From a virus (Duplodnaviria > Caudoviricetes), in the IMG/VR virus record IMGVR_UViG_3300026549_000071, positions 10,253-74,252 of that record: a DNA stretch of 64,000 nucleotides; one strand, given 5' to 3'. The position numbers were made by a program, and so were the translations under genes. The notes under the pieces were generated by a model. That model was not told the origin of the DNA. It was given only the letters and a program-made list of their open reading frames with translations, and did no database searches. The first letter of the stretch is position 1. The number at the start of each line of letters is the position of its first letter. Below, piece by piece: positions 1 through 64,000 of this stretch.

Positions 1-2013
1 GAAGAATTACTGGATAAACTGAATGAACTCCATGCAGATACTCTCGATGGAGCGAGAAAGATGTTCAATGATATTAATGGCCTTCGTAAATGGCTTGATA
101 CCGCTATGAGAACGACCAGTAACCTCATTGAATATGAAGCGTATCGAAAGATCTACCAAGCTTGCTTGGTTGTAAGAGATGTGCAGGAACTCTATACGAA
201 AAATGACGGTACATATGCATCAACATTCGCAGAGTTATTGAAATCTCGTCGTCAAGATCTTTATGCCGTTCTTTTGGCTACTGGAGATATTACTGCGAAA
301 GATGATGTTCTTCGGAAGCATGCATATTCCACGTTGAATAATCGCATTAATAAAGTTCTGGATGTTCTTTCCGATCTTGCAGAAGAATTGAAAGATCTTC
401 GCTATATGAATGATAAAGAAGCAATGGTCAATAATATCGAGAAACTCATCAATCAGATGAAATCTTATACCGTTGACCAAACAGCTTCTAACGTTCTCTA
501 TCTCGTCAATGATCCTCATCTTTGCTTACTTAAGATTCTGGATTTTATGGCAGGAGCAAATAAAATTACTTCTCTGGATGATAAGATTCAATCCATCTTT
601 ATGGATGTGATTGATTCCATTATGCCCCGTCGTACATGGCCAGATAAAATGACAATTCGAAATAAACTAGAATCGGATATCTGGGTTTCTACGTATGAAG
701 TGATTCGTCTAGCAAATCAGTTAACGTCTGCAAAGATGATTAGTCCAGCGATGTCAAGTATCATGCTCTATGATGCTTTCCATTCCATTGCAAAAGCTGG
801 ATTAATGCCAGATAAGATGATTAAGTTGATGGAGCAATTACGAATCTTTATTACCGTAAACTGCTTTGATACGATTGATCTGAATGATTTGATTTCTTCT
901 GTGCGATTTGAAGGAACCTATGATGCATGGGTAAACTTTACGGACAGTCATGGAGCAAGAATCCATCGTTCCAAAGAAGACTTCTTAGATGCATTGAAAG
1001 ATCAAATTGATATTTATCTTACGATGTCATGCTATGAGATTCTTCGTTTCCCGTATGATTTATGGATTCAAAAACATCGTACAGGCGTCGATGAACTAAT
1101 GCTCTATGATAGTGATCGAGAAACGAAGCATGGGTCTTACAATGGATACATTGATCTGCAAGAGGAAGTTCATTCTTTTATGAGAGTATACATTGAAGAA
1201 TATCATCGTTTCATCTTCTATCAATTACTTAAGAATATATCTGGGACGTATTCTGGATTGCTTCGGATGTACGATACGAATGCTCGAAATGTACTAGAAG
1301 ATCATCATTATCGTATGCGCTTCTATAAGAAATTCGATATCTTCCCAAGAGTGGATTGCTATGAAAATATTAAACCCATTGTGGAAGAAACACTTCGTCG
1401 GGTATATGGATCAATGCGTAGTATTCTTATGGCATATGATGCGGCTGGAGTGAGAGTAACAGAAAATCAGTATCATCATTTGAACTATGGTGAATATCAA
1501 ATTAGCCAGCATAATACATACGCTTGGGATATACTGAAATTCTTCTATGAAGATTTCTTGAAAGAAACGACTTGGAATATCCATGCAATTCTTTCCGTCT
1601 ATGATATAGCAGAAAGAAATCTAAGGGAAGATTTGTATTATCATATGGCATTACGTGAATTAAATCAAATTACTCATTTCCTCCATGGATGGGAAACAAT
1701 TGGGTTCTTCTATCAGAGAACGATGGAATATATCCAAACGAATTACCGTTCCATTCTTGGATTGCATGACACTGGGGTCAAAGTTTCTGCTACCCCATTG
1801 GAAGAATATCATTCGTTTATGCATGATATCATTGCATACACTTCTTCCTATGCAGGAAGTACAATTATGAAACGTTCAATGCATGAAGCATTGCATATGA
1901 AACCATACGAATATTTCCACATGAAACACATGTATGGAATGAAAGAACCAAAGAAAGTAAAAGAAACCAATGGATTTACCCTCCGGGATTCTCTTACGAA
2001 AGTTACGGTATAA
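1..2013 (+). CDS. C-terminal part of a large protein, probably structural (baseplate wedge-like); 5'-truncated by the window edge
   Basis: Frame is open from base 1 to TAA at 2011-2013; followed by a bidirectional terminator and a conserved-looking structural gene. Function is inferred from context only. Confidence 0.45.
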   Translation, partial: EELLDKLNELHADTLDGARKMFNDINGLRKWLDTAMRTTSNLIEYEAYRKIYQACLVVRDVQELYTKNDGTYASTFAELLKSRRQDLYAVLLATGDITAKDDVLRKHAYSTLNNRINKVLDVLSDLAEELKDLRYMNDKEAMVNNIEKLINQMKSYTVDQTASNVLYLVNDPHLCLLKILDFMAGANKITSLDDKIQSIFMDVIDSIMPRRTWPDKMTIRNKLESDIWVSTYEVIRLANQLTSAKMISPAMSSIMLYDAFHSIAKAGLMPDKMIKLMEQLRIFITVNCFDTIDLNDLISSVRFEGTYDAWVNFTDSHGARIHRSKEDFLDALKDQIDIYLTMSCYEILRFPYDLWIQKHRTGVDELMLYDSDRETKHGSYNGYIDLQEEVHSFMRVYIEEYHRFIFYQLLKNISGTYSGLLRMYDTNARNVLEDHHYRMRFYKKFDIFPRVDCYENIKPIVEETLRRVYGSMRSILMAYDAAGVRVTENQYHHLNYGEYQISQHNTYAWDILKFFYEDFLKETTWNIHAILSVYDIAERNLREDLYYHMALRELNQITHFLHGWETIGFFYQRTMEYIQTNYRSILGLHDTGVKVSATPLEEYHSFMHDIIAYTSSYAGSTIMKRSMHEALHMKPYEYFHMKHMYGMKEPKKVKETNGFTLRDSLTKVTV

Positions 2014-2017
2014 AAAA

Positions 2018-2053
2018 AAAATAACAAGCGATTTTCGGATCGCTTGTTATTTT
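2018..2053. terminator. Bidirectional intrinsic terminator
   Basis: 15-bp inverted repeat AAAATAACAAGCGAT/ATCGCTTGTTATTTT with A- and T-tracts. Confidence 0.85.
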
Positions 2054-2125
2054 CTCCCGAAAACAAAAATGTAATCTATATAGTATAAAAAGATAACTAA
2101 AATATCTATTAGGAGGAATATAGCA

Positions 2126-3049
2126 ATGAGTCAAATCATTAAGCTGAATGATCGCCTTGGACTTCAGGATCTTAAGCGTCAGTTTGCTTCGAAAATTGCA
2201 CATCGGAATCATGCTCCCACGTTCTATACGGAAATTGAAGCTCGAAATGAGTTCGGTGAGACACTTTTCACGAAGGCACATAATGAGACGGTCCTTGGTG
2301 GTGCAATTACAGTTCTTGAAAAGCTCTGGGGTATTCAATCAAAACTCAAGGTAGATTCCATCAATAACATCATGGGTATCAATGCTGATCTCACGCCGGA
2401 GATCGGTAATTCTTCTGCAAATGAGCAGGATCATGTTTGCCTGTGGGGTATTGGCATTGGTGGTTGCGGTGATACGTTCGGTTCTCGTCGTACGGTCAAC
2501 TTTTATGAGCGTGAGATTGGACAGAATGGTCATACCGATCAGATGATTCCATTCCGTGTGGTTTCGGAACCGTTCTCTCCGTCGGATGATAATTATAACA
2601 AATACTTCATGATGAATAAGCGTGCAGATGGACTGTATGAGTATTATCTGAAGGCATTTGAGATTACACCGTACATCAAAGTTCTTTGGAAAGATGGCGC
2701 TGAGGGCGAAGATGGCTCGGAAGTCGATTCTGAAGTTTATAACACGGATCGTGAAGATGCCATTGAAGCATTCGTTGAAATGCATCTGATGATTTCCAAG
2801 AGTGACGTTCAGGAATACTTTGAGAATATTGGTAAACCTGAGATGGCTCGTGTTAACACGATTGGTCTGTTCACGGGTCGCGCGATCACGATGGATGATG
2901 GACGTACGGATTACGTAAACCTGAAGCTCTTCAGTAAGCTGAATACGGAGAATGATTCTCTCGTTCTGAGTGCTTCTGGTTCGGATGGCTCTGTCGGATC
3001 TGGCAGCAGCCGTTCCATCGAATACATCTATCGTGTATTCGTTGCTTAA
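2126..3049 (+). CDS. Putative virion structural (baseplate/tail) protein, 307 aa
   Basis: AGGAGG RBS; AACA-N6-TA motif at 2062-2073; GIGIGG and YYLK segments resemble conserved jumbo-phage structural proteins. Confidence 0.5.
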   Translation: MSQIIKLNDRLGLQDLKRQFASKIAHRNHAPTFYTEIEARNEFGETLFTKAHNETVLGGAITVLEKLWGIQSKLKVDSINNIMGINADLTPEIGNSSANEQDHVCLWGIGIGGCGDTFGSRRTVNFYEREIGQNGHTDQMIPFRVVSEPFSPSDDNYNKYFMMNKRADGLYEYYLKAFEITPYIKVLWKDGAEGEDGSEVDSEVYNTDREDAIEAFVEMHLMISKSDVQEYFENIGKPEMARVNTIGLFTGRAITMDDGRTDYVNLKLFSKLNTENDSLVLSASGSDGSVGSGSSRSIEYIYRVFVA

Positions 3050-3107
3050 GAAGAAAAAAAGAGGTTGACGACTTTATTGTCGCCAACCCCTTTTTGCCCC
3101 GCATCAC

Positions 3108-3317
3108 TCAGTCGAGTTCACGGATCATCCTTTCGAGGCGCTCCTTCGCCTCCTCCAGCTCGCGCTTTTCACGACGTAAACGTTCGATCTCAGCCTCGCG
3201 ATCGAGATCGTAGATGAAGTCATCCAAGTCGTACGACGGGCGATGATAAACACGGGGTTTTTCATCACACACCGCCGCATCAAGAACGGCTCCAACGAGA
3301 CCAAACATTCCAAACAT
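3108..3317 (-). CDS. Small early protein with C-terminal coiled coil (69 aa, MFGMFG...)
   Basis: GAAAGGA RBS; TATATATTAT promoter at 3361-3370 on the minus strand; higher GC than flanks. Confidence 0.75.
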   Translation of the reverse strand: MFGMFGLVGAVLDAAVCDEKPRVYHRPSYDLDDFIYDLDREAEIERLRREKRELEEAKERLERMIRELD

Positions 3318-3438
3318 AAAGCATCTTCCTTTCATGTGTCTCTGATTCTCTTCTAAAACGATAATATATATTCTATCTAAAAATAAAATGAATTTATGGT
3401 ATATCTTAGTTTCATGCTAAGATATACCATAATATTTT

Positions 3439-3660
3439 TCAACGATAAATACTAACCAAACCACTGATTCCATTGTATCTAGAATGCAAGAAGGAATCAA
3501 TTAATTGCTCCTGCGTATTCATTGGGATCTTAAGAATCTTCATCAGTTTATGAAACTCTCCGAGATTCAACAGCAGATCATTCATTTGCCGAATGGCTGC
3601 TTCAATTTTCCCAACCTCTAAATATCGTGCAATTCGATATAATTGCAGTTCAATTACCAT
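3439..3660 (-). CDS. Hypothetical protein, 73 aa
   Basis: ORF directly downstream of the beta' gene on the same strand. Confidence 0.55.
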   Translation of the reverse strand: MVIELQLYRIARYLEVGKIEAAIRQMNDLLLNLGEFHKLMKILKIPMNTQEQLIDSFLHSRYNGISGLVSIYR

Positions 3661-3681
3661 GACTTCATCATCCCAATCGTA

Positions 3682-4995
3682 TTATTCGATGATCATACGA
3701 TCCAAATCTACACTCACAAGTTTCTGTGTTGTATCATGGAAAGATTTCATCAAAAGATTAAGAAGTCCACCACCTAAAGCAGACGAACTCATGCCCAAAT
3801 TACGTATTCCTAGGGTATAAGGCATCTCTCCTGCACAAATATTGCAAATCTCACCATTCTTAGAGGTACAGTACAGGGGTGAACGAATTAAGATAGTTTG
3901 ACCCACTAATTTATTCAAATCTGCTGCTTCTAAGCACTTTAATTTTCCATTCACGTACTGATACCGTTTCAATAGGGCATGTTTATTCTTTTCCGTTACA
4001 TACACTTGACGGTATTTCTTCGAATGGCAATCAGATCCCTTTGGACCGACATGAATCGCTTGATAACATGCAAACAGTTTCTTCGTTTCATAACCAGCAA
4101 CCGATGTACCAATGGCTTTTGGATAAGCACCATTAATGACAGAGTTTGCATAGGATGGAATCTCTTTCTTCTCCATTCCTTCCACAAAGCAATTCTTAGA
4201 AATATCAAAGCGATCTTCCACGGGATTGTACTGTGGACCGCGCGTAGCAAACATGGCACGGTAACTATTACCAAAGGCTGGTTTTGCACCGGAATCATAC
4301 ACTTGCATTCCAGGATCATGCTTCAATTCTTCCTTTGCATCTTTTAGTAGTTCATCCGTGATCTTAACGGCAGATACCACATCGCCATTATCGAGTTCTT
4401 TCTTGTACTTCTTATAGAGCTCTTCTTTCTTCTTCTTTACACTGGGAAGCATTCTTGTACTATTGGGAGTAAAGGAAGCAGATACCTGCGCATTAAAGGC
4501 GTTACCAAACCACTGGATATTATTCAGGTATTGGGAATATTCATCAACGGTAATCTTTCCCTCCAGAATGGCTTTCACCATAATATCTTCCGTCTCTTTA
4601 ATAACACCTTTCTTATACGGTTTTGCTACATAACCAAGAACCTTCTGGATATTGGGACAATTGCCATACAATGCTTTATTCAGGATCAACTGTCCTACGT
4701 TCGTATGAACTTTCTCTTTGTTAATATATTCCCCAGGTTTCAAATCGAATTCTTCTTGGAACGAAATCTTTGGAGGAACCATTTTCTTCGTTTTGATATC
4801 ATAATGATTACAAAAGGTTCCCTCAATCAAAGTATAACTAATATCATCATATTTCAAATCCAAGATGAATTTACGATCGGCTTCAGATAATGCCATAGAT
4901 CTTTCCACCTTTCTATGTGTTTTAGATATACGTCGCTTTGATAGAAAAAAGAAATCCATGGGAATAATATTCCCATGGATTTCTTTTCTAATCAC
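3682..4995 (-). CDS. rpoC: Multisubunit RNA polymerase beta' subunit, C-terminal piece (probably virion RNAP)
   Basis: Bridge-helix-like AGYETKKL, DC...RSPLYC...ICNIC zinc site and KSFHD trigger-loop region; size matches split beta' C-parts of phiKZ-like phages. Confidence 0.85.
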   Translation of the reverse strand: MIRKEIHGNIIPMDFFFLSKRRISKTHRKVERSMALSEADRKFILDLKYDDISYTLIEGTFCNHYDIKTKKMVPPKISFQEEFDLKPGEYINKEKVHTNVGQLILNKALYGNCPNIQKVLGYVAKPYKKGVIKETEDIMVKAILEGKITVDEYSQYLNNIQWFGNAFNAQVSASFTPNSTRMLPSVKKKKEELYKKYKKELDNGDVVSAVKITDELLKDAKEELKHDPGMQVYDSGAKPAFGNSYRAMFATRGPQYNPVEDRFDISKNCFVEGMEKKEIPSYANSVINGAYPKAIGTSVAGYETKKLFACYQAIHVGPKGSDCHSKKYRQVYVTEKNKHALLKRYQYVNGKLKCLEAADLNKLVGQTILIRSPLYCTSKNGEICNICAGEMPYTLGIRNLGMSSSALGGGLLNLLMKSFHDTTQKLVSVDLDRMIIE

Positions 4996-5642
4996 TCATT
5001 ATCTTCCGAAATATTTTCCTTAAAGAAGAATAATAAGCATTCTTGGCCCCTTTTTGGTTTTACAACAGAGATAGATTTCATAGTAAATGGAAGAAGTCCA
5101 GATTCGCAAGCATCAATATCTTCGAAAAGATGTTTCACTTTCCAAGTGTCTTTACTGTCGATATAGAACGTTTCCAGGCCAGGAAGAACTTGATCCCCAA
5201 AGAAACAGATCTTATGTCCTCCTTCCGTACTATTCCATTTGCAAAGTCCATATGGATTGATATTCATTTTCCGAAGGCTATGGTCTGTTGATTTTCTTTT
5301 ATGCCAAGCAATAATATGGCTAACTGCATCTTTGACATAAAAGAGCCATTGATTAACATCATACCCCTCAGAGGCTAAGTAATTCTTCAGGAATTTGTAG
5401 TCATCTTTCATATATGGGGTAAAGGTATAAAGGTCGTTATATTTCTTATAATCACCCTTTTCTTTGTAGCTTCTTCCGACCGCCATGATATTTTCATAGC
5501 AATCTTCTGTAAACGTTTTAAGCTCTTCTATAGCGTTTTCATTTTCATCGCTCAAAGTAATTCGTAACCATACATCAAATCCATCATACATGCTATCTTG
5601 TTTTCTCCATCTTGCCTCATAAGCATCTGTAAACAAACCCAT
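4992..5642 (-). CDS. Hypothetical early protein, 216 aa
   Basis: AGGAGG RBS; early promoter motif at 5699-5708. Confidence 0.8.
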   Translation of the reverse strand: MGLFTDAYEARWRKQDSMYDGFDVWLRITLSDENENAIEELKTFTEDCYENIMAVGRSYKEKGDYKKYNDLYTFTPYMKDDYKFLKNYLASEGYDVNQWLFYVKDAVSHIIAWHKRKSTDHSLRKMNINPYGLCKWNSTEGGHKICFFGDQVLPGLETFYIDSKDTWKVKHLFEDIDACESGLLPFTMKSISVVKPKRGQECLLFFFKENISEDNE

Positions 5643-6695
5643 TATAATATTCCTCCTTTTAAGTTAACGACATGGGTTATTACAACTTATCTAAGGCAAT
5701 AATATATATTCTAAAACAATTTTCAATTTTTGTGTTAAAAATAAAAAGCCGTATACAAGTTACTAAACCCCCCATAAACAAAATTTTAAAAGGTAATTCA
5801 TATAAATCCATTTTATATAAAAATGGTGTTGTAATTATTTTTTAATGCTTTTCCTAGGGGGGTTTTCGTAGCTTTAACTATTCAAAAAAACACGGGTGTT
5901 TTTTTGAATTATTAATAGCTTCGAACTCATATAACTACGAAATACTATTACTCATTGCTTATACTAACTACTTTTACTACGAATATTATTACCCAATACT
6001 TCTACGAAATTATACCATATAACATTCATAAAATGAATATAATATCTGTGATATGTTTATATAAACCTTGGTAAAAATACTATCAACTATAAAGAGTTGA
6101 TAGTATCTATTTTATCTGTATAAATCACTGACGAGTGATTAAGATTGATGGGAATATATGGGTATGATAATCAGTATAGTTACATATATTTTCATATTTG
6201 CAAGAATACATATGGGTTTTGTTTTCACATAGTGAAAACAAAACCCATGTAGACTGATTAGGAGTGTAACAGTATCCGAGAGTAATATAGTATCTATAGG
6301 GAGTATAATTAGTATGATAGGGATACATACGGGTATTAGGGTAATACTAAGTATTACCCTAATACCCGTATGTATAGTATAGAACTGTTTTATATCAATC
6401 TTTACTATAGAGATGTATATTAGCGTAACACATGTATTACCCTGGATTATATATTCTGTACGGTAGAGTATATAATTAATTTTTTTCTGTAACGAAAAGT
6501 AGTATTTACCCTCTAAGTTTTACAAATGATAAACTTCACTCTGAATTTCCCTAGGGGAGAAATCGAGCTAAGTTTAACAAATGTAAAACTTAGGGGTAGA
6601 AAAGATGATATGAGTGATTGAAATGTATCACTCATATCATCTTTTTTGTTACCGTATATGGATTTTATATCTATATAGGAGAAATCATAGTTATC
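5643..6695. other. ~1 kb non-coding, palindrome-rich region; candidate replication origin
   Basis: Perfect inverted repeats at 5881-5908, 6078-6105, 6212-6248 and 6323-6375 (26-bp arms); three CTACGAA direct repeats; C-rich to G-rich switch. Confidence 0.55.
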
Positions 6696-7925
6696 TTACG
6701 GTGCAACTGTCGTCGTTTCCTCTTTTGTGGGATCAACATACTTCTCGAATTCTTTCGAGTCCATATTAAATACCCATGAGGAATTGAGTTTCTTTTCGCC
6801 CTGATTCTTCTTCAGCGTATAGATGTAATCCGGGTCAAGTTTAACCGTGGAAACATCCGGGAGTTGACCATTGCGAATCATAACAACCTTACCGATCTTC
6901 GTGAATTTACCACTGGAAAATTTCGTGACGAAGTTCTGTACGTCATAATACGTTCCATCGACAGCAAGTTTCGTATACGGAAGACGTTGTGTCACCGTAA
7001 TCGGACGTTTCTCTTCTGTGAACGAACCATCCTTATACGTCCAAGCAGAACCTTTCTTACGAGTCTCGGTATCCGAGACTTTTTCATCTGCCGTAAGAAC
7101 ATAGAGTGTCGTTTCCGAGATATTGGATTTCTTCTTATCGTCCGTAGGAATTTCCGGCAGAGAAGAAACCTTCTTCACAGAGAGATCAAGGAGCGTGAAC
7201 GTGTTCGTTGCAGCCGTAAAGGTATAAAGACCCGGATCGAAATGAATGACCTTCGGGTTTCCATTTCCTTCTCCTTCCGTGAAACGGAGAGATGCATCCG
7301 GCTCTTCTTGAGGACGTGTGAGCTGATAGATGACACCTTCCTTACCTTTGACTTCCGCAGAAGGAAGTTTATCCTCAAAGGCAACTTTGATTTCATCCAG
7401 AGCATCTTCTGCATCATTGAGAAGATAGAATTTATCGCTGAGACGATAAACCGTATTCTTCTTCGCAGAGGTTTCATCCGGGAGAGAATCCACGAACTGA
7501 ATTCCCTTATAGGATTTTGCTGTACTCTCAATTCCATGCAGAGCAGCTTCCTCAATGATGCCACGAACCATCGGAGCACTCAGACGAAGCTCATATTTCA
7601 CCGCAGCCGTATCAGTATCAAGCGTCTTGAACGTAACACTGGCATACTTTCCAAGCTGATCAAGAGAAACATCAACGATGATGAGACTCCCATCGGCAGA
7701 CTCCACGAAGTAACCAAGATCCGAGCTCAGTTTTGCATTATAGTATTTATTATGAAGCTCCTTTTGTGCCAGAAGGAATGCATATCCCTTAAAGTAGTTC
7801 AGAAGCTTCACAAAAGAATCTTTCGGAAGTGTGACAGCTCCGCTTGCCGGAACGATAATTTTCACCGTATCGTCAAAGGAAACATATGCGTCAACACCAG
7901 AAGCATTAATTTTCGTAAATGCCAT
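6696..7925 (-). CDS. 409-aa protein with about five 'LP..(n)..T/I-x-Y-x-L' repeats, possibly virion-associated
   Basis: AGGAGG RBS; internal repeats VDSLP..TVYRL, EDKLP..VIYQL, VSSLP..TLYVL, TQRLP..TYY, NGQLP..YIYTL. Confidence 0.75.
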   Translation of the reverse strand: MAFTKINASGVDAYVSFDDTVKIIVPASGAVTLPKDSFVKLLNYFKGYAFLLAQKELHNKYYNAKLSSDLGYFVESADGSLIIVDVSLDQLGKYASVTFKTLDTDTAAVKYELRLSAPMVRGIIEEAALHGIESTAKSYKGIQFVDSLPDETSAKKNTVYRLSDKFYLLNDAEDALDEIKVAFEDKLPSAEVKGKEGVIYQLTRPQEEPDASLRFTEGEGNGNPKVIHFDPGLYTFTAATNTFTLLDLSVKKVSSLPEIPTDDKKKSNISETTLYVLTADEKVSDTETRKKGSAWTYKDGSFTEEKRPITVTQRLPYTKLAVDGTYYDVQNFVTKFSSGKFTKIGKVVMIRNGQLPDVSTVKLDPDYIYTLKKNQGEKKLNSSWVFNMDSKEFEKYVDPTKEETTTVAP

Positions 7926-7939
7926 TGTCGTGATCCTCC

Positions 7940-8110
7940 TTAGTTTTGCATTTGCTCTTCCAGATACTTCTGGAGATCTTTATCCTTGGTATTCTTTGCC
8001 AGATCTTTGATATCCGCCTCTTGAACCGTCGGATCCTGAATCGGCATTGAACCAAAAGTTCCAATTTCCGTCGTAAAGGAAAGAGTCGTTTGATTTTTCT
8101 TTTGTTCCAT
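7940..8110 (-). CDS. Small hypothetical protein, 56 aa (MEQRKNQTTLSF...), not in the ORF track
   Basis: AGAAAGGTGG RBS; fills the gap between two minus-strand genes. Confidence 0.7.
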   Translation of the reverse strand: MEQKKNQTTLSFTTEIGTFGSMPIQDPTVQEADIKDLAKNTKDKDLQKYLEEQMQN

Positions 8111-8140
8111 AATGAAATACCACCTTTCTTTATGGGACGC

Positions 8141-8950
8141 TTATTCCGTTGTCTTTTTCACCAAGTAGCCATCAGTGACTAGATCCGTCTTCAATCCCAT
8201 GCCAATAATATAGATATCCAGCATATTGAGTGTCGACTTATTCTCCACCTTATCTGGAAGATCTGCCATAGAAACATATCCATTCTGACGAATGCTACGA
8301 TATGCTTCCTCTTTTGCTACTGGGTCATCTGCACGGAATGACATGAATTCTTTCGCAGCAGCTTTTGCTCCATAGACCATAATGCAATAGTTCTCATCAA
8401 TGGATTGATAAGCATTCTTATCACCATTGATAACCTGATTCGTTTTTGCATCACGCATATTAATATGGATAGAAGTAGAATTCTTCTTGACCGCTGTCTG
8501 TTGAACTCGTTTCTCCATGATATAACCAACAGGGACTTTATACGGGGTTACCATTGGTTTTGATTTATCTCGGCTGAAATACGGTTGAGCTACGTATTCA
8601 TAGAGAGGAACGTTCATAAACTTCGCACATTTTTCAATGTCCGGAAGTTTTGGTTCGTTATGAAAGAGCTCAATATTCAAACAGAGATAAGCCTTTGGAT
8701 CAGCAAAGAATCCTTTGAAAAAAGCGTCGAATTCTTTATCTGACATCTTAGAGAAAAATCCTTTGTAGAAGTTGGTATTGGTTTTACTCGGATCCAAACG
8801 ATCAAATACATCATAGATGTATTTCTCCATTTTTAGCCGAGTTGCATGTTTTAAAGCCAATGCATCTTCAACTCCTTTCATTTTTACGTATCTGTCAAAT
8901 TGGAAAAAAAAAGAAGGGCGCTGTAAACGTCCTTCAAAAGCAATGTGCAT
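8141..8950 (-). CDS. rpoB: RNA polymerase beta subunit, C-terminal piece (true start probably near 8860-8881)
   Basis: VPVGYIMEKRVQQ...DENY..MVYGA...KEFMSFRADD...AY.SI matches the beta C-terminal I.VG..Y..KL.H / GEME..AL.A.GA / SDD motifs. Confidence 0.8.
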   Translation of the reverse strand: MHIAFEGRLQRPSFFFQFDRYVKMKGVEDALALKHATRLKMEKYIYDVFDRLDPSKTNTNFYKGFFSKMSDKEFDAFFKGFFADPKAYLCLNIELFHNEPKLPDIEKCAKFMNVPLYEYVAQPYFSRDKSKPMVTPYKVPVGYIMEKRVQQTAVKKNSTSIHINMRDAKTNQVINGDKNAYQSIDENYCIMVYGAKAAAKEFMSFRADDPVAKEEAYRSIRQNGYVSMADLPDKVENKSTLNMLDIYIIGMGLKTDLVTDGYLVKKTTE

Positions 8951-8961
8951 CTACCGTTCGA

Positions 8962-9483
8962 TTAGAACTGGCAGATGTTCGGAACCTTCTTGTACTTCTT
9001 ATCGAAAAGATCTTTGTACAGAAGATTGATGAAGCGCAAGATGGAATCCGTGAACGGTCCATATGGCTTCAGGATGTCGAACTTCTCGTAGAGCGTGAGA
9101 AGCTCTTTCGCGCCAAACACGTATTTCACGTTCAGGCATGTAACTGCGAACGACGTGACGAGCATCTTCACGAACTTCTCGGAAGAATCTTCCGAGATGT
9201 ACATGTTGAACACGTCATCGTTCCGAACTTTGATGCCGTCCAGCGTTGCGCGGAAGATTACGCGCTGGATCTTCGACATCTTCTCGAGGAGCGCATGCGC
9301 ACGTTCCGGTTCGAACGCTGCGTAGAGCAACCGTCCTTCTGCCGTATTTTTGCAGGACTCGATGAAGTCATTCGACCTGATCAATTCTGCATCAGAAGGA
9401 AGAAGATGACGGCAGTTGAACATGCGGCGAAGATTTTTTGTGATCTCTTCATCCGGCATGTAGTTGATTTTATGGATACCCAT
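8962..9483 (-). CDS. Hypothetical early protein, 173 aa
   Basis: AAAGGAG RBS; early promoter motif at 9574-9583; C-ending codon bias. Confidence 0.8.
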   Translation of the reverse strand: MGIHKINYMPDEEITKNLRRMFNCRHLLPSDAELIRSNDFIESCKNTAEGRLLYAAFEPERAHALLEKMSKIQRVIFRATLDGIKVRNDDVFNMYISEDSSEKFVKMLVTSFAVTCLNVKYVFGAKELLTLYEKFDILKPYGPFTDSILRFINLLYKDLFDKKYKKVPNICQF

Positions 9484-9621
9484 AAATAATCAACTCCTTT
9501 CATATAAATTAAAATGCTGAGATTTATATGAACACCAAGTATCCCGCCAATACTTGATGGAATTGCCAAGTATATAATATATATTTATATATTCCCATGA
9601 CTGATTTTAATTCTATTACTA

Positions 9622-9927
9622 AGATAACAAAAAAGAAAGGAACCGTAACTAGAATGATTCCTTTCTTTGGTCTTTAGATAAGATTAGTTCTTATCTTGAC
9701 CTTCAAGCTCACGGAGCCTAAGTTGCAGCGTCTTTTCGACGGATACCTTATAGGCTTCTTTGAGCTGGGCAGTTCTGTCAAACCGCCCTTCGATGGCATC
9801 CGGTTTGTGCCACCAATAGAGAAGATCTCTAGGCATGAGGATCATCTCCTTTCTGCTCCTAGTTCGGGAGCTATGGATGAAGCATTTCTAGTATGCTTCA
9901 TCCATTCTATTGTATTTATAATATATA
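9622..9927 (-). repeat. ACTAG-loop cassette, copy A
   Basis: Promoter 9918-9927, hairpin 9873-9905 (loop ACTAGAA), hairpin 9855-9871 (loop CGAACTA), terminator ~9628-9670 with TTCTAGT loop; same layout at 19973 and 22607. Confidence 0.9.
9684..9836 (-). CDS. 50-aa cassette protein A (MPRDLLYWWHKPDAIEGRFDRTAQLKEAYKVSVEKTLQLRLRELEGQDKN), not in the ORF track
   Basis: AGAAAGGAG RBS, own promoter and terminator; paralog of 20065-20217. Confidence 0.85.
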   Translation of the reverse strand: MPRDLLYWWHKPDAIEGRFDRTAQLKEAYKVSVEKTLQLRLRELEGQDKN

Positions 9928-9946
9928 CTTGAAATTTTGTAATAAA

Positions 9947-9982
9947 AAAAAGAAGGACTTGGAAATTTCCAAGTCCTTCTTT
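9947..9982. terminator. Bidirectional intrinsic terminator
   Basis: AAAAGAAGGACTTGGAAA/TTTCCAAGTCCTTCTTTT palindrome. Confidence 0.85.
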
Positions 9983-10773
9983 TATAGGTAAAGACTTACC
10001 AATGGTAAGATATAGTTTTGGTAGTTATATCCAATATCAATATTTTCAATATCGTCTGTATCTTCTACCTCTAACATTTCATTTCCTTCTGGGTCATATA
10101 AGGAATACATGTTTCCTCTAGTTAACATACGATAATATTCGATGGGTAATTTCTTTCCTCGATAATTTCGTACGAAATCTCCCAGAATCATACTAGCATC
10201 TTTTCGAGAGGTTTCTTTCTCTCGTAACCTGCAAAAGCTCTCAATGAAATGCAGGAGATACTTTCCATGATAGTTTTTCACTTCATTGAGAGCATCTCCC
10301 TGACCAAGTCCTTTAATATCAATATTACTTGTAATTGTATTGATATAGAACTCGAGTTTATTGAGCCGAAGGTACGATGTATAGTGATTCTTTCCATTGA
10401 ATACAACTTCCCCAAAGGTCGTTTCATGACAGAAACGATTACATACAAAGATAGCATCCTTTTTAATCGAAATGATGTTCTCTTCGTCAAGTTCATTCTT
10501 CACAAGAAACCATTTTCTCGCTTCTGAGAAAGCTTTAGATAATTTCTTTGCAAATTCTTTATCTTTCCTCTGGTAGAGTCCTAGTTGAACACTTCTTGCT
10601 TTCTTATCCATCTTATCCAACTGATCTAACTTCTCTTTTGGAAGCAATTGAAATTGCTTACAGAGACTTGGACCAGCCGAATGGATATCATATTCTGTAA
10701 TATCCGTTCCAAATAAAAACTCAATGTTTTTGTTGATCCACAGACTTCTTTTGTACAGATCTGGATTCAGCAT
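9982..10773 (-). CDS. Small DNA polymerase B-like palm-domain protein, 263 aa
   Basis: EYDIHSAGPS (motif A-like), SIKKDAIFV (motif C-like), KNHY and IKGL downstream motifs. Confidence 0.55.
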   Translation of the reverse strand: MLNPDLYKRSLWINKNIEFLFGTDITEYDIHSAGPSLCKQFQLLPKEKLDQLDKMDKKARSVQLGLYQRKDKEFAKKLSKAFSEARKWFLVKNELDEENIISIKKDAIFVCNRFCHETTFGEVVFNGKNHYTSYLRLNKLEFYINTITSNIDIKGLGQGDALNEVKNYHGKYLLHFIESFCRLREKETSRKDASMILGDFVRNYRGKKLPIEYYRMLTRGNMYSLYDPEGNEMLEVEDTDDIENIDIGYNYQNYILPLVSLYL

Positions 10774-11992
10774 CTAGAATCCCCACTTCCAATACATTAA
10801 ATTCTTTATTCATTACAATCCTGTGTTTCCGATCTTCAATTGTAACGATATGACGTTTTACAATGAATACCCCAAAGGGATGAAAATTCTTCCTTGGAGG
10901 ATATTCTTTCTTTTGTTTCAAAGAGCGATATAACGTAGGAATGCTAATATCACGAATTGGATATTCCCATTTATCTATAGCAACCGCTTTATCGATAAAA
11001 CATGTATGCGTCATCTTGTAATACCGTTTCTTTGGAAGCACTGTTTTTTCATCAATGTAATCCCTTGTGAAACGATTCGTCACAACTTCCGAATACAGCA
11101 TATTGGAAAGTTGGTTTTCCTTATAGAAATCGAAATGCAGGATAACCATCTTCTTATGTGCTTCTAGAAGATTCAACTGACTCTGAAAGAGTTCACGAAG
11201 TTCTGGAATCTTCCTTACACAACGAAAATCATAGAGATATCCCTTAATACGAAAGATGGAACGCATCTCATTTGTCACGCGAGCATCTTTCATATAAGCA
11301 TATGTTAATTCATCGGATGTATAGATTTCCTCGAAAGGAAGATCTAGAATATCTCTTTGACGAACCTGCTGGATTTTCATTGGCATCATACCAAAGAATC
11401 CACCCATAGAGTTAAAGAATCCAGCGGGAACCGGAGACGGTGGTAAGTTATCATTTTGGATATCTTCGTCATCCTCATCATCATCGTCTTCGTCGTCATC
11501 TAAATACTCTGCATATTCTTCATCGTCGTCATCTTCATCCATGACGCTGTCAATGTATTCATAAAACATATGGACGACATCTTTGAGACGTTTCTTGATG
11601 AGATATTCGGCGGTTTCTTTTACTGGAACGGATGGTAATCCAGTATCTGATTTTTCATTCAAGCTGTCATGAAGCATTAGCATAATTTCCATGGTATCAA
11701 ATTGATCCAAGGTCATTTTCAATGCTTTCAAGTCAACCTTTTCATTCTCATTTGATTCTGAAATCTTTTTCTTTTTCACTGTCTTTTCTTTCTCCTTATG
11801 AGGCAATTTCATATCCGTTCGATACTTGTATATCTCATTTGCTGGAACCACAGCCATTTGATTTTGCTGTGGCAATGCAATTCGGATATTTCCATTCGCC
11901 TTTAATACATCTAGTATAATTTTCTTATCCATTTGCGTAATAACATCACGCTTTATTTTCTCAATCTCTTCTGGAGTAAATTTCCTATCCAT
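10721..11992 (-). CDS. Hypothetical protein with a long Asp/Glu tract, 423 aa
   Basis: AGAAAGGAG RBS; DEDDDDEEYAEYLDDDEDDDDEDDED tract. Confidence 0.8.
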   Translation of the reverse strand: MDRKFTPEEIEKIKRDVITQMDKKIILDVLKANGNIRIALPQQNQMAVVPANEIYKYRTDMKLPHKEKEKTVKKKKISESNENEKVDLKALKMTLDQFDTMEIMLMLHDSLNEKSDTGLPSVPVKETAEYLIKKRLKDVVHMFYEYIDSVMDEDDDDEEYAEYLDDDEDDDDEDDEDIQNDNLPPSPVPAGFFNSMGGFFGMMPMKIQQVRQRDILDLPFEEIYTSDELTYAYMKDARVTNEMRSIFRIKGYLYDFRCVRKIPELRELFQSQLNLLEAHKKMVILHFDFYKENQLSNMLYSEVVTNRFTRDYIDEKTVLPKKRYYKMTHTCFIDKAVAIDKWEYPIRDISIPTLYRSLKQKKEYPPRKNFHPFGVFIVKRHIVTIEDRKHRIVMNKEFNVLEVGILDAESRSVQKKSVDQQKH

Positions 11993-12109
11993 AAGAAATT
12001 CTCCTTTCTCGATAATTATTACCCTTATATAATTATCGCTCTTTTATGGAATCAAAATAAAAATAGAAGGATCATATATGCATCGTATGGTCCTTCTATT
12101 TTTTCTTCC

Positions 12110-12442
12110 TTATCCGAAGAGACTATCAAAGCGTGTATCTTTCTTTGGATGAACGACTTTTGTAGATTTGTGAAGCTGTTCATCATCTACACCGTCATAC
12201 TCCATATGCTTACGATCTTTATCCTGCTGGCGAACGAAGGCTTCTAAGTCATCTTCGTCGCCTTTTTCCAGTTTCTTGATGAAGGATTTAAAGCAACGTT
12301 TCATTGCTTTTTGCACCGCCTTATCTCCGTCATCGTACATCTGGAACATGCGACGGAACTTCCCAACAATCATAGGATTGAAGAGAAGTTCTTCCATTGC
12401 CTTCTTTTGATCTTTCCTTTTATTCTTCTTACTCATCTTCAT
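12110..12442 (-). CDS. Hypothetical highly charged protein, 110 aa
   Basis: ORF in a minus-strand operon with AAAGGA RBS. Confidence 0.75.
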   Translation of the reverse strand: MKMSKKNKRKDQKKAMEELLFNPMIVGKFRRMFQMYDDGDKAVQKAMKRCFKSFIKKLEKGDEDDLEAFVRQQDKDRKHMEYDGVDDEQLHKSTKVVHPKKDTRFDSLFG

Positions 12443-12460
12443 TTTGAATATATTCCTTTC

Positions 12461-13096
12461 TTATTCTTCATATGCATCTACTTCTTCCAAACGATTCTTT
12501 AGTTTCTTTGGAAGTTTCTTTCTCGTTTGCTCTGAAAGAACCTTGAGTAAAACCATGGTAGGATCAATTCCAAGTTCTTTCAGCTTATTGATCAGAAGAG
12601 TTTTCCGTTGCTTCAAGATACTTATAATCGTATCAGCATCTTGTGTCAACTTGCAATCTTTTCCTTTCAAATATGCCTTTGTTGAAATTGTTTTGATTCC
12701 GAATTCCATCTCAATGAATTCCTTCATCATCCGGAGGTATTCATATTCCACTTCTCCAGAAGAGCAAACAAAGAATACATCCTTATCATACAGCATTGCA
12801 TGACTAATGTATTCATTCAACAGAAACATACATTCTGGCCTCTGCAAATGACGGAAATATGCAGATTCATATTCCTTTCCAATGCCATACTTCGTATAGA
12901 CCAGAATAATAGATGCAGATGGAACCAATGGAACAACATCCATTAACATCGCATCATTTGGATACCATTTCTGTTTCATTTCCAGAGAGACATTGATAAA
13001 CTCTGAAGACTCCAGATCTGCTTTCTCCAGAATCTTCTTGAGTTTATCCCTCCCTTCTACGTTTACCAAATGCATCATACATTCCTCCATTAACAA
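12461..13096 (-). CDS. Hypothetical protein, 211 aa
   Basis: Operonic ORF overlapping the upstream stop. Confidence 0.75.
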   Translation of the reverse strand: MLMEECMMHLVNVEGRDKLKKILEKADLESSEFINVSLEMKQKWYPNDAMLMDVVPLVPSASIILVYTKYGIGKEYESAYFRHLQRPECMFLLNEYISHAMLYDKDVFFVCSSGEVEYEYLRMMKEFIEMEFGIKTISTKAYLKGKDCKLTQDADTIISILKQRKTLLINKLKELGIDPTMVLLKVLSEQTRKKLPKKLKNRLEEVDAYEE

Positions 13097-13800
13097 ATTT
13101 TAATCTTAATCTTTTTCCCATCATCGCGTGCATGCTGGACGAAATCTTTCTCATCCTTCCACATGCGATCACGAACCTCAATCGGATCGAACAACTTTCC
13201 ACAACGAGCACATACCAACTTGGAATAATCATTATTCCATTTGAGTGCATTACCACATTTCGTGCAATACATGATCTTTCGATCCAATGGATAAATATAA
13301 CCATAATCCAAAATTACGATTTCATCATTATTCCGATATCCGAAATTCGTGAAATTCTTGGAAATGGTTCCCATATCACAAAACAGATAATCCTTAGATA
13401 AAATCTCTAAGATATTCCGGATATTCTGTTTCGATTCAATGAACTCATCTTGCGTCATGAGATTTACATATTCTGCAACGGCTACGATACCATTGCATTC
13501 ATATGTCTTTGTGACATACGGCTGAAGTTCTTGACTATAATCAAACTCTGTCCAATTATCGCGTACGCCATAATTATCAAGAGCAATTTTGAATACATAG
13601 TCTTTATTCCGCACGGTCAACCGATTGGTTCCTGGACCAATTTCCGTGAATCCAAGATCCTTCAGAAGAAAGAGAATCTGACGAACCTTCTCATTATTAT
13701 TCGAGATATTTGGATCTCTCTGAATCTCCCAAATCTTCTGAAGAACTTCTTCACTGAATAACTCATGAATCCGATGACGATATTTCTTTTCTTCCATCAT
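13090..13800 (-). CDS. Protein kinase-like protein with C-terminal zinc ribbon
   Basis: IGPGTNR (Gly loop), VFKIA (VAIK-like), D...NFG catalytic loop, ILDYG (DFG-like), CTKCG...CARCG. Confidence 0.7.
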   Translation of the reverse strand: MMEEKKYRHRIHELFSEEVLQKIWEIQRDPNISNNNEKVRQILFLLKDLGFTEIGPGTNRLTVRNKDYVFKIALDNYGVRDNWTEFDYSQELQPYVTKTYECNGIVAVAEYVNLMTQDEFIESKQNIRNILEILSKDYLFCDMGTISKNFTNFGYRNNDEIVILDYGYIYPLDRKIMYCTKCGNALKWNNDYSKLVCARCGKLFDPIEVRDRMWKDEKDFVQHARDDGKKIKIKIC

Positions 13801-13808
13801 AGACTCCT

Positions 13809-14810
13809 TTACTCCATATTTGCCATCTTACGTAACTGATCTCCAGTTAATTGGAGCATATCCTTCTCAAACTCTGAGAATGTATGATATTCTCCATTAG
13901 CAAATTTCTTCATATAGCTATTGCTCTTCTTATGCTTCTTTTTCTTTCCATATTTATATCCACCAGATTCCTTCAGTTTCTTCTTACGAATCAACTTACG
14001 AGAACCTTTCGAAAGATGCTTCATTCCAACATGAAGTCCAATGCTCTCCAGATAATCCAGCGTCTGCATCTCATCCATTTGCTCTTTCGTCAGAGAAATG
14101 CCTTTATAGAAGACCAGTTTATCTGGGCTCTCTTCTTCATCAAACTCATGAAAGTCCTTCTTATGAAGATATTCTTTATACTTGGCTGTGAAGGAAACTT
14201 TCTTTGGTTTGTGATACATTTCACGAAGCATTCTCTTACGAGCATCTTTCTTTGAAATTTTGATGGGTTTGGTACGATTCGTATAGAACTTATTGATCAT
14301 ATCAATCTCATTCGAAATTTGATTTGCTACGTCAGACGAATCATTCAAATCCATCTTCATTGGATTCATTCCCTTAATGGGTTTGAAACTGAAAGCAAGT
14401 TTTACATGCTTCGGAATCTTCCAATTCGTCGGAATGACTGGCAGACCAAAATCATAATCACATGGAGTTTCCAATGGCATTCCATCATCAATATATTTGC
14501 GATTCTTCTTATTATGCTTCAATTTCGGGCAAAAAGATGGAACGTAATCTTTCACCATTCCAATCTGGAACAGGAATTTCAAACGTTTCATTCCACCATA
14601 TTTATCAATGAGCCATTGACCATATTCCGTATAGATTTCTTTTGCTCTGCACCATTCCCCAAAATCAGAATATTTCCGTTTCAGAGCTCTTACTTTATTG
14701 AGAAGTGGAGTATCTTCCCATTTCTCTTCATCATGATAATCATCTCCGAAATCATTAACCTGAGATTTGAACTCAGGATGATTCGGATATTCATATTCCT
14801 TTACTATCAT
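13809..14810 (-). CDS. Hypothetical Lys-rich early protein, 333 aa
   Basis: AAAGGAG RBS; early promoter motif at 14850-14859. Confidence 0.8.
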   Translation of the reverse strand: MIVKEYEYPNHPEFKSQVNDFGDDYHDEEKWEDTPLLNKVRALKRKYSDFGEWCRAKEIYTEYGQWLIDKYGGMKRLKFLFQIGMVKDYVPSFCPKLKHNKKNRKYIDDGMPLETPCDYDFGLPVIPTNWKIPKHVKLAFSFKPIKGMNPMKMDLNDSSDVANQISNEIDMINKFYTNRTKPIKISKKDARKRMLREMYHKPKKVSFTAKYKEYLHKKDFHEFDEEESPDKLVFYKGISLTKEQMDEMQTLDYLESIGLHVGMKHLSKGSRKLIRKKKLKESGGYKYGKKKKHKKSNSYMKKFANGEYHTFSEFEKDMLQLTGDQLRKMANME

Positions 14811-14944
14811 TTTATTATAAATCTCCTTTCTTTCATTCGATCTAAATAAATAATATATATTTTAATCAACTATTGGATTTTCCGTCTGTAATACCATGTG
14901 AGTTCGAAGGTAAAAAATAAAAAAAAGAAGCTCCAAACTCTCCA

Positions 14945-15028
14945 CTACGTTTTGACCTTCATGAGATTAGAACATGGCATGTATGCACAATCCTGCTGCT
15001 CCGTTAGAAACATAAACATATTCCGCAT
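14945..15028 (-). CDS. 27-aa small ORF (MRNMFMFLTEQQDCAYMPCSNLMKVKT)
   Basis: GAAAGGAG RBS 10 nt upstream of ATG. Confidence 0.45.
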   Translation of the reverse strand: MRNMFMFLTEQQDCAYMPCSNLMKVKT

Positions 15029-15156
15029 TTTGATTCATCTCCTTTCGGATCATAGTAAAATGCGTCTATGTAAACATCGAGTCCATCGCATTTCTCGATG
15101 ATTGATACTTATACAATATCTATTCATATATTATGAAAACCGATATTCCTTTGAAA

Positions 15157-15166
15157 TATATATTAT
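15157..15166 (+). promoter_or_regulatory. Early-type phage promoter motif TATATATTAT (representative copy)
   Basis: Exact copies on + at 15157, 19973, 20299, 22607, 23446, 26421, 34148, 36781, 41585, 43271 and on - at 3361, 5699, 9574, 9918, 14850, 53827, 55356, all intergenic and upstream of a gene or the candidate RNA. Confidence 0.85.
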
Positions 15167-15169
15167 TCA

Positions 15170-16105
15170 TCTAGTTACATAGAAATCGATTTTTGATTGA
15201 CATGATAATAGCGAAAATTGATCTATGAAAATCATGGATATTTAAATTCGTTGATGCACAAACTTAGACTCAATTTGTCTATATATGGGATAAGTACCAT
15301 TCAGTACGTGGAAACGTCAAAGACTTTGCGAGTGGGTTGGTGCTATACACGGGTCAATAATTTCGATCTTATCTCGGCAAATGAAGAGTGATCTTCATTT
15401 GTTTATCGATTCCTTAATAATTGCTCTTTCTGTCATAGAGAGAATAAGCATGGAGGAACGAATGTATCCTTCCCATGTAAAATCCTTAAGGATATCCAGA
15501 GTGAGGGATCATGAATGGGATAGAGGGCAATCTAAGATTCCAATTGAATAATCTTAGGTATTAAAACGTTTCCTCTTGAGCTTCGTGAACTTGCTAGGGA
15601 GAAGATTTGAATGGACCTCGATATCGAATGATGAGATCAATGAGTAAGTCATATTTGGATGATTATGATACGAATAGATATAAGACCAAACGAGCATTCT
15701 CATTCGGTTATGATTGGATAAAATGACAGTAGATATAGATCATAAGAAATTCGTCGTATAGTAAGATACAGCTTGATTTGTTGGTAGGCAATCATAGTAG
15801 AATTTCTTTGGTTAACTCATGATAAAACTCCCGTCATGTATATCGAGTATCGTTGCAATACGATACTTTAACAATGGGATGTGTAGATATATACTACCTA
15901 TCATATCGGTATAATATACAATCTATTTTGGATTTGTATATTCATCGTTCATTTAAGGTAAAGATGCATTGAAAAGACGCTAGAAAATTATCACTGGTTA
16001 TTTCATCCTATAGATGAATCTCACAAATAATTTGCCTTAAGGAGAAGAACGATTTTAACATACAGAAAATACAAAGGATGGATTCTTTCCATCCTTTGTA
16101 TTTTT
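15170..16105 (+). ncRNA. Candidate large (~900 nt) structured non-coding RNA
   Basis: No ORF of 60 aa or more; early promoter 15157-15166; terminator 16066-16105; many hairpins including GNRA-type loops and long-range helices. Confidence 0.7.
16066..16105 (+). terminator. Intrinsic terminator closing the large non-coding transcript
   Basis: AAAATACAAAGGATGGA/TCCATCCTTTGTATTTT followed by T-tract. Confidence 0.85.
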
Positions 16106-16148
16106 ATTTTGGCTTTCACAGTTTAGTATATAGAAGGAGTGTAAGAAT

Positions 16149-16643
16149 ATGAAAGGTAACGAAAAGTTTAAAATGTATACCTTATACGTTGGAAATATTC
16201 CAGTTGTATTTTGTGCAGATCGATGGCTAATTGAGCTGTATATTGTACAACGGAAGTTAGTCGAAAAGAAGTATCAATTTCATCAGGATACCTATGATAC
16301 GTCCATGTATAAAGAGTTTGATGATTATCTTGTATACTATTATGGTTATGCAGTCACGCAACGAGAGCTTAAATATATCGTCAACTCAACAGAGGAATAT
16401 GAATCGTTTCGGAAGTATAAGATTCATTCTCTTCAAGGATTTCTAGAGCGTTTTAATCATACATTAAAGAAATCGGAAAAGAAAGCACTTAAAGAAACGA
16501 TCAAAATCCTAAAGAAGTATACATGCGAAAATGATGACTTTATTGAGTCACAGATTGATACCATCCTAAACCATAATGATATGGTAAAGGATTATATGGA
16601 TGCAACGGATATGTTCCGAATGCATATGGAAGGAGAAATTTAA
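16149..16643 (+). CDS. Hypothetical protein, 164 aa
   Basis: AAGGAG RBS; CACA-N6-TA motif at 16117-16128. Confidence 0.8.
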   Translation: MKGNEKFKMYTLYVGNIPVVFCADRWLIELYIVQRKLVEKKYQFHQDTYDTSMYKEFDDYLVYYYGYAVTQRELKYIVNSTEEYESFRKYKIHSLQGFLERFNHTLKKSEKKALKETIKILKKYTCENDDFIESQIDTILNHNDMVKDYMDATDMFRMHMEGEI

Positions 16644-16644
16644 G

Positions 16645-17454
16645 TTGAGAGATATTAAACTCATTGCAATTGATGGATTAGATGGAACTGGGAAAACAAC
16701 CTTTGCAAAATTCTTATCCAATGATCTTCAATCGGATTATTATACGAATAAGAAGTATGATGCAAGATACCAGCATTTCCCAGTCTATGAATTACAATCT
16801 GGAAAGAAGATCAAAGATTTTCTCTTCCATGAACCAGAACCATACAAGAGAGAAAATATTCTCAAAATGATTGATCTGCAAGAAACGAATCGAATGGAAT
16901 GGACAGATCGTTTGATCTGGGATGACGTTTTAGTTCAAGATGACCGTCCATTGCTGATGATTGCAGATCGTTACATGCGTTCGAATGACATTTACAACGA
17001 AACAAGACTTCCGGATTGGAAGGAACGCTGTATCAATGCAGGAGAACGTGAATATGGAGATCATGCTATTCCAAGACCGGATCTCCAAATTTTTTGTTAC
17101 TGTAACAGAAATCTTCAACGGAAGCGTTTAGAAGCAAGAAAGAATTTGGATCAGTATGAAGCATTAGATCATCTAGATGAACTGAATGATCGTTATATTA
17201 CTTATTTGAAATGGTATATGACGATTGATCGTTTCAAGAGAAATACGGTATTTATTCCCATGCACTTATTTGATCGAGAATTTCTGAAAGAATCTCTGGA
17301 TAATAAAAAATGGAATACGTACTATAAGGAAATTTTGAAAGATTACCTTAGTATTTTCCGTAAGTACATTCTTTCTCAGGAAACGAAAGAAGAATTCGTG
17401 AAAGAAATCAATGAACTCCATGAAGAAGAATTCAATGCTTACTTGGAGTCATAA
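16645..17454 (+). CDS. tmk: Thymidylate (dTMP) kinase; TTG start inferred from RBS
   Basis: IAIDGLDGTGKTT P-loop, IADRY..SN motif, PRPDL.IF. Confidence 0.85.
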   Translation: MRDIKLIAIDGLDGTGKTTFAKFLSNDLQSDYYTNKKYDARYQHFPVYELQSGKKIKDFLFHEPEPYKRENILKMIDLQETNRMEWTDRLIWDDVLVQDDRPLLMIADRYMRSNDIYNETRLPDWKERCINAGEREYGDHAIPRPDLQIFCYCNRNLQRKRLEARKNLDQYEALDHLDELNDRYITYLKWYMTIDRFKRNTVFIPMHLFDREFLKESLDNKKWNTYYKEILKDYLSIFRKYILSQETKEEFVKEINELHEEEFNAYLES

Positions 17455-17540
17455 GAGTAGTTTATTAACAGCAAGAAACAAAGCATTAGGCAGTGTTTCT
17501 TGCTGTTGTTTCTCTACTACGGAAAGGATGTCAGAAACCG

Positions 17541-18308
17541 ATGAGGAAAATGATTCAAATTCATACCATTGGAGATGCTAATGTTTTAAACGCGTCGGTC
17601 CAAAATCCACCTGCAAGTTTTTATTTCATTGAGGGAAACGTTCTTTTTTTATTCGAGTATTCTCCCATGTGCGATGAATATATCCGTCTTCATAAGAAGG
17701 AATTCAAAGCATTGAAGGATATTATTCTCTGTTATACATCTCCAGTTTATATGAATGGAGTACAAGTACATCACTCAACCTTAGTACATGAATTCATTGA
17801 AGGAGTATTTCATTGTATTGATCATCATGATCGAATTCATGTACGCTTGATGACTGTATCTCCAAATTCGAATCCAATTATTATTGATTATGAAAAGCAA
17901 AAAAATGTCATTACTGAAAGAAATATTACGTCACAAGATCCCAATGCAAATATTGTATTTACGAATGAAAGTATCCTCTTTGTAGCAATGGATACCATAT
18001 ATACAAAGAAAGGATATTCTACCATTACCATTTGGAAACAGATGGAAGAAGGATATTGGAGTTGCCTTCTTCACTATACGGGCCGTTTTGGATCCTTGAA
18101 TGAATACACAGTAAAGTTCTTAATGGAACATCCACATGCGATTCTTGTGTATTATATCAATCGTTCGTTCTACAAATCAGATCATAACTTATCAGTAAAG
18201 GAACTCTGTTATCGAATTATGAATACCTTCGATGATATGAGAAATCCCATCACCTTGCTTGGATTTACGAATCCAAACGAGGCAAAATTTATTCGTGAGA
18301 GAATGTGA
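17541..18308 (+). CDS. Degenerate metallo-beta-lactamase-fold-like protein lacking HxHxDH
   Basis: N-terminal IHTIGDA..N..AS...LFLFE and later HYTG resemble an RNase Z-type MBL scaffold, but the metal ligands are absent. Confidence 0.35.
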   Translation: MRKMIQIHTIGDANVLNASVQNPPASFYFIEGNVLFLFEYSPMCDEYIRLHKKEFKALKDIILCYTSPVYMNGVQVHHSTLVHEFIEGVFHCIDHHDRIHVRLMTVSPNSNPIIIDYEKQKNVITERNITSQDPNANIVFTNESILFVAMDTIYTKKGYSTITIWKQMEEGYWSCLLHYTGRFGSLNEYTVKFLMEHPHAILVYYINRSFYKSDHNLSVKELCYRIMNTFDDMRNPITLLGFTNPNEAKFIRERM

Positions 18309-18367
18309 TGCTATGGTAAGTTAATGATCTGCCGCTTTATATCGTCACCGGAAAGTGAGTCACTGAT

Positions 18368-18709
18368 ATGAAAATGAGTAAGACCAAACAACGAAAGGAA
18401 TTGATCCTTCAACGTAAAAAAGATAAATATGGATATTTTGGTCTGTTCCGGATAGAAGAGGTTTATCCCTTCCAATTGTATATGCAAAGGTATAAGCACT
18501 TCAAACTAGCTGTAACCCAAGGAAATGAACTCATTCATATGATAAAAGACGGTTTACACGTCATTGTATGGTACGATGAAAAACTGCGGCAATGTTGCTC
18601 GAATCGATATGGAATGTGCATGTGGTATGTTTACCATACGTTTGATGAAGAATATATGGAAGACTTTTTAGCATATGAAAAGGAGCATGAAATTTATTAT
18701 GCAATCTAA
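18368..18709 (+). CDS. Hypothetical protein, 113 aa
   Basis: Operonic ORF upstream of thyX. Confidence 0.65.
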   Translation: MKMSKTKQRKELILQRKKDKYGYFGLFRIEEVYPFQLYMQRYKHFKLAVTQGNELIHMIKDGLHVIVWYDEKLRQCCSNRYGMCMWYVYHTFDEEYMEDFLAYEKEHEIYYAI

Positions 18710-19571
18710 AGTTAATGTAAAACGAGTAGGAAATGGTGAAGTTGTTTTAATTGCTGGTGGTGGAAAAGTATACAGCGATATTGCAGCAAGGTTCTGTCGT
18801 ACGGAGAAAGATGTTCATGATATCATTGCATCTCCGTATAATAAGAAACTGGTTCAAACTATTTTGGATTCTGGTCATTATGCTGCAACAGAATTTGACT
18901 ACTTCATCTTTGGAATCCAAGGTTACTCTCGTGTAACCGAAACTCAATTGGTTCGCAAGCGTTTAGCCAGTTATTTGATTAAATCTGGTCGTGCAGAAGA
19001 GCACGGGAAACGAAACTTTGATGTTGTTCTTCCGAAAGATCAGAGATTATTGGATCTTCCCAGAGGAGAAGTTCATCTGGATCCATCTCAAGTGATTGTG
19101 GAATATAAAGATGGAGTTAAGATCTCTTTGGAACAGGTGGTTCCATGTTCTACAGCAGAAGTGTATCTGAATAGTGCACAACTGTTAGATGCAATGGCAT
19201 CATTCTATGATGATGCTGTGTTGAATCATGGAATTAAAGAAGAAGACGCACGTTACTTTAAACCTCAAGCAACGGAGTTCAAAGCAATTATTGGAATGAA
19301 TGCCCATGCATTACGGGATTGGTTTAAGATTCGTTGCTGCAATCGAGCACAATCTGAAATCCGTGATCTTGCATGGAAAATGCTTCGTTTATGCAAAGAA
19401 GCTGCTCCAGATCTCTTTGAAGGTGCTGGACCTAGTTGTGTTGCACTTGGTCTTTGCCCAGAGATGGAACAGTGTGAGCAGAATAAAGGAAAGATTCCTA
19501 CATTGAAAGCATTTAAAGAAGCAAAAAATACGAAAGAATACAAAGACTTTGCAAAAGTCATGATGAAATAA
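18699..19571 (+). CDS. thyX: Flavin-dependent thymidylate synthase ThyX
   Basis: GH.AATEF, RKRLASYLIKSGR (RHRxxSxxxxSxR variant), EDARY..P, MNAHALRDWFKIRCCNRAQSEIRDLA. Confidence 0.9.
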   Translation: MQSKVNVKRVGNGEVVLIAGGGKVYSDIAARFCRTEKDVHDIIASPYNKKLVQTILDSGHYAATEFDYFIFGIQGYSRVTETQLVRKRLASYLIKSGRAEEHGKRNFDVVLPKDQRLLDLPRGEVHLDPSQVIVEYKDGVKISLEQVVPCSTAEVYLNSAQLLDAMASFYDDAVLNHGIKEEDARYFKPQATEFKAIIGMNAHALRDWFKIRCCNRAQSEIRDLAWKMLRLCKEAAPDLFEGAGPSCVALGLCPEMEQCEQNKGKIPTLKAFKEAKNTKEYKDFAKVMMK

Positions 19572-19972
19572 AAAAGATACCATAGATACGCCACCAACGT
19601 ATCTATGGTATCTTAGTTGTTTTTGAGTTAATAAGAACGACTCCAACGAAAAACCAAAATTCCCGAAAACAATTGAAATCGCCCTTATATTTCTCTGACG
19701 AAACGATAAGGAATGAAGCAAAATTATCTACGTGATGTATTGCCATGACCTCAGTCGTTTTTACTCGCCATTTGTTTGTGAGTTCTACCTACGTCATCTT
19801 AGATTTTAAACACATCCAATCTAAAAATCTTTACGATCCCACCCAAAGATCGTTTTCAATAGAACTTTCAGTCTTTAATTTTTATCTTCACACATTTATC
19901 GAAAGCTTTCAATAGTATGTTTACACTAATTAAAAAAATTTACATCTTCATCCTATGAACTTTCATTTCATG

Positions 19973-20270
19973 TATATATTATTACCATAAGATAATGAGC
20001 TAAGCATACTAGAAATGCTTAGCTCATAGCTCCCGAACTAGGAGCAGAAAGGAGGATCACCCAAATGGATAAATCCATCCTCTATTGGTGGCATAAACCG
20101 AATGCCATCGAAGGGCGTTTCGATAGAGATGCCCAATTGAAAGAGGCTATTGAACAAGTAAAGCGTGCACAACGTTTATTCGATAGCCTTGAGGAGAAGG
20201 ATAAGAAAGTTTCTTAATCCTTAACTCAGAAAGAAAGAAGCTATTCTAGTTACGGCTTCTTTCTTTTTTG
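19973..20270 (+). repeat. ACTAG-loop cassette, copy B
   Basis: Promoter 19973-19982, hairpin 19995-20027, hairpin 20029-20045, ORF 20065-20217, terminator ~20230-20270 with TTCTAGT loop. Confidence 0.9.
20065..20217 (+). CDS. 50-aa cassette protein B (MDKSILYWWHKPNAIEGRFDRDAQLKEAIEQVKRAQRLFDSLEEKDKKVS), not in the ORF track
   Basis: AGAAAGGAGG RBS; shares LYWWHKPxAIEGRFDRxAQLKEA with the 9684-9836 product. Confidence 0.85.
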   Translation: MDKSILYWWHKPNAIEGRFDRDAQLKEAIEQVKRAQRLFDSLEEKDKKVS

Positions 20271-20332
20271 TCTGTAGTATTTTAAAAATTCTTTGAAATA
20301 TATATTATTAAAGTAACAGGAGGTGAAAACCT

Positions 20333-20833
20333 ATGTTTATTCTCTTGCTATCTGGAACTGATATTGTCAGTTCTACCTATGAAGCAAATTTAAGAGAATA
20401 TGCTCGTTTATTGCGGATAAAGAATCCTATGATCTATCAAGTCACAAATCAGCAATATGATACGATTTGCAAGAAATATCGTTACGTTGAATCTGTGGAA
20501 AAGCAATCAGAAGAAAAGAATCCTCTTTACTGTACGGATTCTGATCTAGAAATGATTAGCAATGTCATGGAAGATGACCTAACGAAATTTGCATTGAAAT
20601 TGCATAAAGTTGAAAAATGGACTTCGATGTTTCGTGGAAAATCTGCAAAACGACTAAGAAAAGCAATTCATGCTTTTCTCAAAGAACGAGTCGAAAACAA
20701 AGAATTTTCAATTGATGAATACGATGAAGTAGGAAGATTGATGGAAAAAGTCAAACTTCGGGATTATGCAAAATCAATCCTCAAACGTAGTTATAAAGAC
20801 GTTTATGGATTAGGAGGAGAAGAAGATGCTTGA
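20333..20833 (+). CDS. Hypothetical early protein, 166 aa
   Basis: AGGAGGTG RBS; early promoter 20299-20308. Confidence 0.8.
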   Translation: MFILLLSGTDIVSSTYEANLREYARLLRIKNPMIYQVTNQQYDTICKKYRYVESVEKQSEEKNPLYCTDSDLEMISNVMEDDLTKFALKLHKVEKWTSMFRGKSAKRLRKAIHAFLKERVENKEFSIDEYDEVGRLMEKVKLRDYAKSILKRSYKDVYGLGGEEDA

Positions 20834-21380
20834 CCCCGATGAAAAACAAAAACTTCGTCCGTATTATTTTCGAATGTTAAAACGACTCGGTTGGAATGTG
20901 GTTTACGATAATAACAAGAAGCTGACGAATACATTGGTTGATGTATCTCTTATGCTTCAAAGGGAGAAAGAGGATGATAACCATAAGAAACATACGGAGT
21001 ATGGATTCTTAGAGGTTCCTTATACGTCTCCCTGTTCATATGAAAAGTTTGGAGAGCAACGCCTTCATCCGAATAATGGAGAATTTGCAAAATTGGTCAA
21101 CTACGTTGATAGCTTAATTTATCCATATGATTTGGACGACGTTGTGTGTCAGTTGCTTCACTTAGGTTATAGTATTACACAGGTTTATACGGTACAAAAC
21201 GGAAAACTTGCGTTAAAACTAAACCGAAAGATGATTGAAGGACTGATTGCAGACTTCGTTAAGAAGGGTTCTCCCTTACTGAATAATGAGCAACTTCGTA
21301 GACCTCACAAAATTAAAGAGCGTCGACCAATCAAGACATTTGTAAATCCAGATGTCTTCTTTGGTCGTAACTCCCAATAA
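20826..21380 (+). CDS. Hypothetical protein, 184 aa
   Basis: AGGAGG RBS; overlaps the upstream stop. Confidence 0.8.
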   Translation: MLDPDEKQKLRPYYFRMLKRLGWNVVYDNNKKLTNTLVDVSLMLQREKEDDNHKKHTEYGFLEVPYTSPCSYEKFGEQRLHPNNGEFAKLVNYVDSLIYPYDLDDVVCQLLHLGYSITQVYTVQNGKLALKLNRKMIEGLIADFVKKGSPLLNNEQLRRPHKIKERRPIKTFVNPDVFFGRNSQ

Positions 21381-21417
21381 ATTTTTAGTAGTTTTTAGAA
21401 GAAGGAGAAATGTAGTC

Positions 21418-21723
21418 ATGGCTAAGAAGAAAGAACAGAAATTCCTCAAGAAGCTCCGCAAGAGCGTTTTCAACAGTCGCAGCGAACTTGCACAATACAT
21501 CGCTGACGACGAGGACAAACGTTGGTACAAGGAAAAGAAGGAAGATATCAAAGATCTCACAAGGGATCTCATCAATGATCCATTCCAGATCATGAAGAAA
21601 GATCCTTCCAACCCAGAGCTCATGAAACCGACGGACGTGAAAGAGCTTGCTCTTCGTGTAGCACAGCATGAGAAGCTTTTGCTTGCTCTTGCATATTGCT
21701 ACATTTACGAGAACAATAAGTAA
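21418..21723 (+). CDS. Hypothetical charged protein, 101 aa (MAKKKEQK...)
   Basis: AAGGAG RBS; C-ending codon bias. Confidence 0.8.
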   Translation: MAKKKEQKFLKKLRKSVFNSRSELAQYIADDEDKRWYKEKKEDIKDLTRDLINDPFQIMKKDPSNPELMKPTDVKELALRVAQHEKLLLALAYCYIYENNK

Positions 21724-21859
21724 AATCAATGAATAGGTCGAGTTTAAGTATTGGATCACTGACCGATTGGCACTCCAATATGCGAACCCGACATATACAC
21801 AAAAAGAAGTTTGGAGTTGATATCACCAAACTTCTTTTTTTACCGTAATACGTTCATTT

Positions 21860-21871
21860 AACAATGATGTA
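21860..21871 (+). promoter_or_regulatory. Late/middle-type promoter motif NACA-N6-TA (representative copy)
   Basis: Found in intergenic gaps upstream of genes at 2062, 16117, 21860, 24960, 28076, 28589, 35645, 37003, 38630, 40644, 45631, 59902 (+) and 24450, 33600, 56115, 58135 (-); resembles the AR9 nvRNAP AACA-N6-TA consensus. Confidence 0.65.
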
Positions 21872-21903
21872 AAAATATCTAATGTAAAAGAGGTGAAATC
21901 GAA

Positions 21904-22584
21904 ATGCGAATTCCACGTATTGACCATTATGATACTTCTATGGAAGAAGAAACCATAGAAGTTTCCGACTTCCAATTTGAACCGAGACATTATGACCTAG
22001 GAAATGATAAGCAAAAGTTCAAATATATTTCTACAATTGAACGGATGTGCCGTTCATCCAAAGAATACAAAGATTTGATTGCTTACTTGCGAAATTCCCT
22101 TGGGATGAGTTTCTGTTCCTTCTTCCATAAAGTCAATCAAAAGAATTTCGATAAAGCTCGGATTCGTATTGAAATTCATCATGAGCCGTTTACTCTCTAT
22201 GATATCGTAGCTGTAGTTTTGAATCATCGTCTTGATGAAGGAGAAGATCATGACATGCTAACCATTTGTGATGAAGTCATGAAACTTCATTATATGGGTT
22301 ATGTAGGATTGATTCCTCTTTCCACTACGGTACATGAGTTGGTTCATTCTGGAAAATTGTTTATTCCCTTGCAGTTCATTGATATCGGTTTCAATAACTT
22401 TTATAATATATATAAAGAAACGATCAAAGGAATGGATGGACTTTGCGATATGTTACAGGCAAAGGTTGCATTGAGTAAGCAATTTGAAGAGAACCCGGAT
22501 GAGTTTATGGCAATTCTCAAGAAGAAGTATATTTACGTTGTGAATGATGGATACGATAGTATTCCGGATAAGATCATAAAGTAA
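21904..22584 (+). CDS. HNH-like protein, paralog of 23802-24431
   Basis: C.FF..V...IEIHHEPFTLYDI...LIPLSTTVHELVH; AACA-N6-TA at 21860-21871. Confidence 0.6.
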   Translation: MRIPRIDHYDTSMEEETIEVSDFQFEPRHYDLGNDKQKFKYISTIERMCRSSKEYKDLIAYLRNSLGMSFCSFFHKVNQKNFDKARIRIEIHHEPFTLYDIVAVVLNHRLDEGEDHDMLTICDEVMKLHYMGYVGLIPLSTTVHELVHSGKLFIPLQFIDIGFNNFYNIYKETIKGMDGLCDMLQAKVALSKQFEENPDEFMAILKKKYIYVVNDGYDSIPDKIIK

Positions 22585-22606
22585 AAGAGTTCTTCAGCCT
22601 TTCGAG

Positions 22607-22896
22607 TATATATTATATACTTAATAAAATGGATCAAGCAGACTAGAACTGCTTGATCCATCGTTCCCGAACTAGGAACAGAAAGGCTGGTGAGTCCCAT
22701 GACTAAGGAATCCCCTTGGGAGAAGTTACTCCCAAATGAAAAACTTGTCCCCACAAGTTTGACAAAACAGGCGATCCTTGATTGTGCTGACGTTCTGCGT
22801 ACGCATAAAATGATTCGCCTGATTCCTGGATGGTGTAAATAACACTATTTAGGAAATGAAGGAAGAAGTATTTCTAGTATGCTTCTTTCTTTTTTG
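22607..22896 (+). repeat. ACTAG-loop cassette, copy C
   Basis: Promoter 22607-22616, hairpin 22629-22661, hairpin 22663-22679, ORF 22699-22842, terminator ~22858-22896 with TTCTAGT loop. Confidence 0.9.
22699..22842 (+). CDS. 47-aa cassette protein C (MTKESPWEKLLPNEKLVPTSLTKQAILDCADVLRTHKMIRLIPGWCK), not in the ORF track
   Basis: Occupies the same cassette position as proteins A and B; AGAAAGG RBS; unrelated sequence. Confidence 0.7.
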   Translation: MTKESPWEKLLPNEKLVPTSLTKQAILDCADVLRTHKMIRLIPGWCK

Positions 22897-23006
22897 TTGC
22901 CTGATATTTCAAAATAAATTTGGAATATATATCATACCTTAGAATTAATGGCCCGTAACATTAGTTCTATTTTGGTATTTTAATTTGAAAGGATATGTGA
23001 TTTACA

Positions 23007-23381
23007 ATGGCAAAATATATTATGAATGCGGTCTCTGGTAACATGTTCGATCTCAGCAAGGAATTCGATCTTTGCTGGAAGCCATTGAGCTTGAACGATG
23101 TTAAGAAACTTCTGAAACAGGGGGACTGGAAGTCCGTGCTCGGGCACGATGACATCGCAAATCTTTTGAGTGAAATGACCGGTTATCATCTTGAGAAAAA
23201 CCGTGTCAATAATACGCTCGAATTCGGTGATAGTGCAATTCTTGCACAGTACAAAGGGCCGAGACTCGAAGAGGGAGCGACGAAGCTTCCGAAAGGTGCA
23301 ACTATCCAGTTTGCACTCGTGTATCCCGCAGAGCATATTAGCCGCCAATATATTGGCAACGGTGAAACGCTCGAAGGATAA
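23007..23381 (+). CDS. acrIII-1: AcrIII-1 / DUF1874 family ring nuclease (anti-type III CRISPR)
   Basis: SVLGH47..IANLLS...NR66V..L..GD..ILAQ..GPR86LEE89G fits the DUF1874 GH / NR / RLxEG signature; near-consensus early promoter TATATATCAT at 22926-22935. Confidence 0.85.
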   Translation: MAKYIMNAVSGNMFDLSKEFDLCWKPLSLNDVKKLLKQGDWKSVLGHDDIANLLSEMTGYHLEKNRVNNTLEFGDSAILAQYKGPRLEEGATKLPKGATIQFALVYPAEHISRQYIGNGETLEG

Positions 23382-23496
23382 ATAAAAAGAAGTCTATGCG
23401 GGTAGACTTCTTTTTTATTACAATCAGTTTTATTTTTTTTTTGAGTATATATTATTACTGAAGTAAACCGCATGCATCATAAAAGGAGGGATTAAC

Positions 23497-23751
23497 ATGC
23501 AAGTTTACTATGGCGTAATCTCGGATCTCCCTATGGGTATTGACAGGGAGATCGTCGGCTACAAAGTCGTCAGCCAAACGGGAGAGAGCATGTTCAATAG
23601 CTATGAATCGGCTGTTGAATATGCACGCAAGGCAGAATGGGCCTATGTATATGAGGTCTATTCTTGCCATGATCTCGATCGAGATGTTCCAGACTGGGAA
23701 GAAGAAGGCGATTGTGTATTTGAATATGAAAACACATGGTTTGACGAGTGA
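23497..23751 (+). CDS. Acidic small early protein, 84 aa
   Basis: AGGAGG RBS; own early promoter 23446-23455 and terminator 23752-23800. Confidence 0.8.
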   Translation: MQVYYGVISDLPMGIDREIVGYKVVSQTGESMFNSYESAVEYARKAEWAYVYEVYSCHDLDRDVPDWEEEGDCVFEYENTWFDE

Positions 23752-23801
23752 AAAAAAGAAGTTGGCAAAGGAGGTGAATCTCGCCAACTTCTTTTTTTTT
23801 C

Positions 23802-24431
23802 TTATCGGTAACTCCAATTGACCATATTTTTTTCTAGATCTAGGATTTGATTATCTGTACTATGGAATTTCTTACTGAGATCAATATAACGATTGATCTT
23901 ATCAATGTAAAGATCATCTAAACCATCATGATATTTCAGTAGAAATCTTCCAATGTTTCCAAGTCCTTGATTCAGGTTGATAAAGATCTCTCCCGTATCA
24001 ATCAGTTGATGGACTGTTTTACTCAACACCACGAGTTGAATATTTCCTTGGAGATGTTCTTCTAATACGATTCTTGCAACTTTAAACGTTGTGATTTCTG
24101 GATCTTTTTTCTTCATGAGATAATTCGTTACGATGGCACAATAGTCGAATAATGTTAGCATGGGTCCATGATGAATTTCCAAGGTAGCATCAAATCGACT
24201 AATATTTCCAAGTACCTGGCAATGATCCATATGTGCTTCTCGGATCATAGAAACGATATTATCATAGTCTGGATGTTTCCTGATGAGATGCTCACATTCT
24301 CTCACAAATTTCACAAACTTATCCATTTGCATGAGGTAATCTTCATCTTTATAATAGGATAACTCAGAAAAAATATCCAAGTCGGATGTAAGTGTAGGAT
24401 TTTCTGTTTGATCCGTATAGGTGACTCCCAT
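23802..24431 (-). CDS. HNH-like protein, paralog of 21904-22584
   Basis: CQVLGNI...LEIHHGPMLTLFDY...LVVLSKTVHQLID; CACA-N6-TA at 24450-24461 (minus). Confidence 0.6.
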   Translation of the reverse strand: MGVTYTDQTENPTLTSDLDIFSELSYYKDEDYLMQMDKFVKFVRECEHLIRKHPDYDNIVSMIREAHMDHCQVLGNISRFDATLEIHHGPMLTLFDYCAIVTNYLMKKKDPEITTFKVARIVLEEHLQGNIQLVVLSKTVHQLIDTGEIFINLNQGLGNIGRFLLKYHDGLDDLYIDKINRYIDLSKKFHSTDNQILDLEKNMVNWSYR

Positions 24432-24512
24432 AATAGAAGACCTCCTTTTTATTACCTTGTGAAATCATATTCCATGTGACATTCGGGTAAAAAAGAAAGG
24501 AAGATATCTAAG

Positions 24513-24950
24513 ATGAGTTTTTGGATGATATTCTTTGCAGTGCTATTAGCTATCCTAGTAGCAACTGCATTGAAATTGATCATTAGTATGATCTTTGCAA
24601 AAACAAACGCTCCAAATCCCATGATGGTTCCTGGACCAAAACCGCAGATTACGGATGTATTATCCGAGCTTACCATGCTCATTCGATTAGAGTGTGTTGG
24701 ATGCATTGATATTCCGCAATCGGTTAAAGCGATTCCACTCATTACAGATTTCCATGATATCCAAATGGAGATCATTCATAATGTAGTAGAATCCCTTAGT
24801 ACAGGTTTTTGGCTCTATGCAAATCGGGCTGGATTAACACGAAAATACATTGTTACGTACATCACCAGGCAGACACATGCAGAATTGCTAGATTTTATGG
24901 ATAAGCATAATTATTCCATGACTTCTCCGAATGGTGACGCAGAAAAATAA
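24513..24950 (+). CDS. N-terminally membrane-anchored protein, 145 aa
   Basis: Hydrophobic MSFWMIFFAVLLAILVATALKLIISMIF N-terminus; AAGGAAG RBS. Confidence 0.75.
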   Translation: MSFWMIFFAVLLAILVATALKLIISMIFAKTNAPNPMMVPGPKPQITDVLSELTMLIRLECVGCIDIPQSVKAIPLITDFHDIQMEIIHNVVESLSTGFWLYANRAGLTRKYIVTYITRQTHAELLDFMDKHNYSMTSPNGDAEK

Positions 24951-24998
24951 TTTTATAAACACATAATACTATTATTTTTTATATGAGGTGAATACTAA

Positions 24999-25502
24999 GT
25001 GGAAGATTTAAGTAAATACCCCAGAACACTGACTTCAAGAGAAGACTATGATTACATACGAGAGAATTTCCCTATGGAATATTGGTTAACCGATTATCAG
25101 CAGTTAATCGATGATTCCATTGAAGTAGTTCCTATTTTCGTTTGTGATAAGGTTCACATTAAAAAAGGAAAACATGCAGAGATCATCAAAGTTCATCGTG
25201 TAAAAGAATCGGAAAAGAAATCTCTTACGGAACTGGTAAAAGATAATCCGGGTATTTCGTTGTACTTCGATGAATCGAAGTATCCATACACAGATCTTCG
25301 TGAGTATGAATTGGAGAATGGGTCTAAGAAATATATCTTAGTAAGAACACAAGAAAAGAAGGATTCCAAAGCAAAACGTCTTGGGATTGACTTAGATGAT
25401 ATCATATCCTATACGATTGGAATTGATCCTTCGATTTTGCATGAAGAGGTGAAAGAAAATGATGCAGGTGAAAGTACATCTGATTCTTCTGGGAATGAGT
25501 GA
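24999..25502 (+). CDS. Hypothetical protein, 167 aa
   Basis: GAGGTG RBS; CACA-N6-TA at 24960-24971. Confidence 0.75.
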   Translation: MEDLSKYPRTLTSREDYDYIRENFPMEYWLTDYQQLIDDSIEVVPIFVCDKVHIKKGKHAEIIKVHRVKESEKKSLTELVKDNPGISLYFDESKYPYTDLREYELENGSKKYILVRTQEKKDSKAKRLGIDLDDIISYTIGIDPSILHEEVKENDAGESTSDSSGNE

Positions 25503-25821
25503 ATTTCTCTATGTAGAAGGAAATGTTCCAGCAAGCTCACTGTTAATTCCCATGAGTCAGATCGTATCTATTGATGAAATGCTAGATGAAAACCAAGAAA
25601 TATTTGTTCGGATATATTTTGGTAGTTTAGAGAGTAAACTTGATCTTACTGGATATACCATGAAGCAATTCATTGAAGAATTGCAGGGTCCCGTTGAAAA
25701 TGCGACGAAGAAAGTAAAAGAAGAAATAGAGAAAGGAATGAAACTAAATGACGGTTACAAAGAAATTAGAAAATGGGGAAAAGAAGGAGTCAAATGGAAC
25801 CCCTCAGGAAAATACCGTTAA
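25459..25821 (+). CDS. Hypothetical protein, 120 aa
   Basis: GAGGTG RBS; operonic. Confidence 0.65.
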   Translation: MMQVKVHLILLGMSEFLYVEGNVPASSLLIPMSQIVSIDEMLDENQEIFVRIYFGSLESKLDLTGYTMKQFIEELQGPVENATKKVKEEIEKGMKLNDGYKEIRKWGKEGVKWNPSGKYR

Positions 25822-26398
25822 GATTCTCACAGAGAAAGAAATGAGTAAGAACTGGGAGAAACTTGATCATCATGAATGCTGTCTGTATCAGAAATTCTCT
25901 GTAGAGTTTCTGAAGAAGCATGAAAAGACGATTGATTGGAAAGCTCTTACGATTAATCCGAATCTTACCATTGAGATTTTGGATGCATTCCCAAAGAAGA
26001 TTGATTGGATTTCTCTGTGTGTGAATGAGAAGCCTCTTGCAGATACGATTATCTATAACTATCGTAGAAATATCTATTGGCAGCTTCTTCTCCCTCATCG
26101 AATTATGGATATGAAACTTCTCGTATTCCTTTCGGAATTCTATAAGAAGTCTCGTGTGAAGAATATGCCGATGTTTTGGAAATCTGTTTCACGGTATGCA
26201 AAATTCGACATTGATTATGTAGATGAGTATCATCGGAAACTGGATTTCAAGGAAATGAGTTACAATCCATTTCTGGATAATGAAACGATTGATAAGTATT
26301 ACGATAAGTTTGATCCGAAAGTTCTTCTTCGTATGAGAAGTCTTCAGCCGAAGATTCTCTTGAAGCATGAAGAATACTTCCGTCCTTATCTCAACTAA
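25748..26398 (+). CDS. Hypothetical protein with W/LDW-type helical repeats, 216 aa
   Basis: Repeated IDWKAL / IDWISL / IYWQLL / LDFKEM segments. Confidence 0.7.
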   Translation: MTVTKKLENGEKKESNGTPQENTVKILTEKEMSKNWEKLDHHECCLYQKFSVEFLKKHEKTIDWKALTINPNLTIEILDAFPKKIDWISLCVNEKPLADTIIYNYRRNIYWQLLLPHRIMDMKLLVFLSEFYKKSRVKNMPMFWKSVSRYAKFDIDYVDEYHRKLDFKEMSYNPFLDNETIDKYYDKFDPKVLLRMRSLQPKILLKHEEYFRPYLN

Positions 26399-26489
26399 GA
26401 TTTTCAATCGTTCTATGAAATATATATTATAATGATGGAGAGTCAAAAAGATCTCCATCATTATAATACTTTTAGAAGGAGGTTTTTAC

Positions 26490-26975
26490 ATGGCGATTAC
26501 AAAGAAAGAACGGTATCGTTATCAGATGAAACGTGATCGCATGGAAGAGAAAGATTGGAAGGAGGAAAAGATTGATAAGAAACTTCGTGAAGCATTTCAG
26601 CGTTTGAATCGTAGAGATTTTTATGAGTTCTATACAGATCCTGACACAAGATCGTATGAGAACTTTTTGAATTTCCTCACGATTCTCACAAAGAAGTTAG
26701 AGAGTTTCTATGGGAAGAAAAAGAAATACAAGAAGGATGAAGTCCAAGAGCTTTTGGAAACATTCTTCCGGGGAATTTCTGAACGTGGTTGTAAGACTAT
26801 GAAAGCCATGGATAAGGCATTGAAGAAGACCGATGATCCAGATCTCTGCTCTTTCCCGTTCAATGGCTTAATGAAGTCAAAGATCTTCCATAGCTACAAT
26901 CATAGTAGCTCGGTAGATCAGAGTTACAGCTTAGAAGATTCTTTTAACCAAGGTGGTTTTGGATATGATTACTAA
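26490..26975 (+). CDS. Hypothetical early protein, 161 aa
   Basis: AAGGAGGT RBS; early promoter 26421-26430. Confidence 0.8.
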   Translation: MAITKKERYRYQMKRDRMEEKDWKEEKIDKKLREAFQRLNRRDFYEFYTDPDTRSYENFLNFLTILTKKLESFYGKKKKYKKDEVQELLETFFRGISERGCKTMKAMDKALKKTDDPDLCSFPFNGLMKSKIFHSYNHSSSVDQSYSLEDSFNQGGFGYDY

Positions 26976-27164
26976 GTACATGGAGTTCCAAGAATCCTCC
27001 GAAAATGATTCTTGGTGGAGCGGAAGATAAGCATTTTAATCACTCGGATTTCAACGATGACTATTTCCATATTTGGCCGTAAAGTATAGTAATAGAATTT
27101 AAAAGGTTCTATTACTATACTTTAATTATATTCATATAGAAGAATTTCTTAGGAGGAAACAAAA

Positions 27165-27554
27165 TTGGCTAGAACGAAAAAGAATGAAGAAATCTCTCTG
27201 GATGTTATTGTTCCGGAAGAGAAGAAATCCAGTCCTTTGTTTGGTGCTCTCTTGAGTTTCTTGAAGAATGATGATGCATCAGATTTCATCTTTTCGACTC
27301 TCAAGAGTACAATTCCTGACCTTACGTCTGGCATGATCAAACCAGTTGATTTCTTCTTCAATGAGAAGGATAACTCCATGCATTGTTTGTTCGATATCAA
27401 GGTGTCGGATGAAAGCATTTACCATGTGGAGATTTCGATTCTCAAGAAGAAGGATCATATCAAATATGCTCTGGCAGTGGATAATGATCAGACGAAGTAT
27501 AAGGTAAGTTTTGAACAGACGGAGTGGGCAAGCCTCCGTGAAGATGATAAGTAA
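27165..27554 (+). CDS. Hypothetical protein, 129 aa
   Basis: AGGAGG RBS with TTG start. Confidence 0.75.
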   Translation: MARTKKNEEISLDVIVPEEKKSSPLFGALLSFLKNDDASDFIFSTLKSTIPDLTSGMIKPVDFFFNEKDNSMHCLFDIKVSDESIYHVEISILKKKDHIKYALAVDNDQTKYKVSFEQTEWASLREDDK

Positions 27555-27566
27555 AGGAGTTTCATT

Positions 27567-28070
27567 ATGTCAAAGAAACGTAAGAAAAACATCGGCGATA
27601 AAATCCTGAAGTTTGCAAAGAAGAATGCAAAGCATGAGTCTGCCTCAGAAGCAGCAAAGAAAGAAGAATACGAAGAAGAAATGGAATTTGACAACTCCAT
27701 GGCTCGGAAGAGTATTTACTCCGTATATGCTTCTGCATTGGAAAACCCAGGAGATATTGCTTCCTACTTCGGTGATCCAGAAAAAGATGCTGCAAAATTC
27801 TTGCGTCTGATTATGGAGCAGAAATATGCGAAGGTGAAAGTTGAGCGTATTCGTCTTACTGAGGTTGCTTTCGACAAGAAGACGGGAAAACTTACAGTTA
27901 AATTAAACGTGGTTTATCCATTCAACGATGATAGCTACTTGGACGGATATGATTATATTGAAGCAAATATGATCACGAAGAAAAACACCAACTATGTTGA
28001 TGTATTGGTTTGTGAACGTGCAAAGAATACTCTTTTTAAAGGAGAATTCCCAGTGCGCAAAGATAGCTGA
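27567..28070 (+). CDS. Hypothetical protein, 167 aa
   Basis: AAAGGAG RBS. Confidence 0.8.
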   Translation: MSKKRKKNIGDKILKFAKKNAKHESASEAAKKEEYEEEMEFDNSMARKSIYSVYASALENPGDIASYFGDPEKDAAKFLRLIMEQKYAKVKVERIRLTEVAFDKKTGKLTVKLNVVYPFNDDSYLDGYDYIEANMITKKNTNYVDVLVCERAKNTLFKGEFPVRKDS

Positions 28071-28180
28071 TTCTAAACAGTAATGTAAGGTCAGCTATTA
28101 TAGGCCATATATACTCCGATAAAAAAGTAAAGCAACAAACCTTGCTTTACTTTTTTATTTCTGAAAGGTGGAAATATATT

Positions 28181-28579
28181 ATGTTTGATTTCCTGATTCC
28201 AAGTTTAATTGTAATTAATACGATTCTTCTATTGATTTTTGGATATCTATATTTCAATTTTGCAAGAGCAACTTCTCATGTGGTAATTGATATTGCTCAG
28301 CAAGTACGAAAATTAGTAGAAGACGTAGTTATGTTTAATGAAGCAAAATCGCAGGGGTTTATTGCTCCAACAAAACCAGATATGGATGGTTTAAACATCC
28401 AGTGTTGTAACTGTGGAAAACGCATGACAAATGCAGAAGACCATAACTATCAAATGGGTTCTGATGATTATGGCGTGAAATTAATTTGTAGTGAATGTGG
28501 ATATAAAGGCGTTCATTTTCAATACTTTAAGGATGAAAAACTGAAAATTATTATTATGCCAGTATTGAGTAAAAAATAA
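28181..28579 (+). CDS. Membrane-anchored protein with zinc ribbon
   Basis: N-terminal TM segment; CCNCG...CSECG; AAAGGTGG RBS. Confidence 0.75.
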   Translation: MFDFLIPSLIVINTILLLIFGYLYFNFARATSHVVIDIAQQVRKLVEDVVMFNEAKSQGFIAPTKPDMDGLNIQCCNCGKRMTNAEDHNYQMGSDDYGVKLICSECGYKGVHFQYFKDEKLKIIIMPVLSKK

Positions 28580-28606
28580 AATCATGCATACAATATAATA
28601 TTAGAC

Positions 28607-28697
28607 GGAGCGGTACTCAAGCGGTCGAAGAGGTCAGTCTTGAAAACTGAGAGACCATTCATTTGGTGCGTGGGTTCGAATCCTACTCGCTCCGCCA
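28607..28697 (+). tRNA. tRNA-Ser (UGA anticodon)
   Basis: GGAGCGG/TCGCTCC acceptor stem, TCAGT-CTTGAAA-ACTGA anticodon arm, long variable arm, TTCGAAT T-loop, CCA. Confidence 0.95.
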
Positions 28698-28703
28698 TTT
28701 TAT

Positions 28704-28777
28704 TCTGGCGTAGTTTAATGGTAAAGCACTTCCCCTCCAAGGAAGATTTGTGGGTTCAATCCCCATCGCCAGATCCA
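28704..28777 (+). tRNA. tRNA-Gly (UCC) with atypical C33
   Basis: TCTGGCG/CGCCAGA acceptor, CTTCC-CCTCCAA-GGAAG anticodon arm, U73, CCA. Confidence 0.85.
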
Positions 28778-28783
28778 TTTTAT

Positions 28784-28859
28784 AGCCCTTTAGCCAAGTT
28801 GGTAAAGGCATAGCGCTTTGACCGCTAGATCGCTGGTTCGATCCCAGCAAGGGTTGCCA
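28784..28859 (+). tRNA. tRNA-Gln (UUG)
   Basis: TAGCG-CTTTGAC-CGCTA anticodon arm, TTCGATC T-loop, CCA. Confidence 0.95.
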
Positions 28860-28863
28860 TTTT

Positions 28864-28934
28864 AGGGTCATAGTTTAATGGTAGAACAACGGTCTCCAAA
28901 ACCGTTAGTCATCGTTCGAGTCGATGTGATCCTG
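28864..28934 (+). tRNA. tRNA-Trp (CCA), 3' CCA not encoded
   Basis: AGGGTCA/TGATCCT acceptor, ACGGT-CTCCAAA-ACCGT anticodon arm, G73. Confidence 0.93.
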
Positions 28935-29061
28935 CACACATGCCCCAATTAAGGGACTTTATATATGTTAGATGGTAATTTCATTTTGTTTGACAAATTT
29001 CTGAACCGCTCTTTGCTCATGGATCTCAGAAATACTCCCTTTCATGAAATTACTTTCTATA

Positions 29062-29105
29062 AAAAGATTCTATACAGTATTGGAGAATACTGTATAGAAT
29101 CTTTT
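29062..29105. terminator. Bidirectional terminator between the tRNA cluster and the beta gene
   Basis: AAAAGATTCTATACAGTATT/AATACTGTATAGAATCTTTT inverted repeat. Confidence 0.85.
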
Positions 29106-29110
29106 ATCGT

Positions 29111-30271
29111 TTATCCTTTTTCATACATATCTTTCAACTGATGTTTCAACTCTACAAGGAGTTTCTGTGAAAACATCGTTGGAAGAATACCAATCGTTTG
29201 ACGTGCAAGAACCGATGTTGCAGGAATGCAAGACTCAATTGGCTCATTTGGACGATCAAGAGTATAGGGAGCTTGATCATCTGGAATGACCAAGGCTACT
29301 GTTCCTTTCAAGGCCAGATGATGAGCCATTTTGTCACCAGGTTTCATATTATCAGTAAATTTGATATAGAACTCAATGATGACTCCGTGTTCAATCTTAT
29401 ATCCTTTGACAGCACCTGCTGCATTTGGTTTTACAGGTCCATCAATCTCATAGAAGGTACTTCCTTGATCGGATGGATCGGTAATCTTATATTTCCGAAT
29501 CAGTTTCTTCTTCTCACGAATTCCCTTCCAGTATTTATCAACGATACTACCAAGAGATTTCGAGAGATCAGAGATTTCTTCTGTGCTATAGATGCGAATC
29601 TCATCTACAACCCCAGAGTATTTTGAGCTCAACGTATTCTTTGCCATGGATTTAATATCTTCCCGAAGATCTTTACCAATACCACGGAGCAAGCGGTTTA
29701 CGGATTCTTCATCTGCGGATTGCTCATACGTAATTAATGGCTGACCAACGAGAATCTTATCTCCGACGTTTACAATCTGGGATACCGTAGCATTCGGACC
29801 AAGAATGAGATGCTTTTGCATAACCATCTCCGTTCCCATACGTTTACTTAAACCTTCCGTAATCATATTGGAATCTTCAAAGGTCGCAAATGAACTCATA
29901 ATGGCAATCTTAGAAAGCGTACCAAGATTGAACTTGGCTCCATCATAATGATAGCTATAGTAATCCTTATTCTGTGCGAGAATATCATCTTTCTTAAAAC
30001 GTTGACCTACCTTATACATAGGCAACATCTTATTTTCCAGATAGAATCCACCACCGGCATTCTTCACCATAATGCCATTCAGATTAATGGCTTCATATTT
30101 CCCATTCTTATATTCTGCTACCATCATATTCGTCTTTTTATCAAATTCCACAATTTTACCATCGTCCTGTGCTTTAATGACAAAGTCTTTCGATGCCATA
30201 TAAGGCATCGCTTTTTCAATGCCAGTAGATAACAGAACCGGGCACATATCTTTTACTGGAATCAAATGTTT
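29111..30271 (-). CDS. rpoB: RNA polymerase beta subunit N-part, exon 2
   Basis: KHLIPV, LGTLSKIAIMSSFATFEDS, PGDKMAHHLALKG motifs; joins exon 1 in frame as ...MASKQN|KHLIPV... Confidence 0.88.
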   Translation of the reverse strand, partial: KHLIPVKDMCPVLLSTGIEKAMPYMASKDFVIKAQDDGKIVEFDKKTNMMVAEYKNGKYEAINLNGIMVKNAGGGFYLENKMLPMYKVGQRFKKDDILAQNKDYYSYHYDGAKFNLGTLSKIAIMSSFATFEDSNMITEGLSKRMGTEMVMQKHLILGPNATVSQIVNVGDKILVGQPLITYEQSADEESVNRLLRGIGKDLREDIKSMAKNTLSSKYSGVVDEIRIYSTEEISDLSKSLGSIVDKYWKGIREKKKLIRKYKITDPSDQGSTFYEIDGPVKPNAAGAVKGYKIEHGVIIEFYIKFTDNMKPGDKMAHHLALKGTVALVIPDDQAPYTLDRPNEPIESCIPATSVLARQTIGILPTMFSQKLLVELKHQLKDMYEKG

Positions 30272-30569
30272 CGTTGTATTCACATGGGTCGTTAATCCAT
30301 GCAGTTCTCTTATGAACTTCTATATGTCACCATATAGTCCAGACTATATCTTTATTCCTATTACTAGGAATTGCTCCATTTCGATTTAAGGGATTTTCAC
30401 CCACTCACTTGAGCCCTACTCCTATTGCCGAATTTCACGGCTCCATTTGGATAGTCGTTGAACCTTCTCTTTCGAGCTTGGCTGCTGATTGTCTCTTTTT
30501 AAATAGAGAGTTCCCAGCAATTAAGAGCTAGGAGAATCATAGATTACTCTATGAAACGAACTAAATTTA
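30272..30569 (-). ncRNA. Group I intron (IA-type, 298 nt, no homing endonuclease ORF)
   Basis: P AATTGCTGGGAA, Q AATCAGCAG, R GTTCAACGACTA, S AAGATATAGTCT; P7 GACTA/TAGTC; P1 with U.G at exon-end AAT|TAA; terminal G before AAA CAT. Confidence 0.93.
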
Positions 30570-33566
30570 ATTCTGCTTCGAGGCCATAGCGGTACGAATG
30601 GCATCATCCATGGTAACACCAATGCCATTCACAAGTTCCGAATAACCAAAGAGTTTCGTCTGATCCATTTGATCAGGAGATTCTTTGCAATCAATGAAAC
30701 CTCTTGTATTGGTTACTTTCGGATCAATGGTCAATTCACGTACCACACCACAGTTTGCATCTGGAGATGTACTAATCGTCATACAGCCAATCATCGTTTG
30801 ATCAAAGCAACGTTTTTCTTTTGTATAAGAACGTTCTAGGTTGATACCAGAAGGTCCTTTACATGTGATTGCACGTTCCTTTTCTTTTTCTGTGATTGGA
30901 TTAATGATTGACACATCTTCTACGACGTTACTCGTCAAGATTTCTTTGATGATAGCATCTTTCGGTAACGAAATCTTTTCTGGTGTTGCATATTTTGCCT
31001 TACGTTTGTAATTGGAGTATGATGCAGAAAGTGCTTTATAGAGATAAGCACTAATCATTTCCAAGTTACGTACACGGAATTCTGTTAAGGAAAGTTCCGA
31101 TGAGGAAGCATTATCCGACAGAAGATCGGACGCTGCAAGCATCAATTGTACGAAATCCGTAGGCAAATCCATTTGCTTTAAGATCTCTTCACTGATTGGA
31201 TCAATCATATTATCATAATACGCATCCAAACCAGATGCCAATGCACGATTGCTATACTTCATATCAAAGAAATCCAAGTATGGCATTTGTGTATCGAAAT
31301 CAGAATAGTTATATGCTTTCGTATCAATAAATGTCAATCCGCTCATAAGAAGAGAATGAGCCGTTGGAGTTAAGCTGTATACGAGATACCCATCTGCGAA
31401 CTGAATGGCTGCTTGATCAACTCCAAGATCTCTCGGATTCTTATCCGTAAAATGATACTGAATACCTTCCTTATTCATGACGGTTGTTAAACCTTCAAAA
31501 TAGCTAAGGAAGATAATACTCGGAATCATCTTATTCATAACCTTGCAAGCAGAATACATGAAACGCTTACCTGGTTTATCTTTTGGACCTTGAAGATCCC
31601 AGAAGTTCTTTCCAGTTTCTTTCTCATAGATATGAACGAATGTATCAATAGGTCCATTTAACGTTTCTTTTCCATCATCTTTTTCCGTTCCATCGGATTC
31701 AATGGGACAGACGTATGCTTTTATCTTTGCATTCTCACGTCCATCATAAACACAGTAAATGTATTTATCATCATTGATATCTTCCAGTTTCTTATCATGG
31801 CGAAGTTCATCATAGAACTTTTGATCAAACTTCAAACCGATTCCTTTTCCACGAATGGTAATCCCTGAGAATTCTTTTGCAAGAGAATCATACTCAATCG
31901 AAGTCATATGACCATTATTGACACCCATACCATTTCCTCGTTTTACCTTGAAAATGGCAGGATTATTTGCAATGATTTTCTTGAAGATCGTTACCTTCGG
32001 AGAAACTGTATCGCCTAAACGATATACAAAGATCTTATTATAGTTCGTGCAAACCTGAACACGATCCGCAGAGATTTTAATCAACGGTTTCAAAATCTGC
32101 TGATTGACGAATTGCTTTCTGTTACCAGCAAGATAGAGATAGTTGTTATCATAGACCTTAGGAATATCTACCGTGACACTGTGACGAACTCCATCTTCCG
32201 TCTGAAGTTTTACCGTCCAAGTTTCCTTCAGATCCATTGCAGTTGATGTATCTTCACGTTTGATGTTCGTAATCACAGCAGGAAGATTTTTCTTCTTATT
32301 CAGGGAACGAAATACATTGATGATATCCTTATCCTTGACGTTTTCATTATACGATTTATTGATGTTATCGAAACGAATTTTCTTTACGCTCTTATTTGGC
32401 GTAAAGAGTTTATCCGAGATATCGTCCGATTCAATCGTATAATCAATCTTTGAAGTATCTTCCAAATCTCCTAAGGAGATATTATCCAACTTCAGTTCTT
32501 TCTGTTTCTGACGAAGTGCTTGAAAACGTTTATTTTCCGGAGCTGTACGATTCATCTCCTGAAAATTCGTATCAATGGCTTTCTTCGCCAATTCCATCTC
32601 ATCTTCAGTAAGTTCTTCATGTGTTTTGACAGGATCTTCCTCTGTAAGATCTGCCTTTGGTTCTTTTTTATCAACGATTGTAGTCGATGCAGGAGTAGGA
32701 ACTGCACGAGGAGATGATTTATCTTCCTCTTCTTTTTCCTTCTGCTGAATCTTTTCAACTTCTTTTTCTTTCTCGATTTTCTCTTCTTCCGTTTCTGGAG
32801 AGAGATCCAAATTGATTTCTTTTGATTTGCATTTATTCATGCAAGAATAGAGTTTCATACTGATTTCTTTTTCCGTATGACTCATATCCCAGTAGAACAA
32901 ACCAAACGTATCATCGAGAATAATCAATGTATAATCCTTTAATGGCTCTAAACCTTCAGGATCTTTCTTTAGGAGTTCATAAAACATTGAAATCGGATTC
33001 ATCATCTTCTGATTAATGCTCATGACTTTCGAACGATTACTGGTACTAATTCCCCACGATTTCGTATCCAAAATCAGGTAACGGTGTTCATGGTTCAATC
33101 CAGCACAAACTGTTTTCAGGTAACGAGCAAGATGCCGCACATACGATTTGCAGAGTATGGGATAATTCTTTCCCTTAGAATGTTCCAAGAAAGCACTATT
33201 TACATCACTCGTATCCACAAAGATATTCTTATTACGAACTCCCGCTGGTTTCGTATAGAGTGTTAATTTGAGTTTCTTTACATCATTCGACAGTGTTGCG
33301 ATTTCACTTGCATCCATCTTTTCACGGATGGTTGTTGTGAAGATCTTATCCGTATAACGAAACGGTTTATAATACCGAGCAAATTTAGAGTCTCGATACA
33401 GTAACAGATTCTTCAAGATATCTGAACACTGTGTTGGGTTTTTAATCAAGAGACCAATGAAAGTTCCTTCCAAAGGTTTCTTTGGATCATATGGGAGTCG
33501 GGTAAGTGTGGTCTTATATTTCAATTCACCATAGTCTTCCAGTTTATTCGCCATATGAGAATTCAC
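30570..33566 (-). CDS. rpoB: RNA polymerase beta subunit N-part, exon 1 (spliced product about 1385 aa; probably virion RNAP)
   Basis: GPSGI..ER, STSPDANCGVVRELT, DDAIRTAMASKQ motifs; GGAGGTG RBS; GACA-N6-TA at 33600-33611. Confidence 0.88.
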
Positions 33567-34209
33567 CTCCTACAGAATATATGTAAACTCTTATAGTATT
33601 AGGGGAATGTCAAATCGATGAATTCGTTATAATATCTTATACTTCATCTACAAGATATTAGGAGGGAAGAAATCCCTCTTAGATAATTGAGATTACTTTG
33701 TTTTTGAGTCCCATTGGTTCTAAGACCATGCCTTGTTCCGTAGGATACTTGATATCTCGAAGGTAGATATGAAAATTTCGAACGACCATAAATGACGTAA
33801 TTGTCAGTTATTGCAAAAACACATGTGTAGAGTGAGAATGGATTCATCCAAAATTCATACGTGGTTTGACGAGTTTGACACCGAATTCATTCTCACTTGC
33901 TATTATTCTACGTTATAACATCATTATTACCATAGAACGATTCATCGTTCTATGGTATATTTAATTTGAAGTTTGTACTAACATATCATTGAAGGAAATT
34001 CACAATTAACTCCTATTGAAGTCGCGTCTACAAATCCTTCAGGGGCTCCAGTTCTGTGTTTTCTTCGCGTCTCCTTTTGAACTATCCAAGGAATTTGAAA
34101 TATAGAATTCCTTGGATATTTTTAATGGATTCAAAAATGGAATGAAGTATATATTATACTTCAGAATAAGTTTTTCACATATATTACAATCGAAGGGGTT
34201 GAATTACAA

Positions 34210-34854
34210 ATGGTAATGAAACGATTGGATATCCGTATTTTCCATGGAAAGATTGAGGTATACCCAAAGGTTGGTGACATGAATGTTTCCTATAAGGATA
34301 ACATCGCGTGTATCACAACTGGATCATGGTATATCGAAGTACGGAGAACAGCTACAATTATTAAGTGCAGTTCTAAAGCTATGGTAAAGAGACGGAATTT
34401 TCGGATTCATACAATTCAGGGAAGTCTCTTCCTGTACAATTCGACGAATGACTGGCACTGGAATTTCCGGAAGAAGAAATTACAACACCAATTGGATATG
34501 CTTCAGATTGATCGCATGGTTTATTTGAATGAACCATACTACGAAACGGAAACGGTCATGAAGAAAGAAAACAATAAGTTTATTCCATGCGAAATTGAAG
34601 GTGTTTATACACTTCAATATCGCAGTGATGCTATGGATTTGAACATAAAGAAGGATCATATTAAGATCCAAGATTATGCTGTTATTCCAGTAAAATTTAC
34701 GTTTGAGAAATATCTTCTCTTGCGTACAACACCAAATCATCATGTGATTTATCTTCATCACTGCAAAATGAAAGATATTTTTGAAGAATTGACTTCAGCC
34801 ATCCAAACCGATGGATTTGAAACAAAACCTTTGAAGGAGATTGAGGCACAGTGA
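34210..34854 (+). CDS. Hypothetical early protein, 214 aa
   Basis: Early promoter 34148-34157; AAGGGG RBS. Confidence 0.8.
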   Translation: MVMKRLDIRIFHGKIEVYPKVGDMNVSYKDNIACITTGSWYIEVRRTATIIKCSSKAMVKRRNFRIHTIQGSLFLYNSTNDWHWNFRKKKLQHQLDMLQIDRMVYLNEPYYETETVMKKENNKFIPCEIEGVYTLQYRSDAMDLNIKKDHIKIQDYAVIPVKFTFEKYLLLRTTPNHHVIYLHHCKMKDIFEELTSAIQTDGFETKPLKEIEAQ

Positions 34855-35588
34855 CACTTACAGAAATGCAGAAACAAATGGAAGATGAACGGATGGAATC
34901 TCATTGCTACGAAGATAACAATGCAGATACGGCTAAAGCGTTTATTCGTAAGAAAGTTATTCCTTGCTATATGAATTCTCCTTTCAAAACGAAAGGAAAA
35001 GATTTCATTGAACGGGAAATGGATTTGGTGACGAAGATTTTCCAATATACGGAGATTAAGAAGGATGTAACAGAAGTACGTCTTCTTATGGCAGCAGCAT
35101 TCTATCCGATTTCTCTTGTATGGGAACAAGAACCAAAACTGAATCGTGGGAATATGGGATTCTGCTCTCAGAAGATTGTAAAGAACTATTGGGAAGATGA
35201 ATTGATTCCGTATACTCATCATAATAAATATGCTCCAAGTTGGATTGATGGCATTTGTTATGCAGATGGAATTAATTCGAAGCGTTATCATATGTCAGCA
35301 TATTCCATCTATGGAGAATTTGTACATGACGTATATCACTTGGCGAATATCATCAATATGGGGTTTGAGGATTATATGAAAGCATTAGAAGAAGACTATG
35401 CTCTTCTTTATCCGAAACGTAGCTCTGAGAAACTTCATTCGACGGCAATTAATCGTCTCCGTACACGTTATGGAATCAATGGGATTTACAGTATTGCAAC
35501 GAAAGAGATTCGCAATTGCATTCCCATTCAGAATCGGTTCTTTGATTTTCAGAATTTCATTGAAAAAGAATATAAGAAACTCAACTAA
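34851..35588 (+). CDS. Degenerate HD-domain-like protein
   Basis: LLMAAAFYPI at the usual AA.LHD position; SIYGEFVHD and RYGINGIY resemble an HD-family C-terminus. Confidence 0.45.
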   Translation: MTLTEMQKQMEDERMESHCYEDNNADTAKAFIRKKVIPCYMNSPFKTKGKDFIEREMDLVTKIFQYTEIKKDVTEVRLLMAAAFYPISLVWEQEPKLNRGNMGFCSQKIVKNYWEDELIPYTHHNKYAPSWIDGICYADGINSKRYHMSAYSIYGEFVHDVYHLANIINMGFEDYMKALEEDYALLYPKRSSEKLHSTAINRLRTRYGINGIYSIATKEIRNCIPIQNRFFDFQNFIEKEYKKLN

Positions 35589-35675
35589 TGAGAAGAAATC
35601 TATGGTTTATTTCCATAGATTTCTTTTTTCTTGAATAGATTTTGCACAAGGTTGTAAGACCCATAAGAATGTGAG

Positions 35676-36722
35676 GTGATTGCTTTGGGAATTACATTTA
35701 TGGAAGCATTAAAAAATGTATTCTCGTTTCATTCTGATCCAAACGACCCTAGTGGAAATCATACAATAGAGAATGATTCATCTCCGGATTCGAATGAGGA
35801 AAGTATCAAGGATGATGAGCAAGAAGAGCAATCATCAAAAGAAACGAAAGATATTCGTAGATGTGAACATTGTGGAGAAAAGATGGAATTGTATCGTTCC
35901 ATTGATACATCGTTTCTTAGCATTGTGGTATTTCATTGCCCAAATTGTAATAATTACAGAGAGCTGGATTATGAAGTACCGTCGCAACGAGTATTGAAAA
36001 CTATTGATCTCTATAATACAAAAAATCAATATATGTATTCTTTTGCAGATTCTTCTCTTGATCCGAATGTAAATAGTTTTAGTTTATACCAATTATGGGA
36101 TATTTGTGGATGTATATGCTATCCAGCATATGTGAAGATTGGAGAGAATGAGGCAGCAAGGATGGTATTTATTCAAGCAACGGATCATCCAGAGAAATAT
36201 GAAGCTCAACGAGCATTCATCGTCACTAGCAACAATATGATTGCCGAGATTATGCTCGGTAGATCATCGTTCGTATACTTCATATCAAATCCGTACCTGA
36301 GTAAAATTCCACATCCTGACTATATCTACGTATCTCTTCCAACGGAAATCAATCCATCCATTTCTACGGTCATGAATGTACGATATCGTATTACGAAACG
36401 TGATTTTGATGAAGATAATTACTGGATTGAGATGAACTTCGTAGAAGACTTTCCATTCCATTGTTTTGGGATTGAAGTAGAACTGAAGTTCATTCATAAG
36501 AAATCTCTTGGTGAACTTTCTACGATGGATTTGATTCACTCCATTCACTTGCGTGAGATTATTCTTGGGGAATCAGAAATTCAACTGAGTGAAGGATTCT
36601 ATATACAATCTTCTCGTGTGACGAAAGTGAATCTCTTTGAAATTGCAACGAAGGTAATTCCACAGGATACAAGAAATCAAGTCTATAATGATATCTTACG
36701 TTTTGTGGATGCCATTGAGTGA
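35676..36722 (+). CDS. Hypothetical protein with zinc ribbon, 348 aa
   Basis: CEHCG...HCPNC; CACA-N6-TA at 35645-35656. Confidence 0.75.
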   Translation: MIALGITFMEALKNVFSFHSDPNDPSGNHTIENDSSPDSNEESIKDDEQEEQSSKETKDIRRCEHCGEKMELYRSIDTSFLSIVVFHCPNCNNYRELDYEVPSQRVLKTIDLYNTKNQYMYSFADSSLDPNVNSFSLYQLWDICGCICYPAYVKIGENEAARMVFIQATDHPEKYEAQRAFIVTSNNMIAEIMLGRSSFVYFISNPYLSKIPHPDYIYVSLPTEINPSISTVMNVRYRITKRDFDEDNYWIEMNFVEDFPFHCFGIEVELKFIHKKSLGELSTMDLIHSIHLREIILGESEIQLSEGFYIQSSRVTKVNLFEIATKVIPQDTRNQVYNDILRFVDAIE

Positions 36723-36816
36723 TTGAATAATTCATGGGATACTAACAATATCCTATGAATTATTCAATTCCTTGATAAAATATATATTATAACATGAGAG
36801 GAGTAATGAAATTACA

Positions 36817-36993
36817 ATGTTAGGTGTTATGTTACTTTGTATTGGTGTCGTTAGTATATTTCTTGCATACGTAACCCATGATAGTTATTACTTCAAGGGA
36901 ATGGATCGTGCGCAAGGAATTTGTTTCGCCATTGGAATATTATCTGCCTTTGGGTTTGCATATTACGTCGTAAATTTCTTTATGGAATTTTAA
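36817..36993 (+). CDS. 58-aa two-TM early membrane protein, not in the ORF track
   Basis: MLGVMLLCIGVVSIFLAYV...GICFAIGILSAFGFAYYVVNFF; early promoter 36781-36790; GAGGAG RBS. Confidence 0.65.
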   Translation: MLGVMLLCIGVVSIFLAYVTHDSYYFKGMDRAQGICFAIGILSAFGFAYYVVNFFMEF

Positions 36994-37054
36994 ACACCCA
37001 AAGACATCATGATAGAAATTTTAGTTTACGTGTTTCAAAAGGAGGAAATGTATA

Positions 37055-37831
37055 ATGTTTAATGCAAATGCCGTAAGAACACCAGCTCAATCAGTGAATA
37101 CAAATGGTATTCAGTTTTATGCTGATGCATCTACACTCAATCTAAACTTTTGGTCTACGACAGTCGTAGCAAAAATTGCTCCGGCAAAACCTCAGGCAGA
37201 GCGTACGGAAGGTACCAGATATTATGATTATCAGCAGGCAATTCGTATGACACTTCCTGCTGATAAAGCAGTTGCCCTTGGCCATTTGATCGAGGATAAA
37301 ATCATTCCAGCATGTGAAAAAGGTGAAGCAGCTCATGTAGGTCTGGTCAGCTCTAAAGTAAACATGATCTACGTTTCTACAGGTGTGGATGAAACCGGTT
37401 CGGTTAATCCGATGGTCAGTATTTTTAATAATATTGATGAATCGAAGAAAGCCGGGAAGGCTTTGACCTTTGTATTCCAGAAACGTAGGTTGTTTAGCAA
37501 GTACAATCCTGAAACGGGCGAATCCGATTATGATGATACCCCAATGATGGAATTACAGGCACTCGCAGATTTCCTGAAGAATTCTATTCTTCTGTTTGGG
37601 CATACTGCTCATGCAAGCAACTATTACAATGCGGATGCAAACTTCAAGCGTGATGATTTCATCAATCAGGCAGCATCGCGTATGAATTTTACGGTTCAAC
37701 AGCCGGTTCATTATGCATCTCGTCAGGCACAGAAAGATCCGTGGTCGAGTGATAATAGTGCATCGAATCAGGAGAATGCAGCTCCTGTAAGCAGTGCTTC
37801 TTCGATGGATGATATTTCTGGTCTGCTTTGA
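37055..37831 (+). CDS. Probable single-stranded DNA-binding protein
   Basis: Beta-rich core, low-complexity linker and acidic-hydrophobic tail SMDDISGLL; AAGGAGG RBS. Confidence 0.55.
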   Translation: MFNANAVRTPAQSVNTNGIQFYADASTLNLNFWSTTVVAKIAPAKPQAERTEGTRYYDYQQAIRMTLPADKAVALGHLIEDKIIPACEKGEAAHVGLVSSKVNMIYVSTGVDETGSVNPMVSIFNNIDESKKAGKALTFVFQKRRLFSKYNPETGESDYDDTPMMELQALADFLKNSILLFGHTAHASNYYNADANFKRDDFINQAASRMNFTVQQPVHYASRQAQKDPWSSDNSASNQENAAPVSSASSMDDISGLL

Positions 37832-37916
37832 TACTATAACGAAAGAAAGTAAGCAACGGATTGCTTACTTTCTTTTTTATCCTTAGTAACGAAATGATAA
37901 AAGGAAGTGAGTTTGA

Positions 37917-38615
37917 TTGGAAGTACAGAATGTTCCACGAACCATTGAACTTCGAAAAGCGAATGTTCTCTTTGAATATGATCATGTATTAAAAGATCCG
38001 GATGCTTTCATCTTGAAAACGGTTGCAATACATTACCCGAAGAAATTCGCTGAGTATATCAATATTCCAAAGATTAATACAATGACGTATGATACGTTAT
38101 CTTCTGAATTAGTTCTACGGAGAGAAGAAGATGTATTGAAATGGGCGTCATTAAAGCCGTTTGATTTTCAAAAGAACTATGAATATCTATATAAGAAGTT
38201 CAAGAATATGTATCGAGATTCTAGAGAACTATCTATGTATGGATCTGTAAGGACGTTTTCCCATGCATACTGTATTGGTAGTGTTTATATATGGAATCGT
38301 ACAGATGATATTCGTCAACGATTAGATTTAGTGAATGCCGTAGGGAAAAGTGAAGTCATCAAATACGTCACAGGGCCATTAGATAAAGTAATTCGTCAGT
38401 TAAAACCGAGCATGGTATATCACCATTCTGCAAAAGTAGTCGCTGATTTGAATGAATATGAAGATTTTCCAAATACCTATTTTGCAGTTGCGAACTATCA
38501 ATATAACTTCGAAGATAACAGTACATTTTACTTGAAGTATGATCTTCCAAAACGGAAGAATATTACGATCTTTCGAGTGATGGATGCAAAGAATGCAAAC
38601 CTTTATAGAGGGTAA
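37917..38615 (+). CDS. Hypothetical protein, 232 aa
   Basis: AAAGGAAG RBS; bounded by terminators. Confidence 0.75.
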   Translation: MEVQNVPRTIELRKANVLFEYDHVLKDPDAFILKTVAIHYPKKFAEYINIPKINTMTYDTLSSELVLRREEDVLKWASLKPFDFQKNYEYLYKKFKNMYRDSRELSMYGSVRTFSHAYCIGSVYIWNRTDDIRQRLDLVNAVGKSEVIKYVTGPLDKVIRQLKPSMVYHHSAKVVADLNEYEDFPNTYFAVANYQYNFEDNSTFYLKYDLPKRKNITIFRVMDAKNANLYRG

Positions 38616-38677
38616 TTTTTACCCTATTTGACATCAATGTATATGTTACATATAAAGCTTTTAGGAGGAAGAATGCA

Positions 38678-40612
38678 ATGCAGAATACGAAAACAGATGT
38701 CGTTGAAAAACGTATTACAGAACTTGCAGAAGAATATCCTTGCAATGTAATTACGAACGAAGTATTCCAAGAAAGAATCCGTGATATTTTTAATCTTCTG
38801 GCAAATATCGTAGGACGAACGGTTGGTCCTTACGGTGCCGCTACGATGATTGAAGAGATGGGTGCTTACCATATGACCAAGGATGGTTTTACGGTACTGA
38901 AGAACATTCACTTCGATAACCGTAAGGATAATACCATTCTCAATTTGATCCTCACGATTTCACATCAAATGGTGATGAAGGTTGGTGATGGATCTACAAC
39001 GGCGATTCTTGCTGCACATGAATTTTTGGATCTTCTTCGGAAGAATGATGTCCTGAAAGGAATTCGTCCGAAGGATATTCAGGATTATATAAAAGAGTAT
39101 GTGGATCTTCTCTGTGAAGAAATTCAAAAGAATGCGATTCAGATCACAGATGAGAACTACGTCGATGTAATGGAAAAGATCGCTCGTGTAGCAACGAATG
39201 ATAATGATGAATATACAGAGTTCATCAAAGAGATCTATGAGAAGTCTGGCCGTGATACGACGATCAGTAAACGTATGTCTCTGACCGATAAAGCGAAGTA
39301 TGAGATCATGGATGATATGTTTTATATCCGTGGTACATACATTGATAAGGTTTATTGTAATTCGGAAGGTGGAGCAAAGTGCAACATCGTTCATCCGAAT
39401 GTACTTCTCTTTAACTTCACTCTTGGGAATGAGCATTGGGATATGGTGAAGCTTGCTCTTTCCTATATGATGAAGAATAAACCCGGGGAACGTCTCGTTA
39501 TCATTGCTCCGAACTATGATCAGTATTTCATGGATAAGCTTCGTAGTGATGCACAGGATTTCATTACTGCTTATAATGAAGAGAATTCTGGTGGTGGAGC
39601 AATTCCGTTCCCGATGGTATTTGCGAGGAATCCTTATTATCATCCGGTAGAGCGTCCGATCTTTGAAGATCTTGCTCCTTTCCTGGGTACGAGAATTGTG
39701 AATCCGTTTGATGCAGAAGAGATTGGTAAACTCATTACAGAGTATTACAAAGTTGCTTCTACGTATCAGCAGGCAGTAGATTCTCAGAAGAAAGCCGATC
39801 AGATGTATCGGGAACAGATGAATGTTGCTGTTGCCAATGGAAAGAACCCGAATACGATTGAACGTGTTCATGTTACCATTCCTGACGACGATGGGCAGGG
39901 TCTTCGCAAAGAACTCGAAGAGAAGATGGGTAAATTCTTCGGTACTTGTGATGATATCTCCATTGGTAATGAGAACATTGAGTTCCATGGATTCTCTCAT
40001 ATCAATCAGTCTCTCGTTGATACTCACATCCTTGATGCAAAGGATCAGTATCAGAAAGAACTGGATGAGATTGAAAACCAGCGTTATATTACCAAGAACT
40101 ATATCAATGCAAAAGAACGTCTCGCACGTATTGCTTGTAAGTCAGCAATGATTTACGTCGGCGGTCATTCGGATCTGGAGAAGAAGATGAATGATGATTC
40201 TCTGGATGATGCCATTCGTGCTTGCCAGTCTGCATTGAACTATGGTTATAACCTTGGCAATAACATTGCAATTTTCCGTGCAATTGATACAGTTCAGCCG
40301 AAACTGACGACGGATATCATGAAATCAATTTCGGAGACGATGTGCCAAGCATTTGTGCATGTCATCAATACGGTTCATTGCAATAAGTTCGGTGATGATT
40401 TCCCTGCGGATAAAACGCAGTATATCATTGATGAATCGCTTCGTACGAATAAGTGTTTCGATCTGAATACAGAGAAATACACGAAAGATATCATTAACTC
40501 TTGCCGTACGGATATTGAAATTCTCAAAGGTGCAATTAGCATCGTTGGTACGATTCTCTCGGCAAATCAGTATATTGCTGCGGATATTCAGACGGGTAAG
40601 AATACAAAGTGA
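38678..40612 (+). CDS. groEL: GroEL-like phage chaperonin
   Basis: RTVGPYG, TKDGFTVLKNI, VGDGSTTA, YVGG..E...DD..DDAIRA..SAL..G motifs. Confidence 0.92.
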   Translation: MQNTKTDVVEKRITELAEEYPCNVITNEVFQERIRDIFNLLANIVGRTVGPYGAATMIEEMGAYHMTKDGFTVLKNIHFDNRKDNTILNLILTISHQMVMKVGDGSTTAILAAHEFLDLLRKNDVLKGIRPKDIQDYIKEYVDLLCEEIQKNAIQITDENYVDVMEKIARVATNDNDEYTEFIKEIYEKSGRDTTISKRMSLTDKAKYEIMDDMFYIRGTYIDKVYCNSEGGAKCNIVHPNVLLFNFTLGNEHWDMVKLALSYMMKNKPGERLVIIAPNYDQYFMDKLRSDAQDFITAYNEENSGGGAIPFPMVFARNPYYHPVERPIFEDLAPFLGTRIVNPFDAEEIGKLITEYYKVASTYQQAVDSQKKADQMYREQMNVAVANGKNPNTIERVHVTIPDDDGQGLRKELEEKMGKFFGTCDDISIGNENIEFHGFSHINQSLVDTHILDAKDQYQKELDEIENQRYITKNYINAKERLARIACKSAMIYVGGHSDLEKKMNDDSLDDAIRACQSALNYGYNLGNNIAIFRAIDTVQPKLTTDIMKSISETMCQAFVHVINTVHCNKFGDDFPADKTQYIIDESLRTNKCFDLNTEKYTKDIINSCRTDIEILKGAISIVGTILSANQYIAADIQTGKNTK

Positions 40613-40726
40613 GCATTGTTTAATTGAAAATAAAATTTTAGCTAACAGCATTATATCGGAAAATGAATGCAATTTTCCGATATAATGCATTTTTTGTTTT
40701 GAAATTTGGAAAGGTGGGATTTTTAT

Positions 40727-41575
40727 ATGCCATTCGTTCCACCCATCCTCGAAAATGTCGTTATGGATCCTAGTAAATTTGGTGGTCCAGCAACATTTCG
40801 TGGATTGGTACAAAGAAATCATTATGTGAAACGATATCAAGACTATCTGCGAAAGAATAAAACGATCGTAATGAATATCTATTACGATAAGGATGATCAG
40901 CAGGAAAAAGAAGTGTTCTATCACTTTCAGTTTCCTTCTGATGCAAATCCACAAGTGATTTATGATGTCGTTTTACGGTTTTATGCGCCGAACTCGGTTG
41001 TGCGCGAGGAAGAAACCTTGCGGAATTATAAGATTCAAATCTTCTCTAATTCACCGGGTTTTACGTTTCAATTTGCTTATGCATATAATAAGAGGAAACT
41101 TTTGATTGAAGATTTACGGAATAAATTTTCTCCGAATGTCTTAGAGAAAGAACCTCAAAAAACAAATCCAAACAACGCAATTGGATATGATTATACGGTA
41201 TTCTTTGCTTTGTATCATCTTCATATCAATCAAGATTACCTGAAGAAAGCAGTGATTGCTGCTTATGCTGGTGATATTGATAAATTTGAAATGGATGAGA
41301 TTCCTACCGCAGCTACGGTATATCAACGACGTTCTCAGAAGCAATTGATTGATTTTGATCGGATTAAAAAGAAGGCTGAAAGATTTGGTGATAAAGTACA
41401 GAAGAAGATTGAAAAAATCGTTACGCCATTTCTTCCAGGAACAAATCGATCAAATCATCAAAGAAAACATGGAGCATTGAATGGTAATGGGGGAACCAAA
41501 TCGAGAAAAGGTACAACTACTACCAAAGCTCAGAAAGCATCCAAAGCTGTAAGAAAGCATGGATATTTCAAATAG
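40727..41575 (+). CDS. Hypothetical protein with basic C-terminal tail, 282 aa
   Basis: AAAGGTGG RBS; AACA-N6-TA at 40644-40655. Confidence 0.8.
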   Translation: MPFVPPILENVVMDPSKFGGPATFRGLVQRNHYVKRYQDYLRKNKTIVMNIYYDKDDQQEKEVFYHFQFPSDANPQVIYDVVLRFYAPNSVVREEETLRNYKIQIFSNSPGFTFQFAYAYNKRKLLIEDLRNKFSPNVLEKEPQKTNPNNAIGYDYTVFFALYHLHINQDYLKKAVIAAYAGDIDKFEMDEIPTAATVYQRRSQKQLIDFDRIKKKAERFGDKVQKKIEKIVTPFLPGTNRSNHQRKHGALNGNGGTKSRKGTTTTKAQKASKAVRKHGYFK

Positions 41576-41643
41576 CGTTTGGCGTATATATTATATTTCC
41601 AAGGTAAAGAAGAGTTTCAAAAGAAGACGTTGGAGGTTATGAC

Positions 41644-43200
41644 ATGGAGGAGAAAAAATCCTTAGATTTGTTACCTGTCAAAGAAGGAGTGATTCCAGTT
41701 GATACTTGGATCGGGGATGAAAAAGATCAAGTTGTCACATATGCAGGAAAATCTGTGGTCATTCCTTTTGATAAATTAATTGATCAGTTGCACAGTGATG
41801 CATTGAATGTATTCTTTGTGAGCTATAAAGATAGCTATGTAAAGAAATTTGATCAGATTACGAAGTACATCAATTACTTCATTAAGTATTATGACGATGA
41901 TAACGAATTGATCATGAACTACTTGCATTGCAAGTACATGATTGATAGTCGGAAAACAAATCCAAGTCGTACAACGATGATTAAGTTCATCTATAAGTAT
42001 TTCGTTACAAAAACGATGTACGAAAAGGTGAAACGTTTTGTTGAAGATAACTATCGTATCGACTTGGCACAGAATAAAGAGCCTGGAAAGGATTATCAAG
42101 AATCCTTGGAGTTTACGAATAAACATGCAAAAATTCTCATGTTAATTTCGACATTCATAAAATTCTTGATTCCTTTGGTCATGCATTATGTAAGCATTGT
42201 CAAAGGAAAACCTGAGGTAAAGAAACTGATTCTCTATTATCGTCCACTCTTTGATTTGACCTATAAGGTCGAAGGAGTGAACCTTTATGCGAAACTGTTT
42301 CATAGTATTCAGGTGAAAGTAAACTTCAATGAGAATAATAACCCTGCCATCTGGGCAAAGTATGAAGCTACTTCGGTAGATCCTGTATCCTACGCAGAAG
42401 AGCTTCTGGATAAGAACTTGATTATTGATAACGTATTCAAATACGTTTTTGATAAATCCATTGTAGCATTTAACAGTGTAATTTTAAAGACACAGTTGGA
42501 ATATCGTTGCATTAAGAACTTCGGTTTGAATATGCAAGAAATCAGTACGGATCGTGATTCCGATGGCTTATCCTATATGGATAAACTGGAAATGGATAGT
42601 ATCAAGATTGATGAGAATAATATCCTGCTCAGTAAAGTCAATATCAAAAACACGATCAAACGGATCAAGAAGAAAACACATATTAAGATCTCCAAGGAAG
42701 AGATTGAGTTTTATAAGAAGAATATGAAAGTATCGAAGATCGGGAAGTCTTTGGTATTCTCATATTACTCAAAGATTTTCCATGGATTCCAAGATCTCAA
42801 TAGTATTACGTTAAAGAAATACATTGAGCTCATGATTCTTATGAAACGTCGCTTGGAGTGCAATGGGTATATTTATTTACCTCAGGTCATTTCAGCAAAT
42901 GTTCTTGGACGTGCAGTGAATCGTCTGAGCCATAATGCGAAACGTATTTCTCGTATTGAAGAAACTGCTACGTATCAGAATCTTCAGAGAAATAAGTATC
43001 CATCTTTAGTGGATGCCAATGAGAATAATCTTTTGGATAAGAAGAAGGCTAGGAATCTGATTTTGAGTCCTTTGATTACCATTGAGAATACAGCATTTGG
43101 TTTCGTCGATTACGATGAACCGAAGAAACTCAATAAGGTGATTCGTTTCGACTATGATATTCTTGCACAAGAGTTCATGGATTTCATTAACTCGATTTAA
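41644..43200 (+). CDS. Non-virion RNAP promoter-specificity (sigma-like) subunit, AR9 gp226 / phiKZ gp68 family
   Basis: By-eye similarity to recalled gp226 blocks: IPFDKL, KDSY...DQI, LEFT..H..ILM.IS..IK.LIP, KLF..I..KV, AIW, SIVAF..VILK, LAQEFMDFI; early promoter 41585-41594. Confidence 0.72.
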   Translation: MEEKKSLDLLPVKEGVIPVDTWIGDEKDQVVTYAGKSVVIPFDKLIDQLHSDALNVFFVSYKDSYVKKFDQITKYINYFIKYYDDDNELIMNYLHCKYMIDSRKTNPSRTTMIKFIYKYFVTKTMYEKVKRFVEDNYRIDLAQNKEPGKDYQESLEFTNKHAKILMLISTFIKFLIPLVMHYVSIVKGKPEVKKLILYYRPLFDLTYKVEGVNLYAKLFHSIQVKVNFNENNNPAIWAKYEATSVDPVSYAEELLDKNLIIDNVFKYVFDKSIVAFNSVILKTQLEYRCIKNFGLNMQEISTDRDSDGLSYMDKLEMDSIKIDENNILLSKVNIKNTIKRIKKKTHIKISKEEIEFYKKNMKVSKIGKSLVFSYYSKIFHGFQDLNSITLKKYIELMILMKRRLECNGYIYLPQVISANVLGRAVNRLSHNAKRISRIEETATYQNLQRNKYPSLVDANENNLLDKKKARNLILSPLITIENTAFGFVDYDEPKKLNKVIRFDYDILAQEFMDFINSI

Positions 43201-43307
43201 CAATTGACTTTGAAAATCTCTTTAGACTACAGAATATTAGTTTAAAGAGATTTTCATTTTTTGATTGGAATATATATTATTTTACTAAGAAAGGAAAGTG
43301 ATAAAAA

Positions 43308-43685
43308 TTGATCAGTGAATTAGAAAGAAATCTTGCTCGACTCTCGTTAATCGAAGAGAAGTTTGAATATACCGATGCAAAGTTAAAGAAGATGCGTCAT
43401 TTAAGTCAGAAATTAGTAAGTCGGGTGAGATACGTTATAAAGAATCTGGATATCCAACCGAAGATTTATCCAACGCCAAGAGGAAGTCTTCGGATACAAT
43501 ATGAACCAAAGGATGATTCATATTATGAAGCAGAACTTTTCAAAGATGGAAAAGTATCGGTTATGGTAATTCCAGAGAATAAAGATTATGAAAATGCTAT
43601 ATTCTATGATTTTACAGATAGACCAAAGAAGTTAATTGATTCTATGAATCAATTTGCAAGAGAGCGTGAAATTGATGGAGATTAA
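43308..43685 (+). CDS. Hypothetical early protein, 125 aa
   Basis: Early promoter 43271-43280; AAAGGAAAG RBS. Confidence 0.75.
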   Translation: MISELERNLARLSLIEEKFEYTDAKLKKMRHLSQKLVSRVRYVIKNLDIQPKIYPTPRGSLRIQYEPKDDSYYEAELFKDGKVSVMVIPENKDYENAIFYDFTDRPKKLIDSMNQFAREREIDGD

Positions 43686-44691
43686 ACCCATTATCGAAGC
43701 ATTACTCAATACACCATATGCAAAGGTCAATGATCCAGAGCATCTTTATGTAAGATGCCCGTTGTGTGGAGATTCCATGAAACATCAAGATGGAGCTCAT
43801 TGTGGAATTTGGATTCGTCCAGGACAACCATTGATTTACCATTGCTGGATTTGTGAAGAATCCGGGATTGTGAATACAAGTTTCATGGAAAGCCTTGGGA
43901 TTACAAATGGTTCAGTTTTAAATGATTTGAATCTCTTGAATCGAGCTGGTATGAAAGGTGCAAAGTTACAGAGTACCTTTCATATGAGAACGAAAGATTG
44001 GAATCCTAGTATTCCAGTGATTCAAGATACAAAAAATAATCAAGAGAAACTGGAATACATGAGAAGTCGTTTAGGAATTCCATTTACATATAAATCCTTG
44101 GAAGGATTACGTATCATCTTTTCATTGGATGATTTCTTGAAGTTGAATCATCTAAGGATTCATCCAAAATATCAGAAGTCAAGATTCTTCTTGAATCGAG
44201 ATTATGTAGGGTTTTTATCAACGACGAAGGATATGATTACTTTCCGTAATATACGGGATAGTAAATACCGGTATATCAAGTATCCAGTGTTTGAAAATAA
44301 TCCATTAGAGATGCAGAGTTATACGCTTCCATCTCAGGTGAATATGTTAGAACCAAGTGTAGATTTACACTTGGCAGAAGGAACCTTTGATATCTTAGGA
44401 GTATTCTTCCATATTCAACATGCGAACCTAAAGAATCAAATCTATAGTTCTGTATGTGGAAGTGCCTATAAAAAAACGATCCAATATTTCTTACGAAAAG
44501 GATTCTTAACCAATCTGAATATTCACATTTATTCGGATCGAGATAAAGATCTAGATTTCTATAGAAATATATATTATGATTATGCAGAATGGTTTCGTTC
44601 ATTTCATGTATATTACAATATGAAATCGAAGGATACTGGAGTAACCAAAGATGAAATTGAGGAGGTTGAATCCGTTTGGAACCACAACTGA
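43654..44691 (+). CDS. DNA primase (T4 gp61-like; Zn-binding plus Toprim), start probably 43675
   Basis: CPLCGDS...HC...YHCWICEE zinc domain; LAEGTFDILG and DRDKD Toprim motifs. Confidence 0.85.
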   Translation: MQESVKLMEIKPIIEALLNTPYAKVNDPEHLYVRCPLCGDSMKHQDGAHCGIWIRPGQPLIYHCWICEESGIVNTSFMESLGITNGSVLNDLNLLNRAGMKGAKLQSTFHMRTKDWNPSIPVIQDTKNNQEKLEYMRSRLGIPFTYKSLEGLRIIFSLDDFLKLNHLRIHPKYQKSRFFLNRDYVGFLSTTKDMITFRNIRDSKYRYIKYPVFENNPLEMQSYTLPSQVNMLEPSVDLHLAEGTFDILGVFFHIQHANLKNQIYSSVCGSAYKKTIQYFLRKGFLTNLNIHIYSDRDKDLDFYRNIYYDYAEWFRSFHVYYNMKSKDTGVTKDEIEEVESVWNHN

Positions 44692-45569
44692 AGAAATTGA
44701 TTAGCGACATTAAGCATCAAACAAGAGCTGCTTATGAATTGATCAATGGATGGATTAATCCAACCGTCAAGTGTAATAAGCTGACGTTTAAGAATCGAAC
44801 GATTAAAATCGTTTATGATGACGTAGATTCGTATAATGCATGTGTAGGGTTTGCAAAGACTACAAGTATCGTCATCAATGCAAATGATATTGCAGATATC
44901 TTTGTGAACTATCAGGATCAGATGACCGATGAAGATCGATTTGGATATCTGATTCTGAACGTAGCACATGAATTATCTCATCTGCAACAGAAAGGTGTGT
45001 ATCGTCATCATGGAAAGAATATCTATGATATTGAATGGAGTAACGAACTGAATGCAAGAGCATTTGTTGTTAAGAATAAACCAGCATTGGAACAAATGCT
45101 TCGGAAACCATTTGATATTAGTATGGCAGTTCAACTCTGCGCATATAATGATATTCATATGAAGGCAAAAGATAGTACATATCATGCAGTAAGAGATATA
45201 CGTGAGAAACTCTATGATGTAATGCATCTCTTCTATCTGGATTTGGAGAAGTTTGAGAAAACACAACCAAGTGATTATATGATTTACTTCAGAGTATTGA
45301 ATCCATTCAGGGATAAGAACTCCATGAAAGTATTCCAGTTGCATCCAGACCGAGGAATGGAAGTGAAGGCATTCTTGAAATTCTTGGATGAAGATATCAT
45401 GGATTTCTATAAATGGAATGTCGGTATTTCAAAAGAAGGAAAGCAATTGTATTATGATTTCATGCCAGAAGGAGCCTGTAAAGAAGGATGCATTATCACA
45501 ATCAGACCCATTTTTGATGAAGACGTTGTGCCTTTCCTTGGAGATGCATTGCTGTTAAAAGAAGATTAA
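44676..45569 (+). CDS. HExxH zinc-metallopeptidase-like protein
   Basis: LNVAHELSH followed by a downstream E (IEWSNE). Confidence 0.55.
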   Translation: MEPQLKKLISDIKHQTRAAYELINGWINPTVKCNKLTFKNRTIKIVYDDVDSYNACVGFAKTTSIVINANDIADIFVNYQDQMTDEDRFGYLILNVAHELSHLQQKGVYRHHGKNIYDIEWSNELNARAFVVKNKPALEQMLRKPFDISMAVQLCAYNDIHMKAKDSTYHAVRDIREKLYDVMHLFYLDLEKFEKTQPSDYMIYFRVLNPFRDKNSMKVFQLHPDRGMEVKAFLKFLDEDIMDFYKWNVGISKEGKQLYYDFMPEGACKEGCIITIRPIFDEDVVPFLGDALLLKED

Positions 45570-45680
45570 CGGAAAGAAATCCTGAGTTTATGATGGTCAG
45601 GATTTCTTTTTTTTCTCTCTTATACCCATTGACAACATTTTAATGCAATAAATACCCTTATAGAAAGGAGATTTTAACGA

Positions 45681-46727
45681 ATGGCTGTATTATTTTCAAG
45701 GCTTGTAGAGAATGAGACAAATCTCAAGCCTTCTGTACAAAGCCCATTGATTTATACAGAATCAGCTTGTTCCTTTGTAACGAAGCATTATCTGGATACC
45801 AATGATGAATATAATAATATTCTCTTGGAGAATATGCGTACGTGTTATTTTGGATCGAAAGCTGAGATCCCTGAAATCATTACGGAAGGTTTTACCGATG
45901 CCATCAGCAATATCATTGCTTGGTTTAAGAAATGGCTGGTAAAATTCAAAAACTTCATTGTGAAGTGCATCCATAAGTTGATTGCTCTCTTTAAGACCGT
46001 TGGAAAAATGGTGGATAAATTTGAGGAAAGCCCGAAATATTTTACACCGTTCACGGTAGAAATGTATGAGTATACGATTCCTGATGATAGTTTGGCAACG
46101 AATACCATTGATGAGTATTTCGATATGGTTTTGAACTATGCATTGGAAATTGCCCATTCTACGAATAATTCCGTTGGAGCAGTTCTTGCAGAAGCGCGGG
46201 AAGCTACTTGCAGCGCAAAGCTGTTGGATATGTATCGTGGAAAGACGATTAAACAGGATTCTATCCCTGCATCGGAATATAAGGATGCTGTAAAACGGTA
46301 TTTCCATAATGGTTCTGATTTGAAGAAGCAAATGGAAATCAATATGAATACGGCAACAACGATGTGCAAGAAGTTTAAGCAATTCCATCGTCTCTTGGAA
46401 TCTGTGAAGAAGAATCGAATTGAGCTGGAAAAGAACTGCAACCTCTCGATGGCATTTATTCAGATGGAAAAAGAGCATTTTGTTTCTGTGGAAGCAAAGA
46501 AACTTGCAAAGTCTGGTAATCATGATGCTAATGATGTTGCTCTTCTGACGAAAATTGATCAGGCCCTTACGATTTATTTTGATCACGTAAATCTGACGGT
46601 TCGTAATATTCATCTCATCTTTGATAAGTATTATTCCATTAAGATTGATACACTCAAAGATGCCTTGAAGGATTATGGAAAAACGATTGATAAAGTTTAC
46701 GTTCGTTCTAGGATGGAAGGGAGATGA
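45681..46727 (+). CDS. Probable internal head protein, 348 aa
   Basis: YTES / ITEG maturation-like sites followed by ISNIIAWFKKWLVKFKNFI amphipathic helix; GACA-N6-TA at 45631-45642. Confidence 0.55.
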   Translation: MAVLFSRLVENETNLKPSVQSPLIYTESACSFVTKHYLDTNDEYNNILLENMRTCYFGSKAEIPEIITEGFTDAISNIIAWFKKWLVKFKNFIVKCIHKLIALFKTVGKMVDKFEESPKYFTPFTVEMYEYTIPDDSLATNTIDEYFDMVLNYALEIAHSTNNSVGAVLAEAREATCSAKLLDMYRGKTIKQDSIPASEYKDAVKRYFHNGSDLKKQMEINMNTATTMCKKFKQFHRLLESVKKNRIELEKNCNLSMAFIQMEKEHFVSVEAKKLAKSGNHDANDVALLTKIDQALTIYFDHVNLTVRNIHLIFDKYYSIKIDTLKDALKDYGKTIDKVYVRSRMEGR

Positions 46728-48238
46728 ATGGAAACATGAGTCGTTTAACAGCAAATTTAGTTTGCGGAGATACCCATGTAGATACATCTCTCATGGAATC
46801 TATAGATGAAGCAATGCTTGCATTGAATGAAGAAGATTCTTATCGCGCATTGAATGATCTCTCAGTAGAATGTGAACTTCTGACAGAAGCATACCATGCT
46901 GGTACGATGGATATGGAGTATATGCTTTATTCCTTGGAAGATGTACAAATTGGTGCAAATAGCAATAAGATCGTTCAACGTCAAACTACTGGTATCATCT
47001 CTCGTATTCAAGCTTATATTGATAAGATTATCACTTGGCTGACTAATACGATTGATAATTTTATCAGTAATATCTCAAATACTCTTACGGATAATGAGAA
47101 CTTTATTCGTGAGAATAATGCTACCTTGCGTAATCTTCCACAGGAAGTTGTGGCTGATATTACGTTGCAAGTTATTCCGTATTGGAACTATGGAATTGAC
47201 CAGCTTTTGACCGCTGGTGTTCTTCCGTATGATGGAAAGATGCAGCGTGAAGTAGAACAGATGATTCAGAATCCTACTGGATTCTTTACACAGTTCAAGC
47301 AGACAGTAAAATCGTTTGAAGATATTGCTGCACGTTGGTATCCTCAGGTTATGAAATTCGACCGGAAAGATTGGAAACATGCAGTTCAGATGTTCTATCT
47401 GAATGGTAATGAACCGGCTACTCAGCAATTCCAAAATCAGGATGCACAACAAGCATTAATTCGTATGTGCGATTATATGACGAAATATCGTACATATGTA
47501 GAATATGCAAAGCGTTCGGATGATGCTGCAAAACGCTTGATGCAAAAGATTCGTAAAGAATTGGATCAGCTTCGGGAAAATCAGAATCGTCTGAATCAAC
47601 AAGCTCAGGATATCAAGAATTGGCAAGAAGAGAATAATGCTAAAAAAGGTGGCGGAGGAAAGAAATCTGCTGTTACAGCATCAGCATATTACTTCCCTCA
47701 GGATTATTACTCTGCTCTTGAAGGTAAAAGCCTGAAAGATACGGAATTTGCTACAATGCTTCCAACGTATGAGGCTGGCTTTGATGTCACCGATACAGCG
47801 GGAACTTCACAAGTTAATACGCCGCAGGTTCAAGATATTCAAAAACCAGAAGGTAAAAAAGGCAAAGTTAGAAAGGTTTTGAATAAGCAAGCGCAACAGA
47901 ATCAGCAACAGACGAAAGAGAACGATGCTTCTCTTCAGGCTGCTTCTACTGCGAATAAAGCAATTCAAATTCTTGCATATCTTGCTGGTCAGCGTCTGAG
48001 TATTGTAAAGCAGATAGCAGATCATTATCGTACGATTATGAATCAGACGATGGATGCTCTCCGTACGTATAATCAAAATACTGCTCAATCTCGTCAGAAT
48101 CAGCAGTATAATGATCAGCAACGTCAAAATCTTCAACGGAAACGTCAAGAAGAAATTGCTGAAATTAAGCATAATAAAGAGAAAGATATTGCAAGTCGAG
48201 GTCTTTTGGGAAGAATCAAAGGTCGCATGGGAAACTAA
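46724..48238 (+). CDS. Probable internal head protein, 504 aa
   Basis: LMES, LTEA, ALEG, TYEA sites; IISRIQAYIDKIITWL helix; Q/N-rich coiled coils. Confidence 0.55.
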   Translation: MNGNMSRLTANLVCGDTHVDTSLMESIDEAMLALNEEDSYRALNDLSVECELLTEAYHAGTMDMEYMLYSLEDVQIGANSNKIVQRQTTGIISRIQAYIDKIITWLTNTIDNFISNISNTLTDNENFIRENNATLRNLPQEVVADITLQVIPYWNYGIDQLLTAGVLPYDGKMQREVEQMIQNPTGFFTQFKQTVKSFEDIAARWYPQVMKFDRKDWKHAVQMFYLNGNEPATQQFQNQDAQQALIRMCDYMTKYRTYVEYAKRSDDAAKRLMQKIRKELDQLRENQNRLNQQAQDIKNWQEENNAKKGGGGKKSAVTASAYYFPQDYYSALEGKSLKDTEFATMLPTYEAGFDVTDTAGTSQVNTPQVQDIQKPEGKKGKVRKVLNKQAQQNQQQTKENDASLQAASTANKAIQILAYLAGQRLSIVKQIADHYRTIMNQTMDALRTYNQNTAQSRQNQQYNDQQRQNLQRKRQEEIAEIKHNKEKDIASRGLLGRIKGRMGN

Positions 48239-48454
48239 ACCTTATAAAGAAGGATATGAGAAATTCATTCTCATATCCTTCTTTTTTTACTTATGCTCTT
48301 CTTTATACTGCTTCATCTGAGCTTCACGCTTTGCATGTGTAACCGCAAGATCATCTTCCTGCGTAATCACATTGTACTTAGGAATATCCAGACCAACGAT
48401 ATTACCAAGTGCATCATACTCAATGTTTTTTTCTGCCATTGTTTTCAGACTCCT

Positions 48455-49084
48455 TTACTTATTGGTGGATCCAAATCCACCGGTTCTGGTAGCTGTAACA
48501 TCGTCATCATCCGTTACATAGTAACGTTGAATGATTCCTTGAGCATATGCTCTACCAGCTTCAATCTTGCAGCTACCATTAGTTCCTTCATTCTTAATAT
48601 TTATCATTATGTGACCTTCGTTAGAAATATTTCCATAATAGTCAGCATCAATGATAGATACAATGTTAGGTTCTCTCAATGAGTAATCTCTCCCAAGAGA
48701 GGATCTTGGATAGATGGATAAGAAGAATGGAATATCAACGGAGTGATTTCCACTATCATATCTCCGTGCAGGTTTCCATTTAATTCCAGTGGGGATTGTA
48801 ATGATTTCACCCGGATCAATTTTCAATGATACAGGCGCAAAGAAATCATATCCTGCACTAAATTTGGTTGCTCGTTGAGGAAGTTTGATATTCTCCCAAA
48901 TGGAATGTAATTCATCTTCGTTATACTTTTCAATCAGATGGAAGAAATTCTCTGTACGAGAATTATCTTGCTTCTTTGCAGCAGTTATCCAAGTCTCTAA
49001 AGATACTTTCTCAAATCTCATCGTAAAGAGATTTTTACTATCTTTTCTAGAATATTTCTCAAGTACATCATCGTAGTCGTACAT
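48455..49084 (-). CDS. dut: Trimeric dUTPase
   Basis: SAGYDF, IPTGIK, YPRSSLG, IIDADYY, AQGI, RTGGFGST motifs. Confidence 0.95.
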   Translation of the reverse strand: MYDYDDVLEKYSRKDSKNLFTMRFEKVSLETWITAAKKQDNSRTENFFHLIEKYNEDELHSIWENIKLPQRATKFSAGYDFFAPVSLKIDPGEIITIPTGIKWKPARRYDSGNHSVDIPFFLSIYPRSSLGRDYSLREPNIVSIIDADYYGNISNEGHIMINIKNEGTNGSCKIEAGRAYAQGIIQRYYVTDDDDVTATRTGGFGSTNK

Positions 49085-49107
49085 CTGTGTCCCTCCTAAG
49101 GTATTAC

Positions 49108-51030
49108 TTATACTTTTTGTAATTTCGGTTGTGGAGTTTTACTTGGAAGCATCTTCTGCTGAGCAAGAATCTTCGCTTTCTGTATAGAAAGACTATCGGA
49201 TTGCTTAATGACTTTATAGGATGGTACATTCACACCCTTGAGATTCCCAAGGCTATCGTAGTTATAGTTATTATTCTTTGGAATATTCTTAATACTACTA
49301 GATGCACCACCAGTGACATCAACCGTAGGAGAACTTAATGACTTTACTTTTGGTTGTGGTGTTGATGGTTTGAATCCGGAGCTATCGGTACCATTTGATC
49401 CAAGAGCACCGTCGCGAGATCCACCTGCTGCATTTGCTGTAACACTCTTATTTGTATCACTATTGACTGATGCATTACTCATCGTTTGCATATTCGTTGC
49501 AGATGCATCTTTTTTACTGGAAGCCGTATCTGTAGAAGCTTTCTCTTTGGAAGATGTATCTCCTCCAGAAGAAGCCTTAAATGCAAGAACATGCGTTCCC
49601 GTAATTTCCCAGTCATCACTCTTCTTACTAAGAATCACCTGAGAATTTTTCAAACGATAGAAACCGTTATTGGCTTGCATCTTCTCGTTATCAAATGTAA
49701 ATACAAACTCTTTATTCGGGGTGAATGCATCATCATCATAGTCATAACAGCGTAATGTTGCCTGCTTACTCGATTCAACGACATCACTCATCAGCGTTGA
49801 CTTATTATACTCATTGGAGTACGAATCTTCTACGATCCGTGCATTACCATTACCATTTTGAGTACCAGCACCTTCAACAGCAACACTCTCATTCTTATTT
49901 GGATCTACGATGGTAATGTTATTACCTTCCAATGCATCTCCCGTATTACTAGGTGCAGTAAAGTCAACCTGATCTCCTTCTACTTTGATATAGTAGAATT
50001 TATTCTTGGTATCAATCATCGTACCAACCGAATGTTTATCTGCTCTGTCGGACTTTGGCACTTTGATAATCGTTCGTGTATATTCTCCCTTTTCTTTTGC
50101 GTCACATACACCATTTTTACTCAAGAAGTATAAGCAACGAAAATCGAGGAAGACACAAGAGCCTGTGTAATATGTACCATAGACCTTATCCATATATGCA
50201 GGTACATTCATCAAGTTCATTGGCTTTAAACGAATCTCACTATATTTCTTATTATTATCCATTGGGCTGATCAGAATCTTTTTAATTCCATCAATCTTAC
50301 TATAGATATTCGTGATTGCATTTGCTACGGTGCAATCCTTAAAAATTCCATTGACAGGTTTACGCATGGCATCAATATGATCTTGATTCCATAAGGCAAT
50401 GAAATACTCCGTTGTATAATCCTGAGGATTAAATACGTATTTATCGTTCTTTCCATCTCCCCCTTGTGCTTTATTTGCATTCTCATAGTTCTCTTCATCT
50501 TTCTGATCGGATTCGTCATCCATAATCACAGAGAAGCTATCATTAATAAAGTCTTTTGCTCGTACTTTATCTCCAGATTTTGTATATTGCACTTTCTGGA
50601 TATGAAGTCGAATCTTTGCAGAGTCTTTATTATTCTTGAGAAGTGTATGAGCCTTTGGTGGAAGTGTAGTAAGAATCTCCAAAATTGGATGGATATTCTT
50701 ATCATAGTCTCGCGTGATATTTACTTTTTCAATGGCCCCAGGAAGTAGATTCACTGGATCTTGACCTTCAATGAGAATTTGATACGTACGGATACTGTAA
50801 CGGTATAAGTAATTTTGGTATTTTTGTTTTCCTGCTCCACCGCCAATGGCAGAAAGCATTCCTCCTAGACTACCAAGATCAAACTTTCCTGCACTTAATC
50901 CGCCTTTCATATTACCAAGGATTCCACTGAGTAAGGCTCCTGAATTTCCTCCGAAACCACCAACGGAACCAATCTTCGATGTTAATCCTGCTAATGCACC
51001 AGCAGATAATCCTTTTGGTGAAACCCCCAT
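49108..51030 (-). CDS. Probable baseplate hub / tail-associated structural protein
   Basis: GGAGGTG RBS; Gly-rich N-terminus, hub-like middle (FTPNKEF.F.F...NG.YRL), Ser/Thr-rich tail. Function inferred. Confidence 0.45.
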   Translation of the reverse strand: MGVSPKGLSAGALAGLTSKIGSVGGFGGNSGALLSGILGNMKGGLSAGKFDLGSLGGMLSAIGGGAGKQKYQNYLYRYSIRTYQILIEGQDPVNLLPGAIEKVNITRDYDKNIHPILEILTTLPPKAHTLLKNNKDSAKIRLHIQKVQYTKSGDKVRAKDFINDSFSVIMDDESDQKDEENYENANKAQGGDGKNDKYVFNPQDYTTEYFIALWNQDHIDAMRKPVNGIFKDCTVANAITNIYSKIDGIKKILISPMDNNKKYSEIRLKPMNLMNVPAYMDKVYGTYYTGSCVFLDFRCLYFLSKNGVCDAKEKGEYTRTIIKVPKSDRADKHSVGTMIDTKNKFYYIKVEGDQVDFTAPSNTGDALEGNNITIVDPNKNESVAVEGAGTQNGNGNARIVEDSYSNEYNKSTLMSDVVESSKQATLRCYDYDDDAFTPNKEFVFTFDNEKMQANNGFYRLKNSQVILSKKSDDWEITGTHVLAFKASSGGDTSSKEKASTDTASSKKDASATNMQTMSNASVNSDTNKSVTANAAGGSRDGALGSNGTDSSGFKPSTPQPKVKSLSSPTVDVTGGASSSIKNIPKNNNYNYDSLGNLKGVNVPSYKVIKQSDSLSIQKAKILAQQKMLPSKTPQPKLQKV

Positions 51031-51106
51031 ATATTCTTCACCTCCATAAAATGATAAAAAAGAAAATACCGAATGCAATATCGGTATTTTCTTTTTTTCT
51101 TCGGCT

Positions 51107-51406
51107 TTAAAGTATTGTACAGAGCACTTGAATTAACGCATAGAAAGATGCAATAAAACCGGTTCCAATCAATGCTAATAAGCCAATCAATCCAATGAAT
51201 GGATGATTTTTGAATACTTCCAACTTAACTAATCCAATGAGTCCTACAATCAATCCACAGAAGAGAATCATCAATTCTGTTTCATAGGCAAACAATGGAG
51301 AATTAATGGAAACAAATACACATGCAATGCAAATAACTAAGCAAATGCACATAAAACGAACACCATGTTCATCCGTCATACAAATCACCAAGTTCCTTAC
51401 TGTCAT
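51107..51406 (-). CDS. Three-TM membrane protein, 99 aa
   Basis: Three hydrophobic segments. Confidence 0.7.
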   Translation of the reverse strand: MTVRNLVICMTDEHGVRFMCICLVICIACVFVSINSPLFAYETELMILFCGLIVGLIGLVKLEVFKNHPFIGLIGLLALIGTGFIASFYALIQVLCTIL

Positions 51407-52556
51407 GATTCCGATTATACTGATTCAGCTCCATCAGCTTTAATGGGAAATCACCAAAGTACCGTTCATTCAAATCAACCAATGCATTGATATCTGTCTT
51501 ATTGGTCAACTGATGAAATGTCTTCTTAAACTGTGTCTTGCTGATTTGTTTGTACTGCGTCTCATAATCCATGACTTTATAGTTTCCCATAATCGCAGAA
51601 GCGACTCCCTCTTTCGTCAGGATATGAAACGATTCATTATTCAGTACATGCAGCAAGTTCTGTATATTCATGGTATCTGGATCTTCATCAAAGATGTACC
51701 CAGCATCATACAACTTCATCAAATTCTTATAGATCGTTCGATATCCTAGCTTTGCAACCTTTGGAATCGAACGCTTCTTATCTCCACAGCACGCAAGAAT
51801 GAAGGGAAATAATCTTGGATGAATCTTTGCTGGAGGTTCATATTCATTTCCTAAACGAAATGATGCAAATGGAATTAGATTTCTCTTGGTAAGAACCATC
51901 GGTTGCATTGCATATTTCGTAATGATCATGAAGTTATAGTTACAGTAATTGAAATCGTATGGATCATTTGTTACAATCACATTCATATTCGTAGGAAGTT
52001 CTCCTTGCATATGAATCATAAATGGAACCATAGATGATTCTACATGGGTTACTGAAACCATATAGACATCTTCCAGATAATCACAGATAATCTTCATAAT
52101 CGGAATACTATCCATAACCATATTATTGATTGCCCAGCGATCCATACGATGAAGGGAATTAAACCAGTGCATCCGGTAATCTGGATTTAATCCGCTATTA
52201 TTATACTTCGTAAAGTCATCCGTAATCTCATTGTAATAGAATACAATATTCGTACGGATTTGATGACGTTTGAAGTATTCACGATAATGAGCAGCTACAT
52301 TAATCATAGCGGATACACAATGACGGTATGCTGCTTTCAATTCTTTCTTGGATAAGGACTCAAACGCATCCTCATAGTTTGGTTTTCGAAATAGATTATA
52401 CAACGATTCCAAACTAATGTAAAGATTTGCTGTATCAATCTTCGTTGTACTAGATTTGGAATTCTTATTCAGCTCATCTAATCGAGCGCCGAATAATCGT
52501 TCCATATCCATATATCGAACCATTAATCCGCAAACCTTGCTGTCTAATAGTTCCAT
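51369..52556 (-). CDS. 5'-3' exonuclease / flap endonuclease (RNase H-like role)
   Basis: LYISLES N-terminus, VESS, VTND..D, and H3TH-like CGDKKRSIPKVAKLGYRT. Confidence 0.65.
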   Translation of the reverse strand: MELLDSKVCGLMVRYMDMERLFGARLDELNKNSKSSTTKIDTANLYISLESLYNLFRKPNYEDAFESLSKKELKAAYRHCVSAMINVAAHYREYFKRHQIRTNIVFYYNEITDDFTKYNNSGLNPDYRMHWFNSLHRMDRWAINNMVMDSIPIMKIICDYLEDVYMVSVTHVESSMVPFMIHMQGELPTNMNVIVTNDPYDFNYCNYNFMIITKYAMQPMVLTKRNLIPFASFRLGNEYEPPAKIHPRLFPFILACCGDKKRSIPKVAKLGYRTIYKNLMKLYDAGYIFDEDPDTMNIQNLLHVLNNESFHILTKEGVASAIMGNYKVMDYETQYKQISKTQFKKTFHQLTNKTDINALVDLNERYFGDFPLKLMELNQYNRNHDSKELGDLYDG

Positions 52557-52557
52557 A

Positions 52558-52917
52558 CTATAAGACCACCTTATTCTTTTTCATCTTGTTTTCCATGGAT
52601 GTAATTCCATACATCTTCTTTCGACGTTCTACTTCATTCTCTAAACATTCCGTTGTTCCATAGCCATGCGATACAAGTGTATCGACCATGGTATCTGTTT
52701 CGGAATCTTCCAGGGAAATACCCTTACCGATAACCGTAGAACCATCATCCTTGAAGTTCATGTGACGAATATCCACTCTGGCAACACTATCTTCATAAGA
52801 ACATCTCATGAGATATTTTCCCCAGTTGGATTTTGCATCTTCTTTCTTCTTGGATAAGCAACACATAACTTCTTCGATATTATATCTTGAGTAATCTTTT
52901 TCTTTATTCTTTCTCAT
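52558..52917 (-). CDS. PC4/YdbC-like ssDNA-binding protein
   Basis: WGKYLMRCSY...VDIRHM......GKGISL signature. Confidence 0.7.
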   Translation of the reverse strand: MRKNKEKDYSRYNIEEVMCCLSKKKEDAKSNWGKYLMRCSYEDSVARVDIRHMNFKDDGSTVIGKGISLEDSETDTMVDTLVSHGYGTTECLENEVERRKKMYGITSMENKMKKNKVVL

Positions 52918-53028
52918 TTTACTATCTTCCCTTTCGTAAGTAATAAAAAAAGTATCATGGCGAATCGAATCTTCCAAATTCACCATGATACCTTCTTATA
53001 TCACAATCTCATTTCTGAGATTCTTTTC

Positions 53029-53694
53029 TTAGCGATAGAGCTCGTCGAGAATATCGCCATGATTCGACTTGAAGTTATCGTTCTTATACATGCAAAGAAC
53101 GTTCAAGACGAAGCTGCGATTATTCTTCGGAACTTTCCAGTTCAGGATGTCGATGACCGGCTTACGCTGCATCTCATCCGTCGAAAAGACGTACTCAAGC
53201 ACCTTATAGACATCGAGTTCGCAAGTCATGAGGTGTTTCTTTGCCTGATGCCAGCGAACCTCGTTCTTCTTCGTAAGAAGTGCAAATGGCTGAATCGTCT
53301 TATTGACATCATCTGCGACCATCATATCGACCTGATCGCCCTGCGCTTCATCCAGACCACGCTGAATCGCACGCATGATACGAGCACGAGTATCGTTACC
53401 CTTGAATTGGTTACGATTCTTGTTTGCACGTACGATGCAAGACATCTTCAGAGGAATCACATTCTTGTGATTGATGCGAACCTCACGCTCTGCCTGCGCA
53501 TTCCAGATTGCACGTACATAGATCCCACGCTGCGCAGGATCCATCTTATTTGCACGGAAGTAATCGAGAATTGCTTTCTCGATCTGCTGATTGTTTACGG
53601 TGAACACAACTCCGCGCGGTTGCATCCCCATGCGGTTCTGGATCAACTGAAGAGTTGCTTCCATTGCCTGATCTTGATTGTTGATCGTAGCCAT
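53029..53694 (-). CDS. Hypothetical early protein, 221 aa
   Basis: AAAGGAGG RBS; early promoter 53827-53836 with a long 5' hairpin leader. Confidence 0.8.
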   Translation of the reverse strand: MATINNQDQAMEATLQLIQNRMGMQPRGVVFTVNNQQIEKAILDYFRANKMDPAQRGIYVRAIWNAQAEREVRINHKNVIPLKMSCIVRANKNRNQFKGNDTRARIMRAIQRGLDEAQGDQVDMMVADDVNKTIQPFALLTKKNEVRWHQAKKHLMTCELDVYKVLEYVFSTDEMQRKPVIDILNWKVPKNNRSFVLNVLCMYKNDNFKSNHGDILDELYR

Positions 53695-53862
53695 TTTGGC
53701 TACCTCCTTTCTTTATAAGCGGCTAAGCGCTTCGGAAGAATAAATCTTCCTACCAAATTGATATATAAGTAAGACCAACATCATCTTACTTTTCATAAGA
53801 TGATGTTGGTTCACTTATTCATTATTATAATATATATTCTAACGGGATTTTGAAAATATACA

Positions 53863-54921
53863 TTATAACACATTGAGCATTTCACTCATATGAGTAGAAA
53901 CTGCTTTTGCCCAACGTTGATCAGATGCATAGATAGCACCAATCGAATATGGATCGGTTCTACCATTGGCAAAGTATTCGTTACGAATCAATCGTGCGAA
54001 ATACTCAATGCACTGACCTTTGGAAGAGAAACTGGAAGCCGCATTTACATTCGTATCGAATGCACAAATGCCGAATAAGTTATTTCTCGTACGAGATAAG
54101 TAACTTTTACCCCATCCAGATTCCTGTGCTGCTACCGAAAGGATAAACAGCGAATTGACACCGTAGTCTTCCTCTGCTTTGACACAAGCAGATTCCACGC
54201 CTTCTAATTCGGTGCCTCGCGTGATCTTTAACAGATCTTCTTCTGTGAGATTTGTACGTGTGGAAATATCCATCGTGTAATTCTTCTCAGCAGAAATCAT
54301 ATGTCGATCGTTTCCAAGACCGACGAACTTCATTTTTACCTTTGGAAGAATTTTAATATTGGCTTCCTTTTGATTGATATAAAGGCTAATATTATCTTCC
54401 GTTTTCACTTTCAAGAATTTTCCATTGTAGACTTGAAAGTCATCCGAATAAATTTTATCCGGACGTTTGAATGTAGACGAGCAGATCATCTTCTCGTCTG
54501 GTCCCATATACATTTTGATTGGTTCGTTATTGAACGATCCATCAATCTGCAATTCGAAATTTTGAAGCAAACTTTCTGGAACCTCAATTGCTTGCTCAAT
54601 ACCAGATGTACGATTGGACGATGCATCTGGAACAGAACCAGAATCCTTTTCTGAAACGAAGTATTCTCCTGGTTCGATCTTCTGAACACTGTTAGCATGA
54701 CTCAATATAATTGGATTATTATGAGCATCGTTATAATATACAGTGATAGAAGACTCCTCTGGATGATTGAGCTTTTGCATATCAACATCTAATTCCTTCG
54801 ATTCTGCTAATGCTCCATACTCCACCGAGGAATCCACAACATCTCTGACGTTGGTCATAGGGGCTGTGAATGCAACACTTGTAATTGCTGCAGCTACTGC
54901 GGCAAATTTCAAAATATTCAT
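53863..54921 (-). CDS. Signal-peptide-bearing GH73 N-acetylglucosaminidase
   Basis: MNILKFAAVAAAITSVAFTA signal-like N-terminus; YGVNSLFILSVAAQESGWG...NNLFGI...YASD..W catalytic domain. Confidence 0.85.
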   Translation of the reverse strand: MNILKFAAVAAAITSVAFTAPMTNVRDVVDSSVEYGALAESKELDVDMQKLNHPEESSITVYYNDAHNNPIILSHANSVQKIEPGEYFVSEKDSGSVPDASSNRTSGIEQAIEVPESLLQNFELQIDGSFNNEPIKMYMGPDEKMICSSTFKRPDKIYSDDFQVYNGKFLKVKTEDNISLYINQKEANIKILPKVKMKFVGLGNDRHMISAEKNYTMDISTRTNLTEEDLLKITRGTELEGVESACVKAEEDYGVNSLFILSVAAQESGWGKSYLSRTRNNLFGICAFDTNVNAASSFSSKGQCIEYFARLIRNEYFANGRTDPYSIGAIYASDQRWAKAVSTHMSEMLNVL

Positions 54922-54997
54922 TTGTTGCTGCCTGCCTTTCTTTAGTATCGTCTTTGATCTTTTTCTATTCCTGATATGTTTACGACAACTCAATTTT

Positions 54998-55315
54998 TTA
55001 TTCACTCCAATCAATCAAAAGGTCAATAGTATCGTCATCTTGGATAATCTTCGTCTTATACCCAAGATTCTGAAGCTCCTCTACGATCGTTTTCCGAGTT
55101 ACTTCAGATGCTAACCATCCTGCATTTTCCAACGAGCTAAAACGATCGTTCTTCCGATAATGGAAAGTGACCAATAACGAATCCTGACTATGGAAACGAA
55201 TCGCTCGTTTAATTCTTCCCTCTAAGTAATAGAGGATTCTTGTTTTCAAATCAGCTCCTGTAAATTCTCCTTTCTCTAATTTTCTTGCTTCTTCTGCTGT
55301 AATCATATGCATCAT
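54998..55315 (-). CDS. Hypothetical early protein (MMHMITAEEARK...), 105 aa
   Basis: AAAGGAG RBS; early promoter 55356-55365. Confidence 0.8.
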   Translation of the reverse strand: MMHMITAEEARKLEKGEFTGADLKTRILYYLEGRIKRAIRFHSQDSLLVTFHYRKNDRFSSLENAGWLASEVTRKTIVEELQNLGYKTKIIQDDDTIDLLIDWSE

Positions 55316-55488
55316 ATCATACTCCTTTACAATACTGAAAAACTGATACGATTTTATAATATATATTTCAAAGAGATATTGAAAACACCATATGCGATTT
55401 GCACAGAATCGCATATGGTGTTTCACTAGAGGGCCGACCCGAAAAATATTGCCATTCGTTCTCGGGTTAGTAATTTGTATACTAGAAT

Positions 55489-55914
55489 TTAAAAATCTGC
55501 ATAGACATCGAAACGGGCTTCATCACTACGAAGTTTCATACCCCAAAGGATCATACCAAGAATTCCCAGAAGGAATGTGCAAACGAAGCCAGTTGCATAT
55601 GGATGACGAAGGAATACCGAGTATGCCTGACGACGTTTCTTTTCCAGGATGACATCTACTTTATAATCAAGGCGTTGAAGTTCTTCTTTGCTCATGTTGG
55701 AAGTACGTTTCTTGTACTCTGAGCTATGATGGAACTTCGTGATCGTCTTCTTCTTAATCTTTTCCCACTCGAATTTCTTTTTGGGTTTGGAAGCTTCCTC
55801 TGCCCAATCCAAAGTTGCATCCATCGGATCTAATGCTTCTTCCAAAGCAAACGTTTGATCTTCGAATGCATCGAAGGATTCAAGCAGTTCTTCTGCATAT
55901 GTATTTTCATCCAT
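55489..55914 (-). CDS. Protein with C-terminal TM segment, 141 aa
   Basis: GGGGA RBS; ALEE/AFED acidic N-terminus, TM near the C-terminus. Confidence 0.7.
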   Translation of the reverse strand: MDENTYAEELLESFDAFEDQTFALEEALDPMDATLDWAEEASKPKKKFEWEKIKKKTITKFHHSSEYKKRTSNMSKEELQRLDYKVDVILEKKRRQAYSVFLRHPYATGFVCTFLLGILGMILWGMKLRSDEARFDVYADF

Positions 55915-56177
55915 TGTGTAATTCCCCCATATTAATAGTCTGCTGTTACATCGAACATAAGCTCATCACGATCAATCTGAGCACCTGCTGCAAGTCCAGC
56001 AACAAGTGTACTTAATAATCAAGAGATGCTTCTATGGTACCCATATATGATTCAATTGCAAAGCAATCGTCCCAACAATGCTCATTTATATCTTGCATAT
56101 AAAATCCTTCTTTTTATACCAATGTCGCGTAGAGACGTTTTAAGAAGAGTAGTAAGAAATACTTACTACTCTTCTTA

Positions 56178-58109
56178 TTATCCAATCATAATCATTCGAA
56201 ACAGTTTTGCTGCATTCTTAATATCATCTGCTTTGATGGTATAAACGTTTTTATTCTCTTTGGAATTTTCATAATACTTCATGAAGTCAAAGTTCTTTTC
56301 GTGCTGCATTACGATACGAAGATATTGTTTGAAATCACTCATATACAAAGCACGAAGACGAACCATTTCCAAATACTTTGGATCTGATTTACTATAGTTT
56401 GCTTCTTTACCAGTATAGAGAGATTCAATCGTTGCAATCAAGGTAAAGATGTAAGCAAGATTGGATTTCATTGCTTCATACCGTTTCTCTCTTGCAGCTT
56501 CCTTCAAGATTTTATGGGTTTGCTCATAATGATCAAACGTTAATTGATCTTGAAGGGTAAACCGAATATCTCCATTGGAGCCAAGATGAATTCCACGAAG
56601 GAAATTCGTTACCTTATGGAGATACGGTTTAAAATGGATTCCTTCCGTTGCAAAATCCCAATTATCTCCAGAGTCATCTTTTTGGCATAGTTTCCAAACG
56701 AATACTTCGGAAGAATACCTTTTTAGTTGTGTATAATCTTCTTTGAGAAGTTTAATTTTTTTCGTGGCTGGAGATGTATCCAAGAATAAGTCATTTCCAA
56801 CGTCTCCCTGCTCAATATAAGCATATACAACACCACACAGATATTTTCCATTTTCGCTATATCCAATCATAGCTCGCATGAGTGAATTCCCCATGATAAT
56901 AAAACTAACCTTAGAAATTTCTTCAGGACACCAATACCCGTCAATTTTATTTCTCTTGTATAATGCACTTAAAAACAATGCTAACTCCATATTTGATAAT
57001 CTATGTGGCTCAATTTTATTATCATAACAAGATGTGATATAATCAATATCTGGAAGAATATCAATTTCTAAAATGAAATTTCGTACAACCGGCATTAACT
57101 TCTCTGGAAATCCTTGAGCAGACTTAAGTCTTGGGCATTTATCATGATGATTTTTAATTTCCAATGGATAATTGAATCCGAATGATAATCCACTCAACCG
57201 ATTAATCGGTTTATCTCTCCATAACTTATCAATGCTATGAAGAATCGAAAGAAAAAGATCTTCATTTTGACGGTAAATCATTGCAAGATGAGCAATGAGA
57301 TCATGTTTATCTTTCACTGCATATAGCATATGGATGATCTCGTGTGACTTTTCTTTTTCATCTTTTTCTGAATTTGCAATTACTCGTTGAATGCATTCAG
57401 CAAGATTGCACTGCATCATCTTAATATTATATGCAAATATTCCATAATGCTGACCTTTCGGAGTAGGACTTGTCATATATGCTTTCACATCAGAAAGTTC
57501 TTTTTCCCGAATAACGTCACGGATAAGTTGATCTAGATCATATTCTGAAATTTCTCTCAAAACATTTTGAGAACTGATATGGATTTTACTGTATCGTGGT
57601 TCGAATCCATCTACCGGAATATTCGAACGAGTATATCCAAAGGATTCTGTCATAGTTTCCAGATTATCATCATCTGAAAATCCAAGATCATATTTTCCTT
57701 TTAATACTTCTAGCATCTTTTGTTTTGCTTCTTGATTCTCCCCAGATGTAGGATCAAATCGTAATACCGTTGATTGATCGATTCCTCCGACAATGGGAGA
57801 AAGTGTACCAATATTACTAGCATCGGTAATGATGCATACATGATCTTCTTTCGTTGCTTTTACATCTGGAGAAATATATCGCATGAATGGACCATCGCAC
57901 AAAAGTTTCATATTGAGTTCTTTTGCACGACGGTTGATATTTTTCGCAAGTTCTTTCTTCTTCCCATCTGGGCAAGAGCTAAAAAAACGAATTGCACTAC
58001 GAACGTGAGATTCATCCGGCATTGGATACTTACGATCTTCAGGAAGACCATAAAGAGAATCCGGAAGAGATTTACGTTCTTTTGCATTTAATTTTGCCAT
58101 ATCGCTCAT
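56178..58109 (-). CDS. Probable head-associated protein with N-terminal 'KYPMPD..HVRSAIRFF' domain
   Basis: LPDSLYGLPEDRKYPMPDESHVRSAIRFF; MTES and ATEG maturation-like sites; GACA-N6-TA at 58135-58146. Confidence 0.6.
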   Translation of the reverse strand: MSDMAKLNAKERKSLPDSLYGLPEDRKYPMPDESHVRSAIRFFSSCPDGKKKELAKNINRRAKELNMKLLCDGPFMRYISPDVKATKEDHVCIITDASNIGTLSPIVGGIDQSTVLRFDPTSGENQEAKQKMLEVLKGKYDLGFSDDDNLETMTESFGYTRSNIPVDGFEPRYSKIHISSQNVLREISEYDLDQLIRDVIREKELSDVKAYMTSPTPKGQHYGIFAYNIKMMQCNLAECIQRVIANSEKDEKEKSHEIIHMLYAVKDKHDLIAHLAMIYRQNEDLFLSILHSIDKLWRDKPINRLSGLSFGFNYPLEIKNHHDKCPRLKSAQGFPEKLMPVVRNFILEIDILPDIDYITSCYDNKIEPHRLSNMELALFLSALYKRNKIDGYWCPEEISKVSFIIMGNSLMRAMIGYSENGKYLCGVVYAYIEQGDVGNDLFLDTSPATKKIKLLKEDYTQLKRYSSEVFVWKLCQKDDSGDNWDFATEGIHFKPYLHKVTNFLRGIHLGSNGDIRFTLQDQLTFDHYEQTHKILKEAAREKRYEAMKSNLAYIFTLIATIESLYTGKEANYSKSDPKYLEMVRLRALYMSDFKQYLRIVMQHEKNFDFMKYYENSKENKNVYTIKADDIKNAAKLFRMIMIG

Positions 58110-58214
58110 TCATTCCTTTCCTTAGATATTGTATTAGAAGCATGTCGAGGGAAGAAAATGCAATTTTGATTATTTATATTACGCAGAACTATCTATTATA
58201 TCTAATTAGAAAAG

Positions 58215-59384
58215 GTGGGAAATGAACGTATGATTACAAGTCATATGGAAGTTACCAAAGGTGATTGCTGGATGATTCATGACTCTCGTTATAGTAAGAA
58301 AGAGCATATCATTCCGGATTCCAAGGTAAAAGTCATTTGTTTTGATCGACCTTGCATTGTTCTTTCTACAACTGGGGAACTTGCTACGGTCATACCATTA
58401 ACATCAAAAAAGAATCCATGGTATCCCTTGTACCCAGTACAGATTGAAGAGAATCGCATGTCATATGCATTGCTCTCTCAGATTACAACGATGGAGAAAC
58501 GAAAGCTTTCTCTCTTTATTGGTCGTATCAAAGATGATGTATTTGAAGATATTCAGAAGAATCTTTTCCAACAGATGGGAGAAAAGAAATCAGGTAAATC
58601 AGTGGAACGTAAAGTCGCACGATGTTATAATCAACTTGATATTCATCGGTTTTATTCTTTTCATATTTACAAGATGAAGGACTCATTGTATACCTTTATG
58701 GCTGTGCGATACACGTCGAATAAGTTCCTTGAAATTCCTGTCATTCTTCCATGGAACAAACAAAGTTTGAAAAATATTGAACGATATTCTACTGTGTTTT
58801 TTGGCTATTTGAATTATGATAAAACCAAGCCATTAGATTACCAAAAATACAAAGATGATGTATTAGATCTTGGATTTGAGTATCATCGGAGTAAACGAGA
58901 AAGAATTATTGAGAAAGTAAAAGAATATTTCCAAGTAACGGTAAGAGATATTATATATGAAGATCGAAAGCTCAATATGACAAGAGGACTTTCGCATATC
59001 TATGGAGCAAGCTATTTTAAGGGTTATCAATTATATCAAAAGATTCAAGGCTCCACGCATGCACAAACGAAATTCTTATCACAACCTATGGAAGTATTCC
59101 CTGCGAAGAAAGAAGAAGACATTCAAGATCTCTTCTATGATTTCTTTCAACATTTGAATCCATTGATCTGCCCAACGAAATGCTTTGAATACTTAAAGCA
59201 AGAAGATCCAGTCTTACTGGAAAATTACTTAGAGGCGTATGAACAGATATTTATCTTGGAAAATATTCCAGGACTTACGAAAGAGTTTGAAGGGGAGAAA
59301 CTCCATGATAAATACTCCGTAAAAAATTTGAAATGGATGTATAATTACTTCATGGAGAAAAAATACGGGGGTACGAAAGCATGA
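58215..59384 (+). CDS. PemK/MazF-like domain fused to a long unknown C-terminal region
   Basis: KGDCW...RPCIVLS...TVIPLTS...YALLSQITTMEK..L...IG.I in residues ~12-110. Confidence 0.7.
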   Translation: MGNERMITSHMEVTKGDCWMIHDSRYSKKEHIIPDSKVKVICFDRPCIVLSTTGELATVIPLTSKKNPWYPLYPVQIEENRMSYALLSQITTMEKRKLSLFIGRIKDDVFEDIQKNLFQQMGEKKSGKSVERKVARCYNQLDIHRFYSFHIYKMKDSLYTFMAVRYTSNKFLEIPVILPWNKQSLKNIERYSTVFFGYLNYDKTKPLDYQKYKDDVLDLGFEYHRSKRERIIEKVKEYFQVTVRDIIYEDRKLNMTRGLSHIYGASYFKGYQLYQKIQGSTHAQTKFLSQPMEVFPAKKEEDIQDLFYDFFQHLNPLICPTKCFEYLKQEDPVLLENYLEAYEQIFILENIPGLTKEFEGEKLHDKYSVKNLKWMYNYFMEKKYGGTKA

Positions 59385-59533
59385 TCAAATGGGTCTTAAT
59401 GATTTTCATTTTATGTAGTGCATTCATCGCCATTGCTATTTATAGTGCATTTGTCGTTGGAAAGAAATGTGATGAAGCAGAGGCTATTGATGACTTAGAA
59501 GAGCAATGGGAGCAAATTCATAAGAAAAGCTAA
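59381..59533 (+). CDS. 50-aa single-TM protein, not in the ORF track
   Basis: MIKWVLMIFILCSAFIAIAIYSAFVVG...; ATG overlaps the upstream TGA. Confidence 0.65.
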   Translation: MIKWVLMIFILCSAFIAIAIYSAFVVGKKCDEAEAIDDLEEQWEQIHKKS

Positions 59534-59588
59534 AAATATCCGAAAGAGTGTATTATCACTCTTTCGGATTAATATTGTTTAAAAAAAA

Positions 59589-59825
59589 TTACTTTGCTTC
59601 CATTGATTTAATTTTAATTTGTTGAGTTGGTTCTTGGATATCTTTTGATTGTATATCTTTATGAGCCAATTGGTTTTGATACCCACGACCAATATAACCA
59701 AGGAAACCACTAGCAATACTCATAGAAAGTTCATTCATTCCATTGAATACCGCAATGATCAGAGTAATGGATAATGCAACAATAATAAACATCGTAGAGA
59801 TGTCAATCTTTTCGAATTGGAACAT
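59589..59825 (-). CDS. Holin-like small membrane protein
   Basis: Two TM helices, SIASGFLGYIG; AAAGG RBS; near the amidase gene. Confidence 0.55.
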   Translation of the reverse strand: MFQFEKIDISTMFIIVALSITLIIAVFNGMNELSMSIASGFLGYIGRGYQNQLAHKDIQSKDIQEPTQQIKIKSMEAK

Positions 59826-59939
59826 AGATATTCACGACCTTTCTTTATTAAGAAGTTCCAAAAAAAAAACGATTTCCGTATTATGAATTTTACTCTTCTT
59901 TGACAGTCAAATAAAGTAAGGAAAGAAGGTGACTTTATC

Positions 59940-60716
59940 TTGCTAAAGATTAAATGCCCCCTTTGTGGAAATGCATATATTAATCATGATGCAGTTTATT
60001 CTCATATGGATAGAATGCATCGAGAAGAGATTCCTGCTGGGATTCCTTCCGATCAATACTATTATGATATGACCCATCAAGGGAAACAATCTCATTGTGT
60101 GATTTGTGGAAAGCCAACTCCATGGAATTCTCGCACGCATAAATATCATCGTCTTTGTGGAAATCCTGCTTGTAAGGAACAAGTTCGAAAAGATTTCCAT
60201 GATCGCATGATGCGAACACATGGAACAGATAATCTTGCAGTTGATCCTGAGCATCAAAGAAAGATGCTAATGAATCGTTCAATCTCTGGTGTATATGAAT
60301 GGTCTACTGGTGGAAAGACTCCTTTTGTAGGATCTTATGAGAAAGATTTTTTGAAGGTTTGTGATACGATTTTGGATCTCCATGCATCTGACGTGATTCC
60401 ATCTCCCTTTACGTATCTCTATAAGTATGAGAATCAGGATCATTTTTATATTCCTGATTTCTATATTCCAGATATTCAACTGGAAATTGAGATTAAAGAT
60501 GGTGGAAGCAATCCAAATATGCATCATAAGATTCAAGATGTGGATAAGATAAAAGAGAAACTAAAAGATCAAGTGATGCTGAAACAGCGAAAGCATCACT
60601 ACATTAAAATTGTAAATAAACAGTATGGGCCATTTATTAAGCTCGCTCATAAGTTGATTCAACGAGATATTACTCGTCAAGAAGCAGTCAATAAGATTAA
60701 GATTCTTGGGAAGTAA
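59940..60716 (+). CDS. Zinc-finger plus TnsA/PD-(D/E)xK endonuclease-like protein
   Basis: CPLCG..H..H C2H2, CVICG..C...C, YIPDFYIPDIQLEIEIKD nuclease motif. Confidence 0.7.
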   Translation: MLKIKCPLCGNAYINHDAVYSHMDRMHREEIPAGIPSDQYYYDMTHQGKQSHCVICGKPTPWNSRTHKYHRLCGNPACKEQVRKDFHDRMMRTHGTDNLAVDPEHQRKMLMNRSISGVYEWSTGGKTPFVGSYEKDFLKVCDTILDLHASDVIPSPFTYLYKYENQDHFYIPDFYIPDIQLEIEIKDGGSNPNMHHKIQDVDKIKEKLKDQVMLKQRKHHYIKIVNKQYGPFIKLAHKLIQRDITRQEAVNKIKILGK

Positions 60717-60786
60717 TATATTGGATGGATTTATGTATACTCCAGATGAAAAATGTTTTTAAAGCCATTGAAACGATACGAAAGTA

Positions 60787-60990
60787 TTGTACCGAACATG
60801 GAAATGTAAGAAATGCAACCTTCGATGGGAGAGTTATGATTGTGCTGATCGTTTGGATATGTTTATGAGTGAAGTAGACCATGAAAAATATCCAGAAGTA
60901 GAACAGAAATATCGTTTTGAAAGATTATGTAAACCGAAAGCACATACTTTCAAAATTCCATTCATTGGATTGGAAGTTCGTTTTTCATGA
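60787..60990 (+). CDS. Small Cys-containing hypothetical protein, 67 aa
   Basis: CKKC...C...C; operonic. Confidence 0.5.
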
Positions 60991-61016
60991 ATTTACTTAA
61001 AAGGAGTGAATTAATC

Positions 61017-61688
61017 ATGAGTCATATGCTCAGCAGAAATGAAGTTACAGAGGTTACGCTCAGTGACCTCTATTGGAAAGCAAAAGATGCTTACGACGAT
61101 CTTTGGACGATGGCCAATGAGCGTGATCGTCATGTGAAGCTCTATCTCCATTGGACGGCGGGTCGTTATCATCAGTTCTGGGATGATTACCATGTTCAGA
61201 TTGATAACGATGGAAAGATTTATATGCCAGATGATACATCTCTGAGTGATATTCTCTCTGGTACATGGCGTCGGAATACCGCTGCTATTTCCATTAGTAT
61301 TCTTGGTTGCTTTGATGCTACGACTAGAAATGGTCTTGGTAGTAATCCTCCGACGGCTGCTGCATTGGAATCGCTCTATCAGGTGGTTTGTGTTCTTGCG
61401 GATGCATTGGATCTTACGATTGATATTAATCATGTGATGACCCATGGAGAAGCAGGAGATAATGAAGATGGTTGGGAAGCGCATGAAGAATATGGGCCGA
61501 AAACAACTTGTGAACGTTGGGATCTGGAATATCTTGGAACAGATGAATCTCCTGAATTCAATCCTTGGAATGAGGGTTGCCGTGGAGGCGATATCATTCG
61601 TGGGAAAGCAAATTGGTATCGCTCCTATTATGAACAGAAAGTTTATGAGTATTTCAATAATTCCCAGGATCAAATCAAAACGAAATAA
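61017..61688 (+). CDS. N-acetylmuramoyl-L-alanine amidase (endolysin)
   Basis: LYLHWTAG, YHVQI..DG, RRNT.AI.I, VMTHGE zinc-amidase motifs; AAAGGAG RBS. Confidence 0.85.
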   Translation: MSHMLSRNEVTEVTLSDLYWKAKDAYDDLWTMANERDRHVKLYLHWTAGRYHQFWDDYHVQIDNDGKIYMPDDTSLSDILSGTWRRNTAAISISILGCFDATTRNGLGSNPPTAAALESLYQVVCVLADALDLTIDINHVMTHGEAGDNEDGWEAHEEYGPKTTCERWDLEYLGTDESPEFNPWNEGCRGGDIIRGKANWYRSYYEQKVYEYFNNSQDQIKTK

Positions 61689-61774
61689 AGCCATTATTAT
61701 GGATAGCGAAAACAATTCCATAATGCGTAAATTAAATTTTACAAAAAATTTTTAACGAAAGGAATGAAACTTGA

Positions 61775-64000
61775 ATGAGTGAATTAAAAGGTAGACTCAA
61801 AGTTAACTATAACGACGAGTATGTTATCATTCACCCAGAAACGACTTCGGATGAAGTTCTGGGTCTTGATAGTGCAATACTGAATATCATTCCGCAAAAC
61901 GTTCATGCTCTTTCGAAAGAGTATGCCGTTGGTGATGTTGTGTATGATAAGAATCTCCCTTCTTGGGCGTATCTTGAGTGCACGACGGCTGGTACCAGTG
62001 CGGCAAGTGAAGTTTCCGAACTTAATTCGTCTGTAACGGAAGGTCAATCCATTACGGATGGAACGGCTACTTGGATTGTTCGTAAAGTTGGTAATCCGAA
62101 TCCAGATAGTCTGAAAGACTATGCAACGGTGGTTCGCGATACGGCTGAGAACTTTGCCAGTAACAATACCGTTCTGAAGGATAATGAGATTGGTCTGGAA
62201 ACCGATACAGGTAAGATTAAGATCGGTGATGGAACGACTGCTTGGAACGACATTACGTACAGTGGTGGAGGATCTTCCAGCGGTGGTTCTACGATTCGTC
62301 TGGCAGATGTTACTAATGCATCGGCAGTTGCAGATGCTAGTAAAGTTTCTCTGAAATGGACGGATCCGGATAACCTGACGCTCAATGATGCAGCACTTGC
62401 TACTTGGGCTGGTACGAAGGTCATTCGGAAAGCTGGTTCTGCTCCGGAAAATGAGAATGACGGAACGGTTGTTCTTGATAGTACGACGAAGAATGCTTAT
62501 GCTTCTACGGCGTATGTTGATACGACGGTGGAGAATGGTACTACGTACTACTACATGTTCTGCCCGTATTCCACGGATGGTGCAGTGACGGCTGGTACGG
62601 TTGTGAACGGTACACCGAATCTCTATAAGCCGACGATTACACTCAGCGAAACTGCTGTGGATGTAATTTCTCCGGCAAATCTGACGAAGACGGTTACCGT
62701 TACTTCCAATAGTTCCGGTGCATTTACGGTTGCTTCTTCCAATGAAGCGGCTGCAAAGGTTGCTATTTCTGGTAGTACGGTTACGATCACGTATGTTGCA
62801 GATGGTAAAGCAACCGTTACGATTACACAGGCGGCTGCGGGTGATTATGCAGAGGGTTCTGCAACGATTGCTGTTACGACGCGTACGGGTTACCGTTACG
62901 GCTTTAAGATTGCGAAGAATGAAAGTGATCCGAAAGCCCGTGTTACGTATCTCTATGATGCCGTTGGCATGACGCCGTCTTCTATTACGCTTTCAACCTC
63001 TGGTGCAAAGCCGGATCTTGGTAGCTGGGGTGATGTGTGGTTCGTCAAGGACAACAAACCTCTCATGCTGAAGCAAGATGGTACGGTGGATTATTACCTC
63101 TACAAGAATAACTATGCCCATAAGGCTGGTCTTGTAAACGGTAAATATGCAGACGTTGATGTCGACAGTGGTGTTTCTTCGGATGTTGCCAATACGTCTT
63201 ATAATGGTAATGCCATGGCACAGATTCCTCTGTGCTGGGTGTATCGTTATGAAGATTCGAACTACATCTACACGATTGTGTCAGATGTCAAGTTCGATGA
63301 CAACTACAAGGCGTATGCTCACACGGGCTCGGATGGAACGGTGCATGATTACTTCTACTGGAGTCTGTTCATGGGTTCCGGTTCGACCAGTAAGATTCGT
63401 TCCATTAGTGGTCAGGATATTCTTACCTCTACGAAAGCTGAGCAGGAAACGACTGCTTGTAAAGCAAACAATTCCGATACGACTGGTGTCAATGGTAAGG
63501 GTTGGTATACGCACACTTGGAGTCAATGGACGCTGCTTCAGACGCTTCTTGTGCTGATCAGTAAATCGACCAATACGCAGGAATCCTTCGGCTATGGCTA
63601 TGCGAATGGATCTAGTTCGGATCCTAACACGAAATCTGGTGCGCTGATTGATAAAGGTCAGTTCTTCGGATATAGTGCCGGTGCTTACCGTATGAAGGCC
63701 TTCCATATTGAAGACCTTTGGGGTATGTATTGGGACCGAGTTGCTGGGTTGATGTCGAATAACGGCCATTACTATGTGAAGATGACTCCTGAAGGTGATG
63801 CTTATCGTATTACTGATACGACGGGCATGACACAGATTACGTCTCCTACATTGCCTGCTTCCGGTTGGCTGAAAAATACGAGTGGTTCGGAGTATGGATT
63901 CCTGCCCAGCGCTACATCTGGTTCGGATAGTACATACTATTGTGATTACTTCTACCAGAGTTCTGGATTGAATTACCTCCTCGCCGGGGCGAGCGCGAAC
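61775..64000 (+). CDS. Tail fibre / receptor-binding protein (Mtd-like N-domain, FN3-like, Ig-like, C-terminal C-type-lectin fold); runs off the window end
   Basis: Open frame of 742 codons to the edge (absent from the ORF track because it has no stop); EIGLETDTGKIKIGDG, LKWTDP...TTYYY, IEDLWG, YYCDY...LLAG motifs. Confidence 0.85.
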   Translation, partial: MSELKGRLKVNYNDEYVIIHPETTSDEVLGLDSAILNIIPQNVHALSKEYAVGDVVYDKNLPSWAYLECTTAGTSAASEVSELNSSVTEGQSITDGTATWIVRKVGNPNPDSLKDYATVVRDTAENFASNNTVLKDNEIGLETDTGKIKIGDGTTAWNDITYSGGGSSSGGSTIRLADVTNASAVADASKVSLKWTDPDNLTLNDAALATWAGTKVIRKAGSAPENENDGTVVLDSTTKNAYASTAYVDTTVENGTTYYYMFCPYSTDGAVTAGTVVNGTPNLYKPTITLSETAVDVISPANLTKTVTVTSNSSGAFTVASSNEAAAKVAISGSTVTITYVADGKATVTITQAAAGDYAEGSATIAVTTRTGYRYGFKIAKNESDPKARVTYLYDAVGMTPSSITLSTSGAKPDLGSWGDVWFVKDNKPLMLKQDGTVDYYLYKNNYAHKAGLVNGKYADVDVDSGVSSDVANTSYNGNAMAQIPLCWVYRYEDSNYIYTIVSDVKFDDNYKAYAHTGSDGTVHDYFYWSLFMGSGSTSKIRSISGQDILTSTKAEQETTACKANNSDTTGVNGKGWYTHTWSQWTLLQTLLVLISKSTNTQESFGYGYANGSSSDPNTKSGALIDKGQFFGYSAGAYRMKAFHIEDLWGMYWDRVAGLMSNNGHYYVKMTPEGDAYRITDTTGMTQITSPTLPASGWLKNTSGSEYGFLPSATSGSDSTYYCDYFYQSSGLNYLLAGASAN

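Follow-up and report, generated by a model that had tools for sequence, protein, structure and literature searches.

A probable stand-alone early transcription unit for an orphan long non-coding RNA in an AR9-like jumbo phage of ruminants

We asked what a phage makes from the largest gap between its open reading frames (ORFs) when that gap carries a promoter and a terminator of its own. The window, i.e., the whole stretch of 64,000 nucleotides that was analysed, is part of a 74-kb IMG/VR virus record with an estimated completeness of ~30%. The RNA polymerase beta-like protein (999 aa) of this phage shares ~31% identity with its counterparts in jumbo phages of Staphylococcus, Listeria and Bacillus (AR9, PBS1), and the stretch is contained in bovine and sheep gut (rumen) sequencing runs from 13 studies; therefore, we regard the source as an uncultured jumbo phage of ruminants that is distantly AR9-like. 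The ORF-poor interval comprises 1338 nt (14811-16148) and lies between flanking genes on opposite strands, one at 13809-14810 (-) and the other at 16149-16643 (+). It is the largest gap between ORFs of at least 80 aa in the whole window. The transcription unit within it, hereafter the RNA unit, occurs as a single copy in the 74-kb record.

Natural variants of the locus were collected by exact look-ups of the variants of the neighbouring 164-aa protein, which gave 44 contigs of the same rumen phage population. The full unit was present in 26 of the 44, representing 18 distinct haplotypes that were 93.3-99.1% identical. Essentially two alleles were found, A (the window) and B (contigs L003 and L013), and the rest were recombinants.

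The original prediction had stated that no ORF of 60 aa or more is present, and this was borne out under genetic code 11, code 4 and TAG read as Q. Allowing ATG, GTG or TTG as the start codon, the longest ORFs in 14811-16148 were 57 and 56 aa, the longest stop-to-stop frame was 85 aa, and the alternative codes (table 4, TAG=Q) opened no long frame in the RNA unit. The longest frames had no protein homologues except gene-caller calls on the same locus, and tblastn of the ORFs of the closest relative and of all window ORFs against the RNA region revealed no homology. Between A and B there are 9-10 single-base indels, distributed over 15179-15924, and no reading frame could survive them. These indels, together with a single-nucleotide change that creates a stop codon in the best-placed small ORF (see below), rule out coding.

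We then considered how the unit begins and ends (Table 1). Early promoters of AR9 have been mapped experimentally as AAATATATATTAT-N6-G(+1) and are used by the injected virion RNA polymerase (PMC5312081). The sequence TATATATTAT at 15157-15166, after which the unit had been proposed to start, is the core of a complete AAATATATATTAT motif, confirming an exact early promoter of the AR9 type. The window contains 19 exact TATATATTAT cores, including that of the RNA unit, and the promoter motif with at most one mismatch is enriched (42 sites versus 17±4 in shuffles). Most exact cores are followed by N6, A/G-G and then a ribosome-binding site and an ORF within 20-40 nt. At the RNA unit, the 6-nt spacer TCATCT is followed by A15173 and G15174, with no ORF downstream; from this layout, the transcription start is predicted 6-7 nt past the promoter, at A15173 or G15174. 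The promoter of the B allele reads GGAATATATATTAT, a form that also occurs at other promoters of the phage. The divergent twin promoter of the leftward operon and that of the RNA unit lie in regions that form a 50-nt imperfect inverted repeat (72%). At the other end, the strong terminator that had been predicted to close the unit was likewise found, with a T-run behind its hairpin. It is constant in all variants except L015, which is altered in the loop and at the base directly preceding the stem and nowhere else in the terminator. We conclude that the locus is a genuine stand-alone promoter-to-terminator unit on the + strand, with an early-type promoter, for an orphan and probably early long non-coding RNA.

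Table 1. Features of the RNA unit and its promoter region (window coordinates).
Feature	Position	Strand	Remarks
Divergent twin early promoter, exact AAATATATATTAT	14850..14862	-	Serves the leftward operon (gene 13809-14810)
Early promoter (virion-RNA-polymerase type), AAATATATATTAT	15154..15166	+	13/13 match to the AR9 early consensus
Non-coding RNA, primary transcript ~930 nt	15173..16105	+	Accumulating species may start near 15301-15303
5' hairpin CGAUUUUUG/CGAAAAUUG, 9 bp	15187..15220 (15187-15195/15212-15220)	+	Pair probability >0.5, four haplotypes
Perfect 10-bp hairpin CAAAUGAAGA-GUGA-UCUUCAUUUG, GNRA-type loop	15378..15401 (15378-15387/15392-15401)	+	Pair probability >=0.95, four haplotypes
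Hairpin AUCUAAGAU/AUCUUAGGU, 9 bp, variable 12-nt loop	15530..15559 (15530-15538/15551-15559)	+	Pair probability >0.5, four haplotypes
14-bp helix GAUCAUAAGAAAUUC/GAAUUUCUUUGGUU	15738..15813 (15738-15752/15800-15813)	+	Pair probability >=0.83, four haplotypes
Hairpin UAUCGU-UGCAAU-ACGAUA	15848..15865 (15848-15853/15860-15865)	+	Pair probability >0.5, four haplotypes
Hairpin AAUAUAC.../...GUAUAUU, remodelled tip	15913..15942 (15913-15919/15936-15942)	+	Pair probability >0.5, four haplotypes
3' domain, closed by AUCGUUC/GAACGAU and UUUAAGGUAAA/UUUGCCUUAAG; inner hairpin UUCAUC-CUAUA-GAUGAA	15944..16053	+	
Intrinsic terminator, perfect 18-bp stem, 5-nt loop, U-rich tail	16065..16114 (hairpin 16065-16105)	+	

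Metatranscriptome contigs of three studies cover the RNA unit; such contigs show neither the strand, the ends nor the abundance of an RNA and carry no timing information. Long pieces identical to the window measured 925 nt (15117-16041) and 768 nt (15303-16070), and the third study contributed overlapping pieces over 15301-15950, with B-type variants among them. Word depth was 32.5, 40.4 and 9-15 for the pieces of the unit versus 2-7 for short flanking pieces, while it was flat at 34.7 in a sheep DNA run; only assembled contigs were compared, from runs chosen because they contain the stretch, and contig depth cannot rank expression. Given these caveats, we take the data as presence in RNA libraries and as a suggestion that the RNA is highly abundant. 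The spacer at 14912-15112 was without a contig in three RNA runs and covered in the DNA run, although uncovered parts prove nothing. In two studies, the RNA contigs begin at 15301/15303, where the DNA contig continues. This is a weak hint of the 5' end of the accumulating species; a break in the assembly graph, at the T/- polymorphism of position 15300, is an equally good explanation.

We propose that virion RNA polymerase would start at ~15173/15174 right after injection and that transcription would stop at the terminator hairpin, leaving an ~930-nt RNA and no protein; both steps are read from the promoter and terminator sequences. This phage lineage brings its own RNA polymerase; therefore, the RNA would belong to the earliest molecules produced in the infected cell. 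An AR9-type early transcript would, in addition, be expected early and without any need for protein synthesis. Once folded, it may act early and in trans as a scaffold or decoy for a host or phage factor, the proposed mode being neither antisense pairing nor service as a messenger. The longest antisense complementarity between the RNA unit and the rest of the window was a run of 14 nt versus 12-17 nt in shuffles, and this chance-level value favours trans action over antisense. Such an RNA would found a family of its own, outside GOLLD, ROOL and any catalogued class. We place at roughly an even chance the reading that the stand-alone early unit produces a structured RNA that leaves the template at the terminator and works in trans by means of its shape, as is supposed for other large phage RNAs, and we favour it over a long leader or a transcribed remnant.

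The position of the unit allows another interpretation. A nucleotide-metabolism operon (16149-19571) encoding the 164-aa protein, a dNMP kinase-like protein, proteins of 271 and 113 aa and ThyX follows downstream, the start codon at 16149 lies only 43 nt past the terminator, and the next exact + strand early core occurs only at 19973, which leaves the operon without an early promoter. The promoter at 15154 might then really serve this operon, and the RNA unit might be its long untranslated leader with an attenuator, the conserved 3' domain tuning read-through. The RNA is most conserved where it borders on the terminator, and RNA-library contigs also exist for 16142-16886, as this reading would expect. 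However, the terminator is very strong and almost invariant, and 930 ORF-free nucleotides far exceed the 20-40 nt of leader in the phage's other early units. None of the Rfam leader, riboswitch, T-box, antiterminator or 6S families matched the RNA unit. In addition, no RNA contig of the three studies bridges the terminator, which may simply reflect the palindrome, and the operon could instead be served from 16117-16128, where cACA-N6-TA nearly matches a late-type promoter. The AR9 late motif AACA-N6-TA is not enriched in this phage (25 sites versus 45±7 in shuffles) and, therefore, cannot decide whether the region from 16149 onward has its own promoter. We consider a leader function unlikely.

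Next, the two alleles were compared along the unit. They differ at 41/771 positions (5.3%) in 15173-15936 and at 0/169 in 15937-16105. In eight neighbouring genes, the synonymous divergence (pS) was 0.053 and the nonsynonymous divergence (pN) was 0.008; the upstream part of the RNA unit thus diverges at a level equal to pS, as expected under weak or no constraint. The invariance of the 3' part may reflect constraint, or else a recombination boundary at ~15936. The 3' domain was predicted to fold into two stacked closing helices with inner hairpins, and its minimum free energy (MFE) structure is the same as the centroid (z -2.3). Of the 10 sites that vary in this domain among all haplotypes, 7 fall at unpaired positions, which is not significant. 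Taken with the fold comparisons below, the haplotypes indicate that the sequence probably diverges about as fast as synonymous sites yet keeps common helices, with the last ~170 nt hardly changing.

Folding energy was assessed against shuffled sequences, a test that the original prediction had itself named. The full 936 nt gave -250 kcal/mol (z -5.4) on the + strand versus -209 (z -4.1) on the - strand. Without the terminator, the z value was -2.8, while seven coding stretches of equal length from the same genome ranged from -2.5 to -7.7, and 200-nt windows inside the unit folded no better than the flanking genes. Coding controls scored as well or better; therefore, we rejected MFE relative to shuffles as evidence of structure. 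The energy is ordinary beside coding stretches, i.e., the hairpins visible by eye do not rise above the genome background, and on this point the prediction failed. Relative to a structure computed from the window alone, variable sites were not depleted in pairs (42/608 versus 21/336; 63 substituted positions), and 18 changes kept a pair versus 23 that broke one, a result that also holds at high pair probabilities.

We then examined whether the natural variation fits a shared fold. In the haplotype alignment, the consensus fold energy was -234.6 versus about -252 for single sequences, a small loss. Displaced-variation tests, in which the same changes at other positions cost much more energy, were run with minus-strand and coding controls; they gave z values of -3.9 and -4.5 and were judged biased, as was the single-sequence MFE test. 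The reference itself is a tip of the tree, which creates a winner's curse; therefore, we replaced these tests with a two-branch simulation of the structure conservation index (SCI). An RNAalifold consensus with variable columns at 22/608 paired versus 55/343 unpaired positions was given no weight, since such a consensus is itself shaped by the variation. The SCI, i.e., the ratio of the consensus energy to the mean energy of the single sequences, was calculated for the two most distant haplotypes, the window and L013. For the null, the observed changes were kept in their clusters and classes and dealt randomly to two branches and to positions, starting from one ancestor.

On the + strand, the SCI was 0.911 versus 0.848±0.019 in the null, whose maximum was 0.889; none of the 64 simulations was as high (z 3.3). 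When changes were placed only at the same base, the null was 0.842±0.022, and again no simulation reached the observed value (0/49). The signal was weaker on the minus strand (z 2.5, 0/22). Two coding controls gave z values of -0.19 and +0.07, indicating that the test is calibrated, and all four sub-segments of the unit were positive (z 1.4-2.9). As the variation consists essentially of two alleles and their recombinants, this result rests on one deep comparison. Strict covariation was scarce at a divergence of only ~6%: one consensus fold contained a single double-compensatory pair and the other contained none. The double change, A15268>C with U15333>G, converts ACUC/GAGU to CCUC/GAGG at 15268/15333. 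Wobble-compatible single changes numbered 19-25 across the consensus folds, nearly all from G-C or A-U to G-U on the + strand. Long-range pairing is not the same in the consensus of 11 sequences as in that of 18. These sequence comparisons provide moderate evidence that selection may keep a set of mostly local helices common to the alleles. The original prediction of a large ornate RNA is therefore upheld in part: natural variation fits a shared fold beyond neutral simulations, and a covariation-supported ornate architecture is not borne out.

Separate folding of four haplotypes predicted 14 helix segments, making ~10 stem-loop elements, with a pair probability >0.5 in each. Five of the helices originally picked out by eye were recovered among them, in addition to the terminator, while some of the long-range pairings compete with alternatives. 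For GGGATAAG/CTTATCTC and TATGATTG/CAATCATA, the competing alternatives are equally good, and there is no variation that could test them. In the B allele, U15194>C turns a U-G pair of the 5' hairpin into C-G. The GUGA stem-loop, which also appears in the list of inverted repeats, is shared unchanged by 17 of the 18 full-length haplotypes, and a partial contig (L020) carries T15389>G in its loop. All four variable sites of the hairpin at 15530-15559 (15541, 15542, 15543 and 15546) lie in the loop, and the changes at 15760-15765 are within the loop of a GUAU/AUAC hairpin. The pair G15847-C15866, beside the UAUCGU hairpin, becomes G-U in the B allele. The hairpin at 15913-15942 carries four linked changes in that allele (deletion of 15924, G15930>U, A15932>G and U15935>C) and, as read from the sequence, would be kept through a U-G pair and a bulge. 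The 14-bp helix at 15738-15813 encloses two small hairpins (15756-15769 and 15771-15798). It had not been listed among the helices seen by eye.

Several of these results would also suit a transcribed remnant, in which the promoter and terminator are still live while the body, left by one or more decayed early genes or by a rearrangement junction, drifts neutrally. The substitution level equals the synonymous level, the indel-to-substitution ratio is ~0.2, the folding energy is ordinary, and strict covariation is almost lacking. The closest relative phage shares 51% identity in the 333-aa neighbour and differs in gene order around the homologue of this protein, which places the RNA unit at a synteny break. 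Moreover, a small gene ~100 nt from the unit is demonstrably decaying in the haplotype of the window, through a 190-nt deletion. However, by the SCI test the changes are not neutrally placed, with coding controls behaving as the null, and no frame shows protein homology, the genes of the relative included. In addition, the 930 nt are complete in each of the 26 full-length copies (18 haplotypes), with 1-nt indels only, despite large deletions 100 nt away; the intact length of the unit, next to a spacer that shows a 190-nt deletion or replacement among strains, also counts for the structured RNA that we favour. Phage genomes rarely retain ~1 kb of useless, strongly transcribed DNA, which also counts against a remnant. 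On balance, we consider this explanation rather unlikely.

It is improbable that the transcript serves as a messenger for one or more micro-peptides. The candidates are a 29-aa ORF (15462-15551) and a 6-codon ORF at 15611. The former is the sole ORF with a strong ribosome-binding site, GGAGGA placed 4 nt before the ATG at 15462, and gene callers call an ORF of 56 to 71 aa in this region on some contigs. However, G15518>A (TGG>TGA) in the B allele shortens the 29-aa ORF to 18 codons, and the remaining allele differences in it are nearly all in first or second codon positions. The ORF has no homologues and occupies <10% of the transcript.

By analogy with T4 and ColE1, an early RNA from a region of divergent promoters and a skew switch could prime or activate replication. 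The promoters here are divergent and the cumulative GC skew has a local minimum near 15000-15300; however, the skew switch coincides with a switch in gene orientation, of which the window has several, and the strong terminator releases the RNA. Moreover, repeats, iterons and enriched k-mers (GGA and SD-like motifs included) did not exceed chance, and there are no repeat arrays. An origin transcript is thus very improbable.

Finally, we compared the RNA unit with known families. Scanning the whole window with 4227 Rfam families at the gathering score gave no match over the unit, while the same scan recovered the group I intron of the window (30320-30578, 90.7 bits). At E <=10 with permissive filters, cmscan of 14700-16300 and of allele B (L013) detected no GOLLD, ROOL, OLE, intron, tmRNA or RNase P in either allele, the output being noise from the terminator hairpin only. 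Accordingly, the suggested membership in a known ornate class was not supported, and the stated lack of group I/II intron, tmRNA and RNase P signatures was confirmed; nor are the flanking genes, being on opposite strands, exons of one gene, as an intron would require. ARAGORN found no tRNA or tmRNA genes in the unit. The Rfam scan recovered four tRNAs of the window, and the tRNAs nearest to the unit (28607-28934) are 12.5 kb off. ROOL was first found in the cow rumen. Size, phage origin and rumen habitat recall ROOL. GOLLD is described as having a less conserved 5' region and a universally conserved 3' region (10.1101/2024.12.08.627333), which resembles the variable 5' and conserved 3' parts seen here. 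Even so, the idea of a divergent member of a catalogued class (GOLLD, ROOL, OLE, raiA, group I/II intron) that the models missed is close to refuted by these scans, which detect the group I intron and nothing over the unit, and by the distance to the tRNA cluster.

Homologues were also sought by sequence. Searching 50,697 phage records with blastn ('distant') revealed no homologue of the RNA unit, and exact 22- and 24-mers in IMG/VR and JGI metagenomes returned only a contig already in the set. A search of IMG/VR for close relatives of both flanking proteins and of the RNA polymerase beta-like protein led to no RNA homologue, and nhmmer did not find the unit on the contigs of the closest relative. 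With a covariance model built from the 3' domain, five AR9-like genomes gave no match (one hit, E 0.15, was at chance level), and the 74-kb record of the phage itself gave the self match and no second copy. In the data searched, homologues do not extend beyond one phage population, and a 'class' can therefore not be defined.

The trans-acting structured RNA that we favour is similar in general kind to other large phage non-coding RNAs and shares none of their sequences or models. RNA-only homo-multimers (cages or dimers), seen by cryo-EM, are a trait of GOLLD, ROOL and OLE. Like GOLLD and ROOL (RF01998, RF03087; 600-900 nt), it would be a long, abundant, phage-encoded non-coding RNA without an assigned function, and, as in GOLLD, conservation is seen in the 3' part (170 nt). 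Unlike them, it matches no covariance model, lacks the usual tRNA neighbourhood and a covariation-supported multi-pseudoknot architecture, occurs in one phage population and has a G+C content not above that of the genome. A tentative extension, which we think possible and less than probable, is that the RNA founds a new family of large structured RNAs in AR9-like jumbo phages, which the injected virion RNA polymerase would make in the opening minutes of infection. A 5' body that evolves fast and a 3' domain (15944-16053) that is fixed might together form a defined particle and capture a host factor, e.g., a nuclease, a ribosome component or an RNA-sensing defence protein, as an RNA-based tool for take-over or anti-defence. 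It would be analogous in scale to GOLLD and ROOL and unrelated to them.

GOLLD, ROOL and the RNAs of phages PA5oct and K form a standing puzzle, in that they are big, abundant and conserved and have no assigned function. The RNA unit adds a case with unusually clean boundaries, namely an early promoter of a type known from experiment and a textbook terminator, and the two alleles ~5% apart, with their recombinants in many rumen samples, amount to a natural experiment. With structure and a partner confirmed, it would represent a new family among the large functional RNAs of phages; otherwise, it would show that hairpins seen by eye and z-scores from shuffles overstate structure in AT-rich phage genomes.

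Transcripts ncRNA001-004 of PA5oct are ORF-free, abundant and 236-619 nt long (PMC7318152), and phage K likewise has ORF-free abundant lncRNAs (PMC9241854). The RNA unit resembles these as an ORF-free promoter-to-terminator unit of a jumbo or large lytic phage that is highly represented in RNA data. However, it is longer, has an early promoter for the virion RNA polymerase instead of a host-type promoter and shows no sequence similarity to any of the 50,697 phage records. With the early units of AR9, it shares the identical consensus AAATATATATTAT, N6, the purine start and an end at a hairpin terminator; the described AR9 units are protein-coding with short leaders, whereas the RNA unit runs ORF-free for ~930 nt.

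The two divergent early promoters flank a spacer (14939-15144), which is the remnant of a deleted small gene. Other strains carry at the same place an intact minus-strand ORF of 78 aa or 81 aa (MRNMFMLL...GLCMHAMF). In the window, approximately 12 codons from the N-terminal end and approximately 10 from the C-terminal end are left, and they are fused out of frame because the gap is approximately 190 nt shorter. In a relative phage, a small ORF homologous to the spacer ORF lies directly upstream of its homologue of the neighbour gene 13809-14810.

Features located in the window
Feature	Position	Strand	Remark
Early promoter core	5699-5708	minus	left edge of the ORF-free stretch 5642-6696
Remnant ORF	14966-15040	minus	lies in the spacer 14939-15144
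Group I intron	30320-30578	minus	Rfam 90.7 bits

The nearest relative phage (Logan contig L022:1-10341) showed 51% identity in the 333-aa neighbour protein and has the early promoter AAATATATATTAT in common with the window phage. In L022, ThyX and the 329-aa gene are encoded on one strand, separated by six other genes; one of the two lineages therefore has an inversion or rearrangement, the breakpoint of which coincides with the RNA unit, the candidate non-coding RNA of approximately 930 nt.

Contigs assembled from RNA libraries of two different studies shared starts at 15301/15303 and 16142/16143, the latter just upstream of the start codon at 16149. Either these starts are RNA ends or the assembly broke there because of polymorphism at sites 15300 and 16113.

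The early promoter of the window phage is identical to that of AR9. The AR9 late-promoter motif AACA-N6-TA was under-represented across the whole window (25 sites vs 45±7 in shuffles), and the late promoters of the window phage probably differ from those of AR9.

Another stretch of approximately 1 kb without ORFs was observed at 5642-6696. It is dense in strong hairpins and contains several terminator-like sites; an Rfam search at the gathering score matched no family there.

The group I intron is flanked on one side by ORF 29111-30283 and on the other by ORF 30567-33566, which is RNA polymerase beta-like; therefore, the polymerase gene of the window phage appears to be interrupted by an intron, as is that of AR9.

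Follow-up and report, generated by a model that had tools for sequence, protein, structure and literature searches.

Four paralogous early transcription units in the genome of an uncultured rumen phage share an RNA leader and a terminator that appear, on well-supported grounds, to form a common module under strong selection. The loops at the two ends of this module are complementary over 7 nt, and they may pair with each other in a kiss that joins the ends of a short mRNA. Each unit begins with the early promoter TATATATTAT, followed after 12 nt by a 33-nt hairpin (hairpin 1; 13-bp stem, loop ACTAGAA) and, 1 nt further on, by a 17-nt hairpin (hairpin 2; 5-bp stem, loop CGAACTA). An extended Shine-Dalgarno (SD) sequence, AGAAAGG(AGG), which we take to be complementary to the 3′ end of Firmicutes 16S rRNA, comes next and leads into an open reading frame (ORF) of 47 to 51 amino acids (aa) (47 to 50 aa in copies A to C) and a terminator with TTCTAGT in its loop (Table 1). 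The common geometry of copies A (minus strand), B, and C, as given in a preliminary description of the sequence, is borne out by direct reading, but its count of three copies in all is not: a fourth copy, D, lies on a contig that continues the genome. Each unit is flanked on both sides by a terminator and an TATATATTAT promoter.

Table 1. Positions of the cassette features (window numbering, except for copy D)
Feature	Position	Strand	Evidence or remark
B early promoter (TATATATTAT)	19973..19982	+	AR9 early motif match; predicted start ~19989
B hairpin 1, 13-bp stem, loop ACTAGAA 20008-20014	19995..20027	+	Reading, covariation, fold; model R1 91 bits
B hairpin 2, 5-bp stem, loop CGAACTA 20034-20040	20029..20045	+	Reading, covariation
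B extended SD AGAAAGGAGG	20046..20055	+	AGAAAGG invariant, all copies
B micro-ORF, 50 aa, paralogous to A and D ORFs	20065..20217	+	
B intrinsic terminator, 13-bp stem, 11-nt loop with TTCTAGT 20244-20250, then T run	20230..20271	+	
C whole unit	22607-22898	+	
C early promoter	22607..22616	+	
C hairpin 1 22629-22661 (loop 22642-22648), hairpin 2 22663-22679, AGAAAGG 22680-22686	22629..22686	+	
C micro-ORF, 47 aa, unrelated to A/B/D	22699..22842	+	Synonymous excess; no DNA similarity
C terminator, 14-bp stem, 7-nt loop exactly TTCTAGT 22872-22878, then T run	22858..22898	+	
A whole unit	9927..9626	-	
A early promoter	9918..9927	-	
A hairpin 1 9905-9873 (loop 9892-9886), hairpin 2 9871-9855, SD AGAAAGGAG 9854-9846	9846..9905	-	
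A micro-ORF, 50 aa	9684..9836	-	
A terminator, 13-bp stem, loop with TTCTAGT 9654-9648, then T run	9626..9668	-	
D (fourth copy)	54723-54782 of G001 (IMGVR_UViG_3300032007_000084)	-	

Source phage and genome

The window analyzed here (64,000 nt) is part of a 74-kb IMG/VR virus record, IMGVR_UViG_3300026549_000071, which is estimated to be ~30% complete. Its RNA polymerase (RNAP) beta subunit, which is split, shares ~31% identity with its counterparts in Staphylococcus phage SA1, Listeria phage LPJP1, and Bacillus phages PBS1/AR9, and, judged by this similarity, the phage is a distant AR9/PBS1-like jumbo phage. It is present in bovine-gut metagenome runs, turns up in roughly ten studies, and represents an uncultured rumen lineage. 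Copy D is encoded on contig IMGVR_UViG_3300032007_000084, whose first 1,109 bases match the last 1,109 of the window at 99.8%; because the two contigs overlap in this manner, D is a paralog in the same genome and not an independent relative. For the scan of hairpin pairs described below, the window genome and the overlapping contig were merged into 138.7 kb.

At the gathering threshold, Rfam 15 recognizes only a group I intron and four tRNAs (Ser, Gly, Gln, and Trp) in the window. These tRNAs are unrelated to CUA/UAG, and a link between the conserved loops and tRNAs or anticodons was dropped, as was rarity of the tetranucleotide CTAG as an explanation, which occurs 67 times versus 65.6 expected and is not avoided.

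Early promoters and predicted transcripts

The preliminary description treated TATATATTAT as part of the unit, and it is indeed present in A, B, and C; it is, however, the general early promoter of the phage and not specific to the cassettes, with 19 exact copies in the window versus 0.6 expected. Together with its flanks, it is the same motif as the early promoter of AR9, which is used by the virion RNAP and has been defined experimentally as AAATATATATTAT-(6N)-G+1 (PMC5312081). The seventh base after TATATATTAT is A or G at most sites in the present phage. Applying the AR9 spacing rule places the predicted start of transcription 6 nt before hairpin 1, which would thus begin at +7, and the units would presumably be transcribed by the injected virion RNAP. 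Among the early transcripts of this phage, the two-hairpin leader is restricted to the cassettes. Strong hairpins with different loops and unrelated sequence open other early transcripts (window positions 53835 and 9582, both on the minus strand, and L024:1706).

When whole predicted transcripts are folded, the minimum free energy structures retain both leader hairpins as well as the terminator for every copy, and the SD is unpaired in every fold. RNA-library contigs of two studies span positions 20009 to 20240 and 20018 to 20240 of B and positions 22687 to 22845/22866 of C, and they restart at 20334/20335, beyond a gap across which a DNA contig is continuous. These breaks give a weak hint of discrete transcripts, given that contigs show neither ends nor strand and that DNA carry-over is possible. 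The word depth of the C contig far exceeds that of its neighbors in both RNA libraries, contig depth being a quantity that cannot rank genes.

Stem covariation and sequence constraint

As the preliminary description had it, the stems differ among copies yet stay paired: over five distinct leader sequences, 100% of cells in the alignment are paired and 6 of the 18 pairs are compensated, a result reached by none of 500 shuffles, and slid alignments are 30 to 43% paired. Paralogous copies have diverged to saturation in their neutral flanks (identity of 0.37 to 0.42), as opposed to 0.78 to 0.90, with compensation, in the stems. The loops, said to be fixed, are so in hairpin 2 (7/7) and in the terminator core (7/7), but the loop of hairpin 1 is invariant at six of its seven positions, copy D having a C>U change. 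Altogether, 20 of 21 loop positions are invariant among paralogs, as are AGAAAGG (7/7) and the T tail (13/13). A similar picture emerges between strains, whose leaders show 0/58 and 1/58 changes versus 11 to 33% in the adjoining spacers and ORFs; the leader of C, for instance, is identical to that of strain L032 (0/58 differences), and the flanking spacers differ by 25%. Excluded from these comparisons are the values for the upstream stretch 19600-19972 and for part of the 166-aa gene (26 and 29%), which are probably the product of a truncated alignment. Invariant loops and compensated stems, set against saturated flanks, imply purifying selection for specific sequence in the loops and selection for structure in the stems.

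The evidence favors a function at the level of RNA over one at the level of DNA. A hairpin 1 variant (L012) exchanges a G-C for a G·U pair, terminators A and B contain U·G pairs, and the altered loop of D would form a G·U, all of which are pairs on the sense strand only; in addition, the hairpins lie within the predicted transcript, directly before the SD.

Complementarity of the leader and terminator loops

The loop of hairpin 1, ACTAGAA, is the exact reverse complement of the terminator sequence TTCTAGT in A, B, and C, and TTCTAGT is found in the terminator loops of the cassettes only, among 48 hairpin-plus-T-run sites listed for the window (~35 of them judged credible); both statements of the preliminary description are upheld. 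The complementarity is strictly 7 nt long, with mismatches at the flanking nucleotides in all four copies. Both loops consist of 7 nt in C, and of 7 and 11 nt in A, B, and D.

We scanned the merged 138.7-kb genome for loop complements in 804 hairpin/terminator-like pairs situated ≤600 nt apart. The longest exact complement is 1 to 4 nt in nearly all pairs, 5 nt in 14, 6 nt in 1, and 7 nt in 4, the last being the three cassettes plus one weak intragenic hairpin that matches the terminator of A. By chance, loops matching over 7 nt would be met in about 1 of 800 pairs, and the odds of the ancestral coincidence in the cassettes are roughly 1 in 1,000. Because all four copies share one ancestor, the complementarity counts as a single event and not as four.

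Both loops are free in the structural ensemble, with opening costs of 0.03 to 0.21 kcal/mol, and the 7-nt duplex is valued at −6.0 kcal/mol. No other stretch of transcripts A, B, and C pairs better with the terminator core than loop 1 does. The second-best partner is AACUAGGA of hairpin 2, which is partly buried in its stem and offers the terminator loop an alternative of 8 bp (one G·U) in A, B, and D; since this segment could pair instead, the claim of loop 1 to be the partner of the terminator is ambiguous. Among natural variants, only the loop 1 change in D (AUUAGAA) affects the complementary nucleotides; it would be accommodated as a G·U pair with the unchanged terminator loop, in a duplex weakened to −3.7 kcal/mol. 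Seven A/U-rich pairs would be marginal without Mg2+ or a protein. For loop 2, no complement exists within the unit, and the occurrences of TAGTTCG are at chance level. A resemblance of the terminator loop to the preQ1-I riboswitch was rejected, there being no Rfam support for it.

Cargo micro-genes

Judged by their substitution patterns, the micro-ORFs are coding genes. The ORF of C differs from that of strain L032 by 10 synonymous versus ~6 nonsynonymous differences, and the N-terminal halves of A, B, and D are separated by 7 to 10 synonymous changes versus 4 to 7 codons with an amino acid change. That C carries an unrelated ORF, as was first proposed from reading alone, is confirmed by the lack of detectable DNA similarity to A or B (z of 0.3 to 1.5, versus 12 for A with B); C therefore holds a different cargo between conserved ends. 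Neither the cargo nor the neighboring proteins have a match in Pfam or PHROGs, and Atlas is blank for the cargo. Searched against 1.8 billion representatives, a profile of the micro-protein retrieves its own clusters and only three weak matches (E of 5e-10 to 5e-4), which are to long proteins (459 to 1,461 aa) and involve several matched stretches. AlphaFold models the A/B/D protein as a single long helix (pLDDT of 69.5), which is too weak for use in a structure search and is unlike a Rop-type helical hairpin. An AcrIII-1-like gene adjoins several ORFan micro-proteins of the early set.

Distribution and strain variation

In the databases scanned (IMG/VR, JGI, GTDB, and GenBank phages), the element is confined to one phage lineage. 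Pattern scans of IMG/VR for further copies recovered D only; the JGI metagenomes yielded D again and one variant of B, along with two chance matches; and the contigs of GTDB genomes yielded four matches, also attributable to chance (16 to 18 bits with the leader model). A search of IMG/VR for the order loop 1, terminator loop, and T run gave 104 matches, none with both motifs in hairpins. Comparison of the unit by blastn with 50,697 phage records of GenBank produced only noise (E of 4), and the 166-aa neighbor protein has no relative in IMG/VR. The absence of a described counterpart also extends to Rfam 15, in which no family covers the 5′ leader at E ≤ 10 over positions 19950 to 22920; chance matches fall on terminator B only (best 26 bits versus a gathering score of 88).

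The next-closest lineage, represented by ~17 kb of Logan contigs, has a neighbor protein that is 54% identical. The cassette is absent there from all three positions that correspond by synteny to A, B, and C, positions that differ in other respects as well. After the 263-aa gene and the 226-aa gene (the sites of A and C), there are only a terminator and an early promoter; downstream of ThyX (the site of B), there is other sequence, with an apparent outer stem of B hairpin 1 around a 66-nt insert. Two gene blocks have a different relative orientation in that lineage, and C lies at the rearrangement breakpoint.

Closer to the window, a strain lineage of 91% identity (four contigs from different samples) has lost ~90 nt from within its copy of B, including the start codon and the conserved half of the ORF. 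The two hairpins, SD, and terminator loop are still present, such that the leader and terminator have been retained in this lineage despite the loss of most of the ORF. In the DNA contigs of two further samples, the same ends enclose a different cargo, that of the paralog D; these contigs, which drop rare forms, contain no whole-unit deletion and no circle joint.

A possible contact between the mRNA ends, and alternatives to it

Of the two readings put forward in the preliminary description, a function of the loops in RNA best fits the evidence from covarying stems, sense-strand G·U pairs, hairpins placed in the predicted transcript, and invariant, accessible loops; the kiss that formed part of that reading comes down to one ancestral coincidence and the variant in D. 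In the scheme that we consider quite possible, if still short of probable, each unit would yield an early mRNA of ~280 nt for a tiny protein. Hairpin 1, beginning ~6 nt after the predicted start, would cap its 5′ end, the small hairpin 2 would abut the extended SD, and the intrinsic terminator would cap the 3′ end. The ACUAGAA loop of hairpin 1 would then kiss the UUCUAGU of the terminator loop in the same mRNA over 7 bp, and this intramolecular contact would couple mRNA stability and translation, much as the 5′/3′-untranslated region (UTR) pairing of Bacillus subtilis hbs limits RNase access. A broader and more speculative version, which we hold to be less likely than not, makes the module a “regulon tag”: a portable leader and terminator that close short early mRNAs via the 7-bp kiss, place unrelated micro-genes under shared control of mRNA lifetime or translation, and persist as a small RNA after loss of the ORF, perhaps as one case of a larger and so far undescribed group of phage RNAs whose 5′ hairpin loop pairs with the terminator loop.

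Several features of the loops could also be explained without any contact between them. All three conserved loops (ACUAGAA, GAACUAG, and UUCUAGU) contain a palindromic CUAG core, loop 2 is invariant yet has no complement inside the unit, and protein-binding operators typically present loops of specific sequence on stems that covary. A common trans-acting factor, whether a phage or host protein or an RNA, might read the CUAG-centered loops of all three hairpins and so control these few early mRNAs as a translational repressor, nuclease, or stabilizer; we judge this to be improbable, although it deserves serious attention. The complementarity runs 3 nt past the CUAG core, which a shared protein motif would not require, the core itself is changed in D (CUAG to UUAG) in an intact unit with a coding ORF, and Pfam and PHROGs, being blank for cargo and neighbors, supply no candidate binder. 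Somewhat less probable again is that the loops have no function at all, hairpin 1 being an ordinary 5′ stabilizer, the terminator an ordinary terminator, and the matching loops a coincidence or the relic of an inverted duplication, kept separately or by gene conversion. Here the single ancestral event, the strong hairpins with other loops that start other early transcripts, and the generic nature of AAAGAAG...CTTCTTT terminator stems in this phage all count in favor. Loop sequence should be irrelevant to a plain stabilizer or terminator, however, and yet 20 of 21 positions are invariant at saturation; gene conversion would have homogenized the stems, which differ with compensation; and a match of 7 nt is as rare by chance as given above.

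The remaining two explanations place the function in the DNA or in the termination of transcription, and we give little credence to either. The other reading of the preliminary description held that ACTAGAA-loop hairpins on opposite strands are the inverted ends of an exchangeable DNA cassette, subject to recombination of the kind proposed for promoter early stem-loop (PeSL) elements or to a hairpin-binding enzyme. Its support is indirect: the same ends surround unrelated cargo in C, the syntenic sites of A, B, and C have no cassette in the next lineage, a rearrangement that separates the two lineages has a breakpoint at C, matches to the leader model also occur on the reverse strand of the terminators, and the top of A hairpin 1 agrees with the reverse complement of the C terminator at 20 of 21 positions. 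However, AAGC...GCTT does not vary in hairpin 1, and GAAG...CTTC is a generic feature of this phage's terminators. The units are situated between a terminator and an early promoter, as are PeSL units (PMC2839356). Against a mobile cassette, the G·U pairs of hairpin 1 and of the terminators become mismatches on the other strand, the inverted match within a unit is limited to the 7-nt loop, and no transposase or recombinase is seen nearby, nor any target duplication, nor, in the DNA contigs, any empty-site or circle joint; the only joint in the DNA contigs of the two other samples is the paralog with other cargo, strains are polymorphic only for a deletion inside the unit that leaves both ends intact, and the purifying selection on loops and SD is accounted for by an RNA function. 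A cotranscriptional role, in which the kiss, possibly spreading into the stems, alters formation of the terminator and sets read-through to the next gene, we find just as hard to credit. An extended duplex between hairpin 1 and the terminator would reach −26.4 kcal/mol in C and −13 to −20 kcal/mol in the others, the matches of the leader model to the terminators' reverse strand (E of 1e-4 to 1e-2) point the same way, and precedents exist in the guanidine-IV kissing loop (PMC11611296) and the pLS20 zipper attenuator (PMC13401043). The separate hairpins, however, sum to −31 to −35 kcal/mol and are 8 to 20 kcal/mol more stable than the duplex, and the partners are separated by a translated ORF of 150 nt. 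Control of read-through moreover seems unnecessary because each downstream gene has its own early promoter 30 to 45 nt past the cassette terminator, and the RNA contigs of two studies end, as a weak indication, at the terminator of B.

Comparison with known systems

As far as Rfam 15 is concerned, the assertion that this architecture belongs to no described element stands. Analogs in function exist in hbs, icaR, and the guanidine-IV kissing loop. To our knowledge, only a few single genes (such as hbs, icaR, and hok) provide examples of bacterial mRNAs whose 5′ and 3′ ends communicate; here, the idea appears in modular, multicopy form and built from two hairpin loops. Natural covariation and clean boundaries make loop-swap tests straightforward. 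The distribution is narrow, in one uncultured rumen phage lineage, and the contact itself is a proposed one. The units also offer a first look at cis-regulatory RNA in the early transcripts of jumbo-phage virion RNAPs, a field that has barely been explored, and they mark the ORFan micro-proteins beside the AcrIII-1-like gene as a co-regulated early set.

In geometry (33-nt hairpin, 1 nt, and 17-nt hairpin), the leader is similar to the put antitermination RNA of phage HK022, a possible lead: put consists of two promoter-proximal stem-loops with one unpaired nucleotide between them and acts on RNA polymerase. A comparison with Bacillus 5′ stabilizers and STAB-SD elements, which feature a stable hairpin very near the 5′ end, a strong SD complementary to the 3′ end of 16S rRNA, or both, suggests itself from the position of hairpin 1, 6 nt after the start predicted by the AR9 rule, and from the SD AGAAAGGAGG. 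Like the guanidine-IV (mepA) riboswitch and the pLS20 zipper attenuator, the units have an upstream hairpin that could contact a terminator by loop-loop or extended pairing, and the guanidine-IV kissing loop dissolves a terminator (PMC11611296). Those systems are compact leaders before a gene, whereas in the cassettes the partners stand on either side of the ORF, the unit closes with the terminator, and Rfam gives no match to the leader at E ≤ 10.

The PeSL elements of T4-type phages are cassettes of an early promoter and a stem-loop (Arbiol et al. 2010, PMC2839356). As in PeSLs, a repeated early-promoter and terminator module flanks small ORFan genes of variable regions, and the cargo varies between copies. 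PeSLs differ, however, in having sigma-70 promoters, where those of the cassettes are of the virion-RNAP type, and a G/C-rich stem-loop around the promoter, and they have neither the structured 5′ leader with invariant loops nor the 5′-3′ loop complementarity that are present here. No mini-circles or repeat-bounded indels of the PeSL type are seen in the DNA contigs of the two samples, and close strains differ by the deletion internal to B only.

In the icaR mRNA of Staphylococcus aureus, an anti-SD-like motif of the 3′ UTR forms base pairs with that mRNA's own 5′ UTR (PMC3868564). The terminator loop of the cassettes (UUUCUAG in C) likewise resembles the 3′ tail of 16S rRNA, and loop 1 (UAGAAA) resembles the upstream portion of an extended SD; in icaR, however, the target is the SD, with repression and RNase III cleavage as the outcome, whereas the best partner here is a loop upstream of an SD that is itself unpaired. 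Stable hairpins that kiss through fully complementary 7-nt loops are formed by RNA I and RNA II of ColE1 and by CopA and CopT of R1, as antisense partners in trans. The cassettes resemble these complexes in having two stable hairpins with complementary, accessible loops (both of exactly 7 nt in C) and differ in that both hairpins are on one mRNA strand and the nucleotides flanking the 7-mer mismatch, whereas trans antisense partners have complementary stems.

The hbs mRNA of B. subtilis appears to be the closest proven analog of the putative kiss. There, a 14-bp pairing that links the 5′ UTR to the 3′ UTR, beside two 5′ hairpins and a strong SD, has been proven by compensatory mutants (Braun, Durand & Condon 2017, PMC5737220), and this pairing restrains RNases Y and J1 and ties stability to translation (PMC5737220). 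Both cases involve a short mRNA of Firmicute type with two 5′ hairpins, a strong SD, and a 5′ segment complementary to the terminator region, the complementary segments in the 5′ UTR and terminator of the cassettes measuring 7 nt in A, B, and C and including one G·U in D. The two are without sequence similarity, and they differ in that hbs uses 14 nt of linear sequence beside its hairpins and is a single host gene, whereas the cassettes present two hairpin loops and constitute a multicopy phage module.

Cassette variants and the neighbouring lineage

(i) Cassette B, one of three early micro-gene units in the window (A, B and C), carries an internal deletion of ~90 nt in one strain lineage, the 91%-identity contigs L012, L032, L033 and L034. 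The micro-ORF thereby loses its conserved N-terminal half together with its start codon. The leader, the SD and the terminator loop are intact, and what remains is possibly a non-coding RNA of ~190 nt.

(ii) The next-closest phage lineage (L026 and L036) has, 3′ of ThyX at L026 1978-2066, the outer stem of the first hairpin of cassette B (ATGAGCTAAG...CTTAGCTCA), inside which a 66-nt structured insert replaces the 7-nt loop. This stem, which has no early promoter upstream, may be a cassette remnant or precursor. Relative to the same lineage, the block of genes running from the 333-aa to the 263-aa gene and that running from thymidylate kinase to the 226-aa gene are inverted in their relative orientation, and the outer ends of these two blocks carry cassettes A and C.

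(iii) Cassette C is directly joined to Illumina adapter sequence at 22687, just 3′ of AGAAAGG, and at 22872, the first base of the terminator loop, both in one RNA library; an RNA contig from a second study also starts at 22687. These ends may be processed RNA ends or else library artefacts. Immediately 3′ of cassette C lies the gene for a 124-aa STIV_B116-like protein, a family (PF08960) to which the AcrIII-1 ring nucleases belong.

Leader-like hairpins

A minus-strand hairpin near the end of the window (GGATC-CGAACTA-GATCC) shares the 7-nt loop and 5-bp geometry of the second cassette hairpin, with a different stem. It falls within a 162-aa ORF, and its occurrence is at about chance level (roughly 0.1 expected). 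Strong hairpins of unrelated sequence also stand immediately 3′ of other early promoters, on the minus strand at window 53835 (with a 16-bp stem) and 9582, and at 1706-1745 of contig L024. A 5′-terminal hairpin seems to be a recurrent, not universal, element of early transcripts in this phage.

Genome context

The end of the window (62892-64000) and positions 1-1109 of IMGVR_UViG_3300032007_000084 (G001; 65.6 kb) form a 99.8% overlap; the two IMG/VR records are neighbouring pieces of a single phage genome, ~139 kb when merged. The RNA polymerase beta-subunit gene is split by a group I intron, between ORFs 29111-30283 and 30567-33566, and a 76-nt piece of this intron is found again at G001 59889-59958 (92% identity).

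Coordinates of features in the window and related contigs
Feature	Position	Strand	Remarks
GGATC-CGAACTA-GATCC hairpin	window 63603-63619; G001 about 712-728	minus (window)	
124-aa protein	window 23007-23381		Pfam STIV_B116-like (PF08960), E 2.3e-10
Thymidylate kinase (PF02223) and ThyX (PF02511)	window 16600-17454 and 18675-19571		via syntenic L006 genes
ORF-free stretch, about 900 nt	window 15170-16105		early promoter (15157) to strong terminator (16067)
Compared blocks	window 9982-14810 vs 16149-22584		vs L026, L036
Deleted cassette B copies	L012 1341-1522; L032 1-150; L033 1-150; L034 1-120	minus (L012)	
Group I intron	window 30320-30578	minus	Rfam RF00028, 90.7 bits
Four clustered tRNA genes	window 28607-28935		Ser-TGA, Gly-TCC, Gln-TTG, Trp-CCA

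The ORF-free stretch gave no Rfam match at the gathering threshold. Thymidylate kinase and ThyX were named from precomputed Pfam matches on the syntenic genes of a near-identical contig (L006). In the DNA of the relatives AR9 and PBS1, uracil replaces thymine; this phage, in contrast to those relatives, may use thymine.

Follow-up and report, generated by a model that had tools for sequence, protein, structure and literature searches.

Organization of the copy C locus

The unit analyzed here, denoted copy C, occupies positions 22606-22896 of the window, that is, of the complete 64,000-nt stretch of DNA that was analyzed (positions 10,253-74,252 of IMG/VR record IMGVR_UViG_3300026549_000071, an uncultured member of the Caudoviricetes). 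Combined sequence and fold analysis delineates a self-contained small early transcription unit with the following features (window coordinates):

22606-22616, plus strand, early promoter motif GTATATATTAT, followed by 6 nt and a purine (predicted start A22623)
22629-22661, plus strand, hairpin 1, perfect 13-bp stem with the 7-nt loop ACTAGAA at 22642-22648
22663-22679, plus strand, hairpin 2, 5-bp stem with the 7-nt loop CGAACTA, one base past hairpin 1 and abutting the Shine-Dalgarno (SD) sequence
22680-22686, plus strand, SD sequence AGAAAGG, at the same distance from the ATG as in copy B
22699-22842, plus strand, cargo ORF of 47 codons, ATG at 22699
22823-22855, plus strand, stop-codon hairpin of 14 bp, with the stop codon (22840-22842) in and next to the loop in the full-length fold
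22858-22895, plus strand, intrinsic terminator: hairpin at 22858-22892 with a 14-bp stem and the loop TTCTAGT (22872-22878), and a T run that extends to 22895

The predicted leader fold is substantially better than those of shuffled sequences (z-score -4.1), and the terminator fold is 3.5 standard deviations better than its shuffles. The leader hairpins are positioned after the predicted start and have no T run on their 3' side. The gene directly downstream (23007-23381) encodes a protein of the Pfam STIV_B116-like family (E 2.3e-10), to which the AcrIII-1 ring nucleases belong, and is preceded by an early promoter with one mismatch at about 22926.

Among the genes of the window are those for a chaperonin, for four tRNAs and for split multisubunit RNA polymerase (RNAP) beta-like proteins, one of them with a group I intron:

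3682-4995, further RNAP beta-like subunit
28607-28934, cluster of four tRNA genes (Rfam tRNA, 52-64 bits)
29111-33566, minus strand, RNAP beta-like gene split into 999-aa and 390-aa frames by the group I intron
30320-30578, minus strand, group I intron in the RNAP beta-like gene (Rfam, 90.7 bits)

A second IMG/VR record, IMGVR_UViG_3300032007_000084 (hereafter G001), overlaps that of the window end to start: its first 1109 bases match the last 1109 bases of the window's record (G001 1-1109 corresponds to window 62892-64000) with 99.8% identity, so G001 is a neighbouring piece of one phage genome rather than another phage. Joined, the two records span 138.7 kb (~139 kb) of a genome that is still incomplete, and contigs of up to 186 kb appear in the cluster data for the proteins of this phage. 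Judging by its sequence, it appears to be an uncultured jumbo phage of the AR9/phiKZ kind. A blastn search with 1.7 kb around copy C yielded no match among GenBank phages.

The early promoter and the 5' end of the transcript

The joined 139 kb contain 31 sites, mostly ahead of genes, at which [A/G/T]TATATATTAT has, after a 6-nt gap, a purine in most cases; in the window, the motif with a purine 6 nt downstream occurs 23 times against 3.3 expected. This repeated motif is the early promoter consensus of the Bacillus jumbo phage AR9, which was mapped by dRNA-seq and is used by the injected virion RNAP, with transcription starting 6 nt downstream (Lavysh et al. 2017, PMC5312081). The two phages are alike in the promoter motif, in the purine start 6 nt downstream and in the split multisubunit RNAP genes, and the virion RNAP is predicted to initiate the copy C transcript at A22623.

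Hairpin 1 begins 12 nt past the promoter motif and 6 nt past the predicted start in all four copies of the unit (A, B, C and D, see below). The outermost 5' end that these copies share is the generic early promoter of the phage and is not specific to the cassette; the cassette-specific 5' part is the two-hairpin leader of the four units. Other early units of the phage work without this leader, which therefore is not needed for early expression as such. As a separate observation, several other early promoters have a strong, unrelated hairpin directly behind them, at the predicted start or close to it (window 26420-26470 and 53780-53837; 124587 and 125861 in the joined sequence, with the window numbering extended into G001), so that 5'-terminal hairpins may be a general habit of the early transcripts of this phage.

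Four copies in one phage lineage

The window contains three copies of the unit, dispersed over both strands:

9627-9928 (approximate), minus strand, copy A, layout as in copy C, ORF at 9684-9836
19972-20268, plus strand, copy B, with the common promoter, leader and SD sequence, a 50-aa ORF (20065-20217) and a terminator with an 11-nt loop that contains TTCTAGT
22606-22896, plus strand, copy C, with the 47-aa ORF and a terminator with the 7-nt loop TTCTAGT

A further copy, D, is located on G001, ~55 kb further along, and, given that the two records are parts of one genome, represents a fourth paralogue. The 21-nt pattern of hairpin 2 and the SD sequence occurs three times in the window (copies A, B and C) against 0.00 expected, and a covariance model of the leader (R1) matches only the units A, B, C and D in the two records. 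The ~350 bases at 19615-19965, which separate a bidirectional terminator (19574-19614) from the copy B promoter, have no convincing ORF and are conserved in the 11-kb contig L009 of a close relative (93-97% identical to the window) that also carries copy B.

Exact patterns for hairpin 1, hairpin 2 with the SD sequence, and the terminator were scanned across IMG/VR, JGI metagenomes and GTDB genomes. They recovered the same phage (G001 and L008, a second sample of copy D from a copy of the G001 phage) and the near-identical relative L009 only; no relative of the cassette was found outside this phage lineage in these collections. One other match (L024) is located inside a coding region and was dismissed as a chance occurrence, as were 65 further pattern matches, none of which scored above 19.1 bits with the leader model. 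At gathering score, Rfam 15 yielded no family match at 9600-9930, 19970-20270 or 22600-22900, and the matches elsewhere in the window are the group I intron and the four tRNAs.

The two-hairpin leader

The leader of copy C is 78-88% identical to those of A, B and D, and the differences include compensatory changes. Relative to copy A, 7 of the 58 positions differ: six of these make up three compensatory pairs, the seventh is a single linker base, and none falls in the loops or the SD sequence. Across the leaders of A, B, C and D and that of L009, five sequences in total, each of the 90 pair cells holds a standard pair (100%), and 6 of the 18 pairs show double changes; when the partners were slid by 1-3 columns as a control, 30-43% of the cells were paired and no double changes appeared. 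Hairpin 1 accounts for most of these events, with compensatory changes in 5 of its 13 pairs and none broken, whereas hairpin 2 has one compensatory pair, C-G to U-A, in copy C only. Compensatory changes had been noted in both hairpins of copy C in the initial annotation, and the alignments bear this out, the closing pair of hairpin 1 being changed from U-A to G-C.

The sole single-sided stem change among the leaders, in L009, produces a sense-strand G.U pair; RNA tolerates such a pair, whereas a palindrome in DNA is broken by it. With co-varying stems, fixed loops and a single-sided change to G.U, the leader conforms to a 5' UTR element that acts at the RNA level and is a poor fit to DNA termini; on the strength of these comparisons, it appears to be an RNA structure under selection. 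The loop sequence ACTAGAA by itself is not enriched in the window (10 occurrences versus 9.4 expected), and the signal lies in its placement in the loops of long hairpins.

In copies A, B and D, the SD motif runs on to AGAAAGGAG(G), whereas copy C has AGAAAGG. The former sequence is complementary to the 3' end of the 16S rRNA of Bacillota, and this complementarity suggests a Bacillota host.

Two other interpretations of the leader were rejected. Mimicry of a tRNA or anticodon loop by the 7-nt loops does not fit, by visual inspection, because both 5' loops lack the nearly universal U33. Antitermination of the HK022 put type, which also involves two hairpins one base apart, was discarded because each unit has its own terminator and the next gene its own promoter.

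Cargo genes and folded interiors

The ORF of copy C was originally described as unrelated to proteins A and B, and the searches agree. BLASTP gives no alignment at E<=100, and the local-alignment score of the DNA interior (19) lies within the range for shuffled sequences (mean 16, maximum 29), compared with 82 between A and B; neither in DNA nor in protein does the C interior resemble A, B or D. The description of copy C as the same 5' end joined to a different cargo thus stands.

The product of copy C has two homologues from other samples (87-88% identity, with conservative substitutions), which brings its family to three members. In one of these (P0002), the 15 N-terminal residues differ and do not match a read-through of this leader, a hint that the C cargo also exists behind another upstream sequence. 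The products of A, B and D form a family of 50-aa proteins with an invariant core and synonymous third-position differences in the DNA alignment, and public data contain ten further variants or members, whose contigs reach 186 kb. By these sequence comparisons, the ORFs of both A/B/D and C are real genes. No Pfam family matched either the C product or the A/B/D family, the protein atlas gave no usable match for the small cargo proteins, and neither family gained a match to distant profiles, a profile search with the C family returning only repetitive junk proteins. Searches of IMG/VR with neighbouring window proteins and the C cargo produced nothing, as did a direct search of G001 with two neighbouring proteins and the C cargo. 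AlphaFold predicts simple short helices for both peptide families (pLDDT about 72), too plain for a fold search. A type I toxin-antitoxin system of the hok/sok kind was considered and rejected: the peptides are polar and helical rather than hydrophobic membrane peptides, and, as regards an antisense RNA, the reverse strand of the cassette has none of the listed sites of the early promoter motif.

The ORF interiors are also strongly folded in silico, with fold z-scores of -5.0 (A), -7.4 (B), -5.5 (C) and -3.4 (D), against a mean of -1.0 (standard deviation 1.5) for seventy random 150-nt windows of the phage, 2 of which reach -5. For copies A, B and D, the predictions have hairpins in common within the conserved core of the coding sequence as well as at the stop codon, the stop hairpin with two compensatory pairs. 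Copy C, despite its unrelated sequence, has the same chain-of-hairpins layout, stop-codon hairpin included. The whole transcript is therefore predicted to be unusually folded.

Small early genes turn over quickly in this lineage. Compared with the window, L009 lacks 75 nt inside the ORF of copy B and not at the motifs (minus strand of L009 at 1410-1470, corresponding to 20064-20140 of the window). The deletion takes away the start codon together with the 50-aa protein's conserved N-terminal core, and the promoter, both hairpins, the SD sequence and the terminator are kept. A small early gene of ~80 codons that is intact in L009 (6508-6768) is represented in the window (14938-15006, minus strand) by a short, internally deleted frame that retains only its two ends. 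Unrelated cargo between homologous leaders further implies that at least one recombination event would have joined the module to a new ORF.

The terminator and its complementarity to the leader

According to the initial annotation, the reverse complement of the copy C terminator core matches the hairpin 1 core of copies A and B at 18 of 19 nt, and the two ends of the unit are related inverted copies. The match is correct and extends to 20 of 21 nt when the flanking pair is included; moreover, the leader covariance model detects the opposite strand of the copy C terminator with 32.6 bits (E 5.5e-7). The broader claim holds for this terminator and not for those of A, B and D, which the leader model does not match. 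These terminators have 11-13-nt loops and upper stems unlike those of copy C, and share with hairpin 1 only a 7-nt loop core and generic purine/pyrimidine stems. Stems of a purine run and a T run are also found in other terminators of the phage.

What is common to all four terminators is TTCTAGT in the loop, the exact complement of the hairpin 1 loop ACTAGAA. Each transcript thus carries complementary 7-nt segments in its 5' and 3' UTRs, exact in the four copies save for a wobble in D, where a C-to-U change in the 5' loop keeps the pair with the terminator loop. The predicted energy of the loop-loop duplex is -6.0 to -6.3 kcal/mol (-6.0 in copy C), or -4.0 in copy D; 0.05% of random 7-mers reach the value for copy C, and at most 0.15% do so over the copies. 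Selection on the complementarity accounts better than simple common descent does for the presence of TTCTAGT in two differently built terminators.

Hairpins with a CTAG-containing loop and a stem of at least 13 bp are confined to the cassettes, with the exception of one at 64283 (in the G001 continuation, window numbering extended). An explanation through avoidance of CTAG as a restriction site was rejected, with 136 CTAG observed versus 133 expected. Finally, the copy C terminator is complementary over 19-21 nt to hairpin 1 of A, B and D and over 7 nt to its own, and on the plus strand the hairpin of A and the terminator of C are direct repeats, which makes a short conversion patch a possible origin of the similarity.

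Comparison with known systems

The closest precedent for the cargo difference of copy C seems, by analogy, to be the PeSL cassettes of T4-type phages, which mediate cargo replacement (Arbiol et al. 2010, PMC2839356). In both cases, small ORFs of unknown function, situated in variable early regions, are bordered by a repeated composite of early promoter, stem-loop and SD sequence, and unrelated ORFs reside between similar motifs (Arbiol et al. 2010, PMC2839356; Comeau et al. 2014, PMC4122927). However, PeSL elements have host sigma-70 promoters and a stem-loop that is a terminator before or within the promoter, whereas the A-D units have a promoter of the virion-RNAP type and 5' UTR hairpins that co-vary as RNA. 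For PeSL, mini-circles and motif-bounded indels between relatives have been shown. The complementarity of the 3' terminator loop to the 5' loop is an additional difference from PeSL.

With respect to the architecture of the message, the units resemble the hbs mRNA of Bacillus subtilis, which has two 5' hairpins, a strong SD sequence and pairing of its 5' UTR with its 3' UTR, which slows RNase Y (Braun, Durand and Condon 2017, PMC5737220). The hbs message and the transcripts of the units alike are short and combine two 5' hairpins with a very strong SD sequence, a small ORF, an intrinsic terminator and complementary UTRs. In hbs, however, 14 nt pair, in single-stranded segments that follow hairpin 2 and precede the terminator, with an effect proved by compensatory mutants (PMC5737220), whereas a 7-nt kissing geometry between hairpin loops is predicted for the A-D units. 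In the main text of the AR9 study, the word "hairpin" is absent, so that no shared structured leader or loop-matched terminator is described there (PMC5312081).

The copy C terminator and the 5' hairpins of A, B and D are near-perfect sense and antisense images of each other, in which they resemble RNA I and RNA II of ColE1. In ColE1 and related antisense systems, hairpins with fully complementary 7-nt loops engage in loop-loop kissing. Here, in contrast, both hairpins are on the same strand and transcript and do not arise by convergent transcription of one DNA segment, and a Rop-like partner is not known.

Alternative explanations

Among the alternatives to a role in expression and message stability, the one that fares best, which we nevertheless consider unlikely, is that the leader is a protein operator: the fixed loops on co-varying stems would bind an RNA-binding protein of the phage or the host, possibly the 50-aa product of A, B and D, through which the four micro-genes would be jointly controlled in translation or decay, and the match between the 5' and 3' loops would be incidental or historical. 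A fixed loop on a variable stem is the usual mark of protein-bound RNA hairpins, such as the MS2 operator and lambda boxB, and the leader, which is limited to four co-expressed units, bears this signature, with hairpin 2 abutting the SD sequence and CTAG in all three loops. However, no candidate protein emerged, and the small proteins are plain helices, predicted with moderate confidence; moreover, a protein specific for the 5' loop would not recognize the complementary loop of the terminator, which leaves the conservation of TTCTAGT in two terminator builds unexplained.

It is decidedly unlikely, in our estimate, that the complementarity is a relic without function, the terminator hairpin being an inverted copy of hairpin 1, or having received a patch from it, with template switching at a palindrome, or else gene conversion over a short tract, as the cause. 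The confinement of the 20/21 match to a 21-nt patch with unrelated flanks, and the better fit of the C terminator to the hairpins of A, B and D than to its own, are what such an event would leave behind, but the terminators of A, B and D, with diverged stems and another loop size, keep the 7-nt core, and a neutral relic should not.

That the units are mobile or actively recombining cassettes, as was implicit in the initial annotation, we regard as very improbable. In this scheme, a recombinase or transposase would recognize the hairpins as terminal inverted repeats, with the cargos swapped between them; unrelated cargo between similar ends, copies scattered on both strands and the mutually inverted ends of copy C are all compatible with it. 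However, the 5' hairpin lies inside the transcript, downstream of a promoter that is generic (31 copies) and forms the 5' boundary, and the stem covariation with a G.U wobble argues for RNA structure; the inverted copy is present in one of the four terminators only; and no consistent repeat indicative of a target-site duplication was found at either candidate boundary of the copies. Searches with Pfam Y1_Tnp and Phage_integrase of the window's record (G000) and G001, 139 kb of an incomplete genome, detected neither a Y1 transposase nor a tyrosine recombinase, and the controls were detected. The negative results for flanking repeats and for a cognate enzyme likewise speak against assigning the unit to transposons or MITEs with terminal inverted repeats, to IS200/IS605-type elements with hairpin ends or to integron cassettes. 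Nor was the element seen in any other phage searched. Nothing points to a dedicated mobility mechanism, and we do not think that the unit transposes.

Regulation in trans has, in our view, a very slim chance of being the right explanation. The 3' end of the C transcript, that is, the terminator hairpin, would pair with the A, B and D mRNAs at their 5' hairpins and regulate them, starting with a loop-loop kiss as in plasmid antisense systems, and the contiguous complementarity of 19-21 nt, against 7 nt within copy C, is in line with this. Yet hairpins that share a palindromic stem are automatically complementary, so that only the loop is informative, and both partners would be locked in stable hairpins (-15 and about -20 kcal/mol).

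Least credible of all is a DNA operator, a perfect inverted repeat just past the start that would act as a double-stranded repressor site shutting off these early units: the position (+7 to +39) suits a roadblock and the inner half-sites AAGCA/TGCTT are invariant in the four copies, but the outer arms change on both sides with pairing preserved, for which a double-stranded site has no need, conservation is highest in the asymmetric loop, and the palindrome is broken by the G.T change of L009 on just one strand.

A proposed reusable module for early expression and stability

The explanation that we favour, to which we give about an even chance, is that copy C is an autonomous early micro-gene unit whose conserved ends constitute a reusable module for early expression and message stability, mounted on different small genes. 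The injected virion RNAP would start at A22623 and produce a transcript of roughly 270 nt that carries, in order, a 13-bp hairpin 6 nt from its 5' end, the small hairpin, an SD sequence of the Bacillota type, the 47-codon ORF and the intrinsic terminator. In Bacillota, 5'-proximal hairpins and ribosomes at a strong SD sequence block RNase J1, and terminators block 3' exonucleases. By the same logic, the 5'-proximal hairpin and strong SD sequence of copy C could block decay in the 5'-to-3' direction and the terminator decay from the 3' end, while the complementary 7-nt loops of hairpin 1 and the terminator might kiss and hold the ends of the mRNA together. Recombination would have joined the module to an unrelated small ORF at least once, as in the promoter/stem-loop cassettes of T4-type phages.

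Several observations temper this proposal. The four copies are paralogues in one lineage, so the conserved loops represent few independent events. The loop pairing is short, 7 bp, compared with 14 in hbs, where hairpin loops are not what pairs. The copy C terminator finds a better partner in hairpin 1 of A, B and D than in its own, an outcome that a purely in-cis model fails to predict. The L009 version of copy B, which lost the start of the ORF and kept the leader and terminator, indicates either that the ends may matter without translation or that the deletion is simply recent.

A more far-reaching version of the module hypothesis, which we put forward as a rather doubtful possibility, is that these units represent a new class of fully hairpinned micro-mRNAs that close through a 7-bp kiss. 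Such early messages would be very stable and immediately translated, and possibly hardened against single-strand-specific host RNases, and the copy C terminator would additionally be able to pair in trans with the other three 5' hairpins.

Should the loop-loop contact prove genuine, phage mRNAs would have in it a compact, portable means of joining their ends, using nothing beyond a 5' hairpin and a terminator. Even without the kiss, the promoter, leader, SD sequence and terminator make up a defined early-expression module of an uncultured jumbo phage, one that marks tiny early genes missed by gene callers and adjoins a recognizable anti-CRISPR gene. The modular reuse of regulatory ends that was described in T4-type phages would thus extend to a phage with its own RNA polymerases.
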